64,000 nucleotides of DNA from NCBI GenBank assembly GCA_040400605.1, contig JBBAPZ010000006.1, positions 97,524 to 161,523 on the forward strand. Reading direction: 5' to 3'. The translations under genes and the position numbers were made by a program. Positions within the stretch are counted from its first letter, which is position 1. Each line of letters starts with the position of its first letter. Origin of the DNA: Candidatus Sericytochromatia bacterium. Lineage in GTDB: Bacteria > Cyanobacteriota > Sericytochromatia > S15B-MN24 > JAQBPE01. This document shows, piece after piece, positions 1 through 64,000 of this stretch. The notes beneath the pieces are model-generated. The model made no database searches. It was given only the letters and a program-made list of their open reading frames with translations, and was not told the origin of the DNA.

Positions 1-1270
1 CCACCGGTTTGTCGCTCGGGAAACGGTGTCCCTGCTCAAAAAGACGTTCATACCGGTGCAACTGCCGACGCGGATCCCAATAACGAACCCCATAAGCGTG
101 ATACAACCCATCAGCCAGACAGTCTTGCCCCGGCACCAACAAGGCCCCTCGAACCACCGCGTCAAACGGCCGATCACACATCACCTGATGAGCCGCAAAA
201 TTTTGACGGACCGCCCGCTGAATGCCAGGAATCAATGTGGTACCTCCAACCAGAACCACCGCATCAATGGCGTCACGCGCAACACCTTTTTCCGCAGCGC
301 GTCGCAAGGTCTTTTCAAGCAGCGTCTGAATCGAATGAAACACATTATGTTCAAGCAACAGCGCTTCAAAATCATCCCGTGTGTAACGCGTCCGGAATGA
401 CTTGAGCGTGCCTGCGCAAAAATAAACAAATTCCGCTTCATAAAGGGTTGAAAGCCTTACCTTCACCCGTTCCGCAAGTTCCAGCAACAGTGCCCGATCG
501 TCACCAATCGTGACACTGGACAAACCATGACGTTTCAAAAAATCGTCCACCAGCCACTGGTCGAGATCACAGCCACCCAACAACGCCCCGTCTTTAACAA
601 TCACCTCAGACAGGCCCTGTTCATTCAAAAACGACTCAGCCCCGGACGCCACAACGACACCACGCGCATCGGATGAAAAACGCACCAAAGCCAAATCTAA
701 AGTGCCGCCACCAAAATCGACCATCAACACATACGCCCCTGCTCTTGAAACCCCACAGCCCCAAGCCGCTGCAGTGGGCTCGTCAATCACCCTCAGGCGT
801 GTCACGCCCGCGTCGATCGCAACCTGGCGCAATAGACACAGATAAGCTTCGAACGCCTGAACCGGTGCGGTGATAATCAATTCATCAATCGGCGTATACT
901 CCGCTTGCAGGCGTCTTAACAACGCCAGTAAATACTGGCCCAATACCCAGGCTGAATCAACCGCCATGCCATCCACCACCGGCACAAACGCGTGAACCGC
1001 AGACACAACGGTCCTTTTGAAAGTACGAAAAAACCGCGGGTCACGCGTGTTGGAACCGACCCGGTCGAGGGCGGGCTGCCCAACCAAACACACGCGCTGT
1101 GACGCATTCTCAAGATACAACACGGAAGGAATCAACGAGCCGTTGAAACCCTCCGGCTGAAATACCCCTGCCAGTTCAGACACATTCACGGGGACCACAT
1201 CCTGACCACTGGAGTCAGCCCGCGCGATCACCGTCTGACAGGTTCCCAAATCGATCGCCAGTCGCCCCAT
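1..1270 (-). CDS. Hsp70/DnaK-family ATPase (non-canonical Hsp70 paralog), 3' end runs off the window start
   Basis: Reverse translation from ATG at 1270 gives MGRLAIDLGTCQTVIARADSSGQDVVPV..., then VDFGGGTLDLALV and VVLVGGTTLIPGIQRAV. These are the three actin-like ATPase motifs of Hsp70 (IDLGTTNS, DxGGGTFD, VLVGGxTRIP). The open frame continues to position 1 without a stop, so it is absent from the ORF track. Confidence 0.75.
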   Translation of the reverse strand, partial: MGRLAIDLGTCQTVIARADSSGQDVVPVNVSELAGVFQPEGFNGSLIPSVLYLENASQRVCLVGQPALDRVGSNTRDPRFFRTFKRTVVSAVHAFVPVVDGMAVDSAWVLGQYLLALLRRLQAEYTPIDELIITAPVQAFEAYLCLLRQVAIDAGVTRLRVIDEPTAAAWGCGVSRAGAYVLMVDFGGGTLDLALVRFSSDARGVVVASGAESFLNEQGLSEVIVKDGALLGGCDLDQWLVDDFLKRHGLSSVTIGDDRALLLELAERVKVRLSTLYEAEFVYFCAGTLKSFRTRYTRDDFEALLLEHNVFHSIQTLLEKTLRRAAEKGVARDAIDAVVLVGGTTLIPGIQRAVRQNFAAHQVMCDRPFDAVVRGALLVPGQDCLADGLYHAYGVRYWDPRRQLHRYERLFEQGHRFPSDKPV

Positions 1271-1337
1271 CACGACACTCGCAACCCAAAATGGCCCAGC
1301 GCGTGTCCCATTGCCACGCTCAAACCCAAACGAACCA

Positions 1338-1952
1338 TCAAGGAACCGGCAAACCCAAACATTCCTTCACCTCGACCTCAATCGCAAAGCGTACCCGATC
1401 CCGCTCTTCCTTGGTACGCGCCGCCTTCAAGCGCCCGCGATAAGCCGCCTCAATCTGTCGCCTGGTCGCAACCATCTGTCGCAAAGAATCCAGGACATAC
1501 GGCCAAGAAACCTGAAGCGACACATCATTCAACACAATCGCGGGCGGCGGATAAAAACCAATCCCGACATCATCGGACCCGACGATGTGGCCGACGGGCC
1601 CTGCCACCCAACGATTTGCGCGTTGTTTGACAAACGCCAGCAACCATTGATCCTTGACAAAAGCTGGCGGCATCTGAAATCGCCCCTGCTGGTGCGCTCC
1701 AACAAAGTGAATCGCAAGCTTGGGCGCAGCCGCCGTGCCCAGAAACGCCTCAGTGACCTCCACATTCACTCGCGTCACCGCAGTTTTGGGATCAGGCCAG
1801 CAATCATCGCGAACACGGCCTAAAACAACCAGTTGCGCCGACTTCGCCTCCAGGTTGAGCCAGCCGATCAAAGGCATGACCAAAGGCTCAGCATTCACAC
1901 CAACCGCAACCAAGCCCCAAATCACTAAACCAACCAAACAACGTCGCCACAT
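1338..1952 (-). CDS. hypothetical secreted protein (N-terminal signal peptide)
   Basis: 204-aa ORF with hydrophobic N-terminus MWRRCLVGLVIWGLVAVGVNAEP. The + strand ORF 1311..1823 in the same place is low complexity and basic and looks spurious. No recognisable domain. Confidence 0.45.
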   Translation of the reverse strand: MWRRCLVGLVIWGLVAVGVNAEPLVMPLIGWLNLEAKSAQLVVLGRVRDDCWPDPKTAVTRVNVEVTEAFLGTAAAPKLAIHFVGAHQQGRFQMPPAFVKDQWLLAFVKQRANRWVAGPVGHIVGSDDVGIGFYPPPAIVLNDVSLQVSWPYVLDSLRQMVATRRQIEAAYRGRLKAARTKEERDRVRFAIEVEVKECLGLPVP

Positions 1953-2155
1953 ACTCCCATACTACCCGACACCATTCGTTCAATAACGATACTCGAAACA
2001 CCGAATAGTCCGATCAGACACCCCGGACCACCGCTCGATGTCAGCGCGATCAGACTTTTTCGAACCACGCCGGTTCGCATGTTGAGACACAACTTTAGCT
2101 GCGCGCACGTTTTGACATTCGACGGCACAACCATTCAGGCGTTGACTCCCCTGCG

Positions 2156-2183
2156 ACACTAAAAAGCCCCCCACCTTGGGGGG
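2156..2183 (-). terminator. rho-independent terminator downstream of the ABC/DUF4340 operon (minus strand)
   Basis: GCCCCCC-ACCTT-GGGGGGC hairpin. On the minus strand it is followed by CTTTTT, immediately after the DUF4340 gene end at 2207. Confidence 0.5.
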
Positions 2184-2206
2184 CGAATGTACAGTCTGCG
2201 TTGTTA

Positions 2207-2950
2207 TCAGGACGCAACGGGGGTTGGCGATGAGACTGGCGACACGGTTGCACTGGGCGAAGGCGTTGCCGAAGGTGTTGGTGTCTCAAGCGGCGCCTGT
2301 GATGGGGAAGCGACCGAATCAACCGATGCCGGAACAGCGCGACGGCCCCTGCGACGGCCAGGAACGCTCTTCGGCGCGACCGAAGGCGCAACAGATGGTG
2401 ACGCACTGGGACTCGGCAATGCCACCAACGGTGGTGTCAAGCCCAATGCGCGCCAGCCATCTACCCTGAAACTCGCAATCGCATACACTGCATCATCTTT
2501 GAAGGAATGAGCGTAATACGCATCTCCAATCGCATTTTTTTGGCCCAGTTCGAGCTTATACGGCGACTTGGCATCACCGAGGGTCAGCACAAAAGAAGGC
2601 TTATCCAAACCATACTTACCTAATTCGGCCAAACCATCCTGAACTTTTCGCGTTGCCATCAAATTGCGGTAATTGTTGTAAGCCGCATTGAACGTCGCAC
2701 TGTCGACATCACGTTTCGGTTCGGTTGACAATCGCCACTGGACACCGTCGTACTCATAAACAGCGGTCTTGCCATCCACGTTGACCTCGAAGCGCTTCAG
2801 TGCCGTTGCCGCGGCATCCGACATGCTCCAGACCTCGACATCCGTCGTCTCGCCTTTAAGCTCGCGCTTGGACTCGACAAAATAGGCATACCCAACCAAG
2901 ATGATTGCCGCTGCGAGCAGCCCCAAAGTCATTTGCTGACGTGCACGCAT
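2207..2950 (-). CDS. DUF4340-family protein with Pro/Ser/Thr-rich C-terminal tail (accessory to GldG-type ABC systems)
   Basis: N-terminal TM anchor (LGLLAAAIILVGYAY) and low-complexity PS-rich C-terminus (SPSASPSVAPSVAPKS...TPSPSATVSPVSSPTPVAS). It lies directly downstream of a gldG-like gene, the usual DUF4340 position. Confidence 0.65.
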   Translation of the reverse strand: MRARQQMTLGLLAAAIILVGYAYFVESKRELKGETTDVEVWSMSDAAATALKRFEVNVDGKTAVYEYDGVQWRLSTEPKRDVDSATFNAAYNNYRNLMATRKVQDGLAELGKYGLDKPSFVLTLGDAKSPYKLELGQKNAIGDAYYAHSFKDDAVYAIASFRVDGWRALGLTPPLVALPSPSASPSVAPSVAPKSVPGRRRGRRAVPASVDSVASPSQAPLETPTPSATPSPSATVSPVSSPTPVAS

Positions 2951-2952
2951 GC

Positions 2953-4575
2953 TTATCTCCTCCGATACCAGACATAGCCCGCCAATGACAGCAGGAACAA
3001 GGGGAACACCAAAACACTACTGAACATGATCATCTGGAACTGCCACGGGGTAAAATTGATGTTCTTGCTGCTCATGTCCTTGGGCGGGATGGAGACCAGA
3101 CTTTCCTCGTCAGCCATCCAGTTGAGTGAATTCAAGAAAAGGTCCCCGTTGTTGAGATCACTGAAACACTGATTGCTCAAGAAACTGGAGTTCCCTGCAA
3201 CGATCAGGCGCCCTTTGCCCTTTTCAGCCAACATCATGATCGGCAAAGGCCCCTTCTTGTCCTTGGCAGCATCGAACTGGGGACGGCGTTCCATCAGGTT
3301 CGTTTCACCCCACGACTCCGCTGACGTTTCAACCAAGGGCGTCACATTGGTCACACCGGTTGGCAATGCCGCCGCCTTACCCAAGGAACGTGCCGACAGG
3401 AAATACGTCACACCCAAGCCCTGCGTGACGGTGTGGTAAGGAAACTTTGTAATCACAGGCGCTGCCATGTTGCCTTGCACATTGTTTCTGATGCCGGGCT
3501 CAAGCACGAGATCATCACGAACCTCAATGCCATAGTTCTTCACCATGTCACCCAATCCGGCATTCGTCGCCGGATGCAGCGAGACAAACACGCGACCACC
3601 ATTGTCAACATAGTTCTGCAAAGCGACCAACTCTTTTAGCGGCAACGGCTTGGTAGGCCCGGCAACAACTACCAACGCAGCGTCTGAAGGCACTTGGGCC
3701 CGGGAATACAGGGTTAATGAATCCGTCTTGTAGTTTTGTTTGGTCAAGGCATCCTTGGCATTACTCAACCCGAACCGGGTGTCGTAACTGTCCAAGGACA
3801 TTTCACCGTGCCCGGTCAAAAAGTAAATGACCTTTTGGCCGGATTGCGTGACTTTCAACAAGGCTGACGTGAGATCTTGTTCCTGAGAAGCCGTGATGGT
3901 CGTCTTGCGGGTGCCCCGTTGCAGCACGCTGGTTCCATAGGCCGTGACGTTTTCAGCGCGCGCAATTGCCGGTTCACGGTCCGCATCAATGACATCCAAT
4001 GTCAGGCGATCGCCCGCTTCATACTTGTATTCGTTCCACAAAGTCTTCAAATTCGTCGAATAACTGTCCCCGGATTTGATGAACAACGTCACCTTGACCG
4101 GCTCTTTCAAGTTCTTGAGGATCTTTTTGGTCTGTTCAGACAAACTGTATTGCTTATCCTTGGTCACATCCCAATGCAACGGGTGTCTCACACCGATATA
4201 GTTCAATGCACCAAGAATTCCGATGAAGGCCAAAATCTGGACCGCTCCGGTCATGCCGCTCACCGCGTGACGATGACGGAAAGCCTTCACAATCTGCTTT
4301 TCATAAATGAGCGCCGTCGTCAGGACATACAGCACCATAAATACATAACCGGCATTGCGAATCCAACCCGTGGCACTGACCCAAAACACAGGCAGATTCC
4401 CAGCCCATTTCCACTGCAGGCCCGGTACCGTGAACGGCGCAGCCAAGAAACCCAGCAACAGAGCGACAACCAAACACACGATCGCAAGCAACCCGAAATA
4501 CAGATTACTCTTGTCGAGGGCGGGTGGTACCCGCGTCTCATCCAACTGCGACTTTTCTTTATCCATAGCAACCAA
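2953..4575 (-). CDS. GldG-like ABC transporter auxiliary component
   Basis: 540 aa with N-terminal TM helices, a large extracytoplasmic domain and a C-terminal TM (MIMFSSVLVFPLFLLSLAGYVWYRRR). Located between an ABC-2 permease and a DUF4340 gene. Confidence 0.75.
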   Translation of the reverse strand: MVAMDKEKSQLDETRVPPALDKSNLYFGLLAIVCLVVALLLGFLAAPFTVPGLQWKWAGNLPVFWVSATGWIRNAGYVFMVLYVLTTALIYEKQIVKAFRHRHAVSGMTGAVQILAFIGILGALNYIGVRHPLHWDVTKDKQYSLSEQTKKILKNLKEPVKVTLFIKSGDSYSTNLKTLWNEYKYEAGDRLTLDVIDADREPAIARAENVTAYGTSVLQRGTRKTTITASQEQDLTSALLKVTQSGQKVIYFLTGHGEMSLDSYDTRFGLSNAKDALTKQNYKTDSLTLYSRAQVPSDAALVVVAGPTKPLPLKELVALQNYVDNGGRVFVSLHPATNAGLGDMVKNYGIEVRDDLVLEPGIRNNVQGNMAAPVITKFPYHTVTQGLGVTYFLSARSLGKAAALPTGVTNVTPLVETSAESWGETNLMERRPQFDAAKDKKGPLPIMMLAEKGKGRLIVAGNSSFLSNQCFSDLNNGDLFLNSLNWMADEESLVSIPPKDMSSKNINFTPWQFQMIMFSSVLVFPLFLLSLAGYVWYRRR

Positions 4576-4636
4576 TCTCCTATCAGGGCTCTCACCCAGT
4601 TTCTCAAGTCAAGCTCAAAAACAAGTGAGACTTATC

Positions 4637-5347
4637 CTAACGCCAGTGATAGGTCTCGACCGAACGCACCGTCAAAAACAGCGATACCACAATGAAGCTG
4701 AGGTAGAAAATCAGATCCGAACTCTCGATAATGCCACGCCCAAGCTTATCTTGGTGGTTCATCACCGACAAATAAGTCAAGACGTCCCCGGCCGTGCCAC
4801 CAAAGACCTGACCGGCTGAAGGCAACAACCAGAGCAACAAAGACACGGCAAAACTGACCATTGCTGCGATGATCATGTTGGATGTCAACGAACTGGCCCA
4901 TAAGCCGACCGCCAAGAATGACGCACCAAGCAAAAATGACCCGAGGTAGCCGGTAAACAGCATGCCCCAGTCAAGCGACGTAGTAAGACAAAGTCCGAGC
5001 GGAAAGACCAAGGTCAGGGCCATCAGAAACATCAAGTAGCCCAAGGCTGACAAATATTTGCCCAAGACCAGGTCGTGATCACGAATCGGTGAGGTCAAGA
5101 GCAGTTCAATTGTGCCTGTTTTGCGTTCTTCCGCGATGAGCCTCATGGTCAAAGCAGGCACAATCAGCAAGAACATCACGGCCATGTTTTGAAACAGCGG
5201 TTGGAAGTTTGCCTGGCGGGTGTGATAGATAATGAGCGAAAACAAGTAGCCTACGATCGCAATGAACATCGCCGCGATGACATACGCCAAAGGCGAGGCA
5301 AAATAGGCTCGAAACTCGCGCTCGGCGATCGCCATAATCTTAGACAT
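4637..5347 (-). CDS. ABC-2 family transporter permease (GldF-like)
   Basis: Multi-TM protein with the ABC-2 motif IAEREFRAYFASPLAYVIAAMF. Start chosen at ATG 5347 (MSKIMAIAEREF) with a GGAGG 6 nt upstream; it overlaps the ATPase stop by 8 nt. Confidence 0.8.
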   Translation of the reverse strand: MSKIMAIAEREFRAYFASPLAYVIAAMFIAIVGYLFSLIIYHTRQANFQPLFQNMAVMFLLIVPALTMRLIAEERKTGTIELLLTSPIRDHDLVLGKYLSALGYLMFLMALTLVFPLGLCLTTSLDWGMLFTGYLGSFLLGASFLAVGLWASSLTSNMIIAAMVSFAVSLLLWLLPSAGQVFGGTAGDVLTYLSVMNHQDKLGRGIIESSDLIFYLSFIVVSLFLTVRSVETYHWR

Positions 5348-6314
5348 GATGCACCTCCTTGACCGCGGCATCGTCTGACGCACCACTCGTCAATTTCAAG
5401 AAAATATCTTCCAGTGACAGGTTGATGCTCTTCATCTCAACCAGATTCCAACCCGCGCCGACGACCAAACTGGCCACTTTTTCACGAAGATCCGACTCAC
5501 CTCGACTGGTTAACTCAACCAGGACGAGATCCACTTTCTCCGGGTGAGCGCTCACCTGGAGATCACTGACGCCCGGCAATTCCAGCAAACGCGCCTTCAC
5601 TTCGGTCATCGGACCACGAACCGTCACAGACAGGCGTTCGCCACCTTGCAAACGTTCTTCGAGGTCTTCGGGCTTGCCCTCCGCCACGACGCGCCCTTGG
5701 TTGATAATCAACACGCGGGAGCACGTATTCTGAACTTCCTGCAAAATATGCGTGGACAAAATAATCGTGTGGTTCACCGACAATTCTTTGATCAACGCAC
5801 GAATCTGAATGATCTGACCCGGGTCTAAACCACTGGTCGGCTCATCAAGAATCAAAACCGGCGGATTGTGGATCAAAGCTTGCGCGATGCCGACGCGTTG
5901 CCGATACCCTTTCGACAGTTGACCAATCACCTGATTGGCGCGATCCCGCAAAAAACACTTCTCCAAAACAAAATTCAACCGCTCCTTGCGAACCTTGCGG
6001 TCCAGACCCTTCAGCTTCGCAACGAAGTTTAAATAATCCGACACCGTCATTTCCGGATACACCGGCGGAAGCTCCGGCAAATACCCGAGCAAGGCCTTCG
6101 CCGCCAAGGTGTCTTCAGCCATGTCATGGCCACCAATTTCAACAGTGCCCGAGGTCGGACTCAAAAAACCGGTCAACATCCGCATCGTCGTGGACTTGCC
6201 AGCACCATTAGGCCCCAAAAAGCCAATAACTTCACCTGCGTCGACCCGGAAACTGACATCATTGACCGCCGTGCGATCGCCGTAGCGTTTGATCAGATTT
6301 TTGACAACTATCAT
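5340..6314 (-). CDS. ABC transporter ATP-binding protein (GldA-like)
   Basis: Walker A GPNGAGKST, signature LSKGYRQRV and Walker B LILDEPTSGLD are all present. Start re-set to ATG 6314 (MIVVKNLIKRYG) with GGAG 6 nt upstream; the track's 6383 start adds 23 unlikely residues. Confidence 0.85.
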   Translation of the reverse strand: MIVVKNLIKRYGDRTAVNDVSFRVDAGEVIGFLGPNGAGKSTTMRMLTGFLSPTSGTVEIGGHDMAEDTLAAKALLGYLPELPPVYPEMTVSDYLNFVAKLKGLDRKVRKERLNFVLEKCFLRDRANQVIGQLSKGYRQRVGIAQALIHNPPVLILDEPTSGLDPGQIIQIRALIKELSVNHTIILSTHILQEVQNTCSRVLIINQGRVVAEGKPEDLEERLQGGERLSVTVRGPMTEVKARLLELPGVSDLQVSAHPEKVDLVLVELTSRGESDLREKVASLVVGAGWNLVEMKSINLSLEDIFLKLTSGASDDAAVKEVHHV

Positions 6315-6885
6315 GGGCGTCTCCACTTCTTCATGCCTCGGTTCTCCCTTACTTTTCAAGCCGTCACAAACGTATCTTTGCAACGTCCGACAACGAAGGC
6401 ACGCAGGCTCTTGACCAATTCGTGCACCATCAACGGATGGCCGTCTGGTATTTTACCAAACCTTCAAGGAAATATTACAGGTGCACGAAAAACGAAAAAA
6501 CACTTCAACCTTCAAAGGCACATCGCACGCAAAGAAGCGCGACGCCATCCACCAAGCGACGCGGCCTGATTCAGCGCTTCAAACTGCCAATCAAGCCCGC
6601 CTGCGACAGTTTAATCCCAGGAAATCATCACCCGATCGATTGAAACGATTCGATGGGCACGACGGTTGGTCTTCATTTGCACGTGACGTAAATTTACACA
6701 ATCACGGTAAGGATTTTCCAGAAACGTTTCGATTTATTGACCCGCCGAGCACGTGTCAAGCGCTTGGTGTGATCACCCTGCATCAATGCCCAAAGTCACT
6801 CGACGTGCAACCTATCCGTGACATTGTCAGTCTGCGTGAGACGAACTTGTCGAGCCAACAGCCGTTCAAAATGCCGTCAAGGCCC

Positions 6886-7971
6886 TTACGCCCGAGCTAC
6901 CGGCGAGTAATAATGGCTCATGCGCGTCCAACCTGAAAAGAAGTCCGGCAACTCTTGGAGCAAGAAATTCGAATTTGCTACCCAACGGGTACGACCCGTA
7001 TCGGTGTCATGAACCCGAAACTCGCGATCATAGGCCCCTTGCCGTGTACCCGTCAGCAACATGAAATGGCCAGACCCATTTTGATACTCCACACGAATGG
7101 GAACGTCATACCCCTCAACGAGTGTTCGCGCAATATGGTCCAATGCCTGTGAGGTACTGGACACGGAATAGCCCGAATACCGAACATCGGTCATGGTCGA
7201 CACATATTTGTTGACCAGCTCATCAAGGGCAATGCCCCGTCCACCGCTTTGTCCAGGGAGGACCGCTTTGCCCCCAAACTCTTCCAGCCACTCTTTTTGC
7301 TGCGAGGCCACGCCAAATGCGGTGCCGTAGGGATCAACCTGCGCCGGATTCTGCCACCGGTTCAACTCCCACGCATAACGTGGATTGGCTTCTCCCGCGA
7401 GCAACTGCAACACGGCTGGCCCACAGGAATCCTGCCATTGTTGCTTTAAATCCTGACTGTCCCGCATTGTGGACATTGAGTAAATCGTTGATTCACTCTG
7501 CCCCCGCATCTGATTCGCATAGTCCACCACGTTTTCCCACGGCTCCCTGGCTGCCAGCGCTTTCAGGATAAAAACCTGCTCCAATCCCGTATAAGCCGCA
7601 TTGACGAGATTACGAATGGACTCAAGCTGCAAGCCATTATACTGATTCAGCATGCCAACAAGGGTCTGGTACTGCGAAAACCCGGCGAGATCCTGCATCG
7701 CGCCTCGGTACAGAATGGTCGACAATTCACGACGCAACCCGTCGGGATTGCGATAATCAACCTGGACCAAAGTTCTCAAATCGCCACCCGCACTACCGCC
7801 AATCGGCGAAGCAGCCGTGACATCAGCCTTCGCCGCCGGACGGGCCTGCCAAGTATCTCGCCCCAAACCGGCTGTCGCCCCACCCATGGACGACTGCACA
7901 GGGCTGAGATATTGAACGGCAAGCCGTGCCGTGGCAACCGGAATCAGTGGATTGACGGTGCGAATGGTCAT
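6886..7971 (-). CDS. hypothetical protein with C-terminal peptidase-C39-like (papain-fold) domain
   Basis: QDSCGPAVLQLL resembles the nCGPtSlaMvL Cys motif of the C39_2/BtrH_N family. A downstream SGHFMLLTG (His) and RVHDTDTGRTRWV (Asp) follow. The N-terminal ~180 aa has no recognisable domain and no clear signal peptide. Confidence 0.5.
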   Translation of the reverse strand: MTIRTVNPLIPVATARLAVQYLSPVQSSMGGATAGLGRDTWQARPAAKADVTAASPIGGSAGGDLRTLVQVDYRNPDGLRRELSTILYRGAMQDLAGFSQYQTLVGMLNQYNGLQLESIRNLVNAAYTGLEQVFILKALAAREPWENVVDYANQMRGQSESTIYSMSTMRDSQDLKQQWQDSCGPAVLQLLAGEANPRYAWELNRWQNPAQVDPYGTAFGVASQQKEWLEEFGGKAVLPGQSGGRGIALDELVNKYVSTMTDVRYSGYSVSSTSQALDHIARTLVEGYDVPIRVEYQNGSGHFMLLTGTRQGAYDREFRVHDTDTGRTRWVANSNFLLQELPDFFSGWTRMSHYYSPVARA

Positions 7972-8166
7972 AGGCCTCTAATCACACAAGCAGTCAGGTG
8001 AGTACTGTTTTCTTTATGGACCGTTTGGCCGCACATCTTGCTAAAAAACTTTTAAAACCATGTTTTGCTTAAGCTAGGTCGCAAAAGATGAGGCCGCTTA
8101 TTGTGGGATGACGACGTGTGCAAAGCCGAGACCATCGCCCCCGCCAAGCGAGCAAAGTCTGGGAGT

Positions 8167-9174
8167 TCACTCGCTTCGGGTGGCATTAACCACCGAGACA
8201 GGCACGCGTGCCTCCAGAGAAGCCGCGTTCCACGTGGCATTCGTGGAGGCAGTGATCACGGTCTGCCCCGGCGCCAACGACACAACACGCCCCGTCTCAC
8301 TGACCGTCACGATGCTCGAATCACCCGTACCCCAATGGACATCCGCATCGATGGCACCACCCCACGTCGTGATTGTCGAACGCAACCACGACGTATCCCC
8401 GACTCGCATCGTCAGTGCAGACGGTGTCACACCAATGCCGCGGATCGCCTCTTTCGCCAAAGGCGCCTGCACCGTGACCTGGGTCTTCGCAGTTACACCG
8501 TCGTAGGACTGTGAGGAAGCCTCAATCGTGACAACACCTGGCCTTAGTGCCAACAAATCACCATTATCCCCGATCTGAGCGATCGTTGGATCAGAACTGC
8601 GCCAACGCGCCTGACCGACCACCTCGGCACCACCCGCACCCTGCGAAAAAACGAATTGCCACGTTCTGCCAACGGCTACCAGCGCGTCCGTGGGCTGAAT
8701 GCGCGCCTGAATAATACCGTCAAACCGATTTTCTGGTAACCGAGCTTCCACCCCGACACTCCCATCGGTTCCCAGGACACCTGCCGCCGACACAACCTGT
8801 AACGTGGCGCGGGCTTCACGCGGCGGGTTGACGGTTGTTGCCAAAATCGTGACACGTCCCTCACGCAAACCACGGACAAGGCCTCGGTCAGTGATACTCG
8901 CGATTGCCTGGGATGATAGTCGCCACCGTGCGGCCACACCAAGCGCCAGTCCCGCCTCGTCACGTCCAATCACGTTGAATTGCCCCGTCTCTCCCACCCG
9001 AATGCTCAAGGTGGCCGGCTGCACCTCCAGGCTGAACAGGCGCGAGCCCTCCGAATTACCTGGATTCGGTGCCAACGGCAGATCATTGTTGCAGGCCATT
9101 GCCCCACACGCAGCGACAGCCACCAGCAAACGACGGGCGCCAAGGCGATTCAAATGACGGAAAAGCCGGGTCAT
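8167..9174 (-). CDS. lipoprotein with tandem bacterial Ig-like (Big_2-type) domains
   Basis: Lipobox LLVAVAACGAMAC followed by about four ~75-aa repeats with the Big_2-like pattern (L.V.P....L.VGET..L.A......V.W.SSD..IA.V...G.V.A...G...ITA). Its start overlaps the upstream phosphatase stop. Confidence 0.6.
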   Translation of the reverse strand: MTRLFRHLNRLGARRLLVAVAACGAMACNNDLPLAPNPGNSEGSRLFSLEVQPATLSIRVGETGQFNVIGRDEAGLALGVAARWRLSSQAIASITDRGLVRGLREGRVTILATTVNPPREARATLQVVSAAGVLGTDGSVGVEARLPENRFDGIIQARIQPTDALVAVGRTWQFVFSQGAGGAEVVGQARWRSSDPTIAQIGDNGDLLALRPGVVTIEASSQSYDGVTAKTQVTVQAPLAKEAIRGIGVTPSALTMRVGDTSWLRSTITTWGGAIDADVHWGTGDSSIVTVSETGRVVSLAPGQTVITASTNATWNAASLEARVPVSVVNATRSE

Positions 9175-9908
9175 TCCCTGACATCCTCACTTTTTCGGGG
9201 AGCCACGCGCTCCCAGTGTGTCATCAACCACGCATACACACGTTGCCAGACACCTCGCCCCGTGCTTGGGGTGACCGTCGCTGGGATTGGCCGATTCAGC
9301 AAGCGACACTGTTCGGTCACCGGCAACTCCGACCACCAGGCGTAAAAATCCGGTACATAATCAAGCTTGACACGCTGTCCGTGCTCATTGAGTCCGAACT
9401 GACGCATTTCTGCGATCGCCTCCTCAACAGTCCAGCCATCCCGCGCGATGCGCAGGCAAGCAGCCATCGTGCCAGTGCGATCCACCCCGTGGTAACAATG
9501 AAAAAAAACCACGCCGTGCGCCGGGTCCGTCACATTCATCAAAAACCGTGCGGTGTCGAGATGCGACGGAGCAGCCAGTGGTGGAAGCGGCAAATAGACA
9601 TAGTTCAACGCAAGCTCAGCCAACACCTCCCGTTCATGATCACTCTCCAGTCGCAAATTGATCACCGTGTGCACACCGAGTTCCTTCAACCGGACAAAGG
9701 CCTTACGGCTCGGCTGCGCACCGCGAAAAATCCCTGCACCCAACTCACCAAAACGCTCAACTTGATCACCCCCGGGAAACCAACGGGTCACCTCACCATA
9801 AAGCCACAGACCGGCCTGACGCAACACGGGCAAGTGCTCTCCGGCACGCCTGACACGCGTCGCAAAACCATGCACCATCGCAGCAAAACGCGGCGAATCC
9901 GACTGCAT
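9171..9908 (-). CDS. protein tyrosine / dual-specificity phosphatase (CX5R active site)
   Basis: HCYHGVDRTG is the CX5R P-loop of the PTP/DSP superfamily. Start taken at ATG 9908 (MQSDSPRF) with GAGG upstream; the longer track ORF to 9980 would overlap the kinase. Confidence 0.7.
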   Translation of the reverse strand: MQSDSPRFAAMVHGFATRVRRAGEHLPVLRQAGLWLYGEVTRWFPGGDQVERFGELGAGIFRGAQPSRKAFVRLKELGVHTVINLRLESDHEREVLAELALNYVYLPLPPLAAPSHLDTARFLMNVTDPAHGVVFFHCYHGVDRTGTMAACLRIARDGWTVEEAIAEMRQFGLNEHGQRVKLDYVPDFYAWWSELPVTEQCRLLNRPIPATVTPSTGRGVWQRVYAWLMTHWERVAPRKSEDVRE

Positions 9909-9963
9909 GAGCGGCCTCGTCGGAACACGGGGCTCAACGTCGCGTGCAATCACACAGCCATCG

Positions 9964-11745
9964 TCAAGATCCTGGCCCATCGTGTCCTCCCCTCGCGCCC
10001 TTGGTCATCCCGACACCGGTCACATCAGGCGCACTCGGCGGCAACCGCAATCGAAACGTCGCACCAGCACCACGCTCAGAAAACACCTCCAGCGTTCCGC
10101 CAAATTTACGTACGATCTGCTGACTCACAGACAATCCAAGCCCCGTGCCCTTGCCCACCTGTTTCGTCGTAAAAAACGGATCGAAAATTTTGCCCAAAAT
10201 GGCATCGGGTACCCCTTCGCCATTATCGACAATATCCACCTGGACCATCCCTGCCTCAAATGCGGTCAAAATGCGCAAAACACCCCCTGCCTCATCACCA
10301 AATCGCGCCTGAATCGCATCCATCGCGTTCACGATCAGATTCGTTAAAACCTGCCCCAACTCCGTCAACGTCCCCATCACGTGCGGTAACTCAACCAAAG
10401 TCAATTCGCGAACCACCGACATATGCTTCAAACGGTGACTAAGCAACTCCAGCGTATCGTGCAAAACGGCTGTCAACGATATAGGTCGGTACTCCGGTGC
10501 GGGTTGTCGCGCAAAATTCAACAAATTCACCACAATACGCTTGCACCGTTGCGCACCTGCCTCAACCAAGGCCAGTTGATCGCACAACTCAGGATCCTCG
10601 ATATCCATCCGCAACAACTGCACATTCGCCAAGATCGCCGAAAGCGGATTATTCAGTTCGTGCGCGACACCCCCCGCAAGCGTACCAATCGTCGCCAATT
10701 TCTCGGTCTGCACCAACTGGGCCTGCGTTTCCTGCAAACTTCTCAACGCCTGCTCCAACTCAGCCGTACGCTCCTTCACGCGCTGCTCGAGCACTTCATT
10801 AAGGCCATTGATCGTCAAGTAGGCCTCCGCATTCTGCAAAACCAAGGACAACTTCAGCGCGACCTGATTCACAAAGGTCACGTCATTGCGGTGAAACAAC
10901 CGATGTTCCGCCGCACGAAATACAGCCAAAACCCCGTACAACTTTCGATTGGCCATAATCGGTGTCAACGCGCCATGCCACGCCCGCCGCGCATCCTCCT
11001 GCACCAACGCCTCAGTCTCGCCCCCCACAACCACGCTTCGCCTCAGATCCAAACAGCGCAAAATCGCCTGCCCCTGCTCCGTTGAACGCCAAGCGTCTGT
11101 GGGTGCAACACCGACAACCGCCTCCAAAGCCAGATTTGTTGGGTCCCCGACGCACATAACCACCCACGTCTGCTCGGCGGACACCGTATCATGGATCTGA
11201 CGCACACTGTGCTTCAAAATTTCTTTCACATCATAAGACGCAATCAGAAAATCAAAATCACCCAACGCCCGTCCATAAGCCTCCTTGTACCGAACCTCCA
11301 AGCGTGCATTCAACGCATCCAACGCCATCACCCACTGCGCCTGCAAGGATGCCAGCATAGCCAAATCCACCGCCTCAACCGATGCACCAGATTCAAACTC
11401 AATCTGCACCAGGCCTACAGCTCGCGTACCCCTTGCCAACGGCAGCATCACGACATCAGCATCCGCCAAACCGCCTTCAAGGGTTCCAACCACAGCGCCA
11501 CGCCCATAAAGTGGCGCCGGTTCAGCCAAAATGCGCTGGCGCGACCACTCGGGCCTGACCCCGTGACGGGGCAGGTTCCAACCCGGCACGAATCGGACCG
11601 AGCGTATAGGCCACAACTGTCTCAAAATCGTCTCGACTGTCTTTAAACAGGCTGCCGCATCCCCATCCGCATTCAATATCGTCCCAAGCGACGCAAGCAA
11701 TTGCCAGCGATAATCCACGTTGTCCCTAACCAAATCTGCGTGCAT
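9964..11745 (-). CDS. cytoplasmic sensor histidine kinase with two GAF-like N-terminal domains (HisKA + HATPase_c), no adjacent response regulator
   Basis: H-box [11 protein letters not shown] box, G1 (DNGEGV) and G2 (GTGLGLS) boxes all present. No TM segments. Start at ATG 11745 (MHADLV) with AAGGG 9 nt upstream; the alternative start at 11826 would overlap the upstream gene by 62 nt. Confidence 0.8.
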
Positions 11746-11764
11746 CGGCGTCACCCTTTTTGAC

Positions 11765-12910
11765 TCAACGAGCCGCGTGATACGCCCGCATCCCAGCGAA
11801 CGCAACGTCATAACGATTATGCGCATTCCACATCATGTACCCTGTCGCACGCGCATCACTGCCTGCGCGAAGTTGCTCCACGATGTAGCGCGCGTCAAAA
11901 CGGGACACCTTGTAAGGCATCGCCTGCATCCAGGGCCGCACCACCACAGATGTGCCGGCAACCCGATCATTCAACAGGGTCAACCCCTTGAACATAAACT
12001 GATACGGTGCATTGGCCGGCCGCGCAATGCCTGCAAAACCATCATTAAAATGAGAAGGATACAACATTGGGCATAGGACATCCGTGTGGCGCGCCAAATC
12101 AGACAAGCGTTGCCCGGTGATGCGTACGTCAATGTCCATTGCCCAAGCCATAATGCCGTACACATCAATGGATACACGCATCCCCAAGCGATGAAGCGTC
12201 TCGTGCGCGCGCTTCAGAAAGGCAGTGATAATCGCATGCTTGGGTGTTCGCGATTCATCGAAGGCGTAACGCGCATTTTGTGTATCGCCCATTGCCGGAA
12301 AGCGGATGTAGTCAAACTGCACTTCATCAACCCCCGCTTTCACGAGCTCCTTTGCCAAGTCGATGTTATAGTCTTGACACGCCGGTAAAGATGGATCCAA
12401 CCACGACTGTCGGCCCAATTCCTTCCACGGGCCACCCTTGATAGACCGTGCCGCCAATGAAGGCAGCTTCTGCGCCACAATTGGATCATGAAAACACACC
12501 ACACGCCCCGCGACCTGAATCCCATAACGATGTGCCAACTGCACCCTCGCTTTGAGATCGCGCAAAGGCCCCGCAGCACTGGCCTTAACCGTGCGAGCCA
12601 AGGCCACTTCGGAGGGATAGGACACAATCCCGCCTTCATCCTTGGCATCAAAAACAATCAGATTACCCCCCGCAGCCTTCAGATTTTTCAACAGTGTCTC
12701 AAATCTCGGCAAAGCCATTGACGTCGCCGTCACGTAAATCCCACGCAACGGGGGTACTGTCGCCGCATCTTGTGTGACCCCAGACACGTCCCCGATTGTT
12801 CGCGCCTTTGCAGCAATCATTTTCGATTGGGATTCTTGGGCCATGATGGGTGCGCCAGTCAAACCCAACGTGGTCATCAGCGCGCCAAACAAGGCGGTTC
12901 TTACACCCAT
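11765..12910 (-). CDS. secreted putative glycoside hydrolase-like protein (GHL10/DUF4015-like TIM barrel)
   Basis: Signal peptide MGVRTALFGALMTTLGLTGAPIMAQ, then the pattern typical of the family-10-like glycosyl hydrolase (YngK-like) proteins (GIYVTA...LIVFDAKDEGG...DYIRFP). Family assignment from memory only. Confidence 0.55.
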   Translation of the reverse strand: MGVRTALFGALMTTLGLTGAPIMAQESQSKMIAAKARTIGDVSGVTQDAATVPPLRGIYVTATSMALPRFETLLKNLKAAGGNLIVFDAKDEGGIVSYPSEVALARTVKASAAGPLRDLKARVQLAHRYGIQVAGRVVCFHDPIVAQKLPSLAARSIKGGPWKELGRQSWLDPSLPACQDYNIDLAKELVKAGVDEVQFDYIRFPAMGDTQNARYAFDESRTPKHAIITAFLKRAHETLHRLGMRVSIDVYGIMAWAMDIDVRITGQRLSDLARHTDVLCPMLYPSHFNDGFAGIARPANAPYQFMFKGLTLLNDRVAGTSVVVRPWMQAMPYKVSRFDARYIVEQLRAGSDARATGYMMWNAHNRYDVAFAGMRAYHAAR

Positions 12911-13149
12911 GTCAATCCTCCTTTACCCATGGTGCGCGCCATTTGGCGCGACCGGGCAATCGCACGGTCATTATTCCCGCAAGCGGTCCATTTCATTCCA
13001 AAGGTGACGAAGAAGTTGATTTTTGCCATTTCACGACGCGCTGCCTGCAATCACCAGATAACCTGATTTTTGTTTGTAACGTCCGACAGGTACAGGAATA
13101 CCTAAAAATAGATCAGGACGATGGCGAAATCGGTCAGGATACCGGTTGA

Positions 13150-13917
13150 TTGCGGGATGAACATCTTATGACGGATCCAACAATCAGACCTGTCGTTGAA
13201 ACAGGCGACGCAGTATTGCATGAACAATCCCCACGTGAAAGCTTCAGGGCGCACCTTTGGGATGCAATCAAATGCAACTGGCAGCGCAAAAGATACTACG
13301 CTTATCACACGAGCGGTGCCTCCAAAAAACTGTCCAATCATCTGATCGTGAGCGAATTCATTGCCCTGCCGGTGGCGCTTCTGTTCGATTTACTGGCCAA
13401 ACGCTTTCAAAACCGTGGTATCGCCATCGTCAGTGGTGACTTTGTATCAATGAAAACGGTCAAATCACCCGATACCCCGCCAAAATACCGCTGTGCGGCA
13501 AGCGACGACAGTTTCCGCCAGATCAAAGCCGACGTGAAGGCCTATCGCCAGGCGCTTCAAAAGGCGCTGTCCCAAAATGACTTTTGGAGCGCCTCAATGC
13601 TCACTTACACCCTGATCGAATCGATTGAGAACCGGGAGATTGCCGAACGATGCCACTATGCGATGTACAAACACATCGCGGAGTCCGTCGGTCTGGCAAC
13701 CCTTCACGCGGCGGACCACTCGGAGGCTAGCCACGGCGCGAGCAACCAGCTCGCCATCGCATTGATTGCCGTTCAAGCCCAATCACTCACATGGGTCGAG
13801 CCGATTGACCGCCAGGCGCAGATGCTGCATCGCAACGGGGTCGGCATCATCGTCAATGACGTGCCGGACATTCCCTTCAAACACGCATATGAAACCAGGA
13901 TCGCGAAGCACTGTTAA
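13150..13917 (+). CDS. hypothetical protein (orphan, lower-GC gene)
   Basis: 255-aa ORF with clean codon periodicity and no recognisable motif. Local GC is about 50-52% against ~60% for the flanks. It is flanked by AT-rich non-coding DNA on both sides. Confidence 0.5.
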   Translation: MRDEHLMTDPTIRPVVETGDAVLHEQSPRESFRAHLWDAIKCNWQRKRYYAYHTSGASKKLSNHLIVSEFIALPVALLFDLLAKRFQNRGIAIVSGDFVSMKTVKSPDTPPKYRCAASDDSFRQIKADVKAYRQALQKALSQNDFWSASMLTYTLIESIENREIAERCHYAMYKHIAESVGLATLHAADHSEASHGASNQLAIALIAVQAQSLTWVEPIDRQAQMLHRNGVGIIVNDVPDIPFKHAYETRIAKHC

Positions 13918-14228
13918 AGTACCTCACGAGGCATTGATTCAGGTGAACGCCACGCTGACACATCGGTTTTTGTTTAAAAGGTAAATGGCAAAATTAAAAC
14001 ATCAGGCAATCAATTGCCACGTGCTGTACAACACCAAAAATTTAGTTGCCAATCAAGGCATTTTGTTACAGGACATTCCGAGAGTTATACAGTGACGCAT
14101 AGGTTTTAGTTCAAAAATTAACCAGCGGAATCAAAACGTCAGGCGATGACTCGCCAATATTGATCATCAGCCAAAAATTGGTCATCAAACAATGCGTTGC
14201 TGCACGATGGTCAACATTGACAATTGGG

Positions 14229-15638
14229 TCAAGTGACAGCGGGAGGTCTGAGCCATCTAACATAGACCCCAAACCCGATCGCGATCCAAACCAGAAACAT
14301 GGACCAGACAGTCCAACTGAGACCCCACATCAGATAAAGGTTAATCGCGATCGCCAATCCCGGTAAGAATGGCGCGCCGGGGCATCGAAACGGCCGCGGC
14401 GCCTCCGGAAACTCGTGTCTCAACACCAGCACCGCCGCACTGACGACGCTAAAAGCAGCCAGAGTACCCAAGCTGACAAGGTCCGCCAATTGCTCAAGCG
14501 GCACCACCATTGCCAAAAACGCGGTCACGCCGCCCAAGATGAGCACGGCCGCATAAGGCGCACCGGTTGTCGGGTGCAAACGGGTAAATGCCGCCGGCAT
14601 CAATCCATCCCGGCTCATCACGTATAAAATGCGGGTTTGCCCGATCGAAGCAACCAAAATCACGCTCAGGATCCCCACCACCGCGACCACGGACAGAACC
14701 AAGGCCGCAACCGGATGACGCATTTGTTCCAACGCATGCGCCAGAGGTTCCTGGACGTGCCTCAGCTCATTCATTGGCAAAACCGCAACCAACACCGTCG
14801 CAACAGCGACGTAAAGCAGCGTCACCAGGGTGAGTGACAGCGCGATGGCGCGTGGCAAGGTACGTTGCACGTCTCGGGTTTCCTCCGCCACTGTCGATAC
14901 CGCATCGAAGCCGATAAACAGAAAAAACACCACCGCCGCACCCGACACAACGCCCCCCCAGCCAAAAGGCATAAAAGGGTTAAAATGCGCAAACTGCATG
15001 CCTGGAACACACAAAATCAAAAATAATCCCAATACCGCAATTTTCGCTGTAACCATGGCGTTATTGAAACGCGCACTCTCACGAATACCGAACAGCAACA
15101 AGGCCGTCACGAACGCGACGGCTGCACCAGCCGGGAGATTGAACCAACCACGTGCCGAGGTGCCGGGTATCAAGTGGCCGGGCGCATAGAGCAACGTTTT
15201 GGGCAAGGTGACACCGAACTGGGCCAGCAAGGCCTGCAGATAACCGCCCCAACCAGCCGCCACAGCCGAGTTGGACAACCCATATTCGAGCAGCAGATCC
15301 CATCCCATCAAAAAAGCGACGAGTTGTCCGAAGGCGGCATAGGCATAACTATACGCGGACCCGGACGCAGGCATCATCACCGCCAGTTCACTGTAGCAAA
15401 GCGCCGCAAGCAAACAGGCGATCGCAGCCAGCACAAAGGACAACACGACCGCAGGTCCCGCATGTTGCGCCGCCACCAACCCCGGCATCACAAAAATGCC
15501 AGCGCCAATCGTGCAACCGATACCCAAGGCCGTCAGGGACCAAAGCCCCAGCACGCGCTTGTGATCAGATTCAGAACCTGATTCACCCACCGCAGTAAAA
15601 CTGGCGATCGACTTCCTAACAAACCACGGATGTGACAA
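14229..15638 (-). CDS. APC-family amino acid permease
   Basis: 469 aa with 12 predicted TMs. The N-terminal motif LGLWSLTALGIGCTIGAGIFVMPG is typical of amino acid/polyamine/organocation transporters. Confidence 0.85.
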   Translation of the reverse strand: MSHPWFVRKSIASFTAVGESGSESDHKRVLGLWSLTALGIGCTIGAGIFVMPGLVAAQHAGPAVVLSFVLAAIACLLAALCYSELAVMMPASGSAYSYAYAAFGQLVAFLMGWDLLLEYGLSNSAVAAGWGGYLQALLAQFGVTLPKTLLYAPGHLIPGTSARGWFNLPAGAAVAFVTALLLFGIRESARFNNAMVTAKIAVLGLFLILCVPGMQFAHFNPFMPFGWGGVVSGAAVVFFLFIGFDAVSTVAEETRDVQRTLPRAIALSLTLVTLLYVAVATVLVAVLPMNELRHVQEPLAHALEQMRHPVAALVLSVVAVVGILSVILVASIGQTRILYVMSRDGLMPAAFTRLHPTTGAPYAAVLILGGVTAFLAMVVPLEQLADLVSLGTLAAFSVVSAAVLVLRHEFPEAPRPFRCPGAPFLPGLAIAINLYLMWGLSWTVWSMFLVWIAIGFGVYVRWLRPPAVT

Positions 15639-16232
15639 AAGCGTTTCCCTTCAACCTGACACGTCAGCGTATGACCCCAGGTATCACTGATCGTGTTACA
15701 ACGGCAAACAGCACAAACCGATCGCAAAATACCGGGTATTTTATCCCCCTTGTTGCGCCCGCTGCTCGGCTGTTACCCCGAAGCAGCGTGCCAACTGACA
15801 ATCACGGACATTGTACCCCCATCTTGCCAAGTCCCACAGGCTTGCGGGCGCGCTAATCGTCAGGGCGCACACTCAGGAATGATGGATGATATGGCAAGGG
15901 GTCATCTGGTGATACCGTCTCTGGCTCGCGTGAATTCGCAGCAGCCAGGTTCCGGATTTTTTGCATTTGTCACGCAGGTTTTAAACCTGAGTACGTTGCG
16001 TCACGACATAACCAACAGCGTTTGGGAACCAGCCGGTCCAGTCGGCGGATCGTTTGCCAAAGCCGGTCACACCGGTTCAAAATAAACGGGGGCGCAGCAT
16101 CAGGACCGCGCTCACCATCACACCGCGTTGACGCATTTGGTGTTAATGCTCACGTTCCGTCCAGGCTCACGTGAGCGCCAGGCGCGACGCTGGTCGTCAA
16201 GCCGTCGCCAATCAAAAGAAAGGTCCTCCCAC

Positions 16233-17435
16233 GTGCGCTTGGTTTCCATCGGACTCACCGTTTTGATTGCCGTCACCATGGCCGCAACAGCCATCGACGC
16301 AGCGGGGATGCAAACGCCCCGCGTGCGTTTTCGTGAGCTGGGATACACCATTGGACGTCATCGCCCAGGGCCCTTCAACGCCATCACGGATGTCCAAGGT
16401 GTCAAAGTGGGGCACGTCACACTGACGCGCGGCGAAGGTTCGCTCAAACCGGGTGAAGGTCCCGTGCGAACGGGCGTCACCGCGATCTTGCCTCGCGAGG
16501 ATGTCTGGAACCGCAAGGTGTTTGTCGGGCATTCGGTCCTGAATGGCAACGGTGAGCTGACCGCCAACGCCTGGATGAAAGAATCCGGTTGGCTTGAAAC
16601 CCCAATCATCTTGACCAGCACCCTCAGCGTTGGGCGTGCGATGGACGGGGTGGTTGAATGGATGACCCTGCGTTATCCACAAATGGGTGTCAGCGATGAC
16701 GTCGTATTGCCCGTTGTGGGCGAATGTGATGACTCCTTTCTGAACGATCAACGCGGACGTCACGTGTCCGCAACCGATGTTGTAAACGCCATCAACAACG
16801 CAAGCGCAGGCCCCGTTCCCGAAGGCTGTGTGGGTGCAGGAACCGGCATGGTCGCCTATCGCTTCAAAGGTGGAATCGGGACAGCAAGTCGTCGGATTGG
16901 TGACGCAAGCAACGCGTACACCATCGGCGCCTTGGTCAACTGCAACATGGGTGCTCGCCGCGACCTCAGAATTGACGGCGTACCAGTTGGAGAACACCTC
17001 ACCGACTGGCAACCGCAACGCAAACCATCCGAAGGTTCGATCATCATTGTCGTCGCAACGGATGCACCACTGTTGCCTCACCAACTGGAGCGCGTCGCCC
17101 GACGGGCTTTCCTCGGCCTGGGTCGCACCGGTACACACGTCTCACATGGCTCAGGCGATTTTGCACTCGCTTTTTCCACCGCGAACGACATTCCGCATCA
17201 AACCGCCAAAACGGTGCAATCCTACCAGTCCATTCACCACAGCATTCTCAACCCACTCTTTGAAGCCACGATCGAAGCCGTCGAAGAAGCCATCCTGAAC
17301 GCACTGACAACCGCCCGGACCACCACCGGAAGAGATGGGCACATCATCCATGCGCTACCTTACGATGCCCTGATGCGCGTCATGACACGGTATGGAAACG
17401 TGCCGGCCAAATACAGCCCTCGCGAAGCTCATTGA
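16233..17435 (+). CDS. peptidase S58 (DmpA / L-aminopeptidase D-Ala-esterase) family protein
   Basis: Strong similarity pattern to the DmpA/P1 family (GYTIGRHRPGPFNAITDVQGVKVGHVTL...GVTAILP...). Start uncertain: GTG 16233 gives a signal-like N-terminus; the track's upstream extension is basic low complexity. Confidence 0.7.
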   Translation: MRLVSIGLTVLIAVTMAATAIDAAGMQTPRVRFRELGYTIGRHRPGPFNAITDVQGVKVGHVTLTRGEGSLKPGEGPVRTGVTAILPREDVWNRKVFVGHSVLNGNGELTANAWMKESGWLETPIILTSTLSVGRAMDGVVEWMTLRYPQMGVSDDVVLPVVGECDDSFLNDQRGRHVSATDVVNAINNASAGPVPEGCVGAGTGMVAYRFKGGIGTASRRIGDASNAYTIGALVNCNMGARRDLRIDGVPVGEHLTDWQPQRKPSEGSIIIVVATDAPLLPHQLERVARRAFLGLGRTGTHVSHGSGDFALAFSTANDIPHQTAKTVQSYQSIHHSILNPLFEATIEAVEEAILNALTTARTTTGRDGHIIHALPYDALMRVMTRYGNVPAKYSPREAH

Positions 17436-17838
17436 TTGTTCACCAACTCCATGGCTGGCATCAGCGATCGCCCCACGCGACAGGCGCGCACTGATTGGTT
17501 GTCAAATCAGTGGTTGAAACCGCACCTCAGTGCGTGAATACCTTGCATCTGGTGAACACGTGTTCCACAAAAGCGCTTGCGTCACCGCCTTGAAGTAATT
17601 CTGGCGGTGGCTGCGCGATACGTTGACCCGCGTACTGGTGAATGAAGCTGTCGCTGGCCAAAGAATATCAACAGCGGCTTTGCCAGGATTATTGTTGCCT
17701 CTGCAAACAGACCTGACAAAGCAGCGATGGTCACTATTGAACCCGGCCTGTCCTCCGCCTGGTTCTTTAATACCCTGTCTGGCAAGGCTGTTGGGATCCA
17801 CGGTAGAATGAAAGGGTAAAATCAATCGGAGTTTAACC

Positions 17839-19296
17839 ATGCAGTTGACCTTTAACGAAGCCCTCCTAAGCACGCAAACCGATGCGCTGATTGTGGCTGT
17901 GCGTTCCCACCCATCTCACAGCGATTCGACACTGAATCGCTATCTGCAAACGCTGTTACAAGATGGTACTTTCAGCGGCGCGGTGGATGAAGTCGAAGTC
18001 GTGTACCCGGTGCAAGGCTTGGGATGCAAGCGTGTGATTTTCGTGGGACTGGGCGAGGAAAACGTGACGCCAGCGAGTTGGCGTAAGGCTATCACCGCAG
18101 GCTATCAGCATGTCAAGGACAAGGTTTCAGTGCTTGGCGTGCTGATGCCAAGTGATGCAGACCCAAGCATGCTTGCTGAGTCTACCGTAGAAACAGTGGT
18201 ATCACTCAGCTATCGTTTTCACCCCTATCGTACCCATCCCCCCGAGCCATCCGAAAAAACGCTCACCGAACTGGTATTGCCGTGCGCCGACAAATCAAAC
18301 CCGGCGAACGCAGCGCGCGATGCCCTTGTATTGGCAAATGTGGTCAACCAGGCACGCGACTGGTCCAATCGACCAGGCAACCAACTGACTGTACCGGAGT
18401 TGCTCAAGGCAATTGAATCAGTGTCCAGTGAACACGGTTTGTCCTGCCAGGTGCTGGATGCGGCGGCACTGAAGACTGAGGGTCTGCATTTGCTGCTCGG
18501 TGTCGGCCGTGCCAGCATCCATCAACCGGCGCTGGCGGTGGTAACCTACCAGGGCGCGCCCAACAACGACGCAACCATTGCCTTGGTTGGCAAAGGCCTG
18601 ACCTTTGACACGGGTGGTATCTGCATCAAACCCCGTGCCGGAATGGAAGAGATGAAGAGCGACATGCACGGGGTTGCCACGGTACTTGGTACGCTGGCTG
18701 TTGCCGCCTCACGCAGATTACCGGTTAATCTTGTGGTTGCTATGCCTCTGGCGGAGAACATGCCGGGTGGCAACGCACTCAAGCCGGGGGATATCCTCAA
18801 AGCTTATGACGGTCAAAGCGTTGAGGTCATTGATACGGATGCGGAGGGACGACTGGTTTTAGCGGATGCGATCGCCTGGATCATCCAACACCATCAACCC
18901 GGCATCCTCATCGATGTCGCCACCTTGACGGGTTCAATCATCACCACCTTGGGTTACGAGGCCACCGGTCTGTTCAGCCCGGACGACGCGCTTGCCGAAT
19001 CATTGACGCAAGCAGGCGAACGCACGGGTGAACGCCTGTGGCGCATGCCCATTTGGCCAGCCTACGAAAAACATATCAAAAGCGACATCGCAGACTGGCG
19101 TAACGCCACCCCGATGAAAGGGGATGCCATCGCAGCCGCAGCCTTTTTGAAACAATTCGTTGGCCAAACCCGTTGGGCGCACCTCGACATCGCCGGCCCC
19201 TCCTATTTGCCGGAATCCAAACAGCATCTCCCCAAAGGCTCCACAGGCGTCGGCATTCGGCTCCTCATCGATTGGCTGACCCATCACCACGCATAA
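17839..19296 (+). CDS. pepA: leucyl aminopeptidase (M17 family)
   Basis: VGKGLTFDTGG and NTDAEGRL signature motifs. GGAG RBS 8 nt upstream of ATG 17839. Confidence 0.9.
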   Translation: MQLTFNEALLSTQTDALIVAVRSHPSHSDSTLNRYLQTLLQDGTFSGAVDEVEVVYPVQGLGCKRVIFVGLGEENVTPASWRKAITAGYQHVKDKVSVLGVLMPSDADPSMLAESTVETVVSLSYRFHPYRTHPPEPSEKTLTELVLPCADKSNPANAARDALVLANVVNQARDWSNRPGNQLTVPELLKAIESVSSEHGLSCQVLDAAALKTEGLHLLLGVGRASIHQPALAVVTYQGAPNNDATIALVGKGLTFDTGGICIKPRAGMEEMKSDMHGVATVLGTLAVAASRRLPVNLVVAMPLAENMPGGNALKPGDILKAYDGQSVEVIDTDAEGRLVLADAIAWIIQHHQPGILIDVATLTGSIITTLGYEATGLFSPDDALAESLTQAGERTGERLWRMPIWPAYEKHIKSDIADWRNATPMKGDAIAAAAFLKQFVGQTRWAHLDIAGPSYLPESKQHLPKGSTGVGIRLLIDWLTHHHA

Positions 19297-19697
19297 GACC
19301 GCGCAAACACCTGTACTGCATCCCAAGACATGCGGGCTGTTTGCCTTGGGATGCGAGCGAAGACACCACAAGCCTCCAGCCTGAATCGGACATTCGGCCC
19401 AGACCCGCGGCAGTTTAGCCCTAAAATGTAGCGGGTCTGGCGCGATGCTGCAAACCTCGTCTAACCATTTGTTGCCCAACGTCTTTGGCATATGGCAGCA
19501 GATTTGTCACCCAAGCGCCGGTTCGACACACCTTAAAATAACAACGGTGATTGAAACCTTCTTTTGATACCGGCTGCAGTGCACCGTGCCTCTTTTCAAA
19601 CGAACACCCCAGTGACAGGACAAGCGCATTTGCTACGATGTAACGCCAACGAAACAAGAACCAAACAATGAGGCGTTCTCACTTTTTTTAAGTCAAA

Positions 19698-19727
19698 CGG
19701 GACCCTATAAAACACCATAGGGTCCCG
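19698..19727. terminator. perfect 11-bp-stem hairpin at the 3' end of clpC (candidate bidirectional terminator)
   Basis: CGGGACCCTAT-aaaacacc-ATAGGGTCCCG sits between the convergent pepA and clpC ends, with a T7 run on the + strand just upstream. Confidence 0.5.
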
Positions 19728-19737
19728 CTATCAGAAC

Positions 19738-22197
19738 TCACACGCCGGCTTCGACAGTTGCCTTCTCTTCCGGTTCCGGCTTACCTTTCGACGAAAAAAC
19801 AATTTTCTCGCCGTCACGCTTCGCAACAATCGTGCCTTTCGGAAGTGCGCCCGACAAGATCTCCTCGGCCAGGGGATCCTCAATCAGACGCTGAATGGCA
19901 CGCCGCAAAGGCCTGGCGCCGTAAGAAGGATTATAACCTTCATTCGCCAACAAATCGCGCACGTCCGATGCCAGCTCAAGGTCATACTCTTGCTCTCTCA
20001 GACGATTGCGGACCTCTTTCAGCATCACGTCTGCAATCAAGTTAATCTCATCTCGGGTCAACGGATGGAACACAATGATCTCATCGATGCGATTGATGAA
20101 CTCCGGTCGAAAATTGTTCTTCAACTCGTCCATCACCACATCCTTCATCTTTCGATATCGGGTGTCATCGCCACCAGACTGGAACCCGAGTGAGGACCCC
20201 TTCTCGATCGCCCGCGCACCAATGTTGGACGTCAATATCACGATGGTATTCTTGAAATCCACTACCCGCCCTTTGGCATCAGTAAGACGCCCATCTTCCA
20301 ATATCTGCAACATAATGTTGAAAGCATCGGGATGCGCCTTCTCGATCTCATCGAACAAAACAACCGAGTAAGGCTTGCGACGAACCGCCTCAGTCAATTG
20401 CCCACCTTCGCCATAACCCACATAACCGGGGGGTGAACCAATCAACTTGGATACTGCATGTTTCTCCATATACTCGGACATATCCACCCGAATCAAACTG
20501 TCCTCTGTACCGAAGAACAAACTGGCCAACGCTTTCGCCAACTCGGTCTTGCCAACCCCCGTTGGCCCAGAGAAGATGAACGATCCAATCGGTCGCTTGG
20601 GATTCTTCAAGCCCACCCGGGCACGGCGAATAGCACGTGAAATGGAATGAACCGCATCATGCTGCCCGATAACCCGCGCGTGCAAGTCATCCTCAAGGTG
20701 CATTAACTGTTCCGTCTCACCCTCGGTCATCCGCTTCACCGGTATACCCGTCCAAGAGGCGACAATGTGGGCAATCTCGTCCTCATCGACCATCGGATTG
20801 GTCGTTTGGCCCCGTTCGGAACGCCACTCAGCCGCAATGTCACGGATCCGATCCCGCACCGCCTGCTCCTGGTCCCGCAACTGCGACGCCTTCTCAAAAT
20901 CCTGCGCCCGAATGGCCGCCTCCTTCTCCTTGGTGAATGCTCGAAGCTCTTTTTCCAATTCCTTGGCAGCCGGTGGCAGGGAAGATGTACGCAACCGCAC
21001 CCGACTGGAAGCCTCATCCATCAAGTCGATCGCCTTATCCGGCAAAAACCGGTCCGATATGTAGCGATCAGCCAACTTGGCCGCAGCCACCAACGCTTCG
21101 TCCGTGATCGACAGGCGGTGATGGGTTTCATACCGCTCGCGCAAACCCTTGAGGATCTCAATTGTCTCCTCAACGGAAGGCTCGTTCACCATCACAGGCT
21201 GAAAACGACGCTCCAAAGCCGCATCCCGTTCAATGTGTTTCCGATATTCATCCAGCGTGGTCGCACCAATGCACTGCAAATCACCCCTGGCCAAAGCCGG
21301 CTTCAGAATGTTGGCAGCATCAACAGCACCCTCTGCCGCACCCGCGCCTATCAGCGTGTGCAATTCATCAATCACCAGCACGATATTACCTGCGCCTCTG
21401 ATCTCTTCCATAATTTTCTTGAGACGCTCCTCAAACTCACCCCGATACTTGGTGCCAGCCACCAGCGACCCGATATCCAGCGTGACCACACGCTTGTCAG
21501 CCAAAATGTCAGGCACTTCACCTGCCATGATCTTGAGTGCCAAACCTTCCGCGACGGCCGTTTTACCGACGCCGGGCTCTCCAATCAGGACCGGATTGTT
21601 TTTCGTGCGCCGACCCAAAATTTGGATCACGCGCTCGATTTCTTTTTCGCGCCCAACCACCGGGTCCAGTCGGTGTTCTTCCGCCATTTGCGTCAAATTC
21701 GACCCAAACTCATCCAGAGTCGGCGTCTTGGAACGGTGCTGACCCGATGTTGTCGTGGTCGCATTCTCGCCCAACATCCGAATCACGTTCGAACGCACCC
21801 GTGAGAGGTCAACGCCCAGATTTTCCAAAACCCTAACGGCAACACCCTCGCCCTCCCGAATCAAACCAAGAAGCAAGTGCTCCGTGCCGATATAGTTGTG
21901 TCCAAGCTGACGCGCCTCATCCCAGGCAAGCTCCAACACGCGCTTCGCACGGGGTGTAAACGGGATCTCAACCGCAACAAAACCAGAGCCTCGCCCGATG
22001 ATTTTCTCAACCTCAATTCGGGCGTCCTTCAGGCTCACACCCAAACTTTTCAGGGTCTTTGCAGCCACGCCAGTGCCTTCACCAATCAAACCCAACAAAA
22101 GCTGCTCCGTGCCCACGAAGTTATGGCCCAGCCTTCGAGCCTCTTCCTGAGCCAACATGATGACCTTGATCGCCTTTTCCGTGAATCTCTCAAACAT
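19738..22197 (-). CDS. clpC: ATP-dependent Clp protease ATP-binding subunit ClpC
   Basis: N-terminus [41 protein letters not shown] matches the ClpC Clp_N repeats. Two AAA+ modules ([16 protein letters not shown]) and a UVR-like linker [17 protein letters not shown]. 819 aa. Confidence 0.9.
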
Positions 22198-22521
22198 CGT
22201 GCACCCTCTTCATTGTGGCCTGGCGATGCGCAGCGAGTATGAACCCCTGTGCCCGGATTGACAAGCTATCCTGGAACCAGGCTTCACCCACCGACAAGGC
22301 TCGAAGTGACCCGGCATGGCCTTATTCTACCCCGGCAACCCGTCTTTAATAACCAAAAACCCATGACCAGTCCTCAAAGTCTGTTTCACGGATTCCCCCG
22401 CTCGCGACAGGAGCGCAGAGCCCCCCGCAAGACGCCGCAACGGTACCACAGGTTTCGCGCATCCTCAAGACCAAGCCGCACTGAATCGGGTGCCGGTTTA
22501 AACGGACGCCCGCGTCCTGAC

Positions 22522-22911
22522 TCAGCCGTTGTCCGAATGTTCACGCAGTCGCTGGGTGATCTCATCAATGTCACGCTGCCGCGACGCCTTCATCTGCTCC
22601 AACGCCACCAATTTTGTTTGAATGTCAGCCAACTCACGCACTTTGTGCTTCTTGACCTCCTCCAGTTCGTTCTGCAAGCGAATGATTTTCTCAACCCCCG
22701 CCAAATTGATGCCCAACTCTTGCGTCAGCTGCTGAATGTACATCAGTCGCTCAATATCGTGCTGGGAGTACAATCGATTTTTCCCCTGCCGCTTGGGCGC
22801 GACAAGCCCTCGACGCTCGTATAGCCTCAAGGTTTGAGGATGCATGTTCACCAACTCCGCAGCCACGCTGATGATATAGAGTGGTCGATCGTTCGGATCA
22901 AAGTCAGACAT
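22522..22911 (-). CDS. hspR: MerR-family heat-shock repressor HspR
   Basis: [37 protein letters not shown] is the HspR-type MerR HTH. ATG at 22911 with GGAGG 6 nt upstream. It lies directly upstream of clpC on the same strand. Confidence 0.75.
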
Positions 22912-23217
22912 ACGAAACCTCCATTGCCTGCCATTAACGGACTTGACAAAGACCTTATAAAGTGGGGCATGGCATCTAAACAACAAACAGGGTGGCTGTC
23001 AACGAGCGCAGCGTGCAGAAATTGCAGCAAACACCAGTGCCAGCCGACGGTTTTGACCGAATGGGCCCTTCAGGCGCGACGGTGGCATGTCTTGGCCTGG
23101 TATGCTACCCTTTTGGCGGTTGGATCTCGACTTTTGGAGCGAGCCTGTGTTGGTGCGCCTGGATTCGGATTACCCGATGTGCCAGATAATCCCTGATGAC
23201 AGAGAGGTGGGAGCACG

Positions 23218-24345
23218 ATGACCGTGAATGTGGCAGAGAACAAGGGACTTGAAGATGTTGTGGTGGGCCCTTCGAGTATCAGTTCGATCATTGATGATGT
23301 GTTGACTTACAGAGGTTACAGCATCGATGACTTGACCGAGAACGCCAGCTGTTTCGAAGAAATAGTCCATTTGTTGTGGTACGGGCGGTTGCCCGTGCAG
23401 TCGGAGCTCGTTGCGCTCCGCGACGCGATCGTGGCGGGCGCGATCATCCCCGTTCCGGTGCTGGGTTGGATGGCGACGGTGTCACGCGACGCCAACCCGA
23501 TGGATGTGTTGCGGACGGCCGTGTCGATGTTGGGGTTGTACGACCCGCAGCGCGATGAGAACACGGCGGAAGCCAATTTGAGCAAGGCCATTCGTCTGCA
23601 GGGACAGATTGCTGCACTGGTTGCGGCCTTTGAGCGGGTTCGCGAAGGGTTGCAGCCGCTTGATGCAAGACCTGGGGAGACCTTGGCTTGGAACTTTCTG
23701 TATATGATGACTGGCAAGGAGCCGGATGCGTTGTCGGTCAAGGCGTTTGAAAGAGCGCTCATCTTGCACGCCGATCACGAATTTAATGCGTCAACCTTTG
23801 CCGCACGGCAAACGGCTTCGACTTTGTCCGATATGCACTCGGCGATTACGTCGGCTATCGGAACGTTGAAGGGGCCTTTGCATGGGGGTGCCAACACGGC
23901 AGTGATGCAGATGCTTCAGGAGGTGGGCACCGCCGAGAATGCGGAGCCTTGGATCAAGGATGCCTTGGCGAAGAAGAAAAAGATCATGGGTTTTGGGCAT
24001 CGCGTCTATGAAAATGGTGACCCACGTGCCAAGCATTTGCGTGCGATGTCTAAAGAACTGGCGGTTCGAACCGGTGAACCCAAGTGGTATGAAATGTCAA
24101 TCACTATCGATGATGTGGTGAAGCGTGAGAAAGGTCTCTTGACCAACGTCGACTTTTATTCGGCATCCACCTATCATTACTTGGGCATCCCCGGTGATCA
24201 GTTTACCCCGATCTTTGCAGTGAGCCGCCTCTCGGGTTGGGCTGCGCACGTGATGGAGCAACTCGCCAACAATCGGTTGATTCGTCCACGCGCCGAGTAT
24301 ACAGGCCCCGGACACCAAGTCTTCGTACCTATTCAAGCGCGTTGA
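23218..24345 (+). CDS. citrate synthase (short type-I form)
   Basis: GFGHRVY and HADHEFNAST active-site motifs; 375 aa. Confidence 0.9.
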   Translation: MTVNVAENKGLEDVVVGPSSISSIIDDVLTYRGYSIDDLTENASCFEEIVHLLWYGRLPVQSELVALRDAIVAGAIIPVPVLGWMATVSRDANPMDVLRTAVSMLGLYDPQRDENTAEANLSKAIRLQGQIAALVAAFERVREGLQPLDARPGETLAWNFLYMMTGKEPDALSVKAFERALILHADHEFNASTFAARQTASTLSDMHSAITSAIGTLKGPLHGGANTAVMQMLQEVGTAENAEPWIKDALAKKKKIMGFGHRVYENGDPRAKHLRAMSKELAVRTGEPKWYEMSITIDDVVKREKGLLTNVDFYSASTYHYLGIPGDQFTPIFAVSRLSGWAAHVMEQLANNRLIRPRAEYTGPGHQVFVPIQAR

Positions 24346-24358
24346 GGGTTTAACGGGA

Positions 24359-24390
24359 AGCCGGCCTGCTCGAGCAGACCGGCTTTTTTG
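24359..24390 (+). terminator. rho-independent terminator after citrate synthase
   Basis: AGCCGGCCTGCTC/GAGCAGACCGGCT stem followed by TTTTTTG, 14 nt after the stop codon. Confidence 0.6.
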
Positions 24391-24498
24391 TTGGTTGATT
24401 TAATCAAACTTTAGGTTGTTGTTAATACGGTTTGGTTGGCAGCATTCGATAATGATGATGGTGCCGGGGAGTATAACTAAACGAGCAGGGTTGTGTGA

Positions 24499-25530
24499 AT
24501 GTTGCAATTTTTGCGCCAGTATACGTGTCCGACGCGAGTGCAGGGTGCTTGGTTTTTGTTTGTGGTACTGATGGCGATCGGGTGTGGCAAGGCGCCGGTC
24601 GGTTCCACGGTCCTGCCGCAGGATCCGCCGCGATCGTCACTCAAACGTGTGGGAACGAGTGGTCTGACGCGTTTTCTTGCGCGTAACATTCGTTATCGGG
24701 TTGATCGCAACATTGCGCTCACGGTGCACGACCTGAACGCGGACCTGTTGCTGAAAGACACCAGCCAGCCATTCAACCCCTCAAACAAAGTCGGTTACAG
24801 TGTCATGCAACATTACAGCAGCGTTGACGTGGACGGTGAGAGTCTGAGTCACCTGATGAATGATTATGTCTTACGCGATCCCGAATCCCCTCTGCGAGCG
24901 ATCAACATTGTTTTAACCGCTGATCAAATGCGTTTGAGCGGCCAGATGAAGCAGGGATTGTGGGTGCCTTTCGAAATGGAAGGGCGGATTGAGTCCACAC
25001 CAGAGGGACAGATTCGCATGATGCCAACGGTCATCAAGTCGGTGGGCGTACGCGTTGATGGTTTGATGAACCTGTTTGGTATCCGCATCGCCACTTTATT
25101 GCAAAACATGACTGACAATGGCTTGACGTTGAAGGGCAATCAAATTTTGATGGATGTCGGCAAGATGTTTCCGCCGCCACGATTATTGGGTCGTGTCAGT
25201 GTGGCGCGCGTGCAGAACCAGTTGCTTCATATCGAATACAACGATGGTCGGGCACAGCCGTGGCCCAAGTTGCCAATCCCCGATGCGCGAAGCTGCATCG
25301 CGATGTGGGGTGGTGATGTGGTAATCAACAACTGCATCACCATCGACGCCAAATTTCAGATTATGGATATGACACCGCAAACACCCATGGTTTATGCAGC
25401 GGATCGCTACCTCGACGGTCTTGAGGCGGGATTCAACATCCCGACCAAAGATGGACACAACATCTCATACGTTCCCGACATTCTCGATTTTGAGGGCAAA
25501 ATGCCCCGCTACGTCCCCAATCTGCGGTAA
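24499..25530 (+). CDS. hypothetical lipoprotein (lower-GC orphan)
   Basis: Signal peptide plus lipobox FLFVVLMAIGC. 343 aa with no recognisable domain. GC about 50%. Confidence 0.5.
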   Translation: MLQFLRQYTCPTRVQGAWFLFVVLMAIGCGKAPVGSTVLPQDPPRSSLKRVGTSGLTRFLARNIRYRVDRNIALTVHDLNADLLLKDTSQPFNPSNKVGYSVMQHYSSVDVDGESLSHLMNDYVLRDPESPLRAINIVLTADQMRLSGQMKQGLWVPFEMEGRIESTPEGQIRMMPTVIKSVGVRVDGLMNLFGIRIATLLQNMTDNGLTLKGNQILMDVGKMFPPPRLLGRVSVARVQNQLLHIEYNDGRAQPWPKLPIPDARSCIAMWGGDVVINNCITIDAKFQIMDMTPQTPMVYAADRYLDGLEAGFNIPTKDGHNISYVPDILDFEGKMPRYVPNLR

Positions 25531-25554
25531 GCACCGCTTAAGGATGGGTTTCAC

Positions 25555-26157
25555 TCAAAGTGTCCGCAAAAGTCTTGCCGGCACGCCGGCAATGATCGAG
25601 CCGCCTGGAAACGAGCGGTTGACCACGGCGTGAGCGCCTACGATACAGTTATCCCCAAGTTCCACCCCTTTCAGGATGCTGACGCCTGCCCCCACCCACA
25701 CGTTTCGTCCGAGGCGTATCGGTGCGACCGTGTAGCCGGTCTTGCGATAGGGAATCGGTTGCGCCGCGGTCGGATGATCGTGATCACGGATTGGTATCCG
25801 ATGATCGTGATCACGGAGCGGTATCCGATGATCGTGATCACGAATGGAAACGCGTTCTGCGAGTAGACAGTCGTCGCCGATGATGATGTTATCCATCGCG
25901 CTAATGATCGAAAATGGGCCAATATGCACGTGTTGGCCCACGATCAGCTGACCTTCGACTTTCAATTCCGTATGATGACGCAAATGAACGTGTGCGCCGA
26001 TCCGCAGCACGGCCCCTTGTGAGATTCTCCAAATGAGATCGTGTTCCAAGCGATACGGAGCGTCAAGCTTCAGACCCGGATGGCGGCGTGAGAGCTCAGC
26101 CATTGACCATGTCTGATGCAACTTGGACCAGATATGGCGCAAACGCAAATTGCTCAT
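25555..26157 (-). CDS. hexapeptide-repeat (left-handed beta-helix) acetyltransferase, WcaF/maltose-O-acetyltransferase-like, carrying a His/Asp-rich repeat insertion
   Basis: C-terminal hexapeptide repeats IRLGRNVWVGAGVSILKGVELGDNCIVGAHAVV. The internal SIRDHDHRIPLRDHDHRIPIRDHDHP segment is encoded by a 27-bp tandem repeat. Confidence 0.75.
   Translation of the reverse strand: MSNLRLRHIWSKLHQTWSMAELSRRHPGLKLDAPYRLEHDLIWRISQGAVLRIGAHVHLRHHTELKVEGQLIVGQHVHIGPFSIISAMDNIIIGDDCLLAERVSIRDHDHRIPLRDHDHRIPIRDHDHPTAAQPIPYRKTGYTVAPIRLGRNVWVGAGVSILKGVELGDNCIVGAHAVVNRSFPGGSIIAGVPARLLRTL
25774..25846. repeat. in-frame 27-bp tandem repeat (~2.7 copies) inside the acetyltransferase gene
   Basis: The units are atgatcgtgatcacggattggtatccg, atgatcgtgatcacggagcggtatccg and a truncated atgatcgtgatcacgaatg, read directly from the sequence. 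Confidence 0.85.
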
Positions 26158-26326
26158 CGGGTTTCACTCCTCGTCACCGGGTAAAGGAACTTGATGCAAA
26201 CGGCTGCTTGCGACGGACGCCTATCGCATCCTTAAAACCTGAAATGCTTGTGGGGTGCCTGTGTGACGTCAAGACGCCGGCCGATTTGTCTCGCAGTCCA
26301 AGGTTGTTCGCCTGCCAGACGGAAAG

Positions 26327-27568
26327 TCATTGGTTTAACGGGCGATTGGCGGTTCGGTTGCGGGCGGGCGGATTGTTGAACAATTGTTCATAAGCCAGCC
26401 ACGTGCGTTCGGTCATGGCGCTGAGACTCAGGTGTTCACAGACCTTGCGTCTGGCGGCACGACCAAGTGCGGCGCCGAGTTGCGGATACAACAGCAATGT
26501 GCGAAGCGCCTCAAAAAGTGGTTCAGGATGAACACGGGGGATGAGGTAGGAATCATTCAGGTGCGAGAGAATTTCCGGTACCCCGCCTGAGGCGCATGCC
26601 ACAATTGCACGACTGGCGGCCATGGCTTCAAGGTAAACCAATCCGAGCGGTTCGAAACGGGAGGGCGCGACAAAAACATCACTTGCAGCGTACCAATCGT
26701 GGATCCGTGCGTGAGGGATAAATCCTGTTAAACGGAGCAAGTGAGCGCACCCTGCCTGCCGTGCCAACGTCTCAAATCGGTTTACACAACCAAAATCGCG
26801 CGTCGCGGCACCCGCCAACACGAGGTATACTGAGTGTCCTGCGCCGCTCAGACGCAACCAGGCCTCAACTAACTCGTTAACACCTTTGCGATGTTCCAGG
26901 CGTCCCACAAAAAGCAGGACGACAGCATCCTCGGGAATTCTCAGCCAGGCGCGCACCGCGCCACGATTTCCTGTCCTGAAGACGTCCGCATCAATTCCTG
27001 GCAAGACGACTTGCGACGGTGCGCGCGAGGTGTTGAAGTCGTTTCGTGCAGCGTCAAGCAAAGCTTGGGACTGGGCCAGTATGACGTCAGCTTGATGATA
27101 AGTGTGTCGTTCCATCGCTTCCAGTGCAGCTTGTCCGCGTGCGGGCGCCCGCTGATTCAATCGGCGAATGAGACGGGAATAACCGTGCAAGCGAACGACC
27201 AAAGGCGTTTTGGTAACGGCGGGCAAAAACAGGCCGGCGCCGAGGTAGTCGGGGACTTCGATCAGGTCGAAGGGCCCTTCGTGAGCCTCGATGTGATGGA
27301 TGTGCCGAGCCAATGCCCACGCGAAATTCAACGCGGGCATGACGCAGCCGACACGGCTTAACAGGCGATCGCCACGCACCCGAATGGGGCGATAGGTCAC
27401 CCCCTCCCATTCGAGCGTTTGAGGCTCAGGCGTCATACATCGTGCCAGCACCGTCACGGCGTGGCTCCGTTTTGCAAGACCCCTGGCCAAGTCATTCACA
27501 AAGGTGCCAATGCCGCCGTGAACCCCATGGGCGGGGGCTTCCGTCGTTACGAGGCCGATACGAACCAT
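26327..27568 (-). CDS. GT4-family glycosyltransferase
   Basis: Start MVRIGLVTTE (ATG 27568). The C-terminal EPLGLVYLEAMAASRAIVACASGGVPEIL motif (EX7E-like) is typical of GT-B retaining glycosyltransferases. Overlaps the upstream radical SAM gene end by 22 nt. Confidence 0.8.
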   Translation of the reverse strand: MVRIGLVTTEAPAHGVHGGIGTFVNDLARGLAKRSHAVTVLARCMTPEPQTLEWEGVTYRPIRVRGDRLLSRVGCVMPALNFAWALARHIHHIEAHEGPFDLIEVPDYLGAGLFLPAVTKTPLVVRLHGYSRLIRRLNQRAPARGQAALEAMERHTYHQADVILAQSQALLDAARNDFNTSRAPSQVVLPGIDADVFRTGNRGAVRAWLRIPEDAVVLLFVGRLEHRKGVNELVEAWLRLSGAGHSVYLVLAGAATRDFGCVNRFETLARQAGCAHLLRLTGFIPHARIHDWYAASDVFVAPSRFEPLGLVYLEAMAASRAIVACASGGVPEILSHLNDSYLIPRVHPEPLFEALRTLLLYPQLGAALGRAARRKVCEHLSLSAMTERTWLAYEQLFNNPPARNRTANRPLNQ

Positions 27569-29046
27569 GGCGATCGCTTTCGAACCATTCGCCCCCACCA
27601 CGCGGCAAAGACGACCCCGCCACGCAACGCGTATAGGGTTAAGCGGCGCCAAATGCGGCGTACAACTGACACCTGCCGCGTTTCGACCCGTGTCGAATAG
27701 CCAGGTTTGTGCGCCGCCAGTTCGGCACTCACCCAACGTAAGGCCAGGGCCAATTCCCAACGCGCCAGATATTTTGTGCGAACCAGCGCCCGATAGCCGT
27801 TTTGATCCTGAAAGCGTTCGGGTAAATGAAGCAATCCCTCACGCAAAACCTGTTCACGCATCGCCGTCCCTCGATAAGGCGTCATCAACGAGACGCTGTA
27901 CGTACAAGGCAGGTCAGACGCAACGGCCAGGGTGTTCTGGATGGTCGCCCAGGACTCACTGGGGGCCCCGATCATAAAAAATCCTGTCACCTCGATACCC
28001 AAACGCTCACACACGCGCATGTTGGCCAACACCCGCCTCAGTGCGCCTTGATTTTGGCCAACGTCTTTGAGTACCGCTGCGTCGACTGATTCCACACCAG
28101 TTAGAATGCGCTTGACCCCGGCTTGTTGCAAGGTGAACAGATCCGCTTCCTCAAGCGTCTCAAGATCCGTCTCGATATGCCAGACGAAACCCAAATCGGG
28201 TGGCAACAAACGAAACAGCTCAAGCAAATGCCGCTTGCGCCAGGAGATATTGGGATCGCGCGTTTGAATCAAGCGCACACCCAGTTGTTTCAAAGCCAAC
28301 AATTCCTGTCTGACGGACGACACCGAGCGCTGGCGCCAGGCAGCACCTTGATGCACATAATAGGGACACATCGTACAAGCCTTCGGGCATCCTCGGGTCG
28401 TACCCACATAGTGCACCATGTCATCGCGACGGCCAGTGGGTGAATAGGGGGCAGGGTCCACCAAATCCCAGGCGGGGACCGGCAAGGCATCAAGGTCCTC
28501 CAACACGGTCCACGAAGCCGGTGGCGTTCCGTGCTGTGCAAGAACCAAGATTGCCGGATGTGTCGACTGACTGAAGTAAGGCATCACGAGCGCCTCAACT
28601 TCTCCAAACAGCACATCAAAGGTGAAAGGCTGCCCCCATTCGGCCAGGGTGGTCTGGATGCAAGCTCCAAACACGAACACCCGTGCGTTCGGCAGCGCGG
28701 TTGACAAAGACTGGGCCAAGGCAAGATCAGCATCCAGGCTTGGCAAGCTCAATCTTACACCAATCATCTGAGCGTCCAATGAACACACGGCCCGACGCGT
28801 CTGCTCAGCCGTCAAGCCTTGCCCCAAGGCATCGAGCATGGTAACCGCCATACCGGCTTGACGGGCGATCGCACCGGCATACAACCAATCGAGCGGCGGG
28901 GGGGGCAAGGGACGTACCGCACGCTGCAACCAGCCCATCGGGCGTGCAACACCCAACCCACCCGCTTTGTCGCGATCACTCACGTGTCGCTTCAACTCCG
29001 GCGGATTGATCAAACATACCCGACCTCGCTCTAACAACATCGTCAT
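27547..29046 (-). CDS. B12-binding-domain radical SAM protein
   Basis: CX3CX2C cluster motif TRGCPKACTMCPY, with an N-terminal Rossmann-like B12-binding region (VCLINPPE...). ATG at 29046 overlaps the upstream UGDH stop as ATGA. Confidence 0.8.
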   Translation of the reverse strand: MTMLLERGRVCLINPPELKRHVSDRDKAGGLGVARPMGWLQRAVRPLPPPPLDWLYAGAIARQAGMAVTMLDALGQGLTAEQTRRAVCSLDAQMIGVRLSLPSLDADLALAQSLSTALPNARVFVFGACIQTTLAEWGQPFTFDVLFGEVEALVMPYFSQSTHPAILVLAQHGTPPASWTVLEDLDALPVPAWDLVDPAPYSPTGRRDDMVHYVGTTRGCPKACTMCPYYVHQGAAWRQRSVSSVRQELLALKQLGVRLIQTRDPNISWRKRHLLELFRLLPPDLGFVWHIETDLETLEEADLFTLQQAGVKRILTGVESVDAAVLKDVGQNQGALRRVLANMRVCERLGIEVTGFFMIGAPSESWATIQNTLAVASDLPCTYSVSLMTPYRGTAMREQVLREGLLHLPERFQDQNGYRALVRTKYLARWELALALRWVSAELAAHKPGYSTRVETRQVSVVRRIWRRLTLYALRGGVVFAAWWGRMVRKRSPWFVSAS

Positions 29047-30449
29047 GACAAACCACTCCAACCCAAACCCTGATACCACAACCCACTGTCGCGAATCTGC
29101 CTTGCATTCAACGCATTTCGCCCATCCAGCAACAAAAATGGCTCGGTCATCTGCAGCCTCATCCGACCCCAATCAAGTGTCTGAAACTCCGCCCATTCCG
29201 TGACCAACACCAACGCCGCGCACCCGTCCGCAAGCGCATAAGGGCAATCAGTGATTTCAACCGGCGCCATACCGTCCCACTGTGCCTCACGCACCACCGG
29301 ATCATACGCACGCACAACGGCACCCATTCGATGCAACGCCTCAGCAATGCGAATGGCCGGCGCCGCGCGCAAATCATCGGTATCAGGTTTGAAGGCCAGC
29401 CCCATCAGACCGATCCGCTGCCCCTCAAGGCAGGACAAATGCCCAAGCAATTGCCGCGCCACCCAATGCCATTGACGATCATTCACCGCAACGGCTGCCC
29501 CCACGATGTCCGATTCCAAGCCAACCTGTCGCGACATATTCAGCACCGCCTCCAAATCCTTCGGAAAACAACTCCCCCCCCAACCAATCCCGGCATCAAG
29601 AAACGCGGGCCCAATACGTCGGTCCATACCCATCACACGGGCAACAGACCTCACATCCGCCCCCACGCGTTCACATAACAAAGCAAACTCATTGATGAAA
29701 CTGATTTTGGTCGCCAAAAATGCATTGGCCGCATACTTGGCCAGCTCCGCCGACGCACGGTCCAACCACACAATCGGCACCCGATGAAAGACGCCCTCAT
29801 AAGGCACCAGTCCGTTTGCAAACGGTGCGAACAACTCGGCCATCACGACACGCGCCCGCTCACTCTCAACGCCTATTACGATCCGTTCCGCATAAAACGT
29901 ATCAGCAAGCGCACTCCCCTCTCGTAAAAACTCCGGGCAGCTCACCACATCAACCGACACCCGCCCATCATTCACCACCTGGGAATCATCACCCGCATTG
30001 GGCCGCACAGCAGCTGCCTGCGTCATACGCGCCCGAACACCTGCCTCAATCCATTGCGCCACCCTGCCACCGGTTCCAACCGGCACGGTGCTTTTAATCA
30101 CCACCACCGTCGATTCGGACGCATACCAACCCAAATCACGAGCCACAGTCTCCAATGCACCCAAATCAGGCGCACCTGTCGCATCAGCGGGCGTACCCAC
30201 CGCCACCATCGCCACCGCAGCGCCTTGTACAGCCTCTGCGATCCCATCAACAAAACGCAGACGGCCCCGAGCCAGTTCCATTTGCACCAACTCCGTCAAG
30301 CCTGGCTCAAAAAAAGGAACCCGCCCCGACTGAAGCATCACCACACGCTCGCGTTGCGTATCCGTACAAATGACATCATGCCCTGCGTGAGCCAAACACG
30401 CACCAGTCACAAGCCCCACGTAGCCACAACCCACGACACATACCCGCAT
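29043..30449 (-). CDS. UDP-glucose/GDP-mannose 6-dehydrogenase family protein
   Basis: NAD-binding N-terminus MRVCVVGCGYVGLVTG and catalytic region GWGGSCFPKD. ATG 30449 with GGAGG 6 nt upstream. Confidence 0.85.
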   Translation of the reverse strand: MRVCVVGCGYVGLVTGACLAHAGHDVICTDTQRERVVMLQSGRVPFFEPGLTELVQMELARGRLRFVDGIAEAVQGAAVAMVAVGTPADATGAPDLGALETVARDLGWYASESTVVVIKSTVPVGTGGRVAQWIEAGVRARMTQAAAVRPNAGDDSQVVNDGRVSVDVVSCPEFLREGSALADTFYAERIVIGVESERARVVMAELFAPFANGLVPYEGVFHRVPIVWLDRASAELAKYAANAFLATKISFINEFALLCERVGADVRSVARVMGMDRRIGPAFLDAGIGWGGSCFPKDLEAVLNMSRQVGLESDIVGAAVAVNDRQWHWVARQLLGHLSCLEGQRIGLMGLAFKPDTDDLRAAPAIRIAEALHRMGAVVRAYDPVVREAQWDGMAPVEITDCPYALADGCAALVLVTEWAEFQTLDWGRMRLQMTEPFLLLDGRNALNARQIRDSGLWYQGLGWSGLS

Positions 30450-30862
30450 TGCCAGCCTCCATACCGTACCAAGTCGGGCACGCGATTCGCTTCTTCTCAA
30501 GAAACGCAACGCCCCCCGCACAGCCCCCACGCTACCAAAGGCATCGGGAACAAGTGGAGGGTTGCAGGCGACAAAAGTCCTTGGTCAAGCAGACAGGCTC
30601 GTCAAGTGAGCGTGAAACCTGTGGCCAAAAGCGATAGGGAAAAACGTCGATTGGTGGTCAAATTTTAACTGTTGGTTGTATGACAGCGGTTAAGTACTTG
30701 ATGTTATAAACTGACAATAAAAGTCTTGAACAAAAGAGACGCAGCGTTGTATATACCCAAAATCACCCGTTCAATCGCGGCATCAATTTTCTGACCTACC
30801 CCCAGGCCCGACACCAACCACGTCAACAGGGCATTCAGTTATCGACAAACGACACAACTGGG

Positions 30863-31438
30863 TCAATTTGCGGCAGCCGCGCAAGCCAAGATTCGCTTGC
30901 GCACCGCGTCGATCAAGCCATGTAAAGCCTGTTTTTGCAAAAAAGCCACCACAGCAGGCGGAACCGGACCCGGCGGTACAACGTGAACCGCATACGTCAA
31001 ACGAATTCCACCCGGAACCGCCTGAAACACCCATTCACCATCGTTACGACGCAAATCGCCACGTACAGCCTGCCAAACCACCCGATCCGCCTTCAAACAT
31101 CGCCTTGTTACCAATACCATCTGCCAAGGCCCATAACCACCAATCTGCTCAATCACCTGACAATCGTCCTGCGACGCCAAAATCCTCACCGAACGCGCAC
31201 CCGGCATAAACTCCGGAAACTTGGCATGATCCCACAACACCTGACGTGCGCAGGCAAGTGGCGCCTTAAGCACAACATGGGCACAAATCGACGCCCCCTC
31301 TTTCACCGGATGTTCGTGGGTCACAACATAACCCGCATCCAAGTGCCGCAGTTCCTCAGGTGTCAAAACCTCAGCATGGGCCCACCCTGCGATGCCGACA
31401 AGCCAAACGATGACCAATCCGCACAGTAAACGCCTCAT
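30863..31438 (-). CDS. secreted SRPBCC (START/Bet v1-like, polyketide-cyclase-like) family protein
   Basis: Signal peptide MRRLLCGLVIVWLVGIAGWAHA. Size and composition fit the SRPBCC fold; family call is tentative. Confidence 0.5.
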   Translation of the reverse strand: MRRLLCGLVIVWLVGIAGWAHAEVLTPEELRHLDAGYVVTHEHPVKEGASICAHVVLKAPLACARQVLWDHAKFPEFMPGARSVRILASQDDCQVIEQIGGYGPWQMVLVTRRCLKADRVVWQAVRGDLRRNDGEWVFQAVPGGIRLTYAVHVVPPGPVPPAVVAFLQKQALHGLIDAVRKRILACAAAAN

Positions 31439-31623
31439 CAGTCACGATACCGATCCACGTGACGGGTATTCATCACGGCACTGCGAAGCCGCCTGACCCC
31501 CTTGCTGGACCCCTGTAACTTCTTGGCCCGCCGCGGTGCACGCGTAACACGAAAGCGTTGATAATCACGCACGCCCCAAGCAAAGAGCAGAATCAAGACC
31601 ACCGCTTGAATGAGCCCCTTCAT
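31438..31623 (-). CDS. small hypothetical membrane protein (61 aa)
   Basis: One TM helix (LIQAVVLILLFAWGV) then a basic tail. Its stop overlaps the SRPBCC start (ATGA). Confidence 0.3.
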   Translation of the reverse strand: MKGLIQAVVLILLFAWGVRDYQRFRVTRAPRRAKKLQGSSKGVRRLRSAVMNTRHVDRYRD

Positions 31624-31683
31624 CGCCGCCCCCTAACGAATCAGCCGCCTCCACTGAGTGATTTCAGTGTCAGCGGCCGACAA

Positions 31684-31760
31684 TGGTCGGGATGACAGGA
31701 TTCGAACCTGCGACCCCCTCGTCCCGAACGAGGTGCGCTACCAAGCTGCGCTACATCCCG
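31684..31760 (-). tRNA. tRNA-Pro (anticodon CGG)
   Basis: Reverse complement folds as a 77-nt cloverleaf: acceptor CGGGATG/CATCCCG, anticodon loop TTCGGGA, T-loop GGTTCGAATCC, CCA encoded. Confidence 0.85.
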
Positions 31761-31835
31761 ACGATGCTAACACTTTATCACGCAGACAAACCCTTGGCAA
31801 CCTCCCGGCACACCCCCTACGTGACAAACACAACG

Positions 31836-32819
31836 CTATTGCCGCGTGGGCAGCACACCCCTTACACGCACCTTTTGGATAAAAATATCAACGAATTCAG
31901 CATCAAGTTGTGTACCTTTGACGGATTCCAACACCGCAATCGCCTTTTCCATGGGCATGCCATCCCGATAGGGACGATTGGATGTCAACGCATCGAAGGT
32001 ATCGGCAATCGCCGTAATCCGAGCGTTTTTGGGAATCTCACCCCCAGGCAGGCTGTGTGGGTACCCCTGACCGTCAATGCGTTCATGATGCGACAGCACA
32101 ATCGGCAAAATCGGCTCAAGCTCACCAATCTGCTTCAGAATGTTGTATCCCACAGACGGATGAATCTTGATATGGTCATACTCTTCAGCCGTTAAACGTC
32201 CCGGCTTGTTCAAAACCTCTTCCCGCACCGCAATTTTTCCAATGTCGTGCAAAATACCGCCGTGACGCAAGACCTGCAACTCCTCTTGCGAATACCCCAA
32301 CTCCTCGGCAACCCAACAGGCGTACTCCCCAACCCGATGAGAATGCCCGTGCGTGTAAGGGTCCCGCGCCTCAAGCGTTGTCGCCAACGTGTCGATCACG
32401 GTCATCATATTGTCGCGCAGTCGCTTCGAAAGGGCCGCCTTCTCCCGCCGCAAACGCAGATTCGTGATGTTTCGCAGCACGCTATGGATAAAGGTATCGA
32501 CTTCGAAAGGCTTGAAAATGTAGTCGTTGATACCGACCTTGAGCGCGTGAACCGGCGTCTCTTCACTGGCATACCCGGTGATGATGATGCTGCAGATTTC
32601 CGGTTGAAGCTCCTTGATCAACCGAATCGTTTCCACACCATCAATGCCCGGCATGCGCACATCCGAAATCACCATATCAAATTCCTGGGTGCGCGCCATC
32701 TCAACGCCCGCGTAACCATCTTCCGCCAGATAAACCTCAAAATCCTGTTTTTTCAGGATTTTGGCCACCGTGCGGCGAATCAGTTCCTCATCGTCGACTA
32801 CAAGTATTTTCTCTCGCAT
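31836..32819 (-). CDS. response regulator with HD-GYP domain (REC + HD-GYP c-di-GMP phosphodiesterase type)
   Basis: REC N-terminus MREKILVVDDEE...DMVISDVRMPGIDG. The HD-GYP module has HGHSHRV...HDIGK...HHERIDGQGYP. ATG 32819 with GGGGAG upstream. Confidence 0.8.
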   Translation of the reverse strand: MREKILVVDDEELIRRTVAKILKKQDFEVYLAEDGYAGVEMARTQEFDMVISDVRMPGIDGVETIRLIKELQPEICSIIITGYASEETPVHALKVGINDYIFKPFEVDTFIHSVLRNITNLRLRREKAALSKRLRDNMMTVIDTLATTLEARDPYTHGHSHRVGEYACWVAEELGYSQEELQVLRHGGILHDIGKIAVREEVLNKPGRLTAEEYDHIKIHPSVGYNILKQIGELEPILPIVLSHHERIDGQGYPHSLPGGEIPKNARITAIADTFDALTSNRPYRDGMPMEKAIAVLESVKGTQLDAEFVDIFIQKVRVRGVLPTRQ

Positions 32820-32962
32820 GCGGCGTCCGTACTCCCCAAAGGTCTCAGTCATCAGACATCCGTCATATACCCAAGACTTCAAAAAAGCTACACACGCCCG
32901 GTGGCGAAACCGGGATCAACTGCTCAAATGGCCCAAAAATCATTTACCCGCGGACTTTTCGG

Positions 32963-33307
32963 TCAAAAAATGGCAGTCAATGATGCGTCCAGTCGCGCAA
33001 GACAGGCCAATTTTTGCAGGCGGGACAACTGTTTAAAAGCATATTCGGCGCGCAGGGCCACCCGTCGTGAATCAAGCATCCAATAGCCAACGAGGGTCAC
33101 AGGCAAATGGGCGCGGGTATAGTGGCCGCCCTTCCCCTTTTGATGCATCCGCAACCGTTGACGCAAATCACGCGTGTATCCCGTGTAAAGACTGCCATCC
33201 GCACATCGCAAGATGTAAACGACATCGTGCCCGCACAGAGGCAGCCGCGCAGCGTGAACCCATCGTTCGGCTGTCAGCACCGCCAGGGCAGGGTGGCTCG
33301 CCTGCAT
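32963..33307 (-). CDS. GIY-YIG nuclease superfamily protein (UPF0213/YhbQ-like)
   Basis: VYILRCADGSLYTGYTRDLRQRLRMHQKG is a GIY-YIG motif. Its start overlaps the upstream stop (TGATG). Confidence 0.6.
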   Translation of the reverse strand: MQASHPALAVLTAERWVHAARLPLCGHDVVYILRCADGSLYTGYTRDLRQRLRMHQKGKGGHYTRAHLPVTLVGYWMLDSRRVALRAEYAFKQLSRLQKLACLARLDASLTAIF

Positions 33308-35379
33308 CAAATCGACTGCATCCACGGGCGCAAGTGACCACCGGATTGCGTCAACAGCCTATCCGCAGTCACGGCATCCACGCCTTGCTGATGCATCACC
33401 ACCGCACGCTTGACCGAGCCCCCCGCTGTATCAAGGAGGCGTTGGCTGGATGAATCATCTTCACGGGTCAGTTGTGCAACAAGACGCCGTGCCCGTTGAC
33501 GCAATTTCTGATTCGAACACTGCACATCCACCATCAAATTGTCGTAAACCTTGCCCAATTGCACCATGGTCAAGGTTGTGATCATATTCAAGACCATCTT
33601 GGTTGCCGAACCCGCTTTCAGGCGCGTGGAACCTGCGACAATCTCCGGCCCGACAGGGAGAACCAAGACGTGATCGGGCACAAAGGGGGTCGCGTGTGGC
33701 TGGTTGCAGGTTAGCAGCACCGTTGCTGCTTCAGCTGCGCGTGCCGCCGCGAGGGCCCCCCAGACATACTGTGCGTGTCCGTTGGCACTGATTCCGACGA
33801 CGATGTCGTGAAGCCCAACCGTTAAAGCGTTGACATCCGCCGCGCCAGCCGACGCGTCATCCTCAGCGCCTTCGATGGCATGTCGCAGGGCGCGATCGCC
33901 CCCCGCAACAATGCCTTGCACCTGCCACTGCGGCACTGAAAAAGTCGGGTAACACTCGGATGCATCCAGCACGCCAAGGCGACCGCTCGTGCCAGCCCCA
34001 ACATAAATCAGGCGCCCCCCGTCACGCAGGCGTGCAACGGTATCGTCAATCACTGCAGCGATCGCCTCCGTGGCGGTGTCAATCGCCCGTAACACGTCGT
34101 AGTCCTGCGAATGCATCACCTGGACCGCGCTGCGGGTGTTCAGGCGATCCAGTCCGGAACTGACCGGATTGGACGCCTCCGTCAACAACTGGGCTGTCCC
34201 TGCCACAACACCTGCCAGTACCCCGCGCCCCCAATTGTTTCCAGGCACGATTTGACCCAAAACCGCTGAGTGCGAGGCACCGGTCACGTGCGGCAATTGG
34301 TTGATTTGGCCGTGAACGGCCTGGTACGCCAAAATGGCGAAAGCGAACGCTTCTTTGTGATCGGCGTTGATCCCCAACTCATCACTGACACACACCCGAC
34401 ACTCGGGCAAAACCTTGACCAGCGAATCAAGCAACGCCGGGTTCCTTGCACCACCACCGGACACCCACACGGTTCGCGGAAACTGCCCTGCAGGCAAAAA
34501 CCGACGGTATTGATCAGCCACACACGCAGCCGTGTAAGCCGTCGCAGTCGCTATCAAATCAACTCCCCAAACGCCCATTCCCTCAGCCTGATGCTTCAAT
34601 CGTTCGACGAACGCCGCGCCATAACGCTCGCGCCCCGTCGACTTGGGCAACGGCTGCCGTAAATAATCATCCGCGGCCAACCAAACAGACAGCAGTTCGT
34701 CTTGAACGCGCCCGGCCTTGGCAAGCAAACCGCCATCATCCCAGCGTTGCGCGCCACCGCTGAAATCTTCCACCAAGGCATCAATGACCATGCAACCGGG
34801 ACCCGTATCGAAAGCCAGCACCTTGGCTGGATCACCATCGGCACTCAAACAGGTCACATTGCCGATGCCGCCGAAATTCTGCATCGCCATCGATTCACCT
34901 GAGCGCCCCCAACACAGCCAATCGACATAGGGTACCAAGGGCGCACCCTGTCCTTGGCGCGCCACATCACCGACTCGAAACTCACCCACCGTGGTGATCC
35001 CGGTGCGCGCCGCGATAACGGCAGGTTCACCCAGTTGAAACGTGAATGCTTCCGGCCCGCACGGCTGGTGCCAGACCGTTTGTCCCGCCACGCCAATGAG
35101 ATCGATTTGTTCCGGACGCAACCCGCGCTCACTTAAAAATCGCAGGACCAAATCAGCCCAATGTTCACCCAACGCGACATCCAAGCCCGCGACCTCAGCG
35201 ACACTGGCGAGGCCTGTTCGATAAAGCGCTGCGATGCGCGCGCGCAAGGACTCAGGCAAAGACCAGGTTGCAGCATCCAACAATTGTGCCTGCAACCGGG
35301 TCCCCCAACCCTGAATATCCACCAAAGCCACGTCACAACCATCAAGCGACGTGCCGGACATCAAGCCAATCACCCACAT
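33307..35379 (-). CDS. bifunctional fusion: anhydro-N-acetylmuramic acid kinase (AnmK, N-terminal) + N-acetylmuramic acid-6-phosphate etherase (MurQ, C-terminal SIS domain)
   Basis: N-terminus MWVIGLMSGTSLDGCDVALVD...PKSTGRE matches AnmK. The C-terminal half, GRLIYVGAGTSGRLGVLDASECYPTF...GSTRLKAGSATKMVLNMITT...GKVYDNLMVDV, matches MurQ. It is a single uninterrupted 690-aa frame. Confidence 0.8.
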   Translation of the reverse strand: MWVIGLMSGTSLDGCDVALVDIQGWGTRLQAQLLDAATWSLPESLRARIAALYRTGLASVAEVAGLDVALGEHWADLVLRFLSERGLRPEQIDLIGVAGQTVWHQPCGPEAFTFQLGEPAVIAARTGITTVGEFRVGDVARQGQGAPLVPYVDWLCWGRSGESMAMQNFGGIGNVTCLSADGDPAKVLAFDTGPGCMVIDALVEDFSGGAQRWDDGGLLAKAGRVQDELLSVWLAADDYLRQPLPKSTGRERYGAAFVERLKHQAEGMGVWGVDLIATATAYTAACVADQYRRFLPAGQFPRTVWVSGGGARNPALLDSLVKVLPECRVCVSDELGINADHKEAFAFAILAYQAVHGQINQLPHVTGASHSAVLGQIVPGNNWGRGVLAGVVAGTAQLLTEASNPVSSGLDRLNTRSAVQVMHSQDYDVLRAIDTATEAIAAVIDDTVARLRDGGRLIYVGAGTSGRLGVLDASECYPTFSVPQWQVQGIVAGGDRALRHAIEGAEDDASAGAADVNALTVGLHDIVVGISANGHAQYVWGALAAARAAEAATVLLTCNQPHATPFVPDHVLVLPVGPEIVAGSTRLKAGSATKMVLNMITTLTMVQLGKVYDNLMVDVQCSNQKLRQRARRLVAQLTREDDSSSQRLLDTAGGSVKRAVVMHQQGVDAVTADRLLTQSGGHLRPWMQSI

Positions 35380-35487
35380 CGTGAAATCCCCCCACGGCGC
35401 ACCGGACACGTGGCCACTTCCGCCCATATCGTGTACATTGAACCATAAACGACATGACGCAAACCAGATTATGACCGTGTAAACAAG

Positions 35488-37086
35488 TTGTCGAAACGAA
35501 TTGCCCCATCTCTTCTAAGCAGCCGTGAACTCATTGGGCAACTGATGATGCCCATGTTGCCTGATACTGCGGACCTGCTGACACCTAAAATCTGGCAAGA
35601 TGTTCTCAACCGACACTCGGCGTTTGGATTCGGTGGCTACATCGTCTTTCGTGGCGACTGGCACAAGACGCCACCTTTGCTGGCCAGTTTGCAAGAACAC
35701 AGCGAGATCCCGCTTGTTTTCGGATCAGACCTTGAGCGCGGTTGCGGACAGCAATTGACGGGCGCAACCGTTTTCCCGATGCAAATGGCCTTGGGTGCCA
35801 CGCGCAACAGCGATCTCGCGTACCAACAAGGGGCCATCACGGCGCTCGAAGCGCGACGGGCGGGCCTCCACTGGATCTTTGCCCCGACATTGGATTTGGT
35901 CACGCGGCCAGACAATCCCATCATCAACGTTCGGGGCCTTGGTGAAAATCCCAGGCTGGTTGGCCGTCTTGGCAGCGCGATCATTTCGGGAATGCAAGAA
36001 CATGGTGCCATTGCCTGTGCCAAACATTTCCCGGGACATGCCGAAACGTCTGATGACTCCCATACACGTTTGCCAACCTTGCATATCTCTCGTCAACGAA
36101 TGGAATGGCATGATCTCGTGCCATTTCGCGATTGCATCCGCGCCGGGCTTCAATCGATCATGGTCGGTCATTTGGCCGTACCAGCGCTGGATGATACGGG
36201 TATGCCAGCATCATTGTCGCGGCGCATCGTGACGGACTTGTTGCGTGAACAGATGAATTTTGACGGACTCATCGTGACGGATGCGCTGGATATGGGGGCC
36301 ATCACAGCCCGCTTTGACCCGGGGCAGGCGGCCGTTCGGGCCTTGCAGGCAGGCGTGGATGTCTTGTTGATGCCCCCTGACCCGGAGGCCGTCGTCAGCG
36401 CCGTCTTGCTTGCACTCGAAGAAGGGGTGTTAAGCAGGCGCGGCCTGCTTGACTCGGTCGAACGCCTTGATCGGGCGCGTTTGCAGCTCGGACTGTACAG
36501 TTCCGACGGTGACGACGACCTGTTACCTGTGGCGCACTGGCCCGATTACACTCCGGCTGTCCAGGACATCGCCACGCACGCAATCACACTGGTTCACAGT
36601 GAGGAAGACACCGTGCCGTTGCGTGGTAGCGTGGCTGCAATCGCACTGGATGACGACAATGATCCGACAGTCACAGACACTTGGGTGCGGGCCTTGGAAA
36701 GTCGGCACGGGGTCAGTTGCGCGGTTTTGGATAGCCAAGCCACGCCAGAGGCGATCAACGACGCCCTCGAACAGGCCAGTCAGAGCGAGACGGTGGTGGT
36801 GGGCGTTTTTTCAGCCGTCCGGGCGTGGAAGAATCGTGTGACTTTGGTGAAGCATCTGGATGACGTCGGCCGGCGATTATCTGCCTTGGCCTGCAAACGA
36901 CGTGTGGTCGTCTCTTTCAGTTCTCCGTTCATGGCTCAAGACTGGGCGGGCATTGATGCCTACATCTGCGCGTATTCGCCGCATCCGCTGTGTCAATTGG
37001 CCGCACTGGACTGCTTGTGGGGATTGGCACCCTTCAAAGGTCACCTGCCGGTGACGTTGGATAACGATGCGGCCAGGTCGCTGTAA
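35488..37086 (+). CDS. nagZ: beta-N-acetylhexosaminidase (GH3, NagZ-like)
   Basis: GH3 motifs KHFPGHAETSDDSH and GLIVTDALDMGA. Divergent from the AnmK-MurQ gene. Confidence 0.85.
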   Translation: MSKRIAPSLLSSRELIGQLMMPMLPDTADLLTPKIWQDVLNRHSAFGFGGYIVFRGDWHKTPPLLASLQEHSEIPLVFGSDLERGCGQQLTGATVFPMQMALGATRNSDLAYQQGAITALEARRAGLHWIFAPTLDLVTRPDNPIINVRGLGENPRLVGRLGSAIISGMQEHGAIACAKHFPGHAETSDDSHTRLPTLHISRQRMEWHDLVPFRDCIRAGLQSIMVGHLAVPALDDTGMPASLSRRIVTDLLREQMNFDGLIVTDALDMGAITARFDPGQAAVRALQAGVDVLLMPPDPEAVVSAVLLALEEGVLSRRGLLDSVERLDRARLQLGLYSSDGDDDLLPVAHWPDYTPAVQDIATHAITLVHSEEDTVPLRGSVAAIALDDDNDPTVTDTWVRALESRHGVSCAVLDSQATPEAINDALEQASQSETVVVGVFSAVRAWKNRVTLVKHLDDVGRRLSALACKRRVVVSFSSPFMAQDWAGIDAYICAYSPHPLCQLAALDCLWGLAPFKGHLPVTLDNDAARSL

Positions 37087-37176
37087 CAACGCTTGTCACC
37101 CCTCGGCATCCCACCCTATAATCGTTTGGTGGTGCGCTTGCTGACACTCGCAGCGTCACTGGATCATTGAGGTGGC

Positions 37177-38463
37177 ATGAACGTTAGACGTAGGCAAGTG
37201 AACCGTCGGCGCGGGCCGGGTTGGCGCGAATACATCTTGGCATTGAGTTTGACGGTGACGGCGGGTCTTGGAGTCGGTATCGCGGTCGGGCAGTCGATTG
37301 ATCAAGATGTGCCGCTTTCCGATGATCCCACCGCCATTGAGAGCCCGGAACCACCGCGCACGGTGTCGTTGCTGCCACGCCTTCACGCACCGATGAACAT
37401 TTTGTTGATGGCAACCGATGTTCATTACGAATACAGGCAAGGCAAGCGCTTGATGGACCTGCGCGGCAACACCGATACGATGCTGCTCGCACGCGTTGAG
37501 CCCACTCCCATAAATGTGCGGGTGCTCTCCATTCCAAGGGATACGAGGGTACCCATTCCGGGCCACGGGACGTTCAAGATAAACGCAGCTAACCCATATG
37601 GCGGGCCGACGCTGTCTGCTCAAGTCGTTGCAAATCTGTTAAATGTCCCGGTCGATCGCTATGTTTTGATCAATACCCGTGCAGTGGTAAAGCTGGTCGA
37701 CGAGATGGGCGGGGTTGACCTCTTCGTGCCGAAAAATCTCCATTACGACGACAACACAGGGGGCTTGCACATTCATCTGCGCAAAGGCAACAATCACCTG
37801 AGCGGGCAAGCGGCGCACGATTTTTTACGCTTTCGGCATGACGAACTGGGTGATATCGGCCGTGTGCAGAGGCAGCAGATGTTTTTACAAGCCCTGGTCC
37901 AGCAATACTTTACGCCGACCAATCTGCTCAAGACACCACAGTTGCTGGCAACCGCGAAAGAGAATCTCGAAACCAACCTGTCAAACGAAGAACTGATTCG
38001 CCTTGTGACCACCATCAAAGACATCGACCGCGATAAAGTGTGGATGACGATGGTCCCAGGAGTCGCCGGCAGTCGCGACGGGGTGAGCTATTGGTTATCT
38101 GATCCCGCGGGAACCGAACGGGTCGTAAGCACCTTTTTAACCGGTCAGATGGCGCCCGAGGCACGTCTGCCGAATCGCTACCGAGTGGCCATCAGGGACG
38201 GCATCGGCAACCGTCAAGGTGTGCGTGCCCTTAAGTCACTCGTCACCCGGGCGGGATACGGTCGTGTGGATGTCGATGGTCTCGCCGCGCAGCTTGGTCT
38301 GGAAAAAACCCAAATCATCGCTCAAAATGCAGATGTGGCCGGCGCTGAAGTACTCGCAGCGACCTTGGGGGTTGGACAGGTGGTGGTGGCCGCCACCGGC
38401 AATATTTACAGTGATTTCACCGTGGTCATCGGTCGCGACTGGAAAGGGGACAGCCCCCATTGA
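37177..38463 (+). CDS. LCP (LytR-CpsA-Psr) family cell-envelope phosphotransferase
   Basis: N-terminal TM, then LCP catalytic core (NILLMATD...RGNTDTMLLARVEP...RVLSIPRDTRVPIPGHG) and a C-terminal LytR_C-like region. Confidence 0.8.
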   Translation: MNVRRRQVNRRRGPGWREYILALSLTVTAGLGVGIAVGQSIDQDVPLSDDPTAIESPEPPRTVSLLPRLHAPMNILLMATDVHYEYRQGKRLMDLRGNTDTMLLARVEPTPINVRVLSIPRDTRVPIPGHGTFKINAANPYGGPTLSAQVVANLLNVPVDRYVLINTRAVVKLVDEMGGVDLFVPKNLHYDDNTGGLHIHLRKGNNHLSGQAAHDFLRFRHDELGDIGRVQRQQMFLQALVQQYFTPTNLLKTPQLLATAKENLETNLSNEELIRLVTTIKDIDRDKVWMTMVPGVAGSRDGVSYWLSDPAGTERVVSTFLTGQMAPEARLPNRYRVAIRDGIGNRQGVRALKSLVTRAGYGRVDVDGLAAQLGLEKTQIIAQNADVAGAEVLAATLGVGQVVVAATGNIYSDFTVVIGRDWKGDSPH

Positions 38464-38927
38464 TGCGCCGATCATCGCTCGGGCGAACCGTAGCAAGCGC
38501 GTTGCTGTTCAGCATTTGCTTCTGCAGCCGTGCCCAGGCCGAGGTTGAGACAGCGCCTTTGGCCGTCGTTGTCGACAGGCAGCTACAGGCCGCTCGCCCC
38601 AATGTCACAACCAACACGCTCATCTCCGCTTTGTTCCCGGGGACCGCCCAAGCGTATTTGGGGCACATCGATCATGCCTTGGCTTTGTGGGGCGCCTATC
38701 TGTTGATTTTTGGCGTGAGTCGATCCATCATCCCCGATCAGTGGCTGACAGGAGGCCAAAAAGTCAGTGATATGCTCATCGCCACGTCATTTTTGGGCAT
38801 GGCCGGGTTCAGCGCGGTGGATGCCTTTGTGCTGACCGAAACCCGCAGACGTGAAATCGATGCGGTGCTCAAACAGCTTCGGGCAGGCGAAACGATCCCA
38901 TTGGAAGAACTGCGCCCGATCCAGTAA
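38460..38927 (+). CDS. hypothetical secreted/membrane protein
   Basis: ATGA overlap with the LCP stop, a signal peptide and two further hydrophobic segments. No recognisable domain. Confidence 0.4.
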   Translation: MMRRSSLGRTVASALLFSICFCSRAQAEVETAPLAVVVDRQLQAARPNVTTNTLISALFPGTAQAYLGHIDHALALWGAYLLIFGVSRSIIPDQWLTGGQKVSDMLIATSFLGMAGFSAVDAFVLTETRRREIDAVLKQLRAGETIPLEELRPIQ

Positions 38928-38977
38928 GCGTCAGTGTCACCGGTGCAGGTGGCATGACCTGGCGGGCTTTTCCGCCG

Positions 38978-40276
38978 CTACTGGCTCTGTTTGGCAATCA
39001 GTTCGAATTGGTATGCCGCGCGAATCGCCGCATCCAGCACATAAATCCTGCCAAGCCCGTCCGACGCCAAACCGACAGGCTTTTGAAACAAACCATCGCC
39101 TACCTTGCCGATTAACACACCGACCGCGTCATACACATACACATTCTTGGTACCGGCGTCAGCGACAATGACAAACTGGTTGATCGCATCATAAATCACA
39201 TCCGTCGCATCGCCAAAACGTTCAGTTTTTTCACTGCCTGAGGGCCCCAACGACTGGATCACCTGCCCCCGGGCGTCCAACTGCAGCAACTGCTGTTCCG
39301 AAAGCGCCCACGCACCGCCACCCTTGATGGCCGCCACCGCACGGACATTCGAGAGCTGACCGAAAGGCTGTGGCGCTTCACCATCGACATTCAGGCGAGT
39401 CACGCCACCAGAATGCGCCACATACAAAGCACCGCTCCCGATATCCACGGTGAGATCACTGGCTTGTTGGACATCGAGGTCTACCACGCGATCTTTTGTC
39501 CCGTTTGTTTTGAAACGCCACAGTTTTTGTGCACCATCAAGCACCCAGATGCGCTGTTGTACATCCGAGGCGATCGCCCGAACTGTGTCACCCATCTGAT
39601 TAACGCCCAACCACTTGGTGTAGTCACCGTATTTACCCAGAAAACGGCCATTTTGAAGGGCGTACTGCTTCACCATCCCAGTCCGGACCAACGCCGAAGA
39701 GTTGGCGTCCAGCACGGACAGGCGCTCAGCATCAACCATCAGCGCCCGCGGGTTCACAAGCCCCCCCGAGCCGCCCGGCCAACCCTCGGCAAACACCTGG
39801 CGCCGCTGATACAGAGCCCGCCGAATCCCACTCTCCCCAAGACCGGGCGCCATCATCAAATCCGGCACTTCCGCAGTCTGGGCCTGCTCCACCAAAACGC
39901 CATTCGTGCTGATCTGCTTCAAATTGGTCGCGGCGGCCTTGAAGGTATAATTCCCCGCAGGTATCTGGGCCACCTGAAACAACCCGCCGCCATCCGTCAA
40001 CACCTTGACACCCAATGGCTCAACCAACACGGTCACACCAGGCACCGGACGCTGCGACGCAGCATCAACAACACGCCCGCGCAAAGACCCCCACCCGCTT
40101 AACAGCGCAGAAGGCGGCTCCCGTCGCGTATCCTGCGGCACAGGTGCCGAACCGCCTGAACTGGCACCACGCGCCGGCGATACCGCGAGCGTGGCAGAAG
40201 CCCCACTCACACGGCCGCACCCACTCAGGGCAACCACCCCAACAATCATCATCCACAAGACACCACGTGCCAGCAT
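38978..40276 (-). CDS. lipoprotein with carboxypeptidase-regulatory-like domain and NHL/beta-propeller repeats
   Basis: Lipobox VVALSGCG. GRVVDAASQRPVPGVTVLV...NYTFKAAATN is CarbopepD_reg-like. The C-terminal half has repeated G..YV.D....V.V pattern typical of NHL repeats. Confidence 0.55.
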   Translation of the reverse strand: MLARGVLWMMIVGVVALSGCGRVSGASATLAVSPARGASSGGSAPVPQDTRREPPSALLSGWGSLRGRVVDAASQRPVPGVTVLVEPLGVKVLTDGGGLFQVAQIPAGNYTFKAAATNLKQISTNGVLVEQAQTAEVPDLMMAPGLGESGIRRALYQRRQVFAEGWPGGSGGLVNPRALMVDAERLSVLDANSSALVRTGMVKQYALQNGRFLGKYGDYTKWLGVNQMGDTVRAIASDVQQRIWVLDGAQKLWRFKTNGTKDRVVDLDVQQASDLTVDIGSGALYVAHSGGVTRLNVDGEAPQPFGQLSNVRAVAAIKGGGAWALSEQQLLQLDARGQVIQSLGPSGSEKTERFGDATDVIYDAINQFVIVADAGTKNVYVYDAVGVLIGKVGDGLFQKPVGLASDGLGRIYVLDAAIRAAYQFELIAKQSQ

Positions 40277-40634
40277 GATCCCCCTCACACCGTCACCCCC
40301 CAGTGTGCCAATCCTTGGTTGGGCGTCAAACAGACCCCAACGCATCTATCCGATAACTCATCACCAAGCTTGCCTCCATCTATTTAAGGTCCGATTAAAA
40401 CCTGTAAAAATTCTGACACACAGCACCGGGTAAAGACGGCGCAGCGAGCGCAAAACACAGATCGCAAGCGACGTTATCCCAGTTGTGTCTGTGTTGTTTG
40501 CCCTGTGAGATATGGGGCCTGGTTCCATTCATTCGGGCGTGGCGCCAGACGCGGGTCAAGATACCCAAGCGTCCGCGCAAAGTCGCTGTTTGTTGCCGTT
40601 GGAGCAGGGTGGAAACGATCACCACCGGTGCGGT

Positions 40635-41084
40635 TCATACCATCAGATCAACGAGCATGCCACGAATTTCATTGAGCCGGGCCAGAATGTCGAGCGATTT
40701 GGCTTGTCCGCCCAACAACAGTTCGGTCAATTCCGCCAGTTTGCGATCGACTTCCTGCACCAGGACAAACGCACGATTGCGGCGATCGCTGCGCTTCTCA
40801 ACGCGTGTCATATGAGCCACCGCCTCTTTGACGAAGTTGCCCACCAAACGGCGATAACGTTCGATTTCAGCCCGAATGGGATGACGGGCGAGGCGTTTGG
40901 ACTGCTCCTCGATATCGGCAAGAATCGCAATCATATGACCTTGGGCCAGCTTCAGTTGCGATTCTTGCATATGTTGGGCAAACTTCACGGCACTGGAAGC
41001 CACGATAACCGGTTCCTGACCAGGTGGTTTGGTTGGCCCCAATGTGGGGGTCTGTTGGTGATCGACGGGCTTCAGCATGGTCAT
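40635..41084 (-). CDS. DUF327 (YaaR-like) family protein; start uncertain
   Basis: C-terminal region VEKRSDRRNRAFVLVQEVDRKLAELTELLLGGQAKSLDILARLNEIRGMLVDL resembles YaaR/DUF327. Start trimmed to ATG 41084 so it does not overlap uvrC. Confidence 0.4.
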   Translation of the reverse strand: MTMLKPVDHQQTPTLGPTKPPGQEPVIVASSAVKFAQHMQESQLKLAQGHMIAILADIEEQSKRLARHPIRAEIERYRRLVGNFVKEAVAHMTRVEKRSDRRNRAFVLVQEVDRKLAELTELLLGGQAKSLDILARLNEIRGMLVDLMV

Positions 41085-41270
41085 ATTATCGTCGATCCGG
41101 TTAGAATTCTGAAGGGCTCGAATGAAGCGGGCACCATTTTTTACAGGAGGCACGCTGGTGTTCTTGAACAAAAAGGCACTTTGGTGGCTTGGTATCGGTT
41201 TATTGCTTGGCGCTTGTCGCAGCGGCCTCGGCAATCTGTTCGATCTCAACTGAGCACGTTCGAACGACTG

Positions 41271-43172
41271 ATGCAAAACATCGACAATGGCCTTGATGGA
41301 CGTCCCTCAGAGCGAAACATCGCAGCGGGCACACAGCCCGAAGCACTTTCAGGCAAGCTGGCAGGGCTACCGGACGGGCCAGGCGTATATTTATTCAAGG
41401 ATGACCGCAATCAGATCCTTTACGTGGGTAAAGCGGTCGTATTGCGCAACCGGGTGCGTTCTTATTTTCAGGAATCCCGCTACCATTCTCCCAAAATCAG
41501 GGCGCTGGTTGCCCGCATTGTGGACCTCGAGTGGATCACAACCCGCACGGAGGTTGAAGCATTAATCCTGGAGAGCAACCTCATCAAGCACCATCGGCCG
41601 CATTTCAACGCCTTGTTGAAAGACGGCAAGCATTACCCTTACTTGAAATTGACGGTGCAAGAACCATTTCCGCGTTTGATGGTTGCGCGGCAAAGGATCC
41701 AAGATGGCGCGCGCTATTTTGGTCCGTTTCCGGACGGCACGCGCTTGCGTCATACCCTTGCGCTGATTGAGCGTTTGTTTCCGCTGCGGCGCCGTCGAAC
41801 GCCACAGTTTCGCGATCGCCCCTGTTTGAACCATCATTTGGGGAAGTGTCTCGGCCCGTGTCAAGGTCTTGTTGCGCCCGAACGTTATCGGGAGCTGGTG
41901 CTAGGTGTCACGGGTTTTCTGGAAGGTCGTTTCGACCCGTTGATGACCCGGATGCAAGCGGAAATGGTTGAAGCCGCGGAGGCACTCGATTTTGAGCGAG
42001 CCGCCCGCTTGCGGGACCAGGTTCGGGCGCTTGATGTGTATCGCCAAAAGCAACAGGTTGTTGGAGAACCCGATGCTGACATGGATGTGATCGGCGCGGC
42101 CCAAGACGGCTACAAAGCGGTCATTCAGGTATTCAATGTGCGCGCGGGGAAGTTGATTAACCGCATCAGCTACCAGATGCCGACGGCGGGTGATACGTTG
42201 GCGGACCTTCTGGACGGATTTCTCGTCCAATTTTACGCGCAACGGGATGACCTGCCCCAAACGGTATTGATTCCTTACGCGGTGGATGGCCAGGATGCAT
42301 TGATGGCCTATTTGACACAGCGACGTGGCAAAAAAGTCACCTGTGTGATTCCGCAACGCGGCGATCGGTACGATTTGCTGCAACTGGCCAATCAAAATGC
42401 GCAAGAGACGTTGACGCGGGTGCAACAAAGCGACGCCTTGAGCGATCAAGGCATCGCAAGTGAGGGTCCCCAGTTGCTGGCCCAGGCGTTGGGTCTGGTT
42501 GAGACGCCTCGACGCATTGAAGCCTTTGATATTTCCCATCTCGGCGGCACGGATATTGTGGCGTCGATGGTCGTCTTCGTTGACGGCAAGCCAGACAAGG
42601 CGGCATACCGGCGTTTCGGACTCAAGACGGTACAAAGCAACGATGATTTTGCATCGATGCGAGAGGTCATCACGAGGCGTTTCAAACGATCCGTGTCAGG
42701 CGACTGGCCTTGGCCTGACCTGGTGTTGATTGATGGCGGGAAAGGACAACTCAATGCGGCATTGAACGGTTTGCGAGACGCTGACGCAAAACCGGTGCCC
42801 ATGTTCGGTCTGGCCAAGCGCGAAGAAGAAATTTTCTTGCCACGTGAAGAAAGCGATTCGGCATCCTGGACACCGCTACGGTTGCGCACGGACTCTGCGG
42901 CCTTGTATTTTATCCAGCGAATCCGGGATGAAGCACACCGGTTCGCGTTGCGTTTTCAGCGAGAGAAACGTAACAAACGTATGGTGCGTTCTGAGTTGGA
43001 TGGGATTGAGGGATTGGGCCCGGTTCGCATCAAGCGTTTGCTCGACCAGTTTGGGTCAGTGGCCCGGATGCGTGCGGTGCCGTATGATGAGTTACGCAAG
43101 AGGGCCAATCTCCCTGAAACGACCTTTGAGCGCCTGTACGCGTTTTTGCAGGCATTCGGCGATGAGACGTAG
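41271..43172 (+). CDS. uvrC: excinuclease ABC subunit C
   Basis: GIY-YIG N-terminus LPDGPGVYLFKDDRNQILYVGKA, UvrBC-interaction region, RNase H-like domain and C-terminal HhH. The track ORF's first 250 codons are antisense to the DUF327 gene and are excluded. Confidence 0.9.
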   Translation: MQNIDNGLDGRPSERNIAAGTQPEALSGKLAGLPDGPGVYLFKDDRNQILYVGKAVVLRNRVRSYFQESRYHSPKIRALVARIVDLEWITTRTEVEALILESNLIKHHRPHFNALLKDGKHYPYLKLTVQEPFPRLMVARQRIQDGARYFGPFPDGTRLRHTLALIERLFPLRRRRTPQFRDRPCLNHHLGKCLGPCQGLVAPERYRELVLGVTGFLEGRFDPLMTRMQAEMVEAAEALDFERAARLRDQVRALDVYRQKQQVVGEPDADMDVIGAAQDGYKAVIQVFNVRAGKLINRISYQMPTAGDTLADLLDGFLVQFYAQRDDLPQTVLIPYAVDGQDALMAYLTQRRGKKVTCVIPQRGDRYDLLQLANQNAQETLTRVQQSDALSDQGIASEGPQLLAQALGLVETPRRIEAFDISHLGGTDIVASMVVFVDGKPDKAAYRRFGLKTVQSNDDFASMREVITRRFKRSVSGDWPWPDLVLIDGGKGQLNAALNGLRDADAKPVPMFGLAKREEEIFLPREESDSASWTPLRLRTDSAALYFIQRIRDEAHRFALRFQREKRNKRMVRSELDGIEGLGPVRIKRLLDQFGSVARMRAVPYDELRKRANLPETTFERLYAFLQAFGDET

Positions 43173-43173
43173 C

Positions 43174-44388
43174 ATGAACCGGTGGTTTCCATTTTCAAGG
43201 CGTGGGCTTGGCGTCGCGTGTGCGGCGCTGGTTTTGATGTGCCTTTTTCAGGAACCCGTAGCTGCTGTCAATGCGCGCAGCTTGCGTGTTCGTCAACGTG
43301 CGTTGCAGAACCAGCAATGGCAGCTGAATCAGCGGCTCAGCCAACAACGCGCGCGGGCTGCTGCGCTGAAGGCCAAAGAGGCGCACGCAGTGCGCGAATT
43401 GGGCGCGTTGCAGCAAAAACTGGAACAGACTGCCACCGAACTGCAGGATTCCCAATACCGGTTAAAAAAAGCAGAGCAAAACCTGACATTGACCCAGCAA
43501 AAATTACGGATGGCCCGGCGGAGTTTCAAAGGCCAACAAATCACGGCCGGCGGGCGACTGCGCTCGATTTACAAGCACAAGTCGCTTGATCAGTGGGAAG
43601 CGTTGCTCACATCGCCTGACATGGGTACGTTTTTGACGCGTTATCATTTTTTTCGGCGCATCAGTGCGAGTGATGCCGCGCTTTTGGAACAGTTGAACCG
43701 TCGCCGTGTGGTCATCCACTCGCAGCAACGACAATTCGCGCAACAACGTCAGACGATCGCCCGCGTCACGGAACAAATTGGCACGCAAAAAGTGCAGTTG
43801 ACGGACTTGTCAGGTGAACAGCAATCGTTGGTGGCACGGATTAAAACCGAGCGGCAGGCCGCGGAACAAGCGGTTGCGCAGTTGGAAGCGGACAGCAATC
43901 AGATTGAGGCGATGATTCGACGTTTGATGGCGCAGCGACGCTTGATCGAGCAACGCGAACGTGCGCGAAATCCCCGTTATGTGCGTCCTTCGATGGGCAC
44001 AGGACGTTTCATGTGGCCTGTGGCAGGCATCATCACGTCGCCGTTTGGCTTTCGGATGCACCCGATACTGAATCGCGTGGTCGGTCATCATGGCATCGAC
44101 TTCGGTGCCGGTACGGGTACCCCCATCTATGCGGCGGATGATGGTGAGGTGTTGTACGGGGGTTGGTACGGGGGTTATGGCAAAGTGGTCATCATCGATC
44201 ACGGCAACGATGTCACCACGCTCTACGGCCACACCAGCAGTTTCATCGTGGAGACCGGCAAGCGAGTCCGCAAGGGTCAACTCATCGCCTATGTGGGGTC
44301 AACCGGTATGAGCACCGGGCCGCACCTGCATTTTGAAGTACGGAAAAACGGTACACCGATCAATCCGATGGGATTTTTGGGACGCTAA
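43174..44388 (+). CDS. M23 peptidase with N-terminal coiled coil (EnvC-like murein hydrolase activator)
   Basis: Signal/TM MNRWFPFSRRGLGVACAALVLMCLF, a long Q/R/A-rich coiled coil, and C-terminal LytM motifs HHGIDFGAGTGTPIYAADDG...GSTGMSTGPHLHFEV. Alternative ATG 43162 would overlap the uvrC stop. Confidence 0.8.
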   Translation: MNRWFPFSRRGLGVACAALVLMCLFQEPVAAVNARSLRVRQRALQNQQWQLNQRLSQQRARAAALKAKEAHAVRELGALQQKLEQTATELQDSQYRLKKAEQNLTLTQQKLRMARRSFKGQQITAGGRLRSIYKHKSLDQWEALLTSPDMGTFLTRYHFFRRISASDAALLEQLNRRRVVIHSQQRQFAQQRQTIARVTEQIGTQKVQLTDLSGEQQSLVARIKTERQAAEQAVAQLEADSNQIEAMIRRLMAQRRLIEQRERARNPRYVRPSMGTGRFMWPVAGIITSPFGFRMHPILNRVVGHHGIDFGAGTGTPIYAADDGEVLYGGWYGGYGKVVIIDHGNDVTTLYGHTSSFIVETGKRVRKGQLIAYVGSTGMSTGPHLHFEVRKNGTPINPMGFLGR

Positions 44389-44640
44389 GCGTTCGCTAGA
44401 CACGTCTCAACAACCCAAACGGTACCCAAACATGCTTGGTATGTAAGCCTTAACCAATGCTTGCACCACGTTTCAAGCGAACGACAAGGCTATCGCGGAA
44501 GACTGTTGCTCGCGCAGTGCGGAAAGGCCCGGTCATTTTGGTGGTTTTAACGAGCCGGCGAGGGTTTCGAAATTGGTGCGAAGCGGTATACTGTGGCGTA
44601 GGAATCGTGGCCTGAAGCGCGATCCGTGGGAGAATGGACA

Positions 44641-45840
44641 ATGCGTAAAAAAATAAGCAACGCGCTGGTCGTGGGTTTGTTGATGATCGGTTCCTATGGG
44701 TTGGGCGTGTGCACCGTTCCACTCAAGGTCGCGGCGGAAACCACGAGTTTTTCGACCTTTTTGCAGGTGTATGACTTGCTCAAGTCCGAGTATGTCAATG
44801 CACAGGTCAAAGACAACGAGCTTGTTTATGGGGCAATCAAGGGCATGCTTGGAAGCCTCGATGACCCTTACACGCGATTTATGGACCCCAAGGCGTTTCA
44901 GGCGATGCAAGAAGAGCGCAGTGGCAGTTTTGGGGGCATCGGCATCCAGATTGGGATGAAAGACAACAAGTTGACGGTGATTGCGCCTTTGGAGGGGACG
45001 CCTGCTTTTCGTGCGGGACTGAAAGCAGGCGATCACATTTTGGAGATTGATGGCAAAGCCACGCGGGACATGGCGGAAGCCGAAGCAGTCTCATTGATAC
45101 GTGGGGTCAAAGGTACCGCGGTCAAGCTGAAAGTGCGTGGGCCAAAGGCGGCACAAGCCCGTTTGGTTCCTATCATTCGGGACACCATTACGACATCGTC
45201 GGTGCGGACGCAGGAACTGGAGAACAATATCGGGTATATCCGTCTGAACAGTTTTATGAGCAACGATGCCGCGACAGAGATGAAGTCGGCGCTGATGCGT
45301 TTCAAGAACAAATCAGGGCTTATCGTCGACTTGCGCGGAAATCCCGGGGGGCTGTTGCCCAACGCGATTGACATTGGGTCGATGTTTGTCAAGTCGGGAC
45401 CGATTGTCCAGACAATTAACCGTGATGGTGTAAAACAAAGCTACAACGCGACGGGACAGCCGATTGTCGATGACAGGTTGCCGGTTGTCCTGCTGATTGA
45501 TGGGGGAAGTGCCTCCGCGTCAGAAATCGTGGCGGGTGCCTTGCAAGACAACCGGCGAGCGACGTTGATCGGTACCAAAACCTTTGGCAAGGGTTTGGTG
45601 CAGACTGTGCATTCCTTGTCGGATGGCTCCGGTGTGGCCATCACGACCCAGAAATATTTGACGTCAGCAGGCCATGACATTCACAAGCGGGGTATCACGC
45701 CCGATATCAAGGTTGAGTTGCCGGAAATCAAGCACGACCAGGAAGGGCGTCCGGACGCGGCCTCATTGCGAGCATTCAAGGATACGCAACTAGAGCAGGC
45801 GAAAGCGTTTATTCGTTCCAGAATCGTGAAACGTGGCTGA
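44641..45840 (+). CDS. ctpA: carboxyl-terminal processing protease (S41A)
   Basis: PDZ region plus catalytic GGSASASEIVAGALQD...TFGKGLVQ. GGGAG RBS upstream of ATG 44641. Confidence 0.85.
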   Translation: MRKKISNALVVGLLMIGSYGLGVCTVPLKVAAETTSFSTFLQVYDLLKSEYVNAQVKDNELVYGAIKGMLGSLDDPYTRFMDPKAFQAMQEERSGSFGGIGIQIGMKDNKLTVIAPLEGTPAFRAGLKAGDHILEIDGKATRDMAEAEAVSLIRGVKGTAVKLKVRGPKAAQARLVPIIRDTITTSSVRTQELENNIGYIRLNSFMSNDAATEMKSALMRFKNKSGLIVDLRGNPGGLLPNAIDIGSMFVKSGPIVQTINRDGVKQSYNATGQPIVDDRLPVVLLIDGGSASASEIVAGALQDNRRATLIGTKTFGKGLVQTVHSLSDGSGVAITTQKYLTSAGHDIHKRGITPDIKVELPEIKHDQEGRPDAASLRAFKDTQLEQAKAFIRSRIVKRG

Positions 45841-45851
45841 GTGCCTCCACA

Positions 45852-46772
45852 GTGGGTTTGGGAACCACGGGAGGTGAACTGTTGGCGAGACGACGGCAAA
45901 ACCCAATCATGATCGGTTGCACCCTGGTGTGTCTGGGTGTGTTTCCTGAAGCTGGGGCGAATGCACAAACAGTCGATCAAGCGGTCGTCATGGCTGCGTC
46001 GACTGGGGTGCGCGGCGCCATTGCGCCATCGTCGTCGTGGATGCCTGTCGGTCACAGTACGCTGTTACAGGCCGGTGATTCGCTGAAAACATCCGAAAAC
46101 AGTAGGGCTTTTTTGGTGTTTGGCAGCGGTGCCAAGCTGGTTTTGGGGCCGTCCTCCATCCTTCGCTTGCAGGATCTGGGGCAACTTGGCGCACGGATCC
46201 TGAGTGGCGCCGTGCGTTTGAGTGCACCGCCGGAGTCACTCACCCGTTTGATTGCGGGACCGTTGCAGATCGACCTGACCGATGCTGAGGCGATTGTTGA
46301 GCGTCATAACCAGACCTGGCGCGTGACGTTGTTGGCGGGTCAAGCGACAGTCATCAATACGAGCATCCCGGATGCTGCAAAAGCAACCGTTCTGGCGGGG
46401 ACTGTGAACACCTGGGATGCGAGGCGTCTGACGACAACCCGTCTGATGGGTGTGCAGTTTGAGGATTTTCAAACATTTTGGACGCTGCCGCAGGAGCCTG
46501 AGGCACCAGGTGCGATCGCCCGACACACGCCCCCGTGGCTCGCAGCCGGTTTGTCGGCAGTCTTGCCCGGTACCGGACAACTGTATGCCGGTGCCTTATG
46601 GCCGGGGTTGGCGCATCTTGGGCTGAACGGCGCATTGTTGGGGCTTGGTGTTTACGCGCAGTCGATGGGCCAGTCGAATGTGGTGCTCGGCTGTGGCGTG
46701 GGAATGCTCGCATTGAATGTTTACAGCGCATGGGATGCATTTGGCGTGGCCTCTGTGCCCCTCGCTCCGTGA
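45852..46772 (+). CDS. hypothetical membrane-anchored protein (possible FecR-like domain, C-terminal TM helices)
   Basis: N-terminal signal-like segment, a middle beta-rich region and two C-terminal TM helices (WLAAGLSAVLPG...GLNGALLGLGVYAQ). Weak call. Confidence 0.4.
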   Translation: MGLGTTGGELLARRRQNPIMIGCTLVCLGVFPEAGANAQTVDQAVVMAASTGVRGAIAPSSSWMPVGHSTLLQAGDSLKTSENSRAFLVFGSGAKLVLGPSSILRLQDLGQLGARILSGAVRLSAPPESLTRLIAGPLQIDLTDAEAIVERHNQTWRVTLLAGQATVINTSIPDAAKATVLAGTVNTWDARRLTTTRLMGVQFEDFQTFWTLPQEPEAPGAIARHTPPWLAAGLSAVLPGTGQLYAGALWPGLAHLGLNGALLGLGVYAQSMGQSNVVLGCGVGMLALNVYSAWDAFGVASVPLAP

Positions 46773-46813
46773 CGGGCACAAATGTTGGGGATCCAGAAGG
46801 GATAGAGCCGATC

Positions 46814-47512
46814 GTGTGGCGCTTGAAGTTTGCGGTGAGTTTGTTGGCATTGTTGTTCGGGATACTGTTATCGATTCAGTATCGCTCGCAAGTTGAAGTT
46901 CGAACCCGAATGCCCAATCGACGCCTCGAGGATCTCGCTGTTCTGTTAAGGAGCACCGAGCGTGCCAATACAGGGCTAACCGAGCAGATCAATGCCTTGC
47001 AATCCAGGGTCAATCGCTCGCCAACTCGTGCCGATGAACAGGTTGAAGCACGTTGGGGGGCTCACCATGCGGTGAGTGGTGAAGGCGTCGTGGTACTCAT
47101 TTTGGAACAGGCCAAGGTAGCCGACCTCGAAGCGTTGTCCTCGGCCGTGGTTCATGCGGAAGATCTGCTTAAGATTATCAACGAATTGCGGACTGGGGGG
47201 GCCGAAGCCATCACTTTAAACGGCATACGCATGACTGAACTGACTGAGGTGGTCAATGCGGGTGCCCATATTTTGTTGGGCGGCGCAGCGATCAGCAGTC
47301 CCTATCGTCTGGAAGCCATTGGTCCGTTTGACGACATGAAACGATGTCTGACCTTGAGGGGTGGTGTCACCGAGTATTTGCAATTTTACGGAATCACGGT
47401 CACGTTGACGCGCGCCAAACAGCTCTCATTGCCTGCTGCGCGGGAACCCAAGCGTCTGCAATACGCGAAGCCGTCCCGCGATGCGGCGTTTGGGGTTCGA
47501 CCGATGGTTTGA
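46814..47512 (+). CDS. DUF881 family protein (YlxW/YlxX-like, cell-division-associated)
   Basis: N-terminal TM (KFAVSLLALLFGILLSI), coiled coil, then conserved C-terminus GVVVLILEQ...LLKIINELRTGGAEAITLNGIRM...YRLEAIGPFDDM. GTG start assumed. Confidence 0.6.
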   Translation: MWRLKFAVSLLALLFGILLSIQYRSQVEVRTRMPNRRLEDLAVLLRSTERANTGLTEQINALQSRVNRSPTRADEQVEARWGAHHAVSGEGVVVLILEQAKVADLEALSSAVVHAEDLLKIINELRTGGAEAITLNGIRMTELTEVVNAGAHILLGGAAISSPYRLEAIGPFDDMKRCLTLRGGVTEYLQFYGITVTLTRAKQLSLPAAREPKRLQYAKPSRDAAFGVRPMV

Positions 47513-47544
47513 CCATCTTGCGATCGCCCCCTACAATGTGCACT

Positions 47545-48054
47545 ATGCGCATATTGGGAGTTGACCCTGGAACAGCCACCGTCGGTTTTGGCTGCCTAGA
47601 CGTGTTGAACGCGCGTCAATTGGTGGTGGGTCAATATGGCGTCATCAAGACGGCGCCCAATCAACCACTGGCCTCGCGACTGCGCGAGCTGTACGATGAC
47701 CTGCAGCATCTGGTTGCGAACTTGCAACCGAACGTGATGGCCGTTGAAGAGCTTTTTTTCTTTCGTAACGTCAACACGGCGATGCCGGTTGCTCAAGCGC
47801 GTGGCGTGATCATTTTATGCGCGGCCCAAGCGGGCATACCCGTGGCCGGTTATACTCCCATGCAGGTCAAGTTGGCGGTGTCTGGTCATGGTCGCGCGAC
47901 CAAGCAGGAGGTTCAATGGGCGGTACAAAGCGTGCTGGGTCTGGACAAGTTGCCCCGACCGGATGACGCGGCTGACGCGTTGGCGATTGCCTTGGCACAC
48001 TGGCAACACCAGGCGCAGTCCGATTGCGAGCCGGGAGGGCGCGAGGGGGCATGA
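47545..48054 (+). CDS. ruvC: crossover junction endodeoxyribonuclease RuvC
   Basis: MRILGVDPGTATVGFG start motif and the conserved acidic residues are present. 169 aa. Confidence 0.9.
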   Translation: MRILGVDPGTATVGFGCLDVLNARQLVVGQYGVIKTAPNQPLASRLRELYDDLQHLVANLQPNVMAVEELFFFRNVNTAMPVAQARGVIILCAAQAGIPVAGYTPMQVKLAVSGHGRATKQEVQWAVQSVLGLDKLPRPDDAADALAIALAHWQHQAQSDCEPGGREGA

Positions 48055-48689
48055 TCAGTCGACTCAGTGGTCACCTTGGCGACGTTGAACGAGACGCCAT
48101 CGTTTTGGATGTCAACGGCATCGGGTTTCAAATTTTCGTGCCGCAACGCTTTTTGGCGAACCTGCCAGCCATCGGCGGCCGGGTCGCGTTGTTTACGCAT
48201 TTGATTCACCGCGAAGATGCCATGTTGCTGTTTGGATTTGCGCACAGGGAGGAACGTGAATTGTTCCTGTTGCTTAACGGGGTCAGTGGCATTGGCGCCA
48301 AAACGGCAATGGGCATTTTATCCGTGCTGGATGTTGGCCAAATTGTGGGCGCAGTTTTGGCCCAAAGTCCCCGCACCTTGGCAGTGGCTCCGGGTGTCGG
48401 CAAAAAAACAGCCGAGCGTATCGTGTTGGAGTTACGTGACAAGTTGGCCAAATGGTCGCCTCACGACGCGCAGGTGGATTCGGCTGATGGGTCGTGTGTG
48501 ATGAATGTCTCGGATGACGACCCTTATGCGGAAGTTGAGTTGGCGCTTGGCGCATTGGGGTATGGATTGCAAGAAATCGCTCAGGCCAAGGCGCGCCTGT
48601 CACCCGGTCTTAACGTTGAGACCGCGATTCGTCAATGTTTGATGAGCCTGTCGCAGAACGATTCGCGTTCGTCAGCGCGATTTTCATGA
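48051..48689 (+). CDS. ruvA: Holliday junction helicase subunit RuvA
   Basis: MISRLSGHL...VLDVNGIGFQIFVP OB-fold and HhH motifs GVSGIGAKTA and PGVGKKTAERI. ATGA overlap with ruvC. No ruvB is adjacent. Confidence 0.9.
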   Translation: MISRLSGHLGDVERDAIVLDVNGIGFQIFVPQRFLANLPAIGGRVALFTHLIHREDAMLLFGFAHREERELFLLLNGVSGIGAKTAMGILSVLDVGQIVGAVLAQSPRTLAVAPGVGKKTAERIVLELRDKLAKWSPHDAQVDSADGSCVMNVSDDDPYAEVELALGALGYGLQEIAQAKARLSPGLNVETAIRQCLMSLSQNDSRSSARFS

Positions 48690-48707
48690 AAATGCCTGGG
48701 GTGAGCG

Positions 48708-50009
48708 ATGCAACAGCGGGTGAAATGCGGGGTTGTCGTGCTGGGGTGCGGCGTGGTCGGTGGCGCGGTGGCGCATCGCCTAGCACAAGCGGATGAGCCG
48801 CTTTCTGTGCCGGGCGGCGTTGAGTTAACCCTGCTAGGTGTCATGGTTCGTGATTTACGGAAACCACGTGCGATATCGGCGGCATTGTTGAGTGTGGATG
48901 GCAGCCGGTTAATCAGTCACCCCGATTGTCATATCGTCGTTGAGGCATTGGGTGGTGTTGAACCTGCGCGCACCTTGATCTTGCAAGCGTTGAACCGAGG
49001 CGCTCACGTGGTGACCTCCAACAAGGAAGTCATTGCGAGGCATGGTCCGGAGTTGTTCGCGACGGCGCAAGCGTGTGGTGTGGCCTTGTTGATTGAAGGG
49101 ACGGTCGGTGGGGGCATTCCGGTCATGATGGTGCTCAAGGCGAGCCTGAGCGCCAACCGGTTAACTGAGGTCACAGGCATTATCAATGGCACCACCAACT
49201 ATATTTTGAGCGCCATGGCACAAAAAGGGCAGGAGTTTGAAGTGGCCCTGCAGGAAGCTCAGGCTTTGGGCTATGCGGAAGCGAATCCCCAATCGGATGT
49301 TGAGGCGTTTGATGCAGCTTACAAGATCGCGATTTTGGCCAATTGCCTGACGCCTCAGCGTATTCCCGTCGAGTCCATCCTCCGCGAGGGGATCACTGGC
49401 ATTACCTGTGTCGACGTGCGCTACGCGGGCGAACTCGGCTATGTGATCAAGCTGTTGGGCATTGCACGCAAAACACCAGGCGGATTGGATGTGCGGGTTC
49501 ATCCGGCCATGATACCGTCGCGTCACCCTCTTGCCAGTGTCAACGGCGTTAACAATGCCATTGCGATTCGGGGAGACCTGGTTGGCGAGGTTGTCTTGTT
49601 TGGGCCTGGCGCGGGCGCAGGGCCCACCAGTTCCGCCGTGCTGGGCGATGTATTGAATCTCGCCGCGCAACGGGAGACCCCCCATCCGCTGTGGTCGCAT
49701 TGGGTACCTGATGATGCAGCGTCGCCCGACGTGCGGGTATTGTCCGCGGAAGCGCGTGAAACGGCCTTTTACGTTCGCATTTTGGCTGAGGACCAACCCG
49801 GTGTGATTGGTACTGTCGGGGTGATTTGTGGGGCGTGTGACATATCGATTCGGATGTTGGTTCAAAAAAACCAGGCGAACGGGCACGCCGAAATCGTACT
49901 GGTTACCCATCGGACGCGTGAAGCCGGGATGCAACAAGCGTTGGAGCGTCTTCGACAACATGAACGCATTCACAGCATCCCGTCGGTAATCCGTGTTGAG
50001 GATTTGTAG
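48708..50009 (+). CDS. hom: homoserine dehydrogenase
   Basis: NAD-binding GVVVLGCGVVG, catalytic region and a C-terminal ACT domain. 433 aa. Confidence 0.9.
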   Translation: MQQRVKCGVVVLGCGVVGGAVAHRLAQADEPLSVPGGVELTLLGVMVRDLRKPRAISAALLSVDGSRLISHPDCHIVVEALGGVEPARTLILQALNRGAHVVTSNKEVIARHGPELFATAQACGVALLIEGTVGGGIPVMMVLKASLSANRLTEVTGIINGTTNYILSAMAQKGQEFEVALQEAQALGYAEANPQSDVEAFDAAYKIAILANCLTPQRIPVESILREGITGITCVDVRYAGELGYVIKLLGIARKTPGGLDVRVHPAMIPSRHPLASVNGVNNAIAIRGDLVGEVVLFGPGAGAGPTSSAVLGDVLNLAAQRETPHPLWSHWVPDDAASPDVRVLSAEARETAFYVRILAEDQPGVIGTVGVICGACDISIRMLVQKNQANGHAEIVLVTHRTREAGMQQALERLRQHERIHSIPSVIRVEDL

Positions 50010-50011
50010 GC

Positions 50012-51106
50012 ATGACGCTTTCTTACCAACCGGGTGATGCATCCAGCGCGCATTGGCCCGGGTTGTTGCAACGCTACCGCCAATTTCTGCCAATCCGTGA
50101 GTCAACGCCCATCGTGACGCTGAATGAAGGCAATACACCGCTTGTCTTGGCGAGTCGTCTGCAGCGTCAGCTCGGTATTGGTGTTCGTTTGTATTTCAAG
50201 CTGGAGGGTGCCAATCCAACTGGGTCATTTAAAGATCGCGGAATGACGATGGCGGTCAGCAAGGCGTGCGAAGCGGGGGCTGAAGCGATCATCTGTGCCT
50301 CAACCGGCAACACTTCCGCATCGATGGCGGCCTATGCCGCCCGTGCTGGAATCCGTTCGTATATGCTGGTACCACATGGTTACGTGGCGCTCGGTAAACT
50401 GGCTCAGGGATTGCACTACGGCGCGCAGGTACTGTCCATTGAGGGTAATTTTGATCAAGCACTTGAACTGGTGCGCGCGCTGAGCGCACGCTATCCGGTC
50501 ACGCTGGTCAATTCGGTCAATCCTGATCGCATCGAAGGTCAAAAAACGGCGGCATTCGAGGTGGTTGACGCGCTGGGTGACGCGCCGGACATTTTGGCGC
50601 TGCCGGTTGGAAACGCGGGCAACATCACCGCGTACTGGAAGGGATTTAAAGAGTACCAAGCGGCGGGAGTGGCAAGCCGTCTACCCCGGTTGCACGGGTA
50701 CCAGGCAGCGGGTGCCGCGTCGTTGGTCATCGGTTCTCCGGTGGTCAACCCGGAAACGGTTGCCACGGCGATTCGGATTGGTAATCCTGCGAGTGCGGCG
50801 GGCGCCAAACAGGCGATCGCAGAATCACATGGCACGATTGCTGCTGTAAGTGATGACGAGATTCTGGAAGCTTATGATCTTCTTGCGCGTGAAGAAGGCC
50901 TGTTTTGTGAGCCAGCCTCTGCGGCGTCCTTCGCGGGCATTCTCAAGCAGGCCCGCGAAGGATGCCTTGCCAACGACTCAAACATCGTCTGCATTTTAAC
51001 CGGCAACGGCCTAAAAGACCCTGAACGCGCCATTGGGCGTGTGTCTCAGCCTTTGTTGCCGCTTCCTGCGAGTTTAAGTGCCGTCGCACGTTCGCTGGGT
51101 TGGTAA
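50012..51106 (+). CDS. thrC: threonine synthase
   Basis: PLP lysine motif GANPTGSFKDRG. It follows hom with a 2-nt spacer. Confidence 0.9.
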   Translation: MTLSYQPGDASSAHWPGLLQRYRQFLPIRESTPIVTLNEGNTPLVLASRLQRQLGIGVRLYFKLEGANPTGSFKDRGMTMAVSKACEAGAEAIICASTGNTSASMAAYAARAGIRSYMLVPHGYVALGKLAQGLHYGAQVLSIEGNFDQALELVRALSARYPVTLVNSVNPDRIEGQKTAAFEVVDALGDAPDILALPVGNAGNITAYWKGFKEYQAAGVASRLPRLHGYQAAGAASLVIGSPVVNPETVATAIRIGNPASAAGAKQAIAESHGTIAAVSDDEILEAYDLLAREEGLFCEPASAASFAGILKQAREGCLANDSNIVCILTGNGLKDPERAIGRVSQPLLPLPASLSAVARSLGW

Positions 51107-51188
51107 GCGCATGACCAAAGACAAAACGCTGTCACAAGCTTGGGCGACAAATCATTGATGCCAAACGATTGTAACAAGGAGTTACCGA

Positions 51189-51602
51189 ATGACTGAAGCG
51201 CCGAGCGCCTTGCTCCGTGTCCGGATGGGGGCCCATGACGCCCATTATGCGGGTGATTTGGTCGCAGGTGCCACCTTGACAGCCTTGTTCGGGGATGTTG
51301 CCACGGAGTTGCTCATACAACTGGATGGTGACGAAGGGCTGTTCGTGGCCTATGACAACATTGAATTCAAGGCGCCTGTGTTTGCTGGTGACTACCTGGA
51401 GGTACGCGGTACCATCACACGGATTGGCAATACATCGCGAGCGATGTCCTTTACAGCTCACAAAGTCATTCAGTTGTGCCGCCGTGAGGGGCTCGCGCCG
51501 AGTGCCGCGGAGGTACTGGGCGAACCGATTTTGGTCGCAAGGGCCAGTGGCACCTGTGTCACGCCCAAATCCTGTCAAAGGCATTCGGCACCGCAAACGT
51601 GA
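51189..51602 (+). CDS. hotdog-fold protein (resembles the 3-aminobutyryl-CoA ammonia-lyase / thioesterase-like family)
   Basis: [34 protein letters not shown] and the overall ~135-aa size fit a hotdog fold. The subfamily call is from memory and tentative. Confidence 0.5.
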
Positions 51603-51764
51603 CAATGCCGGGAAGGTGCATTGAGGGGTGACCGAATGCTTGGTTTACCGTGAATGGCAGCGCGTGATTGCCTGATTTTTTGAACTTGCCACACACGGTT
51701 TTGACATCGACCACTACGTCACTGTTTAGCGGTTCAACGGTTATGGCGTTGTTGGTACACGCGA

Positions 51765-52469
51765 TCAAAAGCCGAGTTGATAGATCCGGCGGTAATCACG
51801 CAGTTCATGGAAGTGTACGAGGCGTTCGTGGGGTTGAAAGACTGCGCACGCGGGCGGGTGGGGATCATATTTGAGTTGGGCGGTGCAACCGACGTTGATG
51901 ATGTAGCGATCCGCCGGATTCAGTTCCACCGTGTGGTGCCCGGTTTCCAGTGGGTGATCCGTGCACCAGTGTGCTTTGTTGGCAGGCCAATGATGCAAAC
52001 GGGTGCGGTGGGTATGGCCCGCGAACATGACGGATTGCGTCAGGCGCGCAAAGGTATCCCGAATGGTTTCCGGAAGTCGCAACAGTGCAAATGGGTTACC
52101 GATGGTCGCGTGGGTGTACAAAACGTCATGTTCCGTCAGTTGCAGCGGCAAGGTCGCCAGATAGTGTTTGTTTTCGTCACTGAGATCGGTACGGGCCAAC
52201 TCGGTGTGGCGACGCGATTGTTCGCTGAAAAAATGCAATTGTTCCAGTTGATGTTCAGGAATGGTGACGCCGATGTCGTGGTTGCCTTTGATCACGGGAA
52301 TGTCGGGGCGTGCCCGAAAAAAATCGACGACAGAATTGTGGGCGTGTCCGTGAACAACGAGATCACCCAAGCAGATCAAGCGGTCGACGCCTTGACGTTC
52401 CAGGTGATCGACAACCCGGCAAAAAGGGTCCCAGTCGCTGTGGATATCGGTCAAAATGCCGATGCGCAT
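51765..52469 (-). CDS. metallophosphoesterase (calcineurin-like)
   Basis: MRIGILTDIHSD...LICLGDLVVHG...GNHD...GHTH metal-binding motifs. Confidence 0.7.
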   Translation of the reverse strand: MRIGILTDIHSDWDPFCRVVDHLERQGVDRLICLGDLVVHGHAHNSVVDFFRARPDIPVIKGNHDIGVTIPEHQLEQLHFFSEQSRRHTELARTDLSDENKHYLATLPLQLTEHDVLYTHATIGNPFALLRLPETIRDTFARLTQSVMFAGHTHRTRLHHWPANKAHWCTDHPLETGHHTVELNPADRYIINVGCTAQLKYDPHPPACAVFQPHERLVHFHELRDYRRIYQLGF

Positions 52470-52800
52470 GCGCTTGCTCCTTGGTTTTTCCAAAACGAAG
52501 CCTTGGTGCTTATTATGCCACTCCCGAAGCGCCTTCGAAACCGCCGCAGCGCAAGTGAGCGTGAAACAGCGCAAACATCGTTGATGGAATCAAGCCAATC
52601 ACTCGCTGGCAGTCGCGGCAAGCCAGGCGGTCATGTGTCTGTATCGTCCAGACGGTGGCGCTTCAGACAATAGCACCAAGCTTTAACGGATCACGGTTCA
52701 CCCAGATCGCCGTGGCCCTGCACGTGGCGCATCCAAGCGCGGCGAGAACGCATCGGACGAATATTTGACGGCTCACGCCAGAAAAAATGATAATGGATTT

Positions 52801-55146
52801 GTGGATATCAAGACGCTGAATGTTCTCGAGTGGCCGTTGGTTTTGGAAATCCTGGCAGGGTGTGCGCGCACGGCTGCAGGTGAGCGTCAATGTCGTGAAC
52901 TGCGGGTTGCAAGCACGTTTGACACCATTCAACGTTTGCTTCAGACCACCGCGCAGTGTCGGGCATTGATTGGCGCTCACGGTGAGCTGTCTTTTGAGGG
53001 TGTGACGGACTTGTCCGAGTCGCTTTTGCGATGTCGTCGGGGTGTGACCCTGCGCGGCGGCGAATTGCTTGCGATCGCTTCGACGCTGCGTCAGGCGCGC
53101 CTCCTGAAAGAGCGCATCGTTGCGCACAGTGACGATTGCCCGTTACTTGAGGAAATTGTTGAGCCTATTGCGAACCTTTCAAGCCTCAACACCCGCATCT
53201 TTGAGGCATTTGAGCCTTCCGGGGCTGTCGCGGATCGCGCAAGTTCGGAATTGGCGCAAATCAGAAATCGAATGCGCGATTTGCAAACGCAGATCCGGGC
53301 CAAACTGCAGGAGTTGATCCATCATGCACCGCAGGCTTTACAAGAACCGATCATCACGATTCGGGCGGAGCGTTTTGTCTTGCCGGTACGTTCAGACGCG
53401 CACGGGCAAATACCGGGTATTGTGCATGACCAATCCGCATCGGGGGCGACCCTGTATGTGGAACCCTTGGGGGTGGTACCCCTAAACAATGCGTGGCGTC
53501 AGGCCGAGCTTGCCGAACAGATAGAAGTTGAGCGTATCCTTGCGGAATTGACTGAATTGGTAATGGCCCATGCGGATGCGATTCACTGGACGCATGAGGC
53601 GCTCACAGATCTTGATGTCGTGCATGCGAAAGCCATTATGGCAGACCGTTTGGGAGGCGTGTGCCCCGAGTTGGCGCAAGACGGCCATACCCGTCTGCGT
53701 GGTGCCCGCCATCCGGTGCTTGCCAATCGTCTCGGCGGGCAGGTGGTGCCGATTGACATCGCGCTTGGCGGGCGCACACGGGCTCTGTTGATTACAGGAC
53801 CCAACACCGGTGGTAAAACGGTGACACTTAAAACCTTGGGATTGTGCGTGTTAATGACGCAAAGCGGCATGCATCCACCGGTCGGGAATGGCACCCAGAT
53901 TGCGCCAATTCGACAATTGTTCGCGGATATCGGCGATGAGCAGAGCCTCAATCAGAATTTGTCCACATTTTCTGGCCATATGACCAATTTGATTCGGATT
54001 TTGGAGGCTGCGGACGGGCAGAGTTTGCTATTGTTGGATGAGCTTGGGGCAGGAACGGATCCAGCTGAGGGCGCGGCGTTGGCTCAAGCGTTGATAGAGG
54101 CTTTTTTGGAAAAAGGGGCGACGCTTGCTGCGACAACGCATTATGGGGAATTGAAGTGGCTGCGTTACCAAAATTCGCTGATCAACAACGCTGCGGTTGA
54201 GTTCGATCTGGCGAGTCTGGCCCCGACTTACCGCCTGCTGATGGGCGTGTCCGGGCAGTCGATGGCCTTGGCGATCGCCAATCGACTCGGGCTAGACGTC
54301 AGCGTCACGGGCCGTGCGGATGTCATGTTGCGCGCACGGAGCAATGAAACGACCGAGTTGATGGACGCGGTCATTCGTGATAGGCACCGGGCGGCCGAAC
54401 TCCTCGAACGCGCTCAGAAAAACAACACCCGGGCTGAACAACTCAAGCGCGAATACGAGGAAAAAGTGGCCGCGTGGCGTGAGTATCGAGCCAAACTCGA
54501 AAATGAGAGCAAAGAGAAGATCGCACAGCAATTGCGTTCCGCAACAGGCGAAATCGCCGCCATCATTCGTGAACTGCAAGGGGTTAACACCGCACAAGCC
54601 GCACAAAAAGCGACAGAACGGCTCAAAAAATTCGAAAAACCTCCCAAATCTCCGCGTGCCGCACGTATGGCGCCACAGGAAGAAGCATTGACCATCGGCA
54701 AGAGTGTGTTTATTCCCCGCCTGGGTCAAAGCGGAAAAATTTCCGCCCTGCCGGATTCAGACGGTAATCTGAGCGTTCAAGTGGGGATCTTGACCGTTAA
54801 CGTCAAATTGAGCGATCTGAGTTTAAAAAATGGCGCAACGCTGACCAACACACCCCAACCGCCAAGGCGCAAAACCGGTTCAATCGTGATTCCCGATCTC
54901 ACACCGGCAACCACGTGTGATCTGCGTGGATTGCTCAGCCACGAGGCGATCGCAACCGCCGACAAATTCCTTGACGACGCGCTGCGCACAGGCCTGCGCG
55001 AGGTCACCCTGATTCATGGCGCCGGCACCGGTGCACTCAGAAACGCCCTTCGCGCTTGGCTCAAGACCCGCCCACTGATCCAGCGCTTCACTCCCGGCCG
55101 CCCCCACGAAGGCGGCGACGGGGTAACACTGGTACAACTTCCATAG
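52801..55146 (+). CDS. mutS2: endonuclease MutS2 (MutS domain + C-terminal Smr)
   Basis: Walker A ITGPNTGGKTVTLKT and a C-terminal Smr domain (DLRGL...LIHGAGTGALR). Start ambiguous between GTG 52801 (VDIKTLNVLEW) and TTG 52765. Confidence 0.8.
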   Translation: MDIKTLNVLEWPLVLEILAGCARTAAGERQCRELRVASTFDTIQRLLQTTAQCRALIGAHGELSFEGVTDLSESLLRCRRGVTLRGGELLAIASTLRQARLLKERIVAHSDDCPLLEEIVEPIANLSSLNTRIFEAFEPSGAVADRASSELAQIRNRMRDLQTQIRAKLQELIHHAPQALQEPIITIRAERFVLPVRSDAHGQIPGIVHDQSASGATLYVEPLGVVPLNNAWRQAELAEQIEVERILAELTELVMAHADAIHWTHEALTDLDVVHAKAIMADRLGGVCPELAQDGHTRLRGARHPVLANRLGGQVVPIDIALGGRTRALLITGPNTGGKTVTLKTLGLCVLMTQSGMHPPVGNGTQIAPIRQLFADIGDEQSLNQNLSTFSGHMTNLIRILEAADGQSLLLLDELGAGTDPAEGAALAQALIEAFLEKGATLAATTHYGELKWLRYQNSLINNAAVEFDLASLAPTYRLLMGVSGQSMALAIANRLGLDVSVTGRADVMLRARSNETTELMDAVIRDRHRAAELLERAQKNNTRAEQLKREYEEKVAAWREYRAKLENESKEKIAQQLRSATGEIAAIIRELQGVNTAQAAQKATERLKKFEKPPKSPRAARMAPQEEALTIGKSVFIPRLGQSGKISALPDSDGNLSVQVGILTVNVKLSDLSLKNGATLTNTPQPPRRKTGSIVIPDLTPATTCDLRGLLSHEAIATADKFLDDALRTGLREVTLIHGAGTGALRNALRAWLKTRPLIQRFTPGRPHEGGDGVTLVQLP

Positions 55147-55268
55147 AGACCCCAAGCCGCGCCTGATGCGCCACGGTCAACGCGCGCTTGCACGACCGTC
55201 CTGGCTCCGGTACTATGAGACCTCGGTAAATGACGCATTAATACATTGTAAAAGGAGCAGTTGCCATC

Positions 55269-55721
55269 ATGGGAGAGCGAACGTTTCTAGCCATCAAGCC
55301 TGACGGTGTCCAGCGCGGTCTGGTTGCTGAGATCGTGAGACGGTTTGAGCAAAAAGGATTCAAGCTGGTCGGCCTGAAGTTGATGCATGTGACGCGTGAG
55401 CAGGCCGAGACGCACTATGGTGAACACAAGGGCAAGGGGTTTTTTGAAGGTCTGGTGAGTTTCATCACGTCGGGGCCGATTGTGGCGATGGCGTGGGAAG
55501 GTCCGAATGTGATTGCGACGGCGCGCAAGATGATGGGCGCAACCAATCCCGCCAACGCAGAAAGCGGAACGATTCGGGGTGATTTGGCGACTGATATCGG
55601 TCGTAATGTGATCCACGGGTCCGATGGAGTGGAAAGTGCCGAGCGGGAGTTGGGTATTTTCTTCCGTCCCGAGGAGTTAATTGACTGGTCTCGTACGGGT
55701 GAGGGTTGGTTCAAGGAGTGA
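55269..55721 (+). CDS. ndk: nucleoside diphosphate kinase
   Basis: [17 protein letters not shown]...NVIHGSD (active-site His). 150 aa. Confidence 0.95.
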
Positions 55722-55869
55722 GCAAAGGGGGTGGGGGTCTGTCCAAGAGACGGGCCCCCGCCATCGCTTTGTGGCATCGACAGCGATGATTGTTTGTGAC
55801 TATCGGGGCCTTTATACGCGCCACCGCTCTCGGGGCGGGGTTTGCGCGTGGCGTTTGGTGGTTTTTTTG

Positions 55870-57072
55870 ATGGCGTTTTGGGTTTTTTTCGCGCTTGCCA
55901 GCTTGGTTGGCGGGGCGGAACACTCGCAGGTCGCATGGGCTTCGGATAGCCGCGCCGCGTCTGGCTCAACGATTGGCCAACCGCACCCGGTGGGGACCGA
56001 AGCGCGAAACGAAACGGCAACGGTGCTCCCGGCGAAGGATCACATTGCCGATGAGCGCGACGTGATGGAAACCGAGCCGCAGTTCGAAACGGCAACGGTG
56101 ATTACGGTGAACGCGCTCGATAACGATGAGCGCGAAGTGATTGTTTTGGTCACAAGTGGTATCGAGAAAGGCCGCGAGGTCAAAATCTTACAGGCATTGA
56201 CCGGCCAGGCGAACATGGACCTCTCAATCAAACCCGGTGATGGCGTGATGGTAGCTGTATTGCCCTCCGAGGACGGTGCGGGAAACGAGTATCAACTGGC
56301 TGATTGGCAACGGGGTCGACCATTAACCATTCTAGCAATCGCACTCGGACTGGCGATCGTCGCGGTGGGGGGACTGCGTGGCATCAAAACCCTAGTGATT
56401 CTTGGCTTGGCCTCTGCAAGCATCGTGTTTGGACTCATACCGCTGACCCTTGCTGGCGCCTCGCCGCTTCTTGTCAGCATCGTGCTGGCCGGTTTGGTGG
56501 CTTTGGTGACCACGGGGCTTACAAGCGGCTGGGGACGAAAAAGTTTGGCGGCAGTACTGGGAACCTTGGCAGCTGTCGCGACAACGGCCTTGCTGGCGTA
56601 CGGGCTTGTTGATCACGCACACCTGAGTGGCGTCGCAGGCGAAAACCCCGATGCACTGGTTGGACAGGTGATTAACTTTCCGGGTTTCCTGGCTGCCAGC
56701 ATGGTCATCGGAAGCCTCGGGATTATCCTCGATTTGGCACTTTCCATCTCGGCTGCAGTCTGTGAAGTGGCGGAAACCAATCCTGCGGCGCCCGCAAAAA
56801 CCCTGCTACAAACCGGTTGGCAAGTGGGTCAAGACCTGCTTTCAACGGCTGGCAACACACTGGTCATGGCCTATATCGGCTGTTTCATGCCCCTTATGTT
56901 GGCACTGGGCGCGCAACCAATCGACCCCACCCAGATCATGCATTCCGAGGTTATCGCCAATGCGGCAGGAAGCTTGTTGGTTGGCTTGTTCGGACTGGTG
57001 ATCAGCATTCCCTACACCACCTGGATCGTCGTCGCCCTTCCTGCAAGGACCGCCAAACCTCACAAATACTAA
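55870..57072 (+). CDS. YibE/F-family membrane protein
   Basis: N-terminal TM, a soluble acidic region, then six TM helices with the glycine-rich pattern of the YibE/F family. Start uncertain; ATG 55786 or 55870 are both possible. Confidence 0.55.
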   Translation: MAFWVFFALASLVGGAEHSQVAWASDSRAASGSTIGQPHPVGTEARNETATVLPAKDHIADERDVMETEPQFETATVITVNALDNDEREVIVLVTSGIEKGREVKILQALTGQANMDLSIKPGDGVMVAVLPSEDGAGNEYQLADWQRGRPLTILAIALGLAIVAVGGLRGIKTLVILGLASASIVFGLIPLTLAGASPLLVSIVLAGLVALVTTGLTSGWGRKSLAAVLGTLAAVATTALLAYGLVDHAHLSGVAGENPDALVGQVINFPGFLAASMVIGSLGIILDLALSISAAVCEVAETNPAAPAKTLLQTGWQVGQDLLSTAGNTLVMAYIGCFMPLMLALGAQPIDPTQIMHSEVIANAAGSLLVGLFGLVISIPYTTWIVVALPARTAKPHKY

Positions 57073-57315
57073 CCGTGCATCATGACCAAATGGCACACCG
57101 AGTCACCACCCAACACGGACATCCAACGCGTCTTGTATTAGCCGCTACTGCGGGTTCTGCCTACTTGCCTTTAGCGCTTTCTGCACCACTCTTGCTGGAT
57201 TGCAATGCATTTTGTTAACCTAAAATTAAATGTTGTATAACCGTAAAATTGGCAAGTTCGAGTTGCAGTTGCCAGATAGCATCAAGGAGTCTTCATCAAG
57301 TGGGGAGGTCTTAGG

Positions 57316-58563
57316 ATGGTGCGGCCCGGGCGAAAATCATGGCAGGCAGGTTGGCTGTGCGCGTGTCTTATGTCGGTTTCGTGCGCACAATCGGGGGCTG
57401 TTCCGGGGCTTGTTCGCAAGGCGGAGGCTGTTTCCAAGCCGATTTTGAGTGCCAAACGGCTGGCGGGTGTGACAAGTTCTGAAGTGGTGGTGGCGTCAAC
57501 CGGTGCAACGGTACCGCAAGTGGCGGATGGGCAGCGGTTGGATAGTTTTGAATTTTCGGGGACCCAGTATCATTTGTTCCGCTTGAAGCAGGCGAGTGAT
57601 TGGAGTAGAGTGGCCTCGAGTGTGCGCAGGCAAGCCGATGTGGTGGCCTGTGAAACCAATTTGCCGGTGACGGCGTTGAATGATGAAACGTGGCCGGATG
57701 ATGAATTCTTCCCGTTGCAATGGTCCTTGCAGGCGAAGCGAATTCCACAGGTGTGGTTGCGCGGCAAAGGGTCGATCGATGTGACCGTGGCGGTGATTGA
57801 TACGGGTGTGGATGCATCGCATCCGGATTTGCTGAACCGGGTGGTAACCGGTCCTGATTTTGCGCATAAACCCAAGAATCTGCTGGACCGGCGTGACAAA
57901 AACGGTGCGATGGATGAGGGTGGACACGGGACGCATTGTGCGGGAATCATAGCAGCCAATGCGAACAACATTGTGGGAATTGCGGGTATCGCGCCGCAAG
58001 TCAGAATAATGCCTGTACGGGTTTTGGATGAAAAGGGGCTCGGTCATCAGTTCAATGTGATGAAGGGCATTGCGTATGCGATCAACCAGGGGGCGCGGAT
58101 CATCAACCTGAGTCTGGGCGGTAATCGCACCTCCAGCGTGGAGCGACGTTTTTATGAGGCAGCCGTACAATCCAAGACCTTGATCATCGCGGCGGCAGGC
58201 AATGGGGGCGAGTCTCTGGACTTTCCCGCCGCCTATCCGGGGGTTTTGTCTGTGGGCGCAACCAATGAACGCGGCGAGTTGGCCTACTTTTCCAACCGTG
58301 GCACAGCCCTCAGCTTGACGGCGCCAGGGGTTGGTATCCTGTCAACCTATCCCAACCAAGCCTATGCCAAAACCAGTGGCACCAGCGCTGCGGCGCCATT
58401 CGTGGCAGGGGTTGCAGCGTTGGTCTGGTCACAGCACCCGGACTGGTCCCCACAACAGGTACGTGACCATCTGGAAAGAACGGCGGATGATCGTGGTGCG
58501 CCAGGCATTGACCCCTTGTACGGTCGGGGTGAGATAAACCCTGTCGCGGCCGTCAACAATTAG
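57316..58563 (+). CDS. secreted subtilisin-like serine protease (S8)
   Basis: Signal peptide plus the catalytic triad motifs AVIDTGV (Asp), HGTHCAGIIAA (His) and GTSAAAPFVAGVAAL (Ser). GGGGAGG RBS upstream. Confidence 0.85.
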   Translation: MVRPGRKSWQAGWLCACLMSVSCAQSGAVPGLVRKAEAVSKPILSAKRLAGVTSSEVVVASTGATVPQVADGQRLDSFEFSGTQYHLFRLKQASDWSRVASSVRRQADVVACETNLPVTALNDETWPDDEFFPLQWSLQAKRIPQVWLRGKGSIDVTVAVIDTGVDASHPDLLNRVVTGPDFAHKPKNLLDRRDKNGAMDEGGHGTHCAGIIAANANNIVGIAGIAPQVRIMPVRVLDEKGLGHQFNVMKGIAYAINQGARIINLSLGGNRTSSVERRFYEAAVQSKTLIIAAAGNGGESLDFPAAYPGVLSVGATNERGELAYFSNRGTALSLTAPGVGILSTYPNQAYAKTSGTSAAAPFVAGVAALVWSQHPDWSPQQVRDHLERTADDRGAPGIDPLYGRGEINPVAAVNN

Positions 58564-58824
58564 GCTGGCAGTCAGAAATATGATTGCTGGAAACTGCAGC
58601 AACCATCGATGACTGAAACGTTGTCAGGCCCTTTTAACAAGGGCTGACAGCGTTGCCTGGGCCCGTCATCCCGTGCTGTCACTACGAAGCATCGTCAAAA
58701 CTTTGCTATACTGATAGCCTATGGTTCAGAGCCGGGGTTAACCCTGGTTGCCGCGTGGCTTCACCGATGTCCCGTTCCGATGGTGTGCGGGTTTGCGCGG
58801 TTTCAGAAAGGAAGCAATCTTGCG

Positions 58825-59802
58825 ATGACAACGCCCCGATACGTCTTTTTCAGAAACGAATTCGTGCCGTACGAACAGGCAAAGGTCAGCGTCATGACCC
58901 ACGGTCTCAATTACGGCACGGGTTGTTTCGAAGGCATTCGCGCCTACTGGAATGCGGAGCACGAGGAGTTATACATTCTGAAAATGGTGCCGCACTTTGA
59001 ACGCATTCATCAATCGGCGCGGATCATGTTCATGAACCTTGAGTACAACGTGGAACAGTTATGTGACATCACGTTGCAGTTGTTGCGGCTCAACGCCTTC
59101 AAGGAAGATGTATACATTCGCCCATTGTTGTACATGGCGGACGAAAAAATCGGCGTGCGCCTGCACGGTTTGCGGTCTGATTTTACGATGTTTGCCACCC
59201 CGATGGGTGATTACATTGATACGAGTGGGATCAAAGTGGGGGTATCCTCGTGGCGGCGGATTGATGACAACGCAGTGCCAGCGCGGGCAAAACTGACCGG
59301 CGCGTACATCAATTCGGCTTTGGCGAAAACGGAAGCCTATCATCATGGCTATGACGATGCGATTTTTCTGAATGCCGATGGCCACGTGTCGGAAGGCAGT
59401 GCAATGAATCTGTTCTTGGTGCGCAACGGTCGCATGATGACACCTGGGGTGCAGCACAATATCCTGGAGGGAGTGACCCGTCGCGCGGTGATGAAGATTG
59501 CGCAAGAAGAATTGGGAATCGAGACGGAAGAGCGTTCGATCGATCGCACGGAACTCTATGTGTGCGATGAAATGTTCTTTTGTGGGACGGGTGCGCAGAT
59601 ATCCCCGGTGGTCTCGGTGGATATGCGACCGGTGGGCGGTACTGGGCAAATTGGCCCCGTGACGCGGCAAATCATGGAACACTATGCACGAGCGGTGCGT
59701 GGCAATCATCCACGGTTCGCCGATTGGGTCACGCCAGTTTATCGCTCGCACGAAACTGGCTCTGGAGCGGTTATACCCGGCGTCAGCACAGTCAACGGTT
59801 GA
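58825..59802 (+). CDS. ilvE: branched-chain amino acid aminotransferase
   Basis: Class IV aminotransferase pattern (FFRNEFVPYEQAKVSVMTHGLNYGTGCFEGIRAY...EGSAMNLF...). Confidence 0.85.
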   Translation: MTTPRYVFFRNEFVPYEQAKVSVMTHGLNYGTGCFEGIRAYWNAEHEELYILKMVPHFERIHQSARIMFMNLEYNVEQLCDITLQLLRLNAFKEDVYIRPLLYMADEKIGVRLHGLRSDFTMFATPMGDYIDTSGIKVGVSSWRRIDDNAVPARAKLTGAYINSALAKTEAYHHGYDDAIFLNADGHVSEGSAMNLFLVRNGRMMTPGVQHNILEGVTRRAVMKIAQEELGIETEERSIDRTELYVCDEMFFCGTGAQISPVVSVDMRPVGGTGQIGPVTRQIMEHYARAVRGNHPRFADWVTPVYRSHETGSGAVIPGVSTVNG

Positions 59803-60040
59803 TGGGCCAAACGATAGTGCGCTTGCATCATCACGTAAGGAGCAGCCTGCGCCAGCCGCTTTCGTCGTGATCCAAGCGCACTGTCCGACAATATCAGCCG
59901 CCGGATTGCAGTCAATGCAACGTGGTTATCCATTTAAACTGTCACGTAAGACAAGCGTTCACATCGTAGTCAAAAACACCCAAACATTAACACTAACTGC
60001 CTTGTCGGCGGACAAGAGCTCACGTTAAGTCAGGGCGTCG

Positions 60041-61891
60041 TCACAACCGCGCTTCCACTTCCTTTATGGAGCGTGCCCGATCGATCGCTTCCAGCCAATT
60101 GGCGGCCTGTTCGCAATTGGAATCAATACTGAGTGCGTGTTGTGCAACACCACGCGCACCGTCGAAATCGCCGGCCTGAAACAAGCAATCGATGAGTCGC
60201 AGAGCCGAGACGATATCGCGCGGATTGCGCTCAATGGCAACGGTGAAATATCGAATCGCGCCAGTCATCTCAGATAGCGCCAACGCTGCTTCACCGGCAC
60301 GCCGATAGACGTAGGGGTCACTCACGCGTAGCGCGATGGCACGTTCAAAAGCTTCCATAGCCTCCTGATTTTGCCGCTTCTTTTGCAGCACCCGTCCAAG
60401 CGTCATCCACGCGTCCCCGTGCTCCGGGTCAAGCGACACAGCCTTGTTCAACAAGGTCAGTGCGGGTTCTTCCCGCGAAGAGGCAAGACACAAGGCTCCC
60501 AACAATGCCAACAACGGCGCGCTGGCGGGACTATGCGTCAGCGCATCCCGACACACGAGCACGGCATCCTCACGAGCGCCCTGTTTGATCAAACAATTGG
60601 CCAGCCACAAAGCTGCTACCTCTTGGTTGGCATCTCCAGACCGAATTTTCCGAAAATACATTTCTGCATCATTCCAGTTGCCTTTCTCAAAAGCCTCACG
60701 CCCGAGATCCAACCAACGGGCAGAACCGGCGCGCACCCCAAACTCAAGGCCGCCAGCACCCCAAAAAACAGGCAAACGCCCATCACGCAGCATCAACAAC
60801 GCCCAGTAGGCATAACAGGCGCAAAGGTTACCAAATGCGCCAAAAGAGAAAGGGCGGGCCTTCCAGACATGGATGAAACATTTGCGTGCCTGGCGAAAAG
60901 AACGTTGCCCCAAATGGGTCAAACCGAGCCTTTCAATCACCTGGATATCCTGCGGATTCAAACCCCGTGCACGCTGCAGAACCAGTTCGGCCTTGTTAAA
61001 ATTGCCCAGCCGTGCCCACAACCAACCCGCCCGAGACATCGCCACGGCATCTCGATCATAATCACGCCAGACTTCATCCAACAATGTGTCTGCCGCATCC
61101 ACGTCACGTAGCGCAACATAAGCGGAAGCCAGATCAAGAATCCCATCCGCTAACCCGGGTACGCGCTCTTTCACCTGCATCAAGGGCCCAATTGCCGCAA
61201 CCGCGTCGCCGTCCATCAAATGGGATTGACCCAATCCTTTGAGCGCTTCCAATTGATCCGGCACAAGGCTCAATGCCCGTTCGAAACTCTGACGCGCCTT
61301 GTCATACACTTGAAGATGCCACAGCGCCCAGCCACACACGATGTGGCCTTCTGCCAGGTTCGGGTGGTCTTGGATCAACACTTCCGCCTGTTGACGCGCC
61401 TTCGCGTAACGGTGATCGCCAAGCAGCACCCTCACCCGTGTCACCAAACACTCGGGATCGGACGGCGCCAACGCCAATGCCTTGTCAATCCATTGCAAGG
61501 CGCCCCGATAATCCCGCGACAACGCCAGCAACCGCGCCATATCCGCCATCAACTCTGGTCGATCGGGATCCCGTTTGATCGCCTGCTCCTGATACATCAG
61601 CGCCCGTTCGTGTTGCCCCAATGCCGCGTGCAGCCGAGCAAGCCCAGACAAAGCCTCCGTGAAGTCAGGATCCAAAGACAAAGCCAATTGGAGGTGATTC
61701 ACGGCATCGGTGAGATCCCCGATCTCCTGGCAAATACTTGCAATCACCCGGTGGAGGTCAGGACTAGGCGCCAACCCAACCAACTCTTGAAACAGCTGAC
61801 GAGCGCCAAGAAGATCACCCGCCTCAAGCGCCCTGCGCCCAAGAGCCAGCCACTCCTCCTCAGACAAGGCATGGGTATCACTCACCATCAC
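60041..61891 (-). CDS. tetratricopeptide-repeat protein
   Basis: 616 aa of consecutive 34-aa TPR-like units (A..Y..AL.L.P....A...LG...). No catalytic motif. Confidence 0.7.
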   Translation of the reverse strand: MMVSDTHALSEEEWLALGRRALEAGDLLGARQLFQELVGLAPSPDLHRVIASICQEIGDLTDAVNHLQLALSLDPDFTEALSGLARLHAALGQHERALMYQEQAIKRDPDRPELMADMARLLALSRDYRGALQWIDKALALAPSDPECLVTRVRVLLGDHRYAKARQQAEVLIQDHPNLAEGHIVCGWALWHLQVYDKARQSFERALSLVPDQLEALKGLGQSHLMDGDAVAAIGPLMQVKERVPGLADGILDLASAYVALRDVDAADTLLDEVWRDYDRDAVAMSRAGWLWARLGNFNKAELVLQRARGLNPQDIQVIERLGLTHLGQRSFRQARKCFIHVWKARPFSFGAFGNLCACYAYWALLMLRDGRLPVFWGAGGLEFGVRAGSARWLDLGREAFEKGNWNDAEMYFRKIRSGDANQEVAALWLANCLIKQGAREDAVLVCRDALTHSPASAPLLALLGALCLASSREEPALTLLNKAVSLDPEHGDAWMTLGRVLQKKRQNQEAMEAFERAIALRVSDPYVYRRAGEAALALSEMTGAIRYFTVAIERNPRDIVSALRLIDCLFQAGDFDGARGVAQHALSIDSNCEQAANWLEAIDRARSIKEVEARL

Positions 61892-61966
61892 GTGCCCATT
61901 CCGCCCGCGCCCGGTCAGACACCGTCACGCGTCAAGCCAATCGACCAAGCGCAAAAGCCAAAAAAG

Positions 61967-62048
61967 TGGGGACAGCGGGACTTGAACCCGCACGACTCGA
62001 AGTCAGGCGATTTTAAGTCGCATGCGTCTGCCATTCCGCCATGCCCCC
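61967..62048 (-). tRNA. tRNA-Leu (anticodon TAA), CCA not encoded
   Basis: Reverse complement: acceptor GGGGGCA/TGTCCCC (one G-T pair), D-arm TGGCGGAATGGCAGACGC, anticodon loop CTTAAAA, long variable arm and T-loop GGGTTCAAGTCCC. Confidence 0.8.
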
Positions 62049-62255
62049 AGCTTGCAAGACAACTGCCTGCCTCTCCACTATATCATACCCACGCCAAAAC
62101 GATCTCAAAACCGATTTGCGTGCAAGTGGCAAGAGGCACCAAACGGTTGGTTAAAAACAAACTGGATTTTGTTGCGCCATTCCTGTCACACCTGTGTTAA
62201 AATTGACACGTGTACAGACTGCTTGGACTGTCAAAATGGCAATTGGCCAAGGTCC

Positions 62256-63107
62256 ATGGCGTGCGCGACAGTCGAGGAAGAAGGGTTTATCGTGCGTCAA
62301 CAATCACTTTCCGCCAAGATTATCCTTGAGCAATTACGGGTTCTGGGGATGAACAAAACGGCGTTCGCTCGGCGGTTGGGAGTGAGTCAGGACTATGTTT
62401 ATCGTGTCTTGAATGGGCGTATTGCGTTTCCGCACGCACGGGAGACGATTGAGCGCATGGCTGAGATCTGTCAATTGGATCCATTTACTTTTGCCGAGTA
62501 TCGGGAACTGGACGAGGCGTTGTCGACATCGGCTCGCCTAGTTTGGCAGCGCCTGCGTGAACGGGGAATGACGCGGGAAGATTTGTTCCAGGCCATGGGC
62601 GGGCGAATCAGCCGCCCGTATTTCAACAGCATTTTGCGGGGCGATCAGCCGTTTCCGAGTAATCGGGCGTATATTCAGATGTTTGCGTTGGCACTTGACT
62701 TGCCGCCGACCGCATTCAAGGAATTTGGGCACAAACACACCCCCCGTTGGACGCAAGAGGAACTCGTCGAGCAAGAAGAGCGCAGCTTCAGCCTATTTTT
62801 TGACAAAATGATGGCTGATTACGGCTATGCCCGCTACCCAATCGGTTTGACGGTATTGAATGATGCCAACGTTCTGCAGTTTTTTCCGGAGAAACAGCAA
62901 TTGGATGCAGGTGTTCAGCTAATCCTGGAGCGGATGGGTGAACTTGGCATGGGCTTCAAGGAGTTAAACAAGGTGGCTGGCATTCCGACCGACGATTTGC
63001 GCCGCTTGTTCACCGATGCGGAAGCCGTCGCTGGCATGCGCCCAGAAGTTGAGACGATTCAATCCGTGTTGCACGTGGCACAGCAGCTAGAGCGCAGCGA
63101 ACACTAA
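62256..63107 (+). CDS. triple helix-turn-helix (XRE/Cro-C1-like) DNA-binding protein
   Basis: Three repeats of an HTH pattern: LRVLGMNKTAFARRLGVSQDYVYRVLNG, LRERGMTREDLFQAMGGRISRPYFNSILRG and MGELGMGFKELNKVAGIPTDDLRRLF. ATG 62256 chosen; GTG 62292 with a strong GAGGAAG RBS is also possible. The track's 62022 start overlaps the tRNA-Leu gene. Confidence 0.6.
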   Translation: MACATVEEEGFIVRQQSLSAKIILEQLRVLGMNKTAFARRLGVSQDYVYRVLNGRIAFPHARETIERMAEICQLDPFTFAEYRELDEALSTSARLVWQRLRERGMTREDLFQAMGGRISRPYFNSILRGDQPFPSNRAYIQMFALALDLPPTAFKEFGHKHTPRWTQEELVEQEERSFSLFFDKMMADYGYARYPIGLTVLNDANVLQFFPEKQQLDAGVQLILERMGELGMGFKELNKVAGIPTDDLRRLFTDAEAVAGMRPEVETIQSVLHVAQQLERSEH

Positions 63108-63627
63108 ATCACGACACAGCGGTTGCTGTCCAAAACCTTTATGGCAAATTTAACAACAAAAAACAGGCTCGCCGTGATATTCAGTGCCAGCCTGACACAT
63201 CTTTACCCGTGAAAGCGTTTTGGATCGCAAACACGCGACAACCGACCCGCCAAGGGTCTTACGGGGCTACGCTTTGCTGAAACGTAGCCGTTTTCTTGTG
63301 GTTCAAGTGCCCCGATGGTGTGTGCTTGCCGATGTGTCGCGTGCGATGTCTGTCGGCTGTGGGCTGGAATGGCAATCAGCTGCCATCGCTCAGGACCGTG
63401 TGGATGGTCGGTCGGGGATGATTCGTCAGACTTGGCTAACTCAGTCCACAATGACATTCGTCTACTGAGCGTTGCAGCGATGTCCGTCGTAGGAGTCGAA
63501 GTCAGTCTTGGGACAGTGGCGTCCAGGTTCGGAGAAGGTCGTCTGAACAGTGAGGCGCTGATGGTTGAGGGCCCCAACGGTTTGTTTGACACTTCGATGG
63601 TGCTGGTGTAACATTTTAAATCGTGAC

Positions 63628-63704
63628 GGGACGTAGCGCAGCTTGGTAGCGCATCTGCTTTGGGAGCAGAGGGTCGCTGGTTCGAATCCAGTCGTCCCGA
63701 CCAT
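63628..63704 (+). tRNA. tRNA-Pro (anticodon TGG)
   Basis: Acceptor CGGGACG/CGTCCCG, anticodon loop TTTGGGA, T-loop GGTTCGAATCC, CCA encoded. Confidence 0.85.
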
Positions 63705-63714
63705 CCTGGTTTTG

Positions 63715-63788
63715 CGGGAGTAACTCAATGGTAGAGTACCTGCCTTCCAAGCAGGTTGTTGCGGGTTCGAGTCCCGTCTCCCGCTCCA
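63715..63788 (+). tRNA. tRNA-Gly (anticodon TCC)
   Basis: Acceptor GCGGGAG/CTCCCGC, anticodon loop CTTCCAA, T-loop GGGTTCGAGTCCC, CCA encoded. Confidence 0.85.
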
Positions 63789-63794
63789 TGACGG

Positions 63795-63871
63795 GCGCTC
63801 GTAGCTCAGCTGGATAGAGCATCCGCCTTCTAAGCGGACGGTCGAGGGTTCAAGTCCCCCCGAGCGCGCCA
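63795..63871 (+). tRNA. tRNA-Arg (anticodon TCT)
   Basis: Acceptor GCGCTCG/CGAGCGC, D-arm TAGCTCAGCTGGATAGAGC, anticodon loop CTTCTAA, CCA encoded. The T-stem has one apparent mismatch. Confidence 0.7.
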
Positions 63872-63886
63872 ACTCCGGGTTTTCTT

Positions 63887-63960
63887 GGTGGTTGTGGTGA
63901 AGTGGTCAACACAGAGGATTGTGGATCCTCCATTCGCGGGTTCGAACCCCGTCAGCCACC
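63887..63960 (+). tRNA. tRNA-His (anticodon GTG) with encoded G-1, CCA not encoded
   Basis: Extra 5' G before acceptor GTGGTTG/CAGCCAC, anticodon loop TTGTGGA, T-loop GGGTTCGAACCCC, discriminator C. Confidence 0.75.
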
Positions 63961-64000
63961 CCTGATTTCAGGAAGCCTTCGATCCGCTGGGTCGGGGGCT

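Follow-up and report, generated by a model that had tools for sequence, protein, structure and literature searches.

At positions 6,886–7,971 of the window, which here denotes the whole analyzed stretch of 64 kb, the minus strand carries a complete open reading frame (ORF) of 361 codons plus stop. It starts with an ATG at 7,971, which is preceded at a distance of 4 nt by a Shine-Dalgarno-like AGAGG motif, and ends with a TAA at 6,886–6,888. The predicted product is a leaderless, C39-like papain-fold cysteine peptidase with 11 close homologs. A first-pass annotation had delimited a feature at exactly these coordinates, which the ORF confirms; the strand, not given there, is the minus strand. 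Downstream of the peptidase gene, the minus strand codes for an ABC ATPase, an ABC-2 permease, a GldG-like protein, and a DUF4340 protein, and upstream of it lie the genes of a Big_2 lipoprotein, a PTP/DSP phosphatase, and a GAF histidine kinase, in agreement with the earlier description of ABC genes on one side and a kinase, a phosphatase, and a lipoprotein on the other. No second copy of the peptidase gene was found in the 64-kb window, and it had no tblastn match among the plasmids and phages of the collections searched. A scan of positions 6,000–8,400 against Rfam (E ≤ 1) gave no match either, and a scan for promoters and terminators yielded nothing beyond shuffled controls.

The peptidase gene is under purifying selection. 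In the comparison with its ortholog at locus L018 (89% identical), the overall dN/dS is 0.21, with values of 0.13 for the catalytic core, 0.15 for a helical module preceding it, and 0.81 for the first 75 residues. The gene order DUF4015, PTP, Big_2, peptidase, ABC ATPase, ABC-2, GldG, DUF4340 is shared by the window and four MAG loci of Sericytochromatia, whose peptidase copies are 44–48% identical to that of the window. The window copy appears to have been inherited vertically, as part of a conserved block on the chromosome of a Sericytochromatia-like lineage. Faster evolution of the peptidase than of its neighbors was considered and rejected, because the neighboring proteins show identities of 35–73%. 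With its stable synteny and a divergence rate like that of its housekeeping neighbors, the gene is unlike typical polymorphic toxin cassettes.

Domain architecture and catalytic residues

The first-pass annotation had described an N-terminal region of 180 amino acids without a clear signal peptide. The lack of a signal peptide holds, but the region consists of two parts, a tail (residues 1–75) and a conserved module (residues 76–167). The tail (7,747–7,971, minus strand) is rich in Ala, Gly, Thr, and Pro, contains the motif PIGGSAGGD at residues 56–64, and is predicted to be disordered (pLDDT <50 for residues 1–73). It is variable among homologs, cannot be aligned, and evolves nearly neutrally. 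Kyte-Doolittle analysis of the N-terminus revealed no hydrophobic signal segment or transmembrane helix, the maximum over 12 residues being 1.46 as compared to 2.42 in the neighboring Big_2 lipoprotein. The module (7,471–7,746, minus strand; pLDDT 80–95) is made up of six helices (residues 76–92, 98–110, 113–124, 129–140, 145–155, and 160–167), and its residues K137, A141, and R156 are invariant in the close family. Since about a fifth of the relatives among the matches listed align only from profile position ~130 onward, helices 4–6 seem to belong to the minimal unit and helices 1–3 to be optional. Conservation and selective constraint strongly support that the six-helix module belongs integrally to the enzyme unit. 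A removable prodomain in the style of the C10 and C47 zymogens was rejected because helices 4–6 occur in essentially all relatives; in addition, selective constraint on the module equals that on the core, and the alignment to zymogen structures is not superior to that to the mature forms.

Residues 168–361 (6,889–7,470, minus strand) form the papain-fold catalytic core. The C-terminal Cys, His, and Asp strings reported at first pass are indeed present (QDSCGPAVLQLL at residues 180–191, SGHFMLLTG at 300–308, and RVHDTDTG at 319–326). They did not arise by chance, for across 141 aligned divergent relatives four columns alone, Q177, C183, P197, and H302, never vary, and D322 is 94% conserved. C183 (codon 7,423–7,425, this and the following codons on the minus strand), the predicted nucleophile, is the first residue of a helix spanning residues 183–195. 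H302 (7,066–7,068), the predicted general base, lies in strand 301–311, and D322 (7,006–7,008), the predicted third residue of the triad, is located at the end of strand 316–322. Q177 (7,441–7,443) probably acts as the oxyanion-hole Gln, and its six-residue spacing to C183 is the same as that between Gln19 and Cys25 of papain. Both the set of residues (Gln, Cys, His, and Asp/Asn) and the predicted structure, with the Cys at a helix N-terminus and the His and Asp on β-strands, are those of clan CA. A complete predicted triad is strongly supported, with C183 beginning the central helix and H302 and D322 on adjacent β-strands. The Cys-to-His segment is unusually long (119 residues), and the window protein is atypical at several strongly conserved positions, namely by R239P (unique among 137 relatives), D196N, and the replacement of DPW by DTD.

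Relationship to known peptidases

The C39-like papain fold had been proposed at first pass together with a check against the Pfam profiles PF13529 and PF14399. Neither these nor any other Pfam or NCBIfam model matched the window protein at E ≤ 10, and it accordingly stays below the gathering thresholds of PF13529, PF03412, and BtrH_N (PF14399). A phmmer search of the PDB with the window protein returned only ribosomal protein L9 (E = 1.4), a spurious match. The family to which the protein belongs comprises at least 666 clusters at 50% identity (E ≤ 1e-3; 397 at E ≤ 1e-10); a further protein search with a 65-sequence profile, restricted by its word index, added none. Pfam matches among the 141 relatives were all weak (C39_2 in three, best 2.4e-4; C39 in one; C70 in four). 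A broad family profile (A3), used with hmmsearch, found genuine C39_2/C70 proteins with E-values from 4e-7 to 4e-6. When this profile was compared by hhalign to that of proteins passing Pfam C39_2 at 1.7e-11 (A5), a probability of 87.7% and an E-value of 3.4e-6 were obtained for the C-terminal 70 columns around His and Asp only, with the Cys side unaligned. H302 aligns with the His of C39_2 and with that of StbD/CdiA-CT and BtaeB, and D322 with the Asp in "ADPWGG" of C39_2 and "YDPWKG" of StbD. These profile comparisons point to remote homology of the family to bona fide C39_2 members. Overall, the first-pass interpretation is partly supported.

It is strongly supported that the window protein has a clan CA papain fold, is remotely related to the C39, C39_2, and C70 peptidases, and belongs to a family modeled by neither Pfam nor NCBIfam. 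It shares clan and fold with Peptidase_C39_2 (PF13529), C39 (PF03412), and C70/AvrRpt2 (PF12385), with His and Asp aligning in the profile-profile comparison. It differs from them in having the helical module and a large insertion in addition, and no ABC transporter is attached to it. Its structural neighbors are C47, C10, and C39 endopeptidases, not NlpC/P60 or CHAP proteins, and the top Foldseek match is StbD-CT. Identities to staphopain (C47) and streptopain/interpain (C10) are 7–13%; sequence-level signal to these enzymes was not found, and the helical module bears no relation to their prodomains. Genuine C39_2/C70 proteins were also observed a few kb away in related genomes.

Delivery fusions and partner gene in relatives

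Among the 141 relatives, the unit is fused to VgrG in two sequences (P0074 and P0050), to PAAR in one (P0100), to eCIS_core in five, and to LysM in three; further fusions involve PG_binding_1 (three), PG_binding_3 (three), OmpA (one), and Tse3_N (one). Signal-peptide-like N-termini occur in 38 of 158 relatives, paralogs carry lipoboxes, giant family members have lengths of 2,309 and 3,516 amino acids, and the VgrG arrays of relatives are neighbored by SMI1 and Tae4. At the family level this is the pattern of polymorphic toxins, in which a toxin domain is combined with diverse delivery N-termini. In these relatives the unit appears to be cargo for antagonistic delivery by T6SS VgrG/PAAR, the eCIS core, PG-binding modules, or Sec/lipoprotein signals. 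The 64-kb window contains no T6SS or eCIS genes, its peptidase has no recognizable delivery domain, and nothing relevant on secretion systems of Sericytochromatia was retrieved from the literature.

In five of the 11 genomic contexts sampled, the peptidase gene is directly followed by a gene for a leaderless partner protein of ~140–170 amino acids, which is rich in Ala and Leu, probably helical, and, from its gene position, probably the immunity protein. A partner profile built from four Sericytochromatia ORFs only matched the ORF adjacent to VgrG (E = 1e-5, 22 bits; 2,000 shuffles scored ≤9.2 bits), and a six-sequence profile matched ORFs not used for training (L021, E = 1e-15; L022, E = 5e-12). 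Searches of Pfam, NCBIfam, and the PDB revealed no relatives of the partner family, the PDB matches being Ala-rich designed helical proteins only. The same partner that is found beside the VgrG-fused toxin forms is still present in four of the six syntenic genomes. The window gene has no such gene directly downstream: the site of the ~165-amino-acid partner gene in syntenic Sericytochromatia loci is a non-coding spacer (6,501–6,885) with stops in all minus-strand frames. Searches by tblastn and two HMMs detected no partner remnant in the non-coding region 6,384–6,885 and no partner anywhere in the 64 kb. At L018, the closest relative, the partner is likewise absent and the same gap is found.

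Comparison with known C39-type toxins

C39-type toxins that cripple DNA gyrase/topoisomerase IV were characterized only in 2025–2026, and Cpe1 and StbD-CT cleave a Gly-Gly motif in GyrB/ParE (PMC12136450; bioRxiv 10.64898/2026.05.07.723447). The comparison set consisted of Cpe1, StbD-CT, EvpQ, and TsaP (PDB 8ssm, 8ssk, and 9l5u). The family has in common with the Cpe1/StbD-CT group the papain/C39-like fold, the Cys-His-Asp residues, and a "GH[FW]V...I[HY]DPWxG" segment, as well as VgrG or PAAR carriers and a small leaderless downstream gene; a helical N-terminal domain ahead of the peptidase is also present in StbD-CT. Interbacterial toxins account for each of the top five PDB sequence matches of the family profile (three StbD/CdiA-CT entries, a DUF4150 effector, and BtaeB), with sub-threshold E-values of 0.14–0.97, and sequence similarity to a Cpe1-type domain was not significant (8ssm, E = 0.14; 9l5u, E = 0.38; 9jdd, E = 0.97). 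In contrast to the compact Cpe1-type domain (~125–145 amino acids), the family core comprises ~195 amino acids with a large insertion; the family is larger than the Cpe1-type toxins and has a different architecture. VgrG or PAAR carriers and a conserved downstream partner gene are seen in relatives; the window protein has neither carrier nor partner.

Another toxin domain, Tox-PL-C39, was described in silico in the polymorphic toxin catalogue of Zhang et al. 2012 as having a C39/ComA-like papain fold with C/H/D residues and as using T2SS, T6SS, and PVC/eCIS for delivery, along with the PVC metallopeptidase (PMC3482391). Its delivery spectrum is the same as that of the family studied here, and on this comparison of descriptions the two may be one family. 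The description does not include Cyanobacteria-related lineages, a helical module, or a partner gene, all of which are seen in the present family.

Functional interpretation

Judged from sequence comparisons, the window protein is most likely a C39-like thiol endopeptidase of effector/toxin ancestry. On balance, we favor as a complete explanation a soluble, leaderless papain-fold thiol endopeptidase from an effector-derived family, represented in the window by a stand-alone copy. By analogy with Cpe1 and StbD-CT, family members would most likely act as toxins by cutting a cytoplasmic target at a specific site. The window copy would descend vertically from such an effector as a stand-alone enzyme that has lost the partner gene and retained an intact predicted catalytic apparatus under purifying selection. 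This loss in the presence of an intact and constrained apparatus suggests a domesticated or retargeted protease. The toxin reading itself may not apply to the window copy, because a toxin active in the cytoplasm should harm its own cell if no immunity protein is present.

A further-reaching interpretation, offered tentatively, is that peptidase and helical partner represent an unrecognized, widespread effector-immunity family and a third lineage of C39-like toxins, and that the window copy was long kept and then domesticated. Such a lineage would have a helical module and an immunity fold peculiar to it, with delivery by T6SS, eCIS, and Sec. If so, an active protease kept after the loss of immunity would imply a new endogenous or extracellular substrate.

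It appears rather unlikely that the protein is no antagonistic effector but a housekeeping or regulatory protease tied to its neighbors (Big_2 or the ABC-2 set), for example in envelope or transport processing. The gene order retained despite the divergence of the peptidase, a divergence within the range of the neighbors, and a locus devoid of delivery domain, signal peptide, and immunity-like gene are consistent with this function, as is a distant PG_binding_1-fused member whose gene immediately follows those of an ABC ATPase and two ABC-2 permeases. However, adjacency to ABC genes often arises by chance, and the intergenic gaps of ~195 bp upstream and ~500 bp downstream of the peptidase gene speak against tight operon coupling. 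Moreover, other clades of the family are found in unrelated contexts, and most of the syntenic genomes retain the partner known from VgrG-fused toxins.

An activity as cell-wall endopeptidase or amidase on peptidoglycan stem peptides, rather than on proteins, is improbable: the window protein lacks an export signal, its structural neighbors are not of the NlpC/P60 or CHAP type, and the recurring partner is leaderless even beside a PG_binding_1 fusion, which implies neutralization in the cytoplasm.

Even less can be said for a role in trans as double-glycine leader peptidase, or for self-processing, in cooperation with the adjacent ABC exporter as in a split PCAT-like system. The C39 relationship is real, and C39-type enzymes, including StbD-CT, cut after Gly-Gly and can auto-process (bioRxiv 10.64898/2026.05.07.723447; PMC12136450). 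An ABC transporter also adjoins the gene, and Gly-Gly motifs occur in the tail (PIGGSAGGD) and in the tails of orthologs. However, the transporter belongs to the ABC-2/GldG/DUF4340 type and has its ATPase as a separate protein, the peptidase is free-standing, and neither an ABC-C exporter nor double-glycine leader substrates as in PCAT systems were found; a non-exhaustive screen of small ORFs showed no bacteriocin-like substrate gene. The near-neutral evolution of the tail also speaks against this role, and the residues ahead of its Gly-Gly motifs do not seem to fit the classical double-glycine leader consensus. A papain-fold acyl transfer activity (γ-glutamyl/phytochelatin-synthase-like transpeptidase, deamidase, or transglutaminase) or a decaying pseudo-enzyme is highly improbable, as the nearest sequence-level relatives are endopeptidases and the intact Gln-Cys-His-Asp set and the low dN/dS of the core make decay unlikely.

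For the window itself the result is modest, adding one further predicted cysteine protease from an uncultured, non-photosynthetic relative of the Cyanobacteria. Delineation of the family and its partner would provide an annotatable effector/immunity pair and may lead to new protease specificities, and the syntenic copies with and without partner represent a natural experiment on toxin domestication. As neither Pfam nor NCBIfam recognizes the family, its members, even those joined to VgrG or eCIS domains, are listed as hypothetical proteins; among the database names of ten representative distant relatives, only "VgrG" and "peptidoglycan hydrolase-like" were informative.

Identification and conservation of the peptidase gene

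The predicted peptidase is encoded on the minus strand by an ORF of 361 amino acids with an ATG at 7971, a TAA at 6886–6888, and an AGAGG ribosome-binding-like motif 4 nt 5' of the start codon. The coordinates proposed in the first-pass annotation (6886–7971) thus delimit a genuine ORF, and the three sequence strings quoted there are present at residues 180–191, 300–308, and 319–326. Compared with an 89% identical ortholog on a metagenomic contig (L018), dN/dS was 0.21 for the whole gene, 0.13 for the catalytic core (residues 168–361), 0.15 for a helical module (residues 76–167), and 0.81 for the first 75 residues. The gene is real and constrained.

Pfam-A and NCBIfam scans of the protein returned no family even at E ≤ 10, including PF13529 and PF14399, to which a match had been anticipated, and phmmer against PDB sequences yielded noise only. 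Judged by that anticipated match, the first-pass annotation would have been refuted, so the affiliation had to be decided from homologs and structure. A word-indexed search of 5.8 billion proteins recovered only 11 relatives, one 89% identical and the others 39–45% identical over residues ~80–361, none of which contained a Pfam domain. A much larger family emerged when 1.84 billion cluster representatives were searched exhaustively with a profile: 666 clusters matched at E ≤ 1e-3, of which 397 also passed E ≤ 1e-10 and 77 passed E ≤ 1e-30. When the protein was aligned with 140 of the best profile matches, the sole invariant columns were Q177, C183, P197, and H302, and D322 was conserved in 94% of the sequences. 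Q177, C183, H302, and D322 correspond to the Gln/Cys/His/Asp residues of papain-type peptidases, and the six-residue spacing from Gln to Cys is that of papain. The window protein retains every invariant catalytic residue. Atypical positions are residue 239, which is Pro here, usually Arg (as in L018), and Pro in none of 137 relatives, as well as Asn in place of D196 and DTD in place of the "DPW" following the Asp.

Predicted fold and relation to known peptidase families

An AlphaFold2 model calculated from a 12-sequence alignment had pLDDT values below 50 for residues 1–73 and mostly of 80–95 for residues 75–360. It consists of six helices spanning residues 76–167, followed by an alpha/beta core in which the central helix begins at C183, H302 lies in strand 301–311, and D322 ends strand 316–322. 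The structural neighbors were Staphopain C (family C47, score 12.5), Streptopain and interpain (C10, 11.5–11.6), the C39-type StbD/CdiA-CT toxin of Citrobacter rodentium (8ssm, 11.5), the C39 peptidases PCAT1 (11.2) and ComA (11.0), a C39-like protein of Bacillus anthracis (10.2), the C39-like C-terminal domain of the T6SS effector BtaeB (8.2), and AvrRpt2 (C70, 7.8). The top Foldseek match was full-length StbD-CT (8ssk, E = 1.4e-4). Because of these matches the papain fold is confirmed at the level of the predicted model, and together with the conserved residues they bear out the fold and catalytic apparatus originally annotated. No single MEROPS family was a clear winner. A papain-fold enzyme whose Gln-Cys-His-Asp apparatus is intact and evolves under purifying selection is strongly supported.

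The broad family profile (A3) picked up three proteins (E = 4e-7 to 4e-6) whose genes lie close to homologs in other genomes; they are genuine Pfam members of C39_2 (1.7e-11), C39 (1.3e-7), and C70 (3.7e-7). Alignment of the family profile with that of these C39_2/C70 proteins by hhalign reached 87.7% probability (E = 3.4e-6) over a span of only 70 C-terminal columns, pairing "GHF" with "LHY" and "HDTDTG/HDPWTG" with "ADPWGG". The top five matches of the family profile to PDB sequences were interbacterial toxin domains (three StbD/CdiA-CT entries, one DUF4150 effector, and BtaeB; E = 0.14–0.97), all aligned on the segment "GH[FW]V...I[HY]DPWxG". From these profile comparisons we conclude that the family is a relative of C39/C39_2/C70, and the remote kinship to C39 and C70 is strongly supported. 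Membership in any modeled family was rejected, as weak Pfam matches were few (C39_2 in 3 and C70 in 4 of 141 sequences) and the window protein had none.

The N-terminal region

The first-pass annotation, correct on fold and catalytic residues, had also described a 180-aa N-terminal region. The region exists, but as two units rather than one. Residues 1–75 form a disordered, Ala/Gly/Thr/Pro-rich tail that evolves nearly neutrally, cannot be aligned across clades, and has no hydrophobic signal segment. Residues 76–167 contain confidently predicted helices and are as conserved as the core, with K137, A141, and R156 invariant among the close family. In about a fifth of the distant relatives listed the match starts only at profile position ~130, so that helices 4–6 are part of the minimal enzyme unit and helices 1–3 an optional extension; this argues against the module being a removable prodomain. 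Self-processing at the Gly-Gly motifs of the tail (residues 58–59 and 62–63) is no more than conceivable. By eye, the tails of leaderless versions (P0002–P0009, P0012, P0017, and those of L009–L011) share Gly-Gly pairs and a "W[DR]xG[LF]"-like motif (GAAWDVGL, APWRPGLL, TRWRPEFLYGP), which the window tail (7747–7971; DTWQARP) lacks or has only in weak form; it may be a short linear motif for targeting or processing.

Genomic context of the window copy

All seven matches in genome collections were MAGs of Candidatus Sericytochromatia or an unclassified "Cyanobacteria bacterium". Two MAGs hold two paralogs each. The second paralog type (L012:1166–2662, L013:9008–10837, L014:9038–10846) carries a lipobox, an extra N-terminal domain of ~150 aa, and a very long Pro/Thr/Ala-rich linker ahead of the helical module and peptidase core.

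The minus-strand block comprising, in order, DUF4015, a GAF histidine kinase, a PTP phosphatase, a Big_2 lipoprotein, the peptidase, an ABC ATPase, an ABC-2 permease, a GldG-like protein, DUF4340, and the ORF at 1341–1961 is wholly or partly collinear with four other Sericytochromatia loci (L008–L011). The peptidase is 44–48% identical to its orthologs there, within the range of its neighbors (35–73%), and therefore appears to be a long-standing, vertically inherited resident rather than a mobile cassette. The 64-kb window contains no T6SS or eCIS genes, its remainder being housekeeping. Where L008–L011 carry a ~165–170-aa ORF directly after the peptidase gene, non-coding spacers of ~500 bp (window) and ~650 bp (L018) are found, without a detectable remnant of this partner gene. 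The window instance is a stand-alone chromosomal copy without a partner. A 170-nt segment that lies just 5' of the ABC ATPase start and extends over it (6331–6500, minus strand) is 96% identical to L018 2341–2510; for comparison, the spacer is otherwise highly diverged, and the adjoining coding sequence is 90% identical. The segment has no Rfam match, a fold z-score of about -2, and no detectable counterpart in L008–L011. It probably represents a conserved promoter, or a 5' leader, belonging to the ABC-2/GldG operon.

Delivery contexts of the family

Pfam scans of the 141 relatives revealed fusions to eCIS_core/DUF4157 (five relatives), LysM, PG_binding_1, and PG_binding_3 (three each), Phage_GPD/Phage_base_V (VgrG; two), and PAAR, OmpA, and T6SS_Tse3_N (one each), besides ankyrin and annexin repeats. 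A signal-peptide-like N-terminus was present in 38 of 158 relatives, 12 of these with a lipobox. The two VgrG fusions, P0074 and P0050, are of the "evolved VgrG" type, have the peptidase domain at the C-terminus, and are encoded among arrays of VgrG, PAAR, DUF4123, SMI1_KNR4, and Tae4 genes. Use of the family as cargo of T6SS, eCIS, and Sec, accompanied by a small partner that recurs, is strongly supported. Compared by description only, its delivery spectrum matches that of the in-silico domain "Tox-PL-C39", assigned to T2SS, T6SS, and PVC with PVC metallopeptidase (Zhang et al., 2012; PMC3482391).

In two large proteins, P0111 (2,309 aa, L023:6001–12930) and P0120 (3,516 aa), the peptidase domain is internal (residues ~1855–2119 and ~2588–2853). 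P0111 also bears a PI3/PI4-kinase domain along with faint annexin repeats; so unusual a combination suggests a multi-domain effector directed at eukaryotes. In another clade (L001, L004, L007) the gene lies in what looks like an "arsenal" island of other predicted hydrolases: two or three separate C39_2/C70-like proteins, one with EF-hands, Peptidase_C92, Amidase_2, a subtilase, M23+SLT, and a CarboxypepD_reg/DUF4350 protein (L001:4170–5507, 7048–7767, 7830–9419, 11310–12629, 14048–14896; L004:1234–2703, 3963–4820, 4928–6052; L007:2249–5892).

The partner gene

An ORF of 141–145 aa also follows the VgrG-fused P0074 and the PG_binding_1-fused P0047. The partner ORFs share an N-terminal "P[DE]xYLxxG[FY]..." and a C-terminal "HLxRV..Q.A" motif. 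A profile built from the four Sericytochromatia ORFs alone matched the ORF beside VgrG-fused P0074 (E = 1e-5, 22 bits; ≤9.2 bits in 2,000 shuffles), to which the P0047-adjacent ORF is tied solely by BLASTP (E = 7e-5). A six-sequence profile then found the directly downstream ORFs in two unseen loci, L021 (E = 1e-15) and L022 (E = 5e-12), the latter holding another VgrG fusion. These matches support a single partner family, located directly downstream of peptidase genes in five unrelated contexts (L008:10845–11447, L009:7871–8374, L010:10931–11434, L011:10633–11379, L015:10232–10669, L017:9757–10182, L021:7463–7894, L022:8982–9407). The proteins are ~140–170 aa long, Ala/Leu-rich, probably helical, and without signal peptide; no relatives were found in Pfam, NCBIfam, or PDB, and the family is previously unannotated. 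No partner was found beside the lipoprotein paralogs (L012–L014), the "MKLDSF..." clade (L001, L004, L007), P0012 (L019), or the 2,309-aa protein (L023). In L021 (7887–8438) and L022 (9473–9898) the partner is followed by a second conserved ORF (34% identity, BLASTP E = 5e-24), forming a three-gene module; neither the window nor any other locus examined contained this ORF.

Proposed function

Cpe1 and StbD-CT cut the Gly-Gly motif HAGGK of GyrB/ParE and are neutralized by small cytoplasmic immunity proteins (PMC12136450; bioRxiv 10.64898/2026.05.07.723447). By analogy, the peptidase would be a site-specific endopeptidase. The partner is a putative immunity protein, a role that fits its position and distribution. 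The window copy may be a descendant that was domesticated or retargeted and can do without immunity. A housekeeping protease tied to the adjacent ABC-2/GldG system is a less probable reading. In its favor are the deep synteny and another ABC-2 neighborhood, in L017 (5095–10182), where a distant PG_binding_1-fused member and its partner come directly after an ABC ATPase and a pair of ABC2_membrane_6 permeases, although the resemblance may be coincidence. Peptidoglycan cleavage, to which the PG-binding fusions and lipoprotein paralogs point, is unlikely, the partner being leaderless. A split PCAT-like leader peptidase is very improbable, as the adjacent transporter is of the wrong type, and non-peptidase acyl transfer or enzyme decay is equally so. 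Both the fold and the broader theme of toxins were already known. As far as the databases searched show, the definition of a family with its partner is new and directly testable: a widespread, C39-like, unmodeled family of peptidases that has a helical module and a partner gene of its own.

Other features of the window

A 343-aa ORF (24499–25530, plus strand) had no Pfam match at E ≤ 1e-4. In the 886-aa UvrC homolog (40512–43172, plus strand), about 290 residues without a Pfam family at the same threshold precede the GIY-YIG domain. A 706-aa ORF (33310–35427, minus strand) combines anhydro-MurNAc kinase (AnmK) with a GKRP/MurQ-like SIS domain, which would unite successive steps of cell-wall recycling in one protein, and adjoins a GH3 (NagZ-like) gene at 35488–37086.

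Follow-up and report, generated by a model that had tools for sequence, protein, structure and literature searches.

The window, the whole 64-kb stretch of DNA analyzed here, contains on its minus strand a string of genes for exported, regulatory, and transport proteins. The four open reading frames at the upstream end of this string had been described in a sequence-only reading, and all of them are present where it placed them. In upstream to downstream order, the features are:

11765..12910, minus strand: exported DUF4015 (PF13200) TIM-barrel glycosidase-like protein, 381 aa, first gene of the operon
9964..11745, minus strand: soluble GAF(-GAF)-HisKA-HATPase_c histidine kinase, 593 aa (Pfam and NCBIfam matches)
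9171..9980, minus strand: cytoplasmic Cys-based atypical dual-specificity phosphatase, 269 aa (Pfam, PDB profile, AF2, and Foldseek)
8167..9174, minus strand: lipoprotein with three Big_2 Ig-like domains, 335 aa (Pfam and lipobox inspection)
6886..7971, minus strand: conserved 361-aa protein (tblastn orthologues in related loci)
2207..6383, minus strand: ABC-2 exporter set, the conserved downstream end of the cluster (Pfam), with the four genes below
about 5340-6314, minus strand: exporter ATPase (Pfam)
4637-5386, minus strand: ABC-2 permease (Pfam)
2953-4575, minus strand: GldG-like ABC_transp_aux protein (Pfam)
2207-2950, minus strand: DUF4340 protein (Pfam)

The first four genes are tightly spaced, with successive junctions of 19 nt, −17 nt (or +55 nt), and −4 nt. 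As had been claimed, the kinase ATG at 11745 begins 19 nt past the hydrolase stop, and the phosphatase stop overlaps the start of the Big_2 lipoprotein gene (ATGA). The 56-nt gap proposed between kinase and phosphatase rests on an ATG at 9908 and is revised here. We favor the ATG at 9980, which has a GGAGGA Shine–Dalgarno sequence upstream and which three assemblies annotate as the start codon; with this start, the two genes probably overlap by 17 nt. From this arrangement, we infer that the four genes are co-transcribed. Consensus scans for promoters and terminators gave matches at or below shuffle expectation and were uninformative on the operon boundaries, and an Rfam search over positions 6200–13300 yielded neither riboswitches nor other RNAs, whether at the gathering threshold or at E ≤ 1.

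The hydrolase gene has a good Shine–Dalgarno sequence, and the N-terminus of its product bears a signal-like segment. The protein matches PF13200 (DUF4015) over the entire profile (positions 1–313 of 313; E = 3e-82; 276.7 bits against a cut-off of 27). The earlier GHL10 label does not hold, since the match to GHL10 (PF02638) reaches 16.5 bits, below the gathering score of 27.9 bits. As a putative exported glycosidase, it is most similar to enzymes cleaving polymers with GlcNAc in them, peptidoglycan and PNAG being examples. DUF4015 is little covered in the literature searched, where a fusion to a YkyA domain is mentioned.

The kinase is soluble, as no transmembrane segment was found in it, and matches HisKA (E = 2e-13), HATPase_c (E = 7e-23), and one solid GAF domain (E = 6e-7). 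Its H, N, G1, F, and G2 boxes are complete, in agreement with the initial description: H362, N469/N473, D507xGxG, FDPF, and GTGLGL are invariant across 15 orthologues, and so is an HE[LI]NNP motif. The proposal of two GAF domains stands for the second, which scores 30.5 bits against a Pfam cut-off of 22.4, and is tentative for the first. In the orthologues, the first GAF appears as weak Pfam matches. A local hhalign comparison of the first domain with GAF2 (E = 0.013, probability 3%) aligned only a GAF-like C-terminal motif, and the global comparison failed to align the two. The orthologue group is discrete, with members at E ≤ 1e-123 and the next full-length match at 1e-61. All scores lie far under the equivalog cut-offs, so the kinase is the orthologue of no named kinase.

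The phosphatase matches PTP-NADK (E = 1e-14) as well as Y_phosphatase2 and DSPc in Pfam. Its P-loop, H161-C162-YHGVD-R168-T-G170, is invariant in 23 homologues and in all loci. Together with the fold, this motif (HCYHGVDRTG) places the protein in the Cys-based PTP/dual-specificity superfamily, and the CX5R assignment is thereby confirmed. The AF2 model has a pLDDT of 84, with the core above 90, and predicts an N-terminal helical hairpin (residues 30–66) and a C-terminal helix as additional elements; Foldseek matches it with probability 1.00 to PFA-DSP1, Siw14, TpbA, VHZ, and SsoPTP. The nearest solved relative by sequence is TpbA (PDB profile E = 7e-18), and PTPMT1 is also matched by sequence profile (E = 6e-7). 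No signal peptide or transmembrane segment was detected in the phosphatase (maximum KD19 of 1.26, at an internal position), and its N-terminus is disordered and acidic.

A general-acid Asp is absent from the loop before the P-loop, where Asp105 of TpbA aligns with Ala136 in the window. The equivalent residue is Asp in nine of ten kinase-linked phosphatases, the window protein being the one with Ala, and Gly or Asn in all five kinase-less ones, a split that could mean a function dependent on the kinase but is phylogenetically confounded. The role of general acid might fall to the invariant P-loop Asp167.

The multidomain members among the 150 best phosphatase representatives are fusions to PLDc_2 and Metallophos domains; the long proteins scanned with Pfam in this set contain no fusion to HisKA, HATPase, or REC. 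Two of the fused proteins are very close homologues, P0347 with two PLDc_2 (HKD) domains (E = 1e-74 over the phosphatase part) and P0345 with a calcineurin-like metallophosphoesterase. Paralogues of the phosphatase have unrelated neighborhoods, and the close paralogue P0065 lies among housekeeping genes, so the cluster context is specific to one orthogroup. Scanning metagenome contigs with the phosphatase profile yielded mostly short contigs or paralogues and no informative orthologous loci. A role in anti-phage defense or as a conflict system, considered because of similarity to PTP-SAK and Tc-R-P, was rejected, as PADLOC matches none of the five cluster proteins.

The lipoprotein matches Big_2 in three stretches (E = 2e-22). 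It had been described as a four-domain Big_2 lipoprotein; its identity stands, and the number of domains found by Pfam is three. By inspection, its lipobox, L17-V-A-V-A-A-C23, fits the pattern [LVI][ASTVI][GAS]C. The 361-aa protein has no Pfam (even at E ≤ 5), NCBIfam, PADLOC, or PDB sequence match, and its tblastn orthologues in L004–L013 and L112 are 44–48% identical. A hint of a Cys/His motif is seen in this protein. The exporter gene order is syntenic in L004–L013.

The order DUF4015–kinase–phosphatase is found in the window and in L007/9, L012, L107, L108, and L112; L014, a 1.8-kb fragment, covers the kinase–phosphatase junction only. The genes are also present in L111 and L113, where a K+ channel gene on the opposite strand is inserted between kinase and phosphatase. 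Kinase–phosphatase synteny thus extends to at least nine diverged Sericytochromatia loci, and the adjacency persists down to about 46% identity, often with translational coupling; the junction is −4 nt in L007 and L108 and +4 nt in L012. This persistence exceeds what most orphan kinases show with a neighbor. The kinase sits after DUF4015 in every examined locus that retains upstream DNA, and all kinase orthologues examined belong to this cluster. Conservation of the neighborhood was a check set beforehand, and its outcome establishes the linkage as real and old.

Five loci lack the kinase (L004/5/11, L006, L010, L013, and L110) and retain DUF4015–phosphatase–Big_2, with a DUF4015-to-phosphatase junction of 24–28 nt, corresponding to a clean deletion. 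Gene order is therefore kept in at least nine kinase-bearing and five kinase-less loci, the proteins of which are only 44–73% identical. In neighbor-joining trees of five cluster genes, the kinase-less loci cluster together, sometimes with one stray kinase-bearing locus, and the kinase-bearing loci branch deeper, so that the kinase was lost once. The loss in this one monophyletic clade shows that the kinase, although ancestral to the cluster, is dispensable.

The genes for the Big_2 lipoprotein, the 361-aa protein, and the ABC exporter lie downstream in all loci extending that far, with the 361-aa gene after the Big_2 gene in each except L012, where it has no match. An orthologue of the Big_2 protein is present in every related locus long enough to cover the region. 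The suggested tie of the signaling genes to this protein is variable, with three or four genes lying between in most kinase-bearing relatives, and this speaks against the mechanism proposed in the sequence-only reading. Genes for PATAN/DUF4388, CheX, and 294-aa proteins separate phosphatase and Big_2 in relatives; counterparts of these and of a roughly 160-aa pre-ABC gene were found nowhere in the window. CheX genes occur separately in L112 and L113, and L107 has a PLDc_2 gene in the upstream part of the cluster.

Our own REC HMM, run over the window, detected a single REC domain. It belongs to a REC-HD-GYP protein (31836-32882) that lies about 20 kb away. The kinase thus has no REC gene beside it for about 20 kb in the window, nor does it have one in L009, L012, L107, L108, or L112, which bears out the claim that no response regulator lies nearby; no cognate regulator was identified within the 64 kb of this genome. 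The NarL-type regulators in L111 and L113 adjoin another kinase, of 1084–1114 aa. We take HE[LI]NNP to be the HisKA E/DxxN/T motif for response-regulator phosphatase activity. Its retention implies a conventional REC partner elsewhere, and we infer that the regulator is unlinked to the kinase locus.

On balance, we lean slightly toward a lineage-specific envelope-remodeling operon in which the orphan kinase acts via a regulator encoded at another locus, with the phosphatase as a component in its own right. The four genes would form the front half of a cell-envelope cluster specific to Sericytochromatia, with the DUF4015 glycosidase, the Big_2 lipoprotein, the conserved 361-aa protein, and a GldAFG-like ABC-2 exporter as its putative extracytoplasmic hardware and the kinase and phosphatase as two embedded cytoplasmic regulators. 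The GAF kinase would be a normal, catalytically intact sensor, receiving a cytoplasmic ligand and passing its output to a response regulator encoded elsewhere. Judging from its motifs and its model, the phosphatase would be a competent Cys-based enzyme of the TpbA/PFA-DSP type with a substrate of its own (a phosphoprotein, or else a phospholipid or small phospho-metabolite), and not a surrogate receiver. That the clade without the kinase keeps DUF4015–phosphatase–Big_2 argues that the phosphatase works independently of the kinase. Both may nevertheless feed the same envelope process. Counting against this reading are the long-lived and often coupled adjacency of the two genes and the Asp versus Gly/Asn split at the TpbA Asp105 position.

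We consider it unlikely that the phosphatase is directed away from proteins altogether, toward a phospholipid head group or a small phospho-metabolite, as a PTPMT1/PGP-phosphatase-like or PFA-DSP/Siw14-like enzyme. The phosphatase would then serve envelope lipid or glycan precursor metabolism, and the kinase would merely regulate transcription of the cluster. The fusions in P0347 and P0345, the PLDc_2 gene of L107, the PTPMT1 profile match, and the inositol-pyrophosphate phosphatases PFA-DSP1 and Siw14 as top structural matches are all consistent with this reading, as are the dispensable general-acid Asp and the invariant P-loop Asp (DRTG). The latter is common to MptpB and myotubularin-type lipid phosphatases. 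On the other hand, the P-loop has none of the Lys/Arg-rich character of PFA-DSP and Siw14, the protein has no membrane anchor or amphipathic lipid-binding element, the window cluster has no PLD gene, and the solved structure closest in sequence, TpbA, is that of a pTyr protein phosphatase (PMC4409338).

The sequence-only reading had paired the histidine kinase with the Tyr/dual-specificity phosphatase in place of a REC protein. We find no positive support for such a pair, and it is improbable that the phosphatase serves the kinase as a dedicated partner in a REC-less switch controlling exported proteins, whether by hydrolyzing the phospho-His of the kinase or the phospho-Asp of a target, or by stripping regulatory pTyr or pSer from the kinase. 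The adjacency in at least nine diverged loci, with stop/start overlaps in the window, L007, and L108 and the 4-nt gap in L012, would fit this idea, as would the lack of a nearby REC and the split between Asp136 and Gly/Asn, which follows kinase presence. An unconserved general acid would also be compatible with good leaving groups such as phosphoramidates and acyl phosphates, and in L033, from a deltaproteobacterial MAG, a distant phosphatase homologue adjoins a hybrid kinase with a GAF domain. However, a whole kinase-less clade retains the phosphatase with its motifs intact, the channel gene separates the two genes in L111 and L113, and the HExxN motif is typical of kinases that service a REC partner. 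Moreover, the long proteins scanned among the 150 best representatives contain no kinase or REC domain, and one adjacent histidine kinase in roughly 35 distant loci is about the chance expectation. No phosphatase with a PTP fold is known to us that acts on phospho-His or phospho-Asp in two-component systems, and the literature searched yielded nothing on an orphan histidine kinase combined with a tyrosine phosphatase. Improbable, too, is the specific form in which the phosphatase is a dedicated off-switch of the orphan GAF kinase, hydrolyzing its phospho-His (or the phospho-Asp of a remote regulator) through a cysteinyl-phosphate with no need of a general acid.

Chance adjacency of unrelated genes, conceivable because orphan kinases are common and land beside many gene types and because the paralogous phosphatases have unrelated neighbors, is effectively refuted by the synteny, with the order recurring in at least nine kinase-bearing and five kinase-less loci, frames that overlap or nearly abut, and every kinase orthologue examined in this cluster.

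The present evidence describes a tidy but ordinary orphan kinase within a lineage-specific operon. If kinase and phosphatase share one pathway, the locus would offer a first functional handle on DUF4015 and on a phosphatase family of over 13,000 representative sequences. It would also give insight into how Sericytochromatia, a class lacking cultured models, regulate their envelope. Should the phosphatase act directly on the kinase, it would represent a new PTP-fold enzyme class in two-component signaling, and the pair would control a peptidoglycan/GlcNAc-polymer hydrolase and a surface export cluster in non-photosynthetic relatives of cyanobacteria.

Among characterized phosphatases, TpbA (PA3885) from Pseudomonas aeruginosa is about 24% identical to the window protein across the whole catalytic core, and both have HCX5R(T)G. 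TpbA is a regulatory phosphatase linked to cell-surface polysaccharide and biofilm (PMC2691606, PMC4409338). It carries a signal peptide, and its target, the diguanylate cyclase TpbB/YfiN, is reached in the periplasm, whereas the window phosphatase lacks a signal peptide and transmembrane segment, has the extra N-terminal hairpin and C-terminal helix, carries Ala in place of the proposed general acid Asp105, and would share an operon with genes for a histidine kinase and a DUF4015 protein. The inositol pyrophosphate phosphatases PFA-DSP1 and Siw14 rank first in Foldseek, with E about 2e-9 and a target-relative TM of about 0.74. Together with the PGP phosphatase PTPMT1, they match by sequence profile at an identity of only about 20%, and the HCYHGVDRTG P-loop contrasts with the basic HCKRGKHR type of PFA-DSP/Siw14. 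SixA, CheX/CheZ, Spo0E, and Rap would be comparable only if the phosphatase acted directly on the kinase, as small accessory phosphatases beside a kinase that drain a phosphorelay; their folds and chemistry are unrelated to those of the window phosphatase, and none is a Cys-based PTP.

Cwp19 from Clostridioides difficile, a GHL10 peptidoglycan lytic transglycosylase, belongs to another Pfam family than the PF13200 protein of the window. The two are 18% identical, with kinship at the level of fold and profile only. Unlike Cwp19, the DUF4015 protein has no CWB2 wall-binding repeats, and its catalytic residues and substrate are putative. For the kinase, the models of EspC (Myxococcus) and AtoS (E. 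coli) match the core at E about 1e-57, and it shares the H, N, G1, F, and G2 boxes and a cytoplasmic GAF input with orphan NtrB/AtoS-type (HE-x-NNP) kinases. Many myxobacterial and cyanobacterial kinases likewise have no adjacent regulator; the fixed slot of this one between a DUF4015 gene and a DSP gene is previously undescribed. The individual proteins all join known families as new members, and the undescribed part is the conserved cluster of DUF4015, orphan GAF kinase, DSP, Big_2 protein, and GldAFG-like exporter.

Four minus-strand ORFs lie head to tail between positions 8167 and 12910 of the window, which bears out, with small corrections, the four-gene string described in the sequence-only reading.

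Genes of the string
11765-12910, minus strand: DUF4015 hydrolase (gene 1), 381 aa
11745 (ATG) to 9964, minus strand: histidine kinase (gene 2), 593 aa
9171-9980, minus strand: phosphatase (gene 3), 269 aa, with HCYHGVDRTG and several DSP/PTP family matches
8167-9174, minus strand: Big_2 lipoprotein (gene 4), 335 aa

The kinase ATG at 11745 is located 19 nt past the stop of gene 1. The phosphatase ATG at 9980 has a GGAGGA Shine-Dalgarno sequence, and three independent assemblies use it as the start; with it, kinase and phosphatase overlap by 17 nt. The tight junction between the two stands, but the 56-nt gap first proposed needs an internal ATG at 9908 and probably gives way to this overlap. 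Likewise, the Big_2 gene start does overlap the phosphatase stop, the two sharing ATGA, but its product has three Big_2 stretches, preceded by a VAAC lipobox, and not four domains. The window proteins have identical copies on three metagenomic contigs, and all of their closest named homologues come from Candidatus Sericytochromatia or 'Cyanobacteria bacterium' MAGs.

Related loci were collected by exact-protein look-ups and a genome-collection scan. The order DUF4015, kinase, phosphatase is found in the window, L007/L009 (MAG LC083), L012 (RYN_339), L107, L108 and L112, with kinase-to-phosphatase junctions of -17, -4, +4, +73, -4 and +87 nt (window, L007, L012, L107, L108 and L112, respectively); L014, a 1.8-kb fragment, covers only this junction. 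The pair is thus syntenic in diverged Sericytochromatia loci, and this recurrence rules out chance adjacency. In L111, L113 and the truncated L109, kinase and phosphatase are split by an opposite-strand K+ channel gene, so their co-transcription is broken in that lineage.

K+ channel genes (530 aa, Ion_trans with TrkA_N or Slo-like RCK)
L111 3304-4896, strand opposite to kinase and phosphatase
L113 3309-4901, strand opposite to kinase and phosphatase

The kinase is absent from L004/5/11, L006, L010, L013 and L110, where 24-28 nt separate DUF4015 from the phosphatase and Big_2 comes next. Upstream, CxxCxxCC, CBM9 and Aminotran_5 genes are common to kinase-bearing and kinase-less loci. Downstream, nearly every locus of sufficient length continues with genes for Big_2, a 361-aa protein, ABC ATPase, ABC-2 permease, GldG-like auxiliary protein and DUF4340; L012 has no match for the 361-aa protein. 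In neighbour-joining trees of five cluster genes (phosphatase, DUF4015, Big_2, 361-aa protein and ABC ATPase), the kinase-less loci cluster, at times with one stray kinase-bearing locus, and the window and L012 form deep branches. The parsimonious reading is that the ancestral cluster had the kinase and that it was deleted once. Judged from these sequences, the phosphatase would clearly function without the kinase.

Most kinase-bearing relatives have a gene encoding only PATAN/DUF4388 at the phosphatase 3' end.

PATAN/DUF4388-only genes (about 180 aa)
L007 7153-7716, converging on the phosphatase 3' end
L108 4085-4642, converging on the phosphatase 3' end
L109 2856-3404, converging on the phosphatase 3' end
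L111 5832-6371, converging on the phosphatase 3' end
L112 4423-4959, converging on the phosphatase 3' end
L113 5913-6434, converging on the phosphatase 3' end

L112 and L113 also have CheX genes nearby, and L109, L111 and L113 encode a 1084-1114-aa hybrid kinase accompanied by NarL-type regulators. The window has none of these PATAN/DUF4388, CheX, NarL-type regulator or hybrid kinase genes.

The kinase comprises GAF, HisKA and HATPase_c domains (Pfam), with no hydrophobic segment reaching transmembrane strength; a second GAF domain is well supported, and a first one is no more than suggestive. The AHE[LI]NNP H-box (His362), N-box, DxGxG, FDPF and GTGLGL are invariant in 15/15 full-length orthologues, and the enzyme looks fully functional. 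HExxN is a HisKA motif reportedly tied to phosphatase activity on the cognate REC protein; that it is so strictly conserved speaks for a conventional regulator encoded somewhere. All six-frame ORFs were searched with a REC profile derived from six classical receivers. The only REC in the 64-kb window belongs to an HD-GYP-type protein about 20 kb from the kinase, and five other kinase-bearing loci (10-21 kb) gave none, in agreement with the earlier remark that no response regulator lies nearby. The 15 full-length orthologue clusters all score E<=1e-123 and the next match comes at 1e-61, which sets the group sharply apart; all placeable members sit in the DUF4015-phosphatase cluster. Three further members are on contigs equal in length to contigs that carry phosphatase homologues. 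The kinase directly follows DUF4015 in every locus retaining the upstream gene, which is not visible in the 5' fragments L008 and L014. The window kinase is the most divergent orthologue. At column 300 of kinase alignment A2, in the second sensor domain, it lacks the 'EPC' Cys present in 14/14 others.

Elsewhere in the window, the REC protein, probably a c-di-GMP phosphodiesterase, adjoins a tRNA gene and shows no link to the kinase. Positions 33307-38463 form a cell-wall recycling and attachment neighbourhood.

Other window features
31687-31760, minus strand: single tRNA
31836-32882, minus strand: REC-HD_5 (HD-GYP-type) protein
33307-35427, minus strand: AnmK (anhydro-MurNAc kinase) fused to a SIS/GKRP-like (MurQ-like) domain, one 706-aa ORF
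35488-37086, plus strand: GH3 NagZ-like protein
37177-38463, plus strand: LytR-CpsA-Psr protein
61967-62048, minus strand: single tRNA
63627-63960, plus strand: four-tRNA cluster at the window end

A profile of 23 phosphatase homologues matches P. aeruginosa TpbA best (E=7e-18), followed more weakly by DUF442, AtPFA-DSP1, SsoPTP, Siw14 and PTPMT1. In the AF2 model (pLDDT 84), the DSP core is predicted confidently and is extended by a helical hairpin (residues 30-66), a C-terminal helix and, at the N-terminus, a disordered acidic stretch; Foldseek ranks PFA-DSP1, Siw14, TpbA, VHZ and DUF442. No signal peptide is found. Asp167 within the P-loop is invariant. In contrast to TpbA, where Asp105 is the proposed general acid, the window phosphatase has Ala136 (codon about 9573-9575) at this position. 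Residue 136 is Asp in 9/10 kinase-linked phosphatases, the window being the exception, and Gly or Asn in 5/5 kinase-less ones, a correlation confounded by phylogeny because the kinase-less loci form one clade; the split may be purely phylogenetic. A direct circuit between kinase and phosphatase, the non-canonical module suggested earlier, would be consistent with this Asp136 pattern and with the conserved coupling of the two genes, but several counter-indications make it quite improbable.

The phosphatase family has 13,446 representatives at E<=0.001. Among multidomain members of the best 150, fusions are to PLDc_2, metallophosphoesterase or tandem phosphatase domains, and none to a kinase or REC. 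Very close homologues (E ~1e-75) include P0347, a fusion to two PLDc_2 (HKD) domains, and P0345, a fusion to a calcineurin-like metallophosphoesterase. In L107, too, the upstream part of the cluster includes a PLDc_2 gene (384-1625). Phosphatase paralogues from the same MAGs are surrounded by unrelated genes. Two distant homologues from deltaproteobacterial MAGs have kinase genes as neighbours: in L033 (2013-4560) a GAF-HisKA-HATPase-REC hybrid kinase gene comes 100 nt after the phosphatase gene, and in L036 (8823-10477) the phosphatase gene lies 3 nt past an APH-family kinase gene. With about 35 distant loci compared, one GAF hybrid kinase neighbour is compatible with chance.

Gene 1 has a strong Shine-Dalgarno sequence, AAAGGAGG, and a signal-like N-terminus. 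It matches Pfam DUF4015 (PF13200) end to end (E=3e-82), whereas its GHL10 match is under threshold; the putatively secreted glycoside-hydrolase-like protein about 19 nt upstream is confirmed, its GHL10 assignment is not. LysM or polysaccharide-deacetylase fusions are frequent among DUF4015 homologues, the DUF4015 profile picks up Cwp19 (E=3.5e-8), and Firmicutes DUF4015 is fused to a YkyA domain, a partner of peptidoglycan deacetylases (PMC12700454). From these fusions and the Cwp19 match, we infer an exported enzyme acting on peptidoglycan or a PNAG/chitin-like polymer.

The 361-aa protein (6886-7971, minus strand) comes next after Big_2 in nearly every related locus, at 44-48% identity, and has no match in Pfam, NCBIfam, PADLOC or PDB sequences. 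Cys and His in its motif pair 'DSCGPAVL ... GHFMLLTG' may resemble those of papain-like or C39-like peptidases. Between it and the ABC ATPase, relatives carry a gene of about 160 aa that is conserved among them; at this position the window has about 500 nt (6384-6885) without a minus-strand ORF of at least 40 aa, a remnant of that gene by tblastn or an Rfam match.

The data fit best with a model of a two-layered, lineage-specific envelope operon. Glycosidase, Ig-like lipoprotein, 361-aa protein and ABC-2 exporter would form the extracytoplasmic layer, and kinase and phosphatase, as two cytoplasmic regulators, the second. The kinase would be an ancestral, dispensable orphan sensor, most likely partnered by an unlinked REC protein, and the phosphatase an independent component. 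Its substrate may be a phosphoprotein, by analogy with TpbA, or a lipid or small phospho-metabolite, as suggested by the PLD fusions and the similarity to PFA-DSP/PTPMT1. The cluster opens no long-standing question; each component adds a new member to a known family, and their conserved combination, restricted to an uncultured class, is undescribed.

Follow-up and report, generated by a model that had tools for sequence, protein, structure and literature searches.

A gene of an unnamed all-helical protein family and copies of a dispersed repeat in a low-GC region of a probably native Sericytochromatia-like chromosome

Introduction

Bacterial intergenic regions harbor several kinds of short repeated element. 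REP/BIME elements are strong palindromes of 20-40 nt that occur in high copy number and are associated with a RAYT transposase, and MITEs are recognized by terminal inverted repeats and target-site duplications. The attC sites, about 60-140 nt in length, form a long imperfect hairpin with R''/L''-L'/R' cores.

Among helical proteins, the ferritin-like di-iron proteins carry two E...ExxH ligand sets on a four-helix bundle, and HPt domains (CheA P1, ArcB HPt, Ypd1, AHP) present a phospho-accepting His in an HxxKG-type motif. The imelysin-like/EfeO-EfeM proteins ('M75') are all-helical, periplasmic or lipoproteins, are thought to stem from duplication of a helical bundle, and possess a conserved HxxE motif (GxHxxE), with a putative site between the two halves (PMC3143127).

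Here we analyze positions 12911-14228 of a window, meaning the whole 64,000-nt stretch of DNA examined, from a deep-branching Sericytochromatia-like bacterium. From its low GC, repeats and palindromes the region had been proposed to be a horizontally acquired cassette or a structured non-coding element. Our results indicate that it probably belongs to the native chromosome and is not an acquired islet, that it holds one real gene of a helical family and that its AT-rich spacer consists of dispersed-repeat copies.

Results

Two intergenic regions account for the GC dip

The original prediction placed the GC content of 12911-14228 at about 50%, against ~60% in the flanks. The first figure was borne out (0.499), while the flanks proved to be 55-57% GC. 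With a window mean of 0.558 (sd 0.020), this is the lowest-GC stretch of 1318 nt in the window (0.2 percentile). The dip comes from two intergenic regions and not from the ORF between them. One is the divergent region 12911-13167 (257 nt, GC 0.494), which separates the ORF from a DUF4015 gene on the minus strand whose start codon ends at 12910; the other is the convergent 3'-3' spacer 13918-14228 between the ORF and an amino-acid permease gene (14229-15638, minus strand). At 0.412 the 311-nt spacer has the lowest GC among 29 gaps in the window, because it is made up of a ~100-nt repeat in two tandem copies that have diverged. The ORF had also been described as low in GC, which it is not in any unusual degree: its GC of 0.536 is the eighth lowest of 46 ORFs, its GC3 (0.633) exceeds the mean for window ORFs (0.619) and its Karlin codon-bias distance B (0.392, compared with 0.353 +/- 0.081) ranks 11 of the 27 ORFs of 150-400 aa. 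The proposed check of GC and codon statistics, made here against the window, showed GC, GC3 and codon usage of the ORF to be ordinary. Its neighbors are the DUF4015 gene, the permease, peptidases and a histidine kinase. As a separate observation on composition, the cyanobacterial HIP1 octamer is strongly over-represented in this bacterium.

The divergent region presumably holds the promoters of both the DUF4015 gene and the ORF; no consensus sigma-70 match was found in 12911-13167. Of the two intergenic regions it varies more, with 13 variable sites in 257 nt among 7 strain sequences. The predicted leader hairpin, GCGCGCCATTTGGCGCG, is present at 12934-12950 but lies ~220 nt from the ORF start and is not obviously a leader of the ORF. 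On the minus strand, this GC-rich hairpin, with a 6-7 bp stem, directly precedes AAGGAGG, the Shine-Dalgarno sequence of the DUF4015 gene; its 51-nt fold reaches -23.9 kcal/mol (z = -2.4) and strain variation inside it is nil. It probably serves that gene as a 5'-leader stem or a palindromic operator. A terminator was rejected since neither strand has a U-tract. We also discarded an inverted repeat (13044-13066 / 13134-13156) as an RBS-masking switch, as strain changes break its pairs without compensation.

The ORF is a real gene with an intact frame in all sister strains

The ORF predicted at 13150-13917 is real and shows coding periodicity, with GC by codon position of 0.57/0.41/0.63. Its start is most likely ATG 13168, giving 249 aa, rather than TTG 13150. 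All public gene calls start at this ATG, and the 18 nt upstream of it, inside the longer version, contain 4 variable sites among strains. Public gene calls, homologues and AlphaFold all bear on the resulting gene (13168-13917, plus strand), which encodes a member of an all-alpha family. It is found at the same location, with identical synteny, in all six sister-strain contigs.

One could suppose that the gene is a decaying or dispensable copy and that the islet is a region under relaxed selection. Consistent with this, the ORF, on the basis of 14-17 substitutions, has a dN/dS of 0.69 against strain L056 and of 0.38 against L001, while both neighbors have 0.11-0.14, and its variable sites number 6, 4 and 8 at the first, second and third codon positions. 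From the difference in dN/dS, constraint on the ORF in this lineage may be relaxed. Decay of the gene nevertheless seems improbable to us. The reading frame is unbroken in 7/7 strain sequences, all family positions with >=90% conservation are kept, and 8/8 amino-acid differences from L001/L002 fall at unconserved positions; moreover, the counts are small (12 non-synonymous, 5 synonymous) and the high ratio is due mainly to an unusually low dS, 0.03 for the ORF versus 0.105-0.11 in the flanking genes, or about three times lower.

The protein belongs to a widespread family and the gene is probably native

The ORF had been called an orphan, and a word-indexed protein search that returned only a 97% identical strain copy suggested the same. 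An exhaustive phmmer search of 1.84 billion proteins overturned this, yielding 599 cluster representatives at E<=1e-3, 81 of them at E<=1e-30, from at least eight phyla. Loci of the family, 42 in number, come from Sericytochromatia, Gemmatimonadota, Riflebacteria, Bacteroidota, Planctomycetota, Myxococcota, Gammaproteobacteria and Parachlamydiales, and every named member is annotated "hypothetical". The statement that the ORF has no known motif held up: the window protein matched 0 families in Pfam-A 2025, NCBIfam r20, PADLOC and PHROGs and nothing among PDB sequences. When 63 members were compared with Pfam-A 2025 and NCBIfam r20, only isolated chance matches appeared, each in one member, and six family members gave 0 matches in PADLOC and PHROGs. 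Signal peptides or lipoprotein signals are common, occurring in a large share of homologues; a hydrophobic N-terminal signal was seen in 59/158 homologues with a complete domain. The ORF product is a cytoplasmic member of this widespread, unnamed all-helical family, and its gene is monocistronic.

All-against-all clustering of neighbors at the 42 loci revealed no conserved gene neighborhood. A Pfam census of 80 immediate neighbors likewise gave 71 different Pfam families and no conserved partner; histidine kinases and ECF sigma factors (4 each) are confined to single clades. The nearest relatives of the ORF product, at 46%, 44% and 40% identity, are proteins from Sericytochromatia or cyanobacterial MAGs. 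The neighboring housekeeping gene pepA shows the same affinity, with its best named matches in Sericytochromatia MAGs (50-55% identity), which argues for an apparently vertical descent of the ORF.

This affinity bears directly on the proposal that another lineage was the source of the ORF together with its AT-rich flanks. Import would fit the position of the region as the lowest-GC 1.3-kb stretch of the window, the patchy distribution of the family across phyla and the absence of synteny with the Sericytochromatia loci of the closest homologues (L003 and L004), and the low dS of the ORF could mean recent segment exchange within the species. Against these points, GC3 and codon usage of the ORF are typical for the window, its nearest homologues come from the same class as those of pepA, and the gene occupies the same site in every sister-strain contig. 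There is no integrase, transposase, tRNA or direct-repeat boundary (no tRNA lies in 12000-16500, and direct repeats at the boundaries amount to short chance-level pairs), nor any match to phage/defence libraries or viral structures. A horizontally acquired cassette is therefore very improbable, and we consider the import explanation already largely refuted.

An internal duplication and a putative conserved pocket

An AlphaFold model based on a multiple sequence alignment predicts an eight-helix bundle with pLDDT 93.9 and pTM 0.88; the single-sequence model (pLDDT 40) was useless. Structure comparison gave no specific solved or viral relative of the eight-helix model. Alignment of the N-terminal half with the C-terminal half by hhalign (probability 98.9%, E = 1.2e-17, 67 columns) showed that the protein was born by internal duplication of a helix-helix-loop unit. 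Repeat 1 covers residues 25-91 (13240-13440, plus strand) and reads F..HL.[ED]AI..N..R...Y, followed by E63, D74 and GI.IV..D91. Repeat 2, residues 165-231 (13660-13860, plus strand), reads AM..H169..E172S, followed by Q203, D214 and G.GI.VN230-D231. Both halves keep H-x-x-[E/D] in their first helix (H29-x-x-[E/D]32 and H169-x-x-E172), an Asp in their second helix (D74/D214) and the Asp of the G-I-x-[IV]-V-x-x-D loop that follows it (D91/D231). Four residues, H169, N230, P233 and I235, are invariant in a 63-sequence alignment; ~25 positions are conserved at >=90%, and the window protein keeps all of them.

The H-x-x-[E/D] and Asp residues, together with E63, E157, N37, R40, Q218 and N230, would form the walls of a pseudo-two-fold His/carboxylate pocket within the helical core. 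This putative pocket might bind a metal ion, a pair of them or a small polar substrate, a possibility we put forward as speculative. Because many homologues have signal peptides or lipoprotein signals, such binding would be independent of cytoplasmic cofactors.

The spacer contains tandem copies of a dispersed repeat

The two similar 23-mers reported at 13996 and 14133 are present, as is CCAAAAATT at 14034 and 14171, all in register 137 nt apart. The direct repeat goes beyond chance and is longer than first described: 13956-14019 and 14093-14156 match at 47/64 positions, and the best 50-nt window (37/50) was reached by 0/500 dinucleotide shuffles. Tandem Repeats Finder misses the 137-nt duplication, which is too diverged for it. 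We delimited copy c1 at 13947-14055 (plus strand; 82-87 bits in nhmmer), ~30 nt past the ORF stop codon, and copy c2 at 14083-14190 (plus strand), in tandem with c1 at the 137-nt offset. Each has a short hairpin, GGCAA-TCAA-TTGCC at 14005-14018 in c1 and GGCGA-TGAC-TCGCC at 14142-14155 in c2, where one pair is changed on both sides relative to c1.

The suggestion that the unit recurs in the manner of REP or MITE elements was sustained within the same 64 kb, in which a profile of c1 and c2 found further copies, bringing the additional ones to at least three. Copy c3 (51622-51732, minus strand) sits where a 4HBT thioesterase gene (51189-51602, plus strand) converges with a metallophosphoesterase gene (51765-52574, minus strand), in the spacer between the two; it begins ~32 nt past the stop codon of the metallophosphoesterase gene and has the same orientation. 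It scored 18.6 bits (E = 1.2e-4) with the profile of c1 and c2 only, which 0/300 locally shuffled windows matched (maximum 12.4 bits). Copy c4 (63102-63208, plus strand) begins where an HTH-domain gene (62022-63107, plus strand) ends, at its stop codon; this copy scored 10.9 bits with the same profile, a value reached by 2/300 shuffled windows, and 23.4 bits (E = 2.3e-6) after c3 was added. A diverged copy, c5 (15917-16008, minus strand), lies upstream of the permease gene, in the divergent region there, and scored 14.2 bits (E = 0.0016) in the window and 22-24 bits (E = 9e-6 to 5e-5) at the orthologous sister-strain site. The sequence is a dispersed intergenic repeat, recurring above chance between genes at several places of one genome that are not linked. 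Counting against this, identity between pairs of copies is only 48-62%. Since a similarity of ~100 nt far exceeds a protein-binding site, the alignments point to a probable common descent of the copies.

A metagenome-wide scan with the repeat core AAAACRTSAGGCRATNANTYGCC produced 9 matches, all unrelated and without flanking similarity, in a collection that lacks the host genome and the known sister-strain contigs and is uninformative on copy number. An abundant 8-mer, TGACGCAA, coincides in part with the beginning of the repeat; most of its occurrences are intragenic, and we regard it as unrelated. A 36-aa ORF at 13985-14095 in c1 was also rejected, as c2 has an in-frame stop, c3 offers 15 codons and substitutions show no third-position bias. 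The palindromes GGCAATCAATTGCC at 14005 and GTCAACATTGAC at 14210 exist as predicted, but short palindromes are not more numerous than expected by chance (5-nt arms: 4 observed, 1.6 expected, reached by 52/500 shuffles; 6-nt arms: 1 observed, 0.4 expected, 150/500), and GTCAA-CA-TTGAC is disrupted in sister strains by a substitution at 14218.

The spacer gives little sign of a structured RNA

The idea of a structured non-coding element fared poorly, with no Rfam match and no stable or covarying fold. Searches at E<=1 for the region, and of the whole window, gave nothing relevant in Rfam; the sole sub-threshold match, to ar35, scores 21 bits where the gathering score is 45, and falls within the permease gene. 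Folding z-scores were -1.2 and -0.6 (overall range -1.2 to +1.2), and RNAalifold consensus structures of four copies had 8-10 pairs at -2.2 or -4.2 kcal/mol, with almost no covariation.

Each repeat copy could still be a small transcription unit for a small or structured RNA, driven by a TGGCAAAAT-like extended -10 or a TTGCCA-N16-AAAAAT promoter-like site and followed by the short hairpin. A promoter-like site does occur at 14014-14041, but such sites do not exceed shuffle expectation (1 found, 1.7 expected). Copies c1, c3 and c4 share a conserved TGGCAA(A/G/T)(A/T)T; c2 has no -10-like motif. The two-sided change of one hairpin pair between c1 and c2 would suit an RNA, as would the conservation of the spacer between strains, which is higher than in other intergenic regions: 13918-14187 varies at 5/270 sites and the upstream region at 13/257 (Fisher p = 0.054). 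Set against the flat z-scores, the consensus fold almost devoid of covariation and the absence of an Rfam match even at E<=1, these features leave a small RNA rather improbable.

Placement of the repeat suggests an old element of 3' spacers

The c1/c2, c3 and c4 sites start 0-40 nt past a stop codon and are oriented as the upstream gene; c5 is not at a 3' end. This placement raises the question of whether the copies are selected regulatory or termination modules, that is, shared bidirectional terminators, stabilizers of mRNA 3' ends or platforms for a DNA-binding protein. Three of four sites have the expected position and orientation and two fill convergent spacers, although c5 is upstream of its gene instead of downstream. 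Both strands carry T-runs, GGTTTTTGTTT on the plus strand and, following the hairpin, TGAYGTTTT on the minus strand, and yet the stems span only 4-5 bp and the 4 terminator-like sites show no enrichment over the 2.5 expected. In a lax terminator scan, one minus-strand site passed (14018-14005, 5 pairs, tail TGATGTTTTA). With 5 bp and about -7 to -11 kcal/mol, the hairpins of the repeat have little stability, which makes a terminator role doubtful. Variability of c1/c2 among strains is low (2 variable sites in 95 nt of c1), as selection would predict, but the c2 core is substituted in sister strains (at 14140), and a similarity of 100 nt exceeds the need of a terminator or operator. We think it unlikely that the copies are selected modules of this kind.

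As in REP/BIME elements, MITEs and small dispersed repeats of cyanobacteria, the spacer repeat is short, non-coding, lineage-specific and exclusively intergenic; it resembles REP/BIME and MITE elements also in lying mostly past stop codons or in convergent spacers, in being sometimes tandem and in having a short hairpin. It differs from REP/BIME in its length of ~100 nt and in the small size of the hairpin, 4-6 bp in each copy, and from REP and MITE elements in that its copies are old (48-62% identity) and showed no insertion polymorphism. No RAYT or transposase was detected in the regions examined. Inspection by eye found no terminal inverted repeats or target-site duplications at the copy ends, and c1/c2 are present in every covering sister-strain contig (6), with no presence/absence polymorphism; for want of these three features a MITE in the strict sense was rejected. 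An attC site was considered, given that the repeat directly follows the ORF in the same orientation and that copies are similar within the genome, and was dismissed: the copies form no extended imperfect hairpin (z ~0) and have no consistent R''/R' cores at their ends, and the regions examined hold no promoterless-cassette array and no integrase. Tentatively, and with more reserve than for the native origin of the region, we propose that the spacer repeat is an old REP/MITE-like dispersed repeat that settled in 3' spacers, and that its short hairpin and T-runs may act as weak 3'-end/termination signals for convergent genes.

Discussion

Ferritin-like proteins (ferritin, bacterioferritin, rubrerythrin, aldehyde-deformylating oxygenase) carry E-x-x-H where the ORF family carries H-x-x-[E/D], and no ExxH is conserved in the family. 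They show no sequence or profile match to it, and the model resembles them structurally no more closely than it does helical bundles in general. Unlike them, the ORF family has long conserved loops (DFVSM, GIxVNDVPxIPF), extra helices and many exported members. The all-helical build, the duplication, the HxxE motif and the export signals in a large share of the family recall the imelysin-like/M75 proteins; the GxHxxE motif, a Peptidase_M75 profile match and a fold of two four-helix-bundle domains were all looked for and not found. As for HPt domains, their HxxKG motif contrasts with HxxES in the ORF protein, their structural matches cover under half of the ORF protein and are level with those to designed bundles, the link through neighboring genes is weak (4/80), and exported family members are hard to reconcile with an HPt-type phosphorelay.

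It is possible, though we advance it with caution, that the ORF represents an undescribed superfamily of ~220-residue duplicated helical bundles with a new metal chemistry or sensing function and, separately, that the repeat is an unrecorded lineage-specific family with a role at 3' ends. Such a superfamily may have a pseudo-symmetric His/Asp/Glu site and comprise cytoplasmic and exported forms in at least eight bacterial phyla.

A sizeable family of 599 representatives that is named in no curated library is a reasonable candidate for a DUF entry, and its confidently predicted fold without a specific solved relative, combined with mirrored His/acidic motifs, makes it a reasonable target for structure determination and metal-binding studies. 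In addition, a poorly sampled non-photosynthetic relative of cyanobacteria that has its own dispersed repeat along with an excess of HIP1 is of use for comparisons of genome evolution in Cyanobacteriota.

Composition and origin of the low-GC segment

The 1318-nt segment at 12911-14228 had been described in the original prediction as a low-GC islet carrying an orphan ORF. It is indeed the lowest-GC stretch of its length in the window (49.9% against 55.8% overall, 0.2 percentile), but the dip lies in the intergenic regions (49.4% GC before the ORF and 41.2% after it) and the ORF itself (13168-13917, plus strand) is normal. Its GC content of 53.6% is the eighth lowest among 46 long window ORFs, its GC3 of 0.633 is higher than their mean of 0.619, and its GC by codon position (0.57/0.41/0.63) is patterned like that of the neighbouring DUF4015 gene (11765-12910, minus strand; 0.59/0.47/0.59) and amino-acid permease gene (14229-15638, minus strand; 0.60/0.47/0.65). 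In codon-usage distance from the rest it ranks 11th of 27 ORFs of similar length. The convergent spacer 13918-14228 (311 nt) has the lowest GC of 29 inter-ORF gaps. Thus, the islet is a normal gene with a spacer on either side, the second very AT-rich, and the original description is borne out in part.

The coding sequence shows ordinary GC and codon statistics, which the original prediction had named as counting against its proposal, and the horizontally acquired cassette suggested there is not supported by the other data either. The ORF has its affinity in Sericytochromatia, as does the housekeeping leucyl aminopeptidase gene pepA (17839-19296, at a distance of 4 kb), whose best named homologues come from Sericytochromatia MAGs at 50-55% identity. 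The gene order DUF4015-ORF-permease-S58 peptidase is common to all six sister-strain contigs (97-99.7% identical to the window), as far as each extends. Around the ORF there is neither a mobility gene nor a tRNA, nor any meaningful boundary repeat, and PADLOC, PHROGs and viral structure models gave no phage or defence signal at it.

The commonest octamer of the window is the cyanobacterial palindrome HIP1, GCGATCGC (PMC5861425; also a preprint), with 22 copies in the whole window (e.g. 14349-14356) against 1.5 expected. This excess stands beside the affinity of pepA to a Sericytochromatia-like, non-photosynthetic lineage; Sericytochromatia are unmentioned among the HIP1 literature matches listed.

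A dispersed repeat in the convergent spacer

The short sequence features first reported for the segment are all present at or near their positions. Within the spacer, 13956-14019 and 14093-14156 match at 47 of 64 positions in a register offset by 137 nt, and CCAAAAATT comes next in register in both copies, c1 (13947-14055) and c2 (14083-14190). The best 50-nt window of this duplication (37/50) was reached by none of 500 dinucleotide shuffles. An nhmmer search with a profile built from just c1 and c2 located a third copy, c3, on the minus strand (51730-51628; 18.6 bits, E = 1.2e-4); the top score among 300 shuffled windows (150-nt blocks) was 12.4 bits. Once c3 was added to the profile, c4 (63102-63208; 23.4 bits, E = 2.3e-6) and c5 (16008-15917; E = 0.0016 in the window) were gained, the orthologous site of c5 scoring 22-24 bits in sister strains; 30734-30649 and 17587-17493 are weaker candidates. 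The repeat, for which failure to recur had been proposed as a refutation, therefore does recur elsewhere in the window. Copies share 48-62% pairwise identity over ~105 nt, and no match was found in 42 loci of other taxa. The spacer element is best read, from sequence comparison, as an old, lineage-specific dispersed intergenic repeat, here tandemly duplicated, which would explain why the spacer is both as long and as AT-rich as it is.

Copy c1 starts ~30 nt past the ORF stop codon. A metallophosphoesterase gene (51765-52574, minus strand) ends ~32 nt before c3 begins, in its convergent spacer with a 4HBT thioesterase gene (51189-51602, plus strand); c4 starts right at the stop codon of a gene with an HTH domain, and c5 lies upstream of the permease gene. 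The repeat may serve as a promoter module or as a 3'-end signal, or may have no role. Both genes flanking c3 have Pfam support and coding-like GC3; the longest ORF there, 157 aa from a TTG start on the minus strand (51132-51605), is probably spurious. A cluster of four tRNA genes (63627-63960) lies ~420 nt downstream of c4, and the window holds two more single tRNA genes (31687-31760 and 61967-62048).

A structured non-coding element had been offered as another reading of the spacer. Only one structure recurs in the repeat: at the CAGGC block, a hairpin of 4-6 bp (GGCAA/TTGCC in c1, GGCGA/TCGCC in c2). Overall, the spacer folds no better than shuffles, the RNAalifold consensus of the repeat is weak (-2.2 and -4.2 kcal/mol, one per strand), and an Rfam search of the spacer region and whole window returned nothing relevant. 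The palindromes reported in the spacer are present but not in excess over shuffles, and one is unconserved between strains. The structured-RNA reading is consequently not supported.

On the other side of the ORF, the GC-rich hairpin 12934-12950 (fold z = -2.4) adjoins the strong Shine-Dalgarno of the minus-strand DUF4015 gene and more plausibly belongs to the leader or operator of that gene. The ORF leader (folding z = -1.96) contains a 23-nt inverted repeat (13044-13066/13134-13156, 78% complementary) that might base-pair with the ORF's weak Shine-Dalgarno region; however, positions 13051 and 13156 are substituted between strains in a way that disrupts pairs and does not compensate.

At lower coordinates, on the minus strand, genes for a DSP/PTP-type phosphatase-domain protein (9171-9980) and a Big_2-domain protein (8167-9174) lie just downstream of a GAF histidine kinase gene. 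The ends of the three genes overlap or adjoin, and they may form a signalling operon.

Variation between strains

We compared the ORF and its flanking genes with those of L056, the most divergent sister strain. The ORF carries 5 synonymous and 12 non-synonymous changes (dS 0.03, dN/dS 0.69), compared to 27 and 11 in the DUF4015 gene (dS 0.105, dN/dS 0.12) and 37 and 13 in the permease gene (dS 0.110, dN/dS 0.11). On these small counts, dS in the ORF is about one third of that in either flanking gene (about 0.105-0.11), and its dN/dS exceeds theirs (0.4-0.7 compared with 0.11-0.14); against a second strain, L001, the ORF dN/dS is 0.38. The low dS and unremarkable dN, small as the counts are, could reflect recent exchange of the segment between strains or weaker constraint. 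Amino-acid changes relative to L001 and L002 fall outside conserved positions.

Between strains, 5 of the 270 nt at 13918-14187 are variable, as are 13 of the 257 nt that precede the ORF (p = 0.054). The most strain-variable stretch, the divergent permease-S58 peptidase region 15639-16127 (7.6%, or 38 of 499 nt variable in a three-sequence comparison), is nevertheless home to c5. In public gene calls, the S58 peptidase starts at ~16235, not 16128. In L001, ~283 nt (17433-17715) are missing. This indel begins at the S58 stop codon, alters the S58 C-terminus, and includes a HIP1 site and a weak repeat match (17587-17493, E = 0.03). We saw no terminal repeats at it.

The ORF belongs to a widespread, internally duplicated family

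All public calls of the locus start the ORF at ATG 13168, giving 249 aa; the 18 nt added by a TTG start at 13150 hold 4 of the 13 upstream variable sites. A word-indexed protein search matched only a 97% identical strain variant. Exhaustive phmmer analysis of 1.84 billion cluster representatives retrieved 599 homologues at E ≤ 1e-3 (81 at E ≤ 1e-30), which refutes orphan status. Their source names are all "hypothetical protein", family members matched no family in Pfam, NCBIfam, PADLOC or PHROGs, and the family profile matched no PDB sequence. Family genes were placed in 42 species-representative genomes, with the best identities (46% and 40%) in Candidatus Sericytochromatia and others in Gemmatimonadota/Longimicrobiales, Riflebacteria/Ozemobacter, Bacteroidota, Planctomycetota, Myxococcota, Gammaproteobacteria and Parachlamydiales. 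No conserved partner was found among immediate neighbours at the 42 loci.

The AlphaFold2 model, built from a 63-sequence alignment (pLDDT 93.9, pTM 0.88), has eight helices (26-47, 53-81, 113-135, 139-160, 165-187, 193-209, 211-221 and 237-248). Foldseek found nothing at E<0.1 among PDB and viral models. Comparison of split alignment halves with hhalign showed that residues 25-91 are duplicated as 165-231 (probability 98.9%, E = 1.2e-17). Across 163 family members, H29 (158/158) is mirrored by H169 (163/163), [E/D]32 (151/158) by E172 (155/163), Y44 by Y184, E63 by Q/H203, D74 by D214 and D91 by D231. Also highly conserved are N37, R40, E157, S173, Q218, H221, N230, P233 and I235, and the window protein retains all highly conserved positions. 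The protein is like di-iron bundles and imelysin-like HxxE proteins (PMC3143127) in architecture only, and it passed no membership test for these known helical families. We conclude that the ORF is intact and encodes a member of a widespread, unnamed family of internally duplicated helical bundles, and that it sits beside two tandem copies of a dispersed repeat.

Among 158 members with a complete domain, 59 carry a lipobox or a hydrophobic signal at the N-terminus, 70 have next to no extension there, and 29, the window's clade among them, have a non-hydrophobic, often Pro-rich one. From the internal duplication, the mirrored residues, the model and these N-terminal signals, we infer a putative pseudo-two-fold His/carboxylate pocket within the helical core, which would bind a metal or small polar ligand and function on both sides of the membrane.

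Follow-up and report, generated by a model that had tools for sequence, protein, structure and literature searches.

An AprD4-like radical SAM enzyme in a conserved glycoconjugate cassette of Sericytochromatia

Sericytochromatia are the non-photosynthetic sister class of cyanobacteria. In a 64-kb stretch of DNA from this class, referred to here as the window, four minus-strand genes place a radical SAM enzyme (rSAM) among proteins of sugar activation and transfer, which raises the question of what this enzyme does to a sugar and where that sugar ends up. A preliminary description had read the enzyme as a cobalamin-dependent C-methyltransferase yielding a C-methylated sugar. The best explanation, to which we give a probability of roughly 55%, is that the cassette originally had five genes (UGDH, AprD4-like rSAM, GT4, O-acetyltransferase, Wzx), of which the four seen here are the remaining core. 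It would add one radical-modified sugar to a surface glycan (an EPS, O-antigen or cell-wall polysaccharide) that is linked to polyprenyl diphosphate and translocated by Wzx. The features of the locus are:

30450..30862, minus strand: upstream intergenic region, a non-coding gap of 413 nt, presumed cassette promoter region
29043..30449, minus strand: UGDH, UDP-glucose 6-dehydrogenase, first cassette gene (ATG 30449 to TGA 29043, 468 aa)
27547..29046, minus strand: rSAM, AprD4-like radical SAM enzyme (ATG 29046 to TAA 27547, 499 aa)
26327..27568, minus strand: GT4, retaining GT-B glycosyltransferase (ATG 27568 to TGA 26327, 413 aa)
26158..26326, minus strand: GT4/AcT intergenic gap of 169 nt, specific to this genome
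25555..26157, minus strand: AcT, hexapeptide-repeat (left-handed beta-helix) sugar O-acetyltransferase-like protein (ATG 26157 to TGA 25555, 200 aa)
25773..25842, minus strand: in-frame 27-nt tandem repeat within AcT, detected by TRF
25531..25554, no strand: 24-nt junction at the place of the Wzx/MurJ-type flippase of orthologous cassettes, which is absent here

All four open reading frames are real, and Pfam domain calls concur with the gene identities assigned earlier. The UGDH stop overlaps the rSAM start as ATGA (29046-29043), and the 3′ end of rSAM overlaps the GT4 start by 22 nt (27547-27568). Both overlaps had been described before and were read directly from the sequence, and the translational coupling of these first three genes is preserved. 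The statement that the genes run together holds for UGDH, rSAM and GT4, but the 169-nt gap parts GT4 from AcT. A GGAGG Shine-Dalgarno sequence lies upstream of the UGDH ATG at 30449, and AcT has its own (GAGGAG, 9 nt before ATG 26157). The 413-nt gap (30450..30862) is the largest non-coding stretch of the locus and partly AT-rich; no consensus sigma-70 match was present in it, and a riboswitch search near the cassette returned none, cobalamin riboswitches included. Four metagenome contigs from independent assemblies (L001-L004) encode all four cassette proteins with 100% identity, so the locus is no assembly artefact.

UGDH comprises three UDPG_MGDP_dh domains in Pfam, contains the catalytic-cysteine motif GGSCFPKD and passes the NDP-sugar dehydrogenase model TIGR03026 (388 bits vs a cut-off of 190). 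Its best equivalog is TuaD (415 bits, under the cut-off of 700), and its top solved relatives are bona fide UDP-glucose dehydrogenases (4A7P, 342 bits, and BceC, 2Y0C-E). In GT4, the Pfam domains Glycos_transf_1 and Glyco_transf_4 are above threshold; no equivalog cut-off was passed, with MshA, GlgA_Coryne and EpsE at 106-118 bits. Among solved structures its relatives are GT4 enzymes of a generic kind, and weak matches include TuaC and the glycolipid synthases Mgs, GlcN-PG synthase and IagA. AcT matches Hexapep with 59.8 bits, has WbbJ as best equivalog (90 bits, under the cut-off of 243) and has galactoside, maltose and polysialic-acid O-acetyltransferases as top solved relatives; its SIRDHDH motif is common to all orthologues.

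The rSAM combines an N-terminal Rossmann-like, "B12-binding-like" domain with a radical SAM core (Pfam Radical_SAM, 58 bits) and bears, as reported before, a single CX3CX2C cluster motif, TRGCPKACTMCPY. Only three cysteines are invariant in its family, which therefore has no auxiliary cluster, and the window protein, row 1 of the family alignment, keeps every family-invariant residue. No transmembrane segment was predicted, and neither DUF4070 nor any other C-terminal class B accessory domain was detected by Pfam. The family shares a strongly basic, predicted-helical C-terminal tail, which AprD4 lacks. The protein fits no curated NCBIfam family, with AprD4, HpnJ and B12 methylase models all below cut-off; the top matches were AprD4 (103 bits, residues 8-440) and HpnJ (98 bits, residues 215-417).

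A profile of the rSAM family matched AprD4 (6FD2) over its full length (E 1.4e-47, 165 bits, residues 3-457), followed by PDB matches of 65, 43 and 38 bits. The AF2 model of the rSAM (pLDDT 87.9) likewise had 6FD2 as its top Foldseek match (E 6e-26, TM 0.73/0.80), and AprD4 is identical at 44 of the 71 family-conserved columns. AprD4, which dehydrates a sugar vicinal diol (PMC5461906), is the only full-length characterised relative of the rSAM. Uncharacterised proteins in the thousands lie nearer to the rSAM family than AprD4 does, and a sample of ten of them contained no member of any curated family. As these lie nearer than the distant AprD4, the function of the rSAM may have changed.

Neighbourhood conservation bears out the earlier view of a glycoconjugate locus, since the four genes form a genuine, evolutionarily conserved cassette. 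The order UGDH-rSAM-GT4-AcT is found in 11 of 14 Sericytochromatia-type loci, rSAM and GT4 are adjacent in all 14, and AcT and Wzx come next in all 11 loci with enough flanking sequence. The genomic surroundings of the cassette are of at least two unrelated kinds. Among 22 outgroup loci from Armatimonadota, Chloroflexota, Myxococcota and other phyla, GT4 is next to rSAM in 19, lying 46-279 nt upstream of it. One protein (P0124) is a natural GT4::rSAM fusion, and more distant rSAM relatives are fused to GT2 or SDR sugar epimerase/dehydratase domains. An adjacent UGDH is missing in three Sericytochromatia-type loci (L020, L021, L035) and in the outgroup loci, so the rSAM does not strictly require a uronic acid.

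The acceptor had been called unknown, with no flippase nearby. Orthologous cassettes, however, end in Wzx, and in four of them (L018, L019, L020, L035) a PglC-like phosphoglycosyl transferase and a PglE-like aminotransferase directly follow, with a PglF-like dehydratase next in the three that extend far enough. Wzx together with this PglF/E/C-like module indicates a polyprenyl-diphosphate-linked acceptor. Elsewhere the genes are ordered AcT-rSAM-GT4-GT2-Wzy_C-Wzx (L022), and a WbaP-like transferase lies directly upstream in L028.

That no flippase is adjacent is true of the window, but not of the orthologous cassettes. A Wzx of roughly 500 aa sits between AcT and a conserved lipoprotein gene in L005, L009, L012 and L013; in L014 it also follows AcT, but about 3.4 kb away from the lipoprotein gene. 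In the window, AcT adjoins the lipoprotein gene (24499-25530), tblastn (E<=10) found no Wzx-like sequence or remnant in the 64 kb, and no Wzx, phosphoglycosyl transferase or polymerase is encoded there. Judging from this comparison of loci, this genome has lost the Wzx of its cassette by gene deletion. GT4 and AcT overlap in the relatives checked (L005, L006-L008), and the 169-nt gap holds no promoter or terminator signal above shuffled controls. The AcT repeat (25773..25842; period 27, 2.6 copies, 95% matches by TRF) triplicates the conserved RDHDH motif as RDHDHRIPL RDHDHRIPI RDHDHP, which is single-copy in orthologues.

Clean absence of Wzx where syntenic relatives carry one, the repeat-triplicated RDHDH and a GT4/AcT gap unique to the window could mean that the cassette is here a decaying remnant with no exported product, as could the identity of its proteins to orthologues (36-60% vs 91-97% for the flanking ClpB). 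We consider such decay unlikely: the four reading frames are intact and full length with all family-invariant rSAM residues, the AcT repeat is in frame, UGDH, rSAM and GT4 are still coupled, four independent samples yielded the same protein sequences, and a flippase could lie beyond the 64 kb. Doubtful to a like degree is an HpnJ-like role, in which the rSAM would rearrange a glycosyl headgroup once GT4 had joined it to a membrane lipid, e.g., by contracting the ring to a cyclitol or carbasugar, and would thereby yield a modified glycolipid (for instance a derivative of a GlcA-lipid), not a polysaccharide unit. HpnJ scores near AprD4 on the rSAM core and above it for some intermediate relatives, and its own proposed substrate is a lipid that a glycosyltransferase has already glycosylated (PMC9204698). 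The cassette has a single glycosyltransferase, glycolipid synthases exist among GT4 enzymes and are weakly matched here, and the basic helical tail missing from AprD4 could bind membranes. The HpnJ match is nonetheless confined to residues 215-417 and far under the 578-bit cut-off, the rSAM has no predicted transmembrane segment, hopanoid or other lipid-synthesis genes are missing from the 64-kb window, and the Wzx, PglC-like/WbaP-like transferases and Wzy of relatives point to polyprenyl-linked glycans.

The class B methyltransferase proposed initially would C-methylate an unactivated sugar carbon with the help of cobalamin and give a C-methylated, acetylated uronic-acid glycoconjugate. Consistent with it are the Rossmann-like domain followed by an rSAM core, a weak Pfam B12-binding match (28.7 bits; precomputed PF02310 matches in about two thirds of family members) and the mention in reviews of sugar C-methylases that belong to this class (GenK, GenD1 and MoeK5; PMC12931638; PMC9204698). 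The B12-binding score is, however, below the gathering score of 32.1, DUF4070 is absent, curated B12 methylase models reach 15-63 bits vs cut-offs of 282-650, and solved B12 methylases score 38-43 bits vs 165 for AprD4 against the family profile. Foldseek matches to B12 enzymes (E about 1e-15, TM about 0.6) are ten orders of magnitude weaker than that to 6FD2, and no cobalamin riboswitch is nearby. In B12 domains the post-beta1 loop faces the cofactor, and in the rSAM this loop is occupied by an AprD4-type insertion. According to a 2026 review, AprD4 sits in B12-rSAM similarity networks despite not binding cobalamin (PMC12931638). Placement with BchE or HpnP, raised in the preliminary description as an outcome that would speak against sugar chemistry, was not observed, since the nearest characterised relatives, AprD4 and HpnJ, act on sugar rings. 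We therefore hold this methyltransferase to be improbable and a C-methylated sugar product unlikely, while an unusual radical-modified surface sugar is likely.

For the five-gene cassette we propose the following course, in a tentative order of steps. UGDH, assigned to its family by the matches above, would supply UDP-glucuronic acid, and GT4 would place a sugar, with GlcA as the probable one, on a lipid-linked acceptor. The rSAM would reductively cleave SAM at its single [4Fe-4S] cluster, and the 5′-deoxyadenosyl radical would remove a hydrogen from the sugar ring, the substrate being either a nucleotide sugar or a lipid-linked glycan. If AprD4 is taken as the guide, elimination of a vicinal hydroxyl to a keto-deoxy or deoxy sugar is the most likely outcome, the modification probably being a dehydration or deoxygenation, not a methylation. 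Judged by homology, the rSAM appears cobalamin-independent, and its step would need no cobalamin and involve no methyl transfer. The hexapeptide transferase may then O-acetylate the sugar unit, which in relatives Wzx would flip. Because Wzx is deleted and the AcT repeat expanded, the distal pathway may here either rely on genes at another genomic site or be decaying.

Among known enzymes, AprD4, the radical SAM 1,2-diol dehydratase of apramycin biosynthesis (PDB 6FD2, NCBIfam NF033070), is alike in that homology spans the N-terminal Rossmann-like domain, in the beta1-alpha1 insertion R-x4-GG-L-G, which generic B12-rSAMs lack, in the PPxD, SLPSLxxD, RDP and GxESxD motifs, and in a single Fe-S cluster motif and sugar-chemistry surroundings. 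It differs in its low identity (26%; 103 bits vs an equivalog cut-off of 500), in a CX3CX3C motif where the rSAM has the canonical CX3CX2C, and in His, Phe and His at the family-invariant Arg 98, 218 and 423. The rSAM family adds a basic C-terminal extension of about 40 residues and belongs to a cell-envelope glycan cassette with Wzx, without AprD3-type reductase or aminoglycoside cluster, whereas AprD4 belongs to a secondary-metabolite cluster. Class B methyltransferases (TsrM, TokK, CysS, GenK, Fom3, HpnP/HpnR) share the Rossmann-like N-domain before a partial TIM-barrel rSAM core and detectable fold similarity (Foldseek E 1e-11 to 1e-15), but reach 38-63 bits and TM about 0.6, and the rSAM departs from them in its AprD4-type insertion, sub-threshold B12-binding match and lack of an accessory domain. 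HpnJ, a hopanoid-associated radical SAM protein (TIGR03471) with a proposed glucosamine-to-cyclitol ring contraction, is likewise a two-domain, non-methylating rSAM with a lipid-attached sugar as proposed substrate (PMC9204698). It is, however, classed as or presumed cobalamin-dependent, and no hopanoid genes lie near the window rSAM. The hopanoid-pathway glycosyltransferase HpnI is a GT2 enzyme, whereas the partner of the window rSAM is a GT4.

At the level of pathways, the cassette is uncharacterised, and the literature searched held no AprD4-like radical SAM tailoring enzyme in a known Wzx/Pgl or teichuronic-type pathway. Although the window lacks flippase, initiating transferase and polymerase, the cassette resembles Wzx-dependent polyprenyl-diphosphate glycan pathways with PglF/PglE/PglC initiation, as relatives pair it with a Wzx/MurJ-superfamily flippase and PglC/PglE/PglF-like genes. 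It also resembles the UGDH and GT4 units of teichuronic-acid type (TuaD/TuaC), with TuaD as the best equivalog of UGDH and TuaC weakly matched by GT4.

The cassette consists of four minus-strand genes, whose positions and domain assignments in the preliminary description were upheld by an ORF listing, direct reading of the strand and the Pfam and NCBIfam models:

29043-30449, minus strand: UDP-sugar 6-dehydrogenase (UGDH), 468 aa
27547-29046, minus strand: radical SAM protein (rSAM), 499 aa
26327-27568, minus strand: GT4 glycosyltransferase (GT4), 413 aa
25555-26157, minus strand: hexapeptide acetyltransferase (AcT), 200 aa

The ATGA start/stop overlap of UGDH and rSAM (29046-29043) and the 22-nt overlap of rSAM and GT4 (27547-27568) were likewise confirmed by direct reading, and the cluster motif TRGCPKACTMCPY is present in rSAM as described. 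The genes had been said to run together, which is true of the overlapping UGDH-rSAM-GT4 part, whereas a gap of 169 nt separates GT4 from AcT. Four independently assembled metagenome contigs encode all four proteins with 100% identity. UGDH contains all three UDPG_MGDP_dh Pfam domains and the catalytic Cys motif GGSCFPKD, passes the cut-off of the NDP-sugar dehydrogenase subfamily TIGR03026 (388 bits vs 190) and finds its best PDB matches in UDP-Glc dehydrogenases. With 415 bits it stays under the 700 cut-off of the TuaD equivalog, and its substrate specificity is thus a predicted one. Both Pfam domains of GT4 score above their gathering scores (Glyco_transf_4 N-domain, 71.6 bits; Glycos_transf_1 C-domain, 105.5 bits), and the protein passes no NCBIfam equivalog model. 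AcT exceeds the Hexapep gathering score (59.8 bits vs 27) and stays under the cut-off of the WbbJ equivalog (90 bits vs 243); its best solved relatives in the PDB are sugar O-acetyltransferases. A promoter and terminator scan of 25300-31700 gave counts no higher than in shuffled controls, and an Rfam scan of 24000-33000 at E<=1 returned a tRNA only; riboswitches, including the cobalamin type, were absent. Elsewhere in the 64-kb window the genes are for housekeeping functions, and no other glycan-assembly genes occur.

With 58.2 bits against a gathering score of 29.5 for PF04055, rSAM belongs to the radical SAM superfamily. Its motif C220-x3-C224-x2-C227 is invariant among the 16 aligned members of the family, and these three cluster cysteines are the only invariant ones, so that no auxiliary Fe-S cluster is expected. 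On the same ground, a BtrN-type SPASM/twitch sugar dehydrogenase was rejected. No curated NCBIfam cut-off is attained by rSAM; its best matches are the HpnJ model TIGR03471 and, at 102.6 bits over residues 8-440 and under an equivalog cut-off of 500, the AprD4 model NF033070. A profile built from the 16 family members was then searched against all PDB sequences.

Matches of the rSAM family profile in the PDB
6FD2, AprD4: E 1.4e-47, 165 bits, end to end
9CCB, MgmA: 65 bits
6WTE, TsrM: 43 bits
7KDX, TokK: 38 bits

The alignment to 6FD2, a radical SAM enzyme of apramycin biosynthesis, spans profile positions 3-457 and chain residues 8-451. The same structure is the top Foldseek match (E 6e-26, TM 0.73/0.80) of the rSAM AlphaFold model (pLDDT 87.9), followed by the cobalamin enzymes TsrM, OxsB, CysS and TokK (E 1e-11 to 1e-15, TM ~0.6). 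When AprD4 was re-aligned with the family, it proved identical at 44 of the 71 columns in which the family is conserved at >=90%, with an overall identity of 26%. A beta1-alpha1 insertion, PP..(S/T)xRDxxGG(L/Y)G...PPxD, is common to the family, AprD4 and uncharacterised intermediates, and is missing from generic B12-binding radical SAM proteins. Thus, rSAM is homologous to AprD4 over its full length in both sequence and fold, including the Rossmann-like N-domain, which in AprD4 is cobalamin-free. The C-terminal tail of rSAM is basic and helical only, and none of its segments has Kyte-Doolittle values as high as those of typical membrane helices. An exhaustive profile search returned ~17 cluster representatives above 400 bits, followed without a break by a tail of 8,579 proteins (E<=1e-30). 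Many proteins of this tail are nearer to the rSAM family than AprD4 is, which makes AprD4 the nearest characterised relative and not a close one. None of ten sampled intermediates between the family and AprD4 passes any NCBIfam cut-off. The representative search also returned very large multi-domain proteins (1,800-2,600 aa) that contain several rSAM-like stretches.

These results bear on the earlier label of a B12-binding radical SAM enzyme and on the C-methylated sugar predicted from it. The label holds for the radical SAM domain but not for the B12-binding domain PF02310, which reaches 28.7 bits and stays under its gathering score of 32.1. Curated NCBIfam models of cobalamin-dependent methylases give rSAM 15-63 bits vs cut-offs of 282-650, placing it in none of the PhpK, Sden_1168, HpnR, RiPP C-methyltransferase, MCR Gln methylase or TsrM-type families, and the solved methylases score 38-43 bits with the family profile. 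DUF4070 is absent at E<=0.01, and an assignment to the DUF4070/B12 methyltransferase clade fails. AprD4, the closest characterised homologue, binds no cobalamin (PMC12931638), which by analogy would argue against cobalamin binding and methyl transfer by rSAM. We therefore regard cobalamin-dependent methylation as unlikely and the C-methylated sugar as unsupported; the locus is probably no B12 methylase locus, and the annotation 'B12-binding radical SAM' should not be taken to mean a methylase.

A non-methylating role is suggested by two landmark relatives, both of them non-methylating enzymes that work on sugar rings. AprD4 is a radical SAM 1,2-diol dehydratase working on the sugar ring of paromamine with the reductase partner AprD3 (PMC5461906), and for the hopanoid-associated HpnJ the proposed reaction is a ring contraction of the glucosamine on a glycosylated hopanoid (PMC9204698). 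The rSAM protein does not classify with BchE or HpnP. The broader notion of an unusual sugar modified by radical chemistry has gained strength. An HpnJ-like rearrangement of a glycolipid headgroup would draw on the match to the HpnJ model TIGR03471; this match, however, amounts to 97.8 bits on residues 215-417 only, under a cut-off of 577.6, and hopanoid genes are absent from the 64 kb. Membership of a hopanoid pathway was rejected for the latter reason, and the rearrangement seems improbable to us.

Nearly all homologues of rSAM at 42-54% identity come from MAGs of Sericytochromatia or 'Cyanobacteria bacterium'. One genome per species was taken, giving 36 loci, and the neighbours were mapped by tblastn. 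As the preliminary description had asked to be checked, the gene neighbourhood is conserved: among the 14 Sericytochromatia-type loci, GT4 directly follows rSAM in all and UGDH directly precedes it in 11, and wherever the flank suffices (11/11) AcT comes next, with a flippase of ~500 aa of the Wzx/MurJ superfamily (Pfam Polysacc_synt/MurJ) directly after it. That the cassette recurs in at least two genomic contexts unrelated to each other speaks for a functional unit. In loci L018, L019, L020 and L035, a PglC-like phosphoglycosyl transferase (EPS_sugtrans, 259 bits) and a PglE/PseC-like aminotransferase lie on the opposite strand after Wzx. Farther out, L019, L020 and L035 have a PglF/PseB-like membrane dehydratase; the L018 sequence stops short of this position. 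The PglC-, PglE/PseC- and PglF/PseB-like genes converge on the Wzx of the cassette (L019, 14868-18547, minus strand; likewise in L018, L020 and L035), which suggests that the first sugar, bound to the lipid, is a 4-amino-4,6-dideoxy-HexNAc. A WbaP-like transferase lies directly upstream in the alphaproteobacterial locus L028, and the Chlorobiota locus L022 has the order AcT-rSAM-GT4-GT2-Wzy_C-Wzx. From these Wzx, PglC-like, WbaP-like and Wzy_C neighbours, we conclude that the rSAM family belongs to polyprenyl-diphosphate-linked, Wzx-dependent glycan assembly. The question of the acceptor, raised earlier, is thereby answered in outline and points to a polyprenyl-diphosphate-linked one, and the remark that no flippase or polymerase is nearby is correct for the window but not for its relatives.

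GT4 and rSAM make up the conserved core. Outside the Sericytochromatia, 19 of 22 loci (Armatimonadota (Chthonomonadaceae), Chloroflexota, Myxococcota and others) have a GT4 that precedes rSAM on the same strand by 46-279 nt. The two are also found as a natural GT4::rSAM fusion in P0124 (1040 aa), whose rSAM half is 32% identical to the rSAM of the window over the full length and scores 483 bits with the family profile. More distant relatives are fused to GT2 (P0180 and P0197, the former with additional TPR repeats) or to an SDR epimerase/dehydratase domain (P0253). A SPASM-domain radical SAM protein, which fits no curated family, adjoins the AprD4-like one in 12 outgroup loci, and 11 show the triad of GT4, rSAM and SPASM-rSAM. 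In Armatimonadota and Myxococcota this second protein has 371-394 aa (L031, 8680-12752; L040, 8689-12826; L029, 2040-4783) and follows the AprD4-like gene, except in L029, where it comes before it.

The surroundings of the cassette in the window contain the following features:

24499-25530, plus strand: predicted lipoprotein, 343 aa, lipobox AIGCGK, no Pfam or NCBIfam family
30863-31438, minus strand: secreted SRPBCC (Polyketide_cyc) protein with signal peptide, directly upstream of the cassette
31687-31760, minus strand: tRNA gene (Rfam 65.7 bits), upstream of a 61-aa ORF and the SRPBCC gene
33307-35427, minus strand: AnmK-MurQ fusion (anhydro-MurNAc kinase and MurNAc-6-P etherase), 706 aa
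35488-37086, plus strand: GH3 protein (NagZ-like)
37177-38463, plus strand: LytR-CpsA-Psr (LCP) ligase
40512-43172, plus strand: UvrC-like ORF, 886 aa, with a GIY-YIG domain beginning only at residue 291

The late start of the GIY-YIG domain reflects either an N-terminal extension of ~280 aa or a mechanical ORF start placed too far upstream. As far as their contigs reach, loci L009, L012, L013 and L014 share with the window the synteny LCP, GH3, AnmK-MurQ, response regulator, SRPBCC, cassette, lipoprotein, citrate synthase, MerR and ClpB, of which L005 shows the part from SRPBCC onwards only. The SRPBCC gene holds the same place in L005, L009, L012 and L013, is inverted in L014 and is absent from the L006-type context. 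In this group the lipoprotein gene is conserved beside the cassette (47-50% identity); an extension of its gene past the stop codon was rejected, the match to the L005 orthologue being a meaningless low-similarity tail. AnmK-MurQ, GH3 and the ligase form a cluster of genes for cell-wall recycling and attachment that lies ~2-7 kb away from the cassette. The first two are kept in L009, L012, L013 and L014, and the ligase was detected in L013 only, at the sequence edge. In principle, an LCP ligase could transfer a glycan from its polyprenyl carrier to peptidoglycan.

Wzx follows AcT in L005, L009, L012, L013 and L014, directly before the lipoprotein gene except in L014. In the window it is cleanly absent, with 24 nt only (25531-25554) between AcT and the lipoprotein gene; six orthologous Wzx proteins returned noise only from the 64 kb (tblastn, E<=10), and the window contains no initiating phosphoglycosyl transferase or Wzy polymerase. 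AcT carries an in-frame tandem repeat (25773-25842, minus strand; 27 nt, 2.6 copies) that triplicates the conserved RDHDH motif, which is single-copy in all orthologues; the repeat-bearing AcT is 100% identical in four independent assemblies. Identity to orthologues is 36-60% for the cassette proteins, 74-79% for citrate synthase and 91-97% for ClpB, and UGDH is 47-50% identical to all its orthologues, which share 60-89% among themselves. This gap, larger than that of the flanking housekeeping genes, suggests accelerated divergence or replacement of the cassette allele. Losses at the distal end might be read as decay of the locus in this genome, which we think unlikely. Since the four ORFs are intact and rSAM keeps all family-invariant residues, the cassette probably still works, with a remodelled distal end.

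The analysis shows the family assignments, the conserved order and coupling of the genes, their association with Wzx and phosphoglycosyl transferases in relatives and the AprD4-like fold; the steps of the pathway are predictions. In the pathway that we propose, UGDH would produce UDP-GlcA and GT4 would attach a sugar to a lipid-linked acceptor. The radical SAM enzyme would form a 5'-deoxyadenosyl radical, take a hydrogen from the ring and, in the manner of AprD4 and without cobalamin, eliminate a neighbouring hydroxyl to give a keto-deoxy sugar. AcT may then add an O-acetyl group to the unit, and Wzx would flip it. We assign a probability of about 55% to a non-methylating sugar modification of the AprD4/HpnJ type within a Wzx-dependent glycan pathway. 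That the modification is specifically a dehydration or deoxygenation is a tentative proposal, and somewhat more doubtful still is the idea of a widespread, uncharacterised class of radical SAM enzymes that dehydrate or rearrange sugars without cobalamin, each partnered by a GT4 and at times fused to it, with a lipid-linked glycan intermediate as the substrate.

The most fitting description of the locus is a Wzx-type glycan cassette whose AprD4-like radical tailoring enzyme has no precedent. We found no paper that reports homologues of AprD4 from polysaccharide or cell-envelope loci, including among papers mentioning AprD4, and none on the UGDH-rSAM-GT4-AcT cassette, also when searching the literature on Sericytochromatia and radical SAM enzymes. 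In organisms that, to our knowledge, have yielded neither an isolate nor a glycan structure, the cassette predicts an unusual sugar that is as yet undescribed. It is a compact, self-contained cassette, and L019-type versions include the initiating module, which makes heterologous reconstruction feasible. If a widespread class of such sugar-modifying enzymes exists, primary envelope polysaccharides of Sericytochromatia, Armatimonadota, Chloroflexota and Myxococcota would contain deoxy or keto sugars made by a new radical route, distinct from the nucleotide-sugar 4,6-dehydratase and E1/E3 routes. An AprD4 homologue in a surface-glycan cassette throughout a class of non-photosynthetic cyanobacterial relatives would extend AprD4 chemistry to primary envelope biogenesis, as its first occurrence outside aminoglycoside antibiotic biosynthesis.

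The AprD4 system differs from the cassette in its setting. AprD4 is encoded in an aminoglycoside cluster, whereas rSAM is accompanied by UGDH, GT4 and AcT, plus Wzx in relatives. AprD4 pairs with an AprD3-type NADPH reductase, and no reductase was found in the cassette or the window; the rSAM-SDR fusion of P0253 recalls this pairing of dehydratase and reductase. The substrate of AprD4 is polycationic. At the positions of the family-invariant arginines R98, R218 and R423, AprD4 has His, Phe and His, and these arginines would be compatible with an anionic substrate such as a uronate or a nucleotide or polyprenyl diphosphate.
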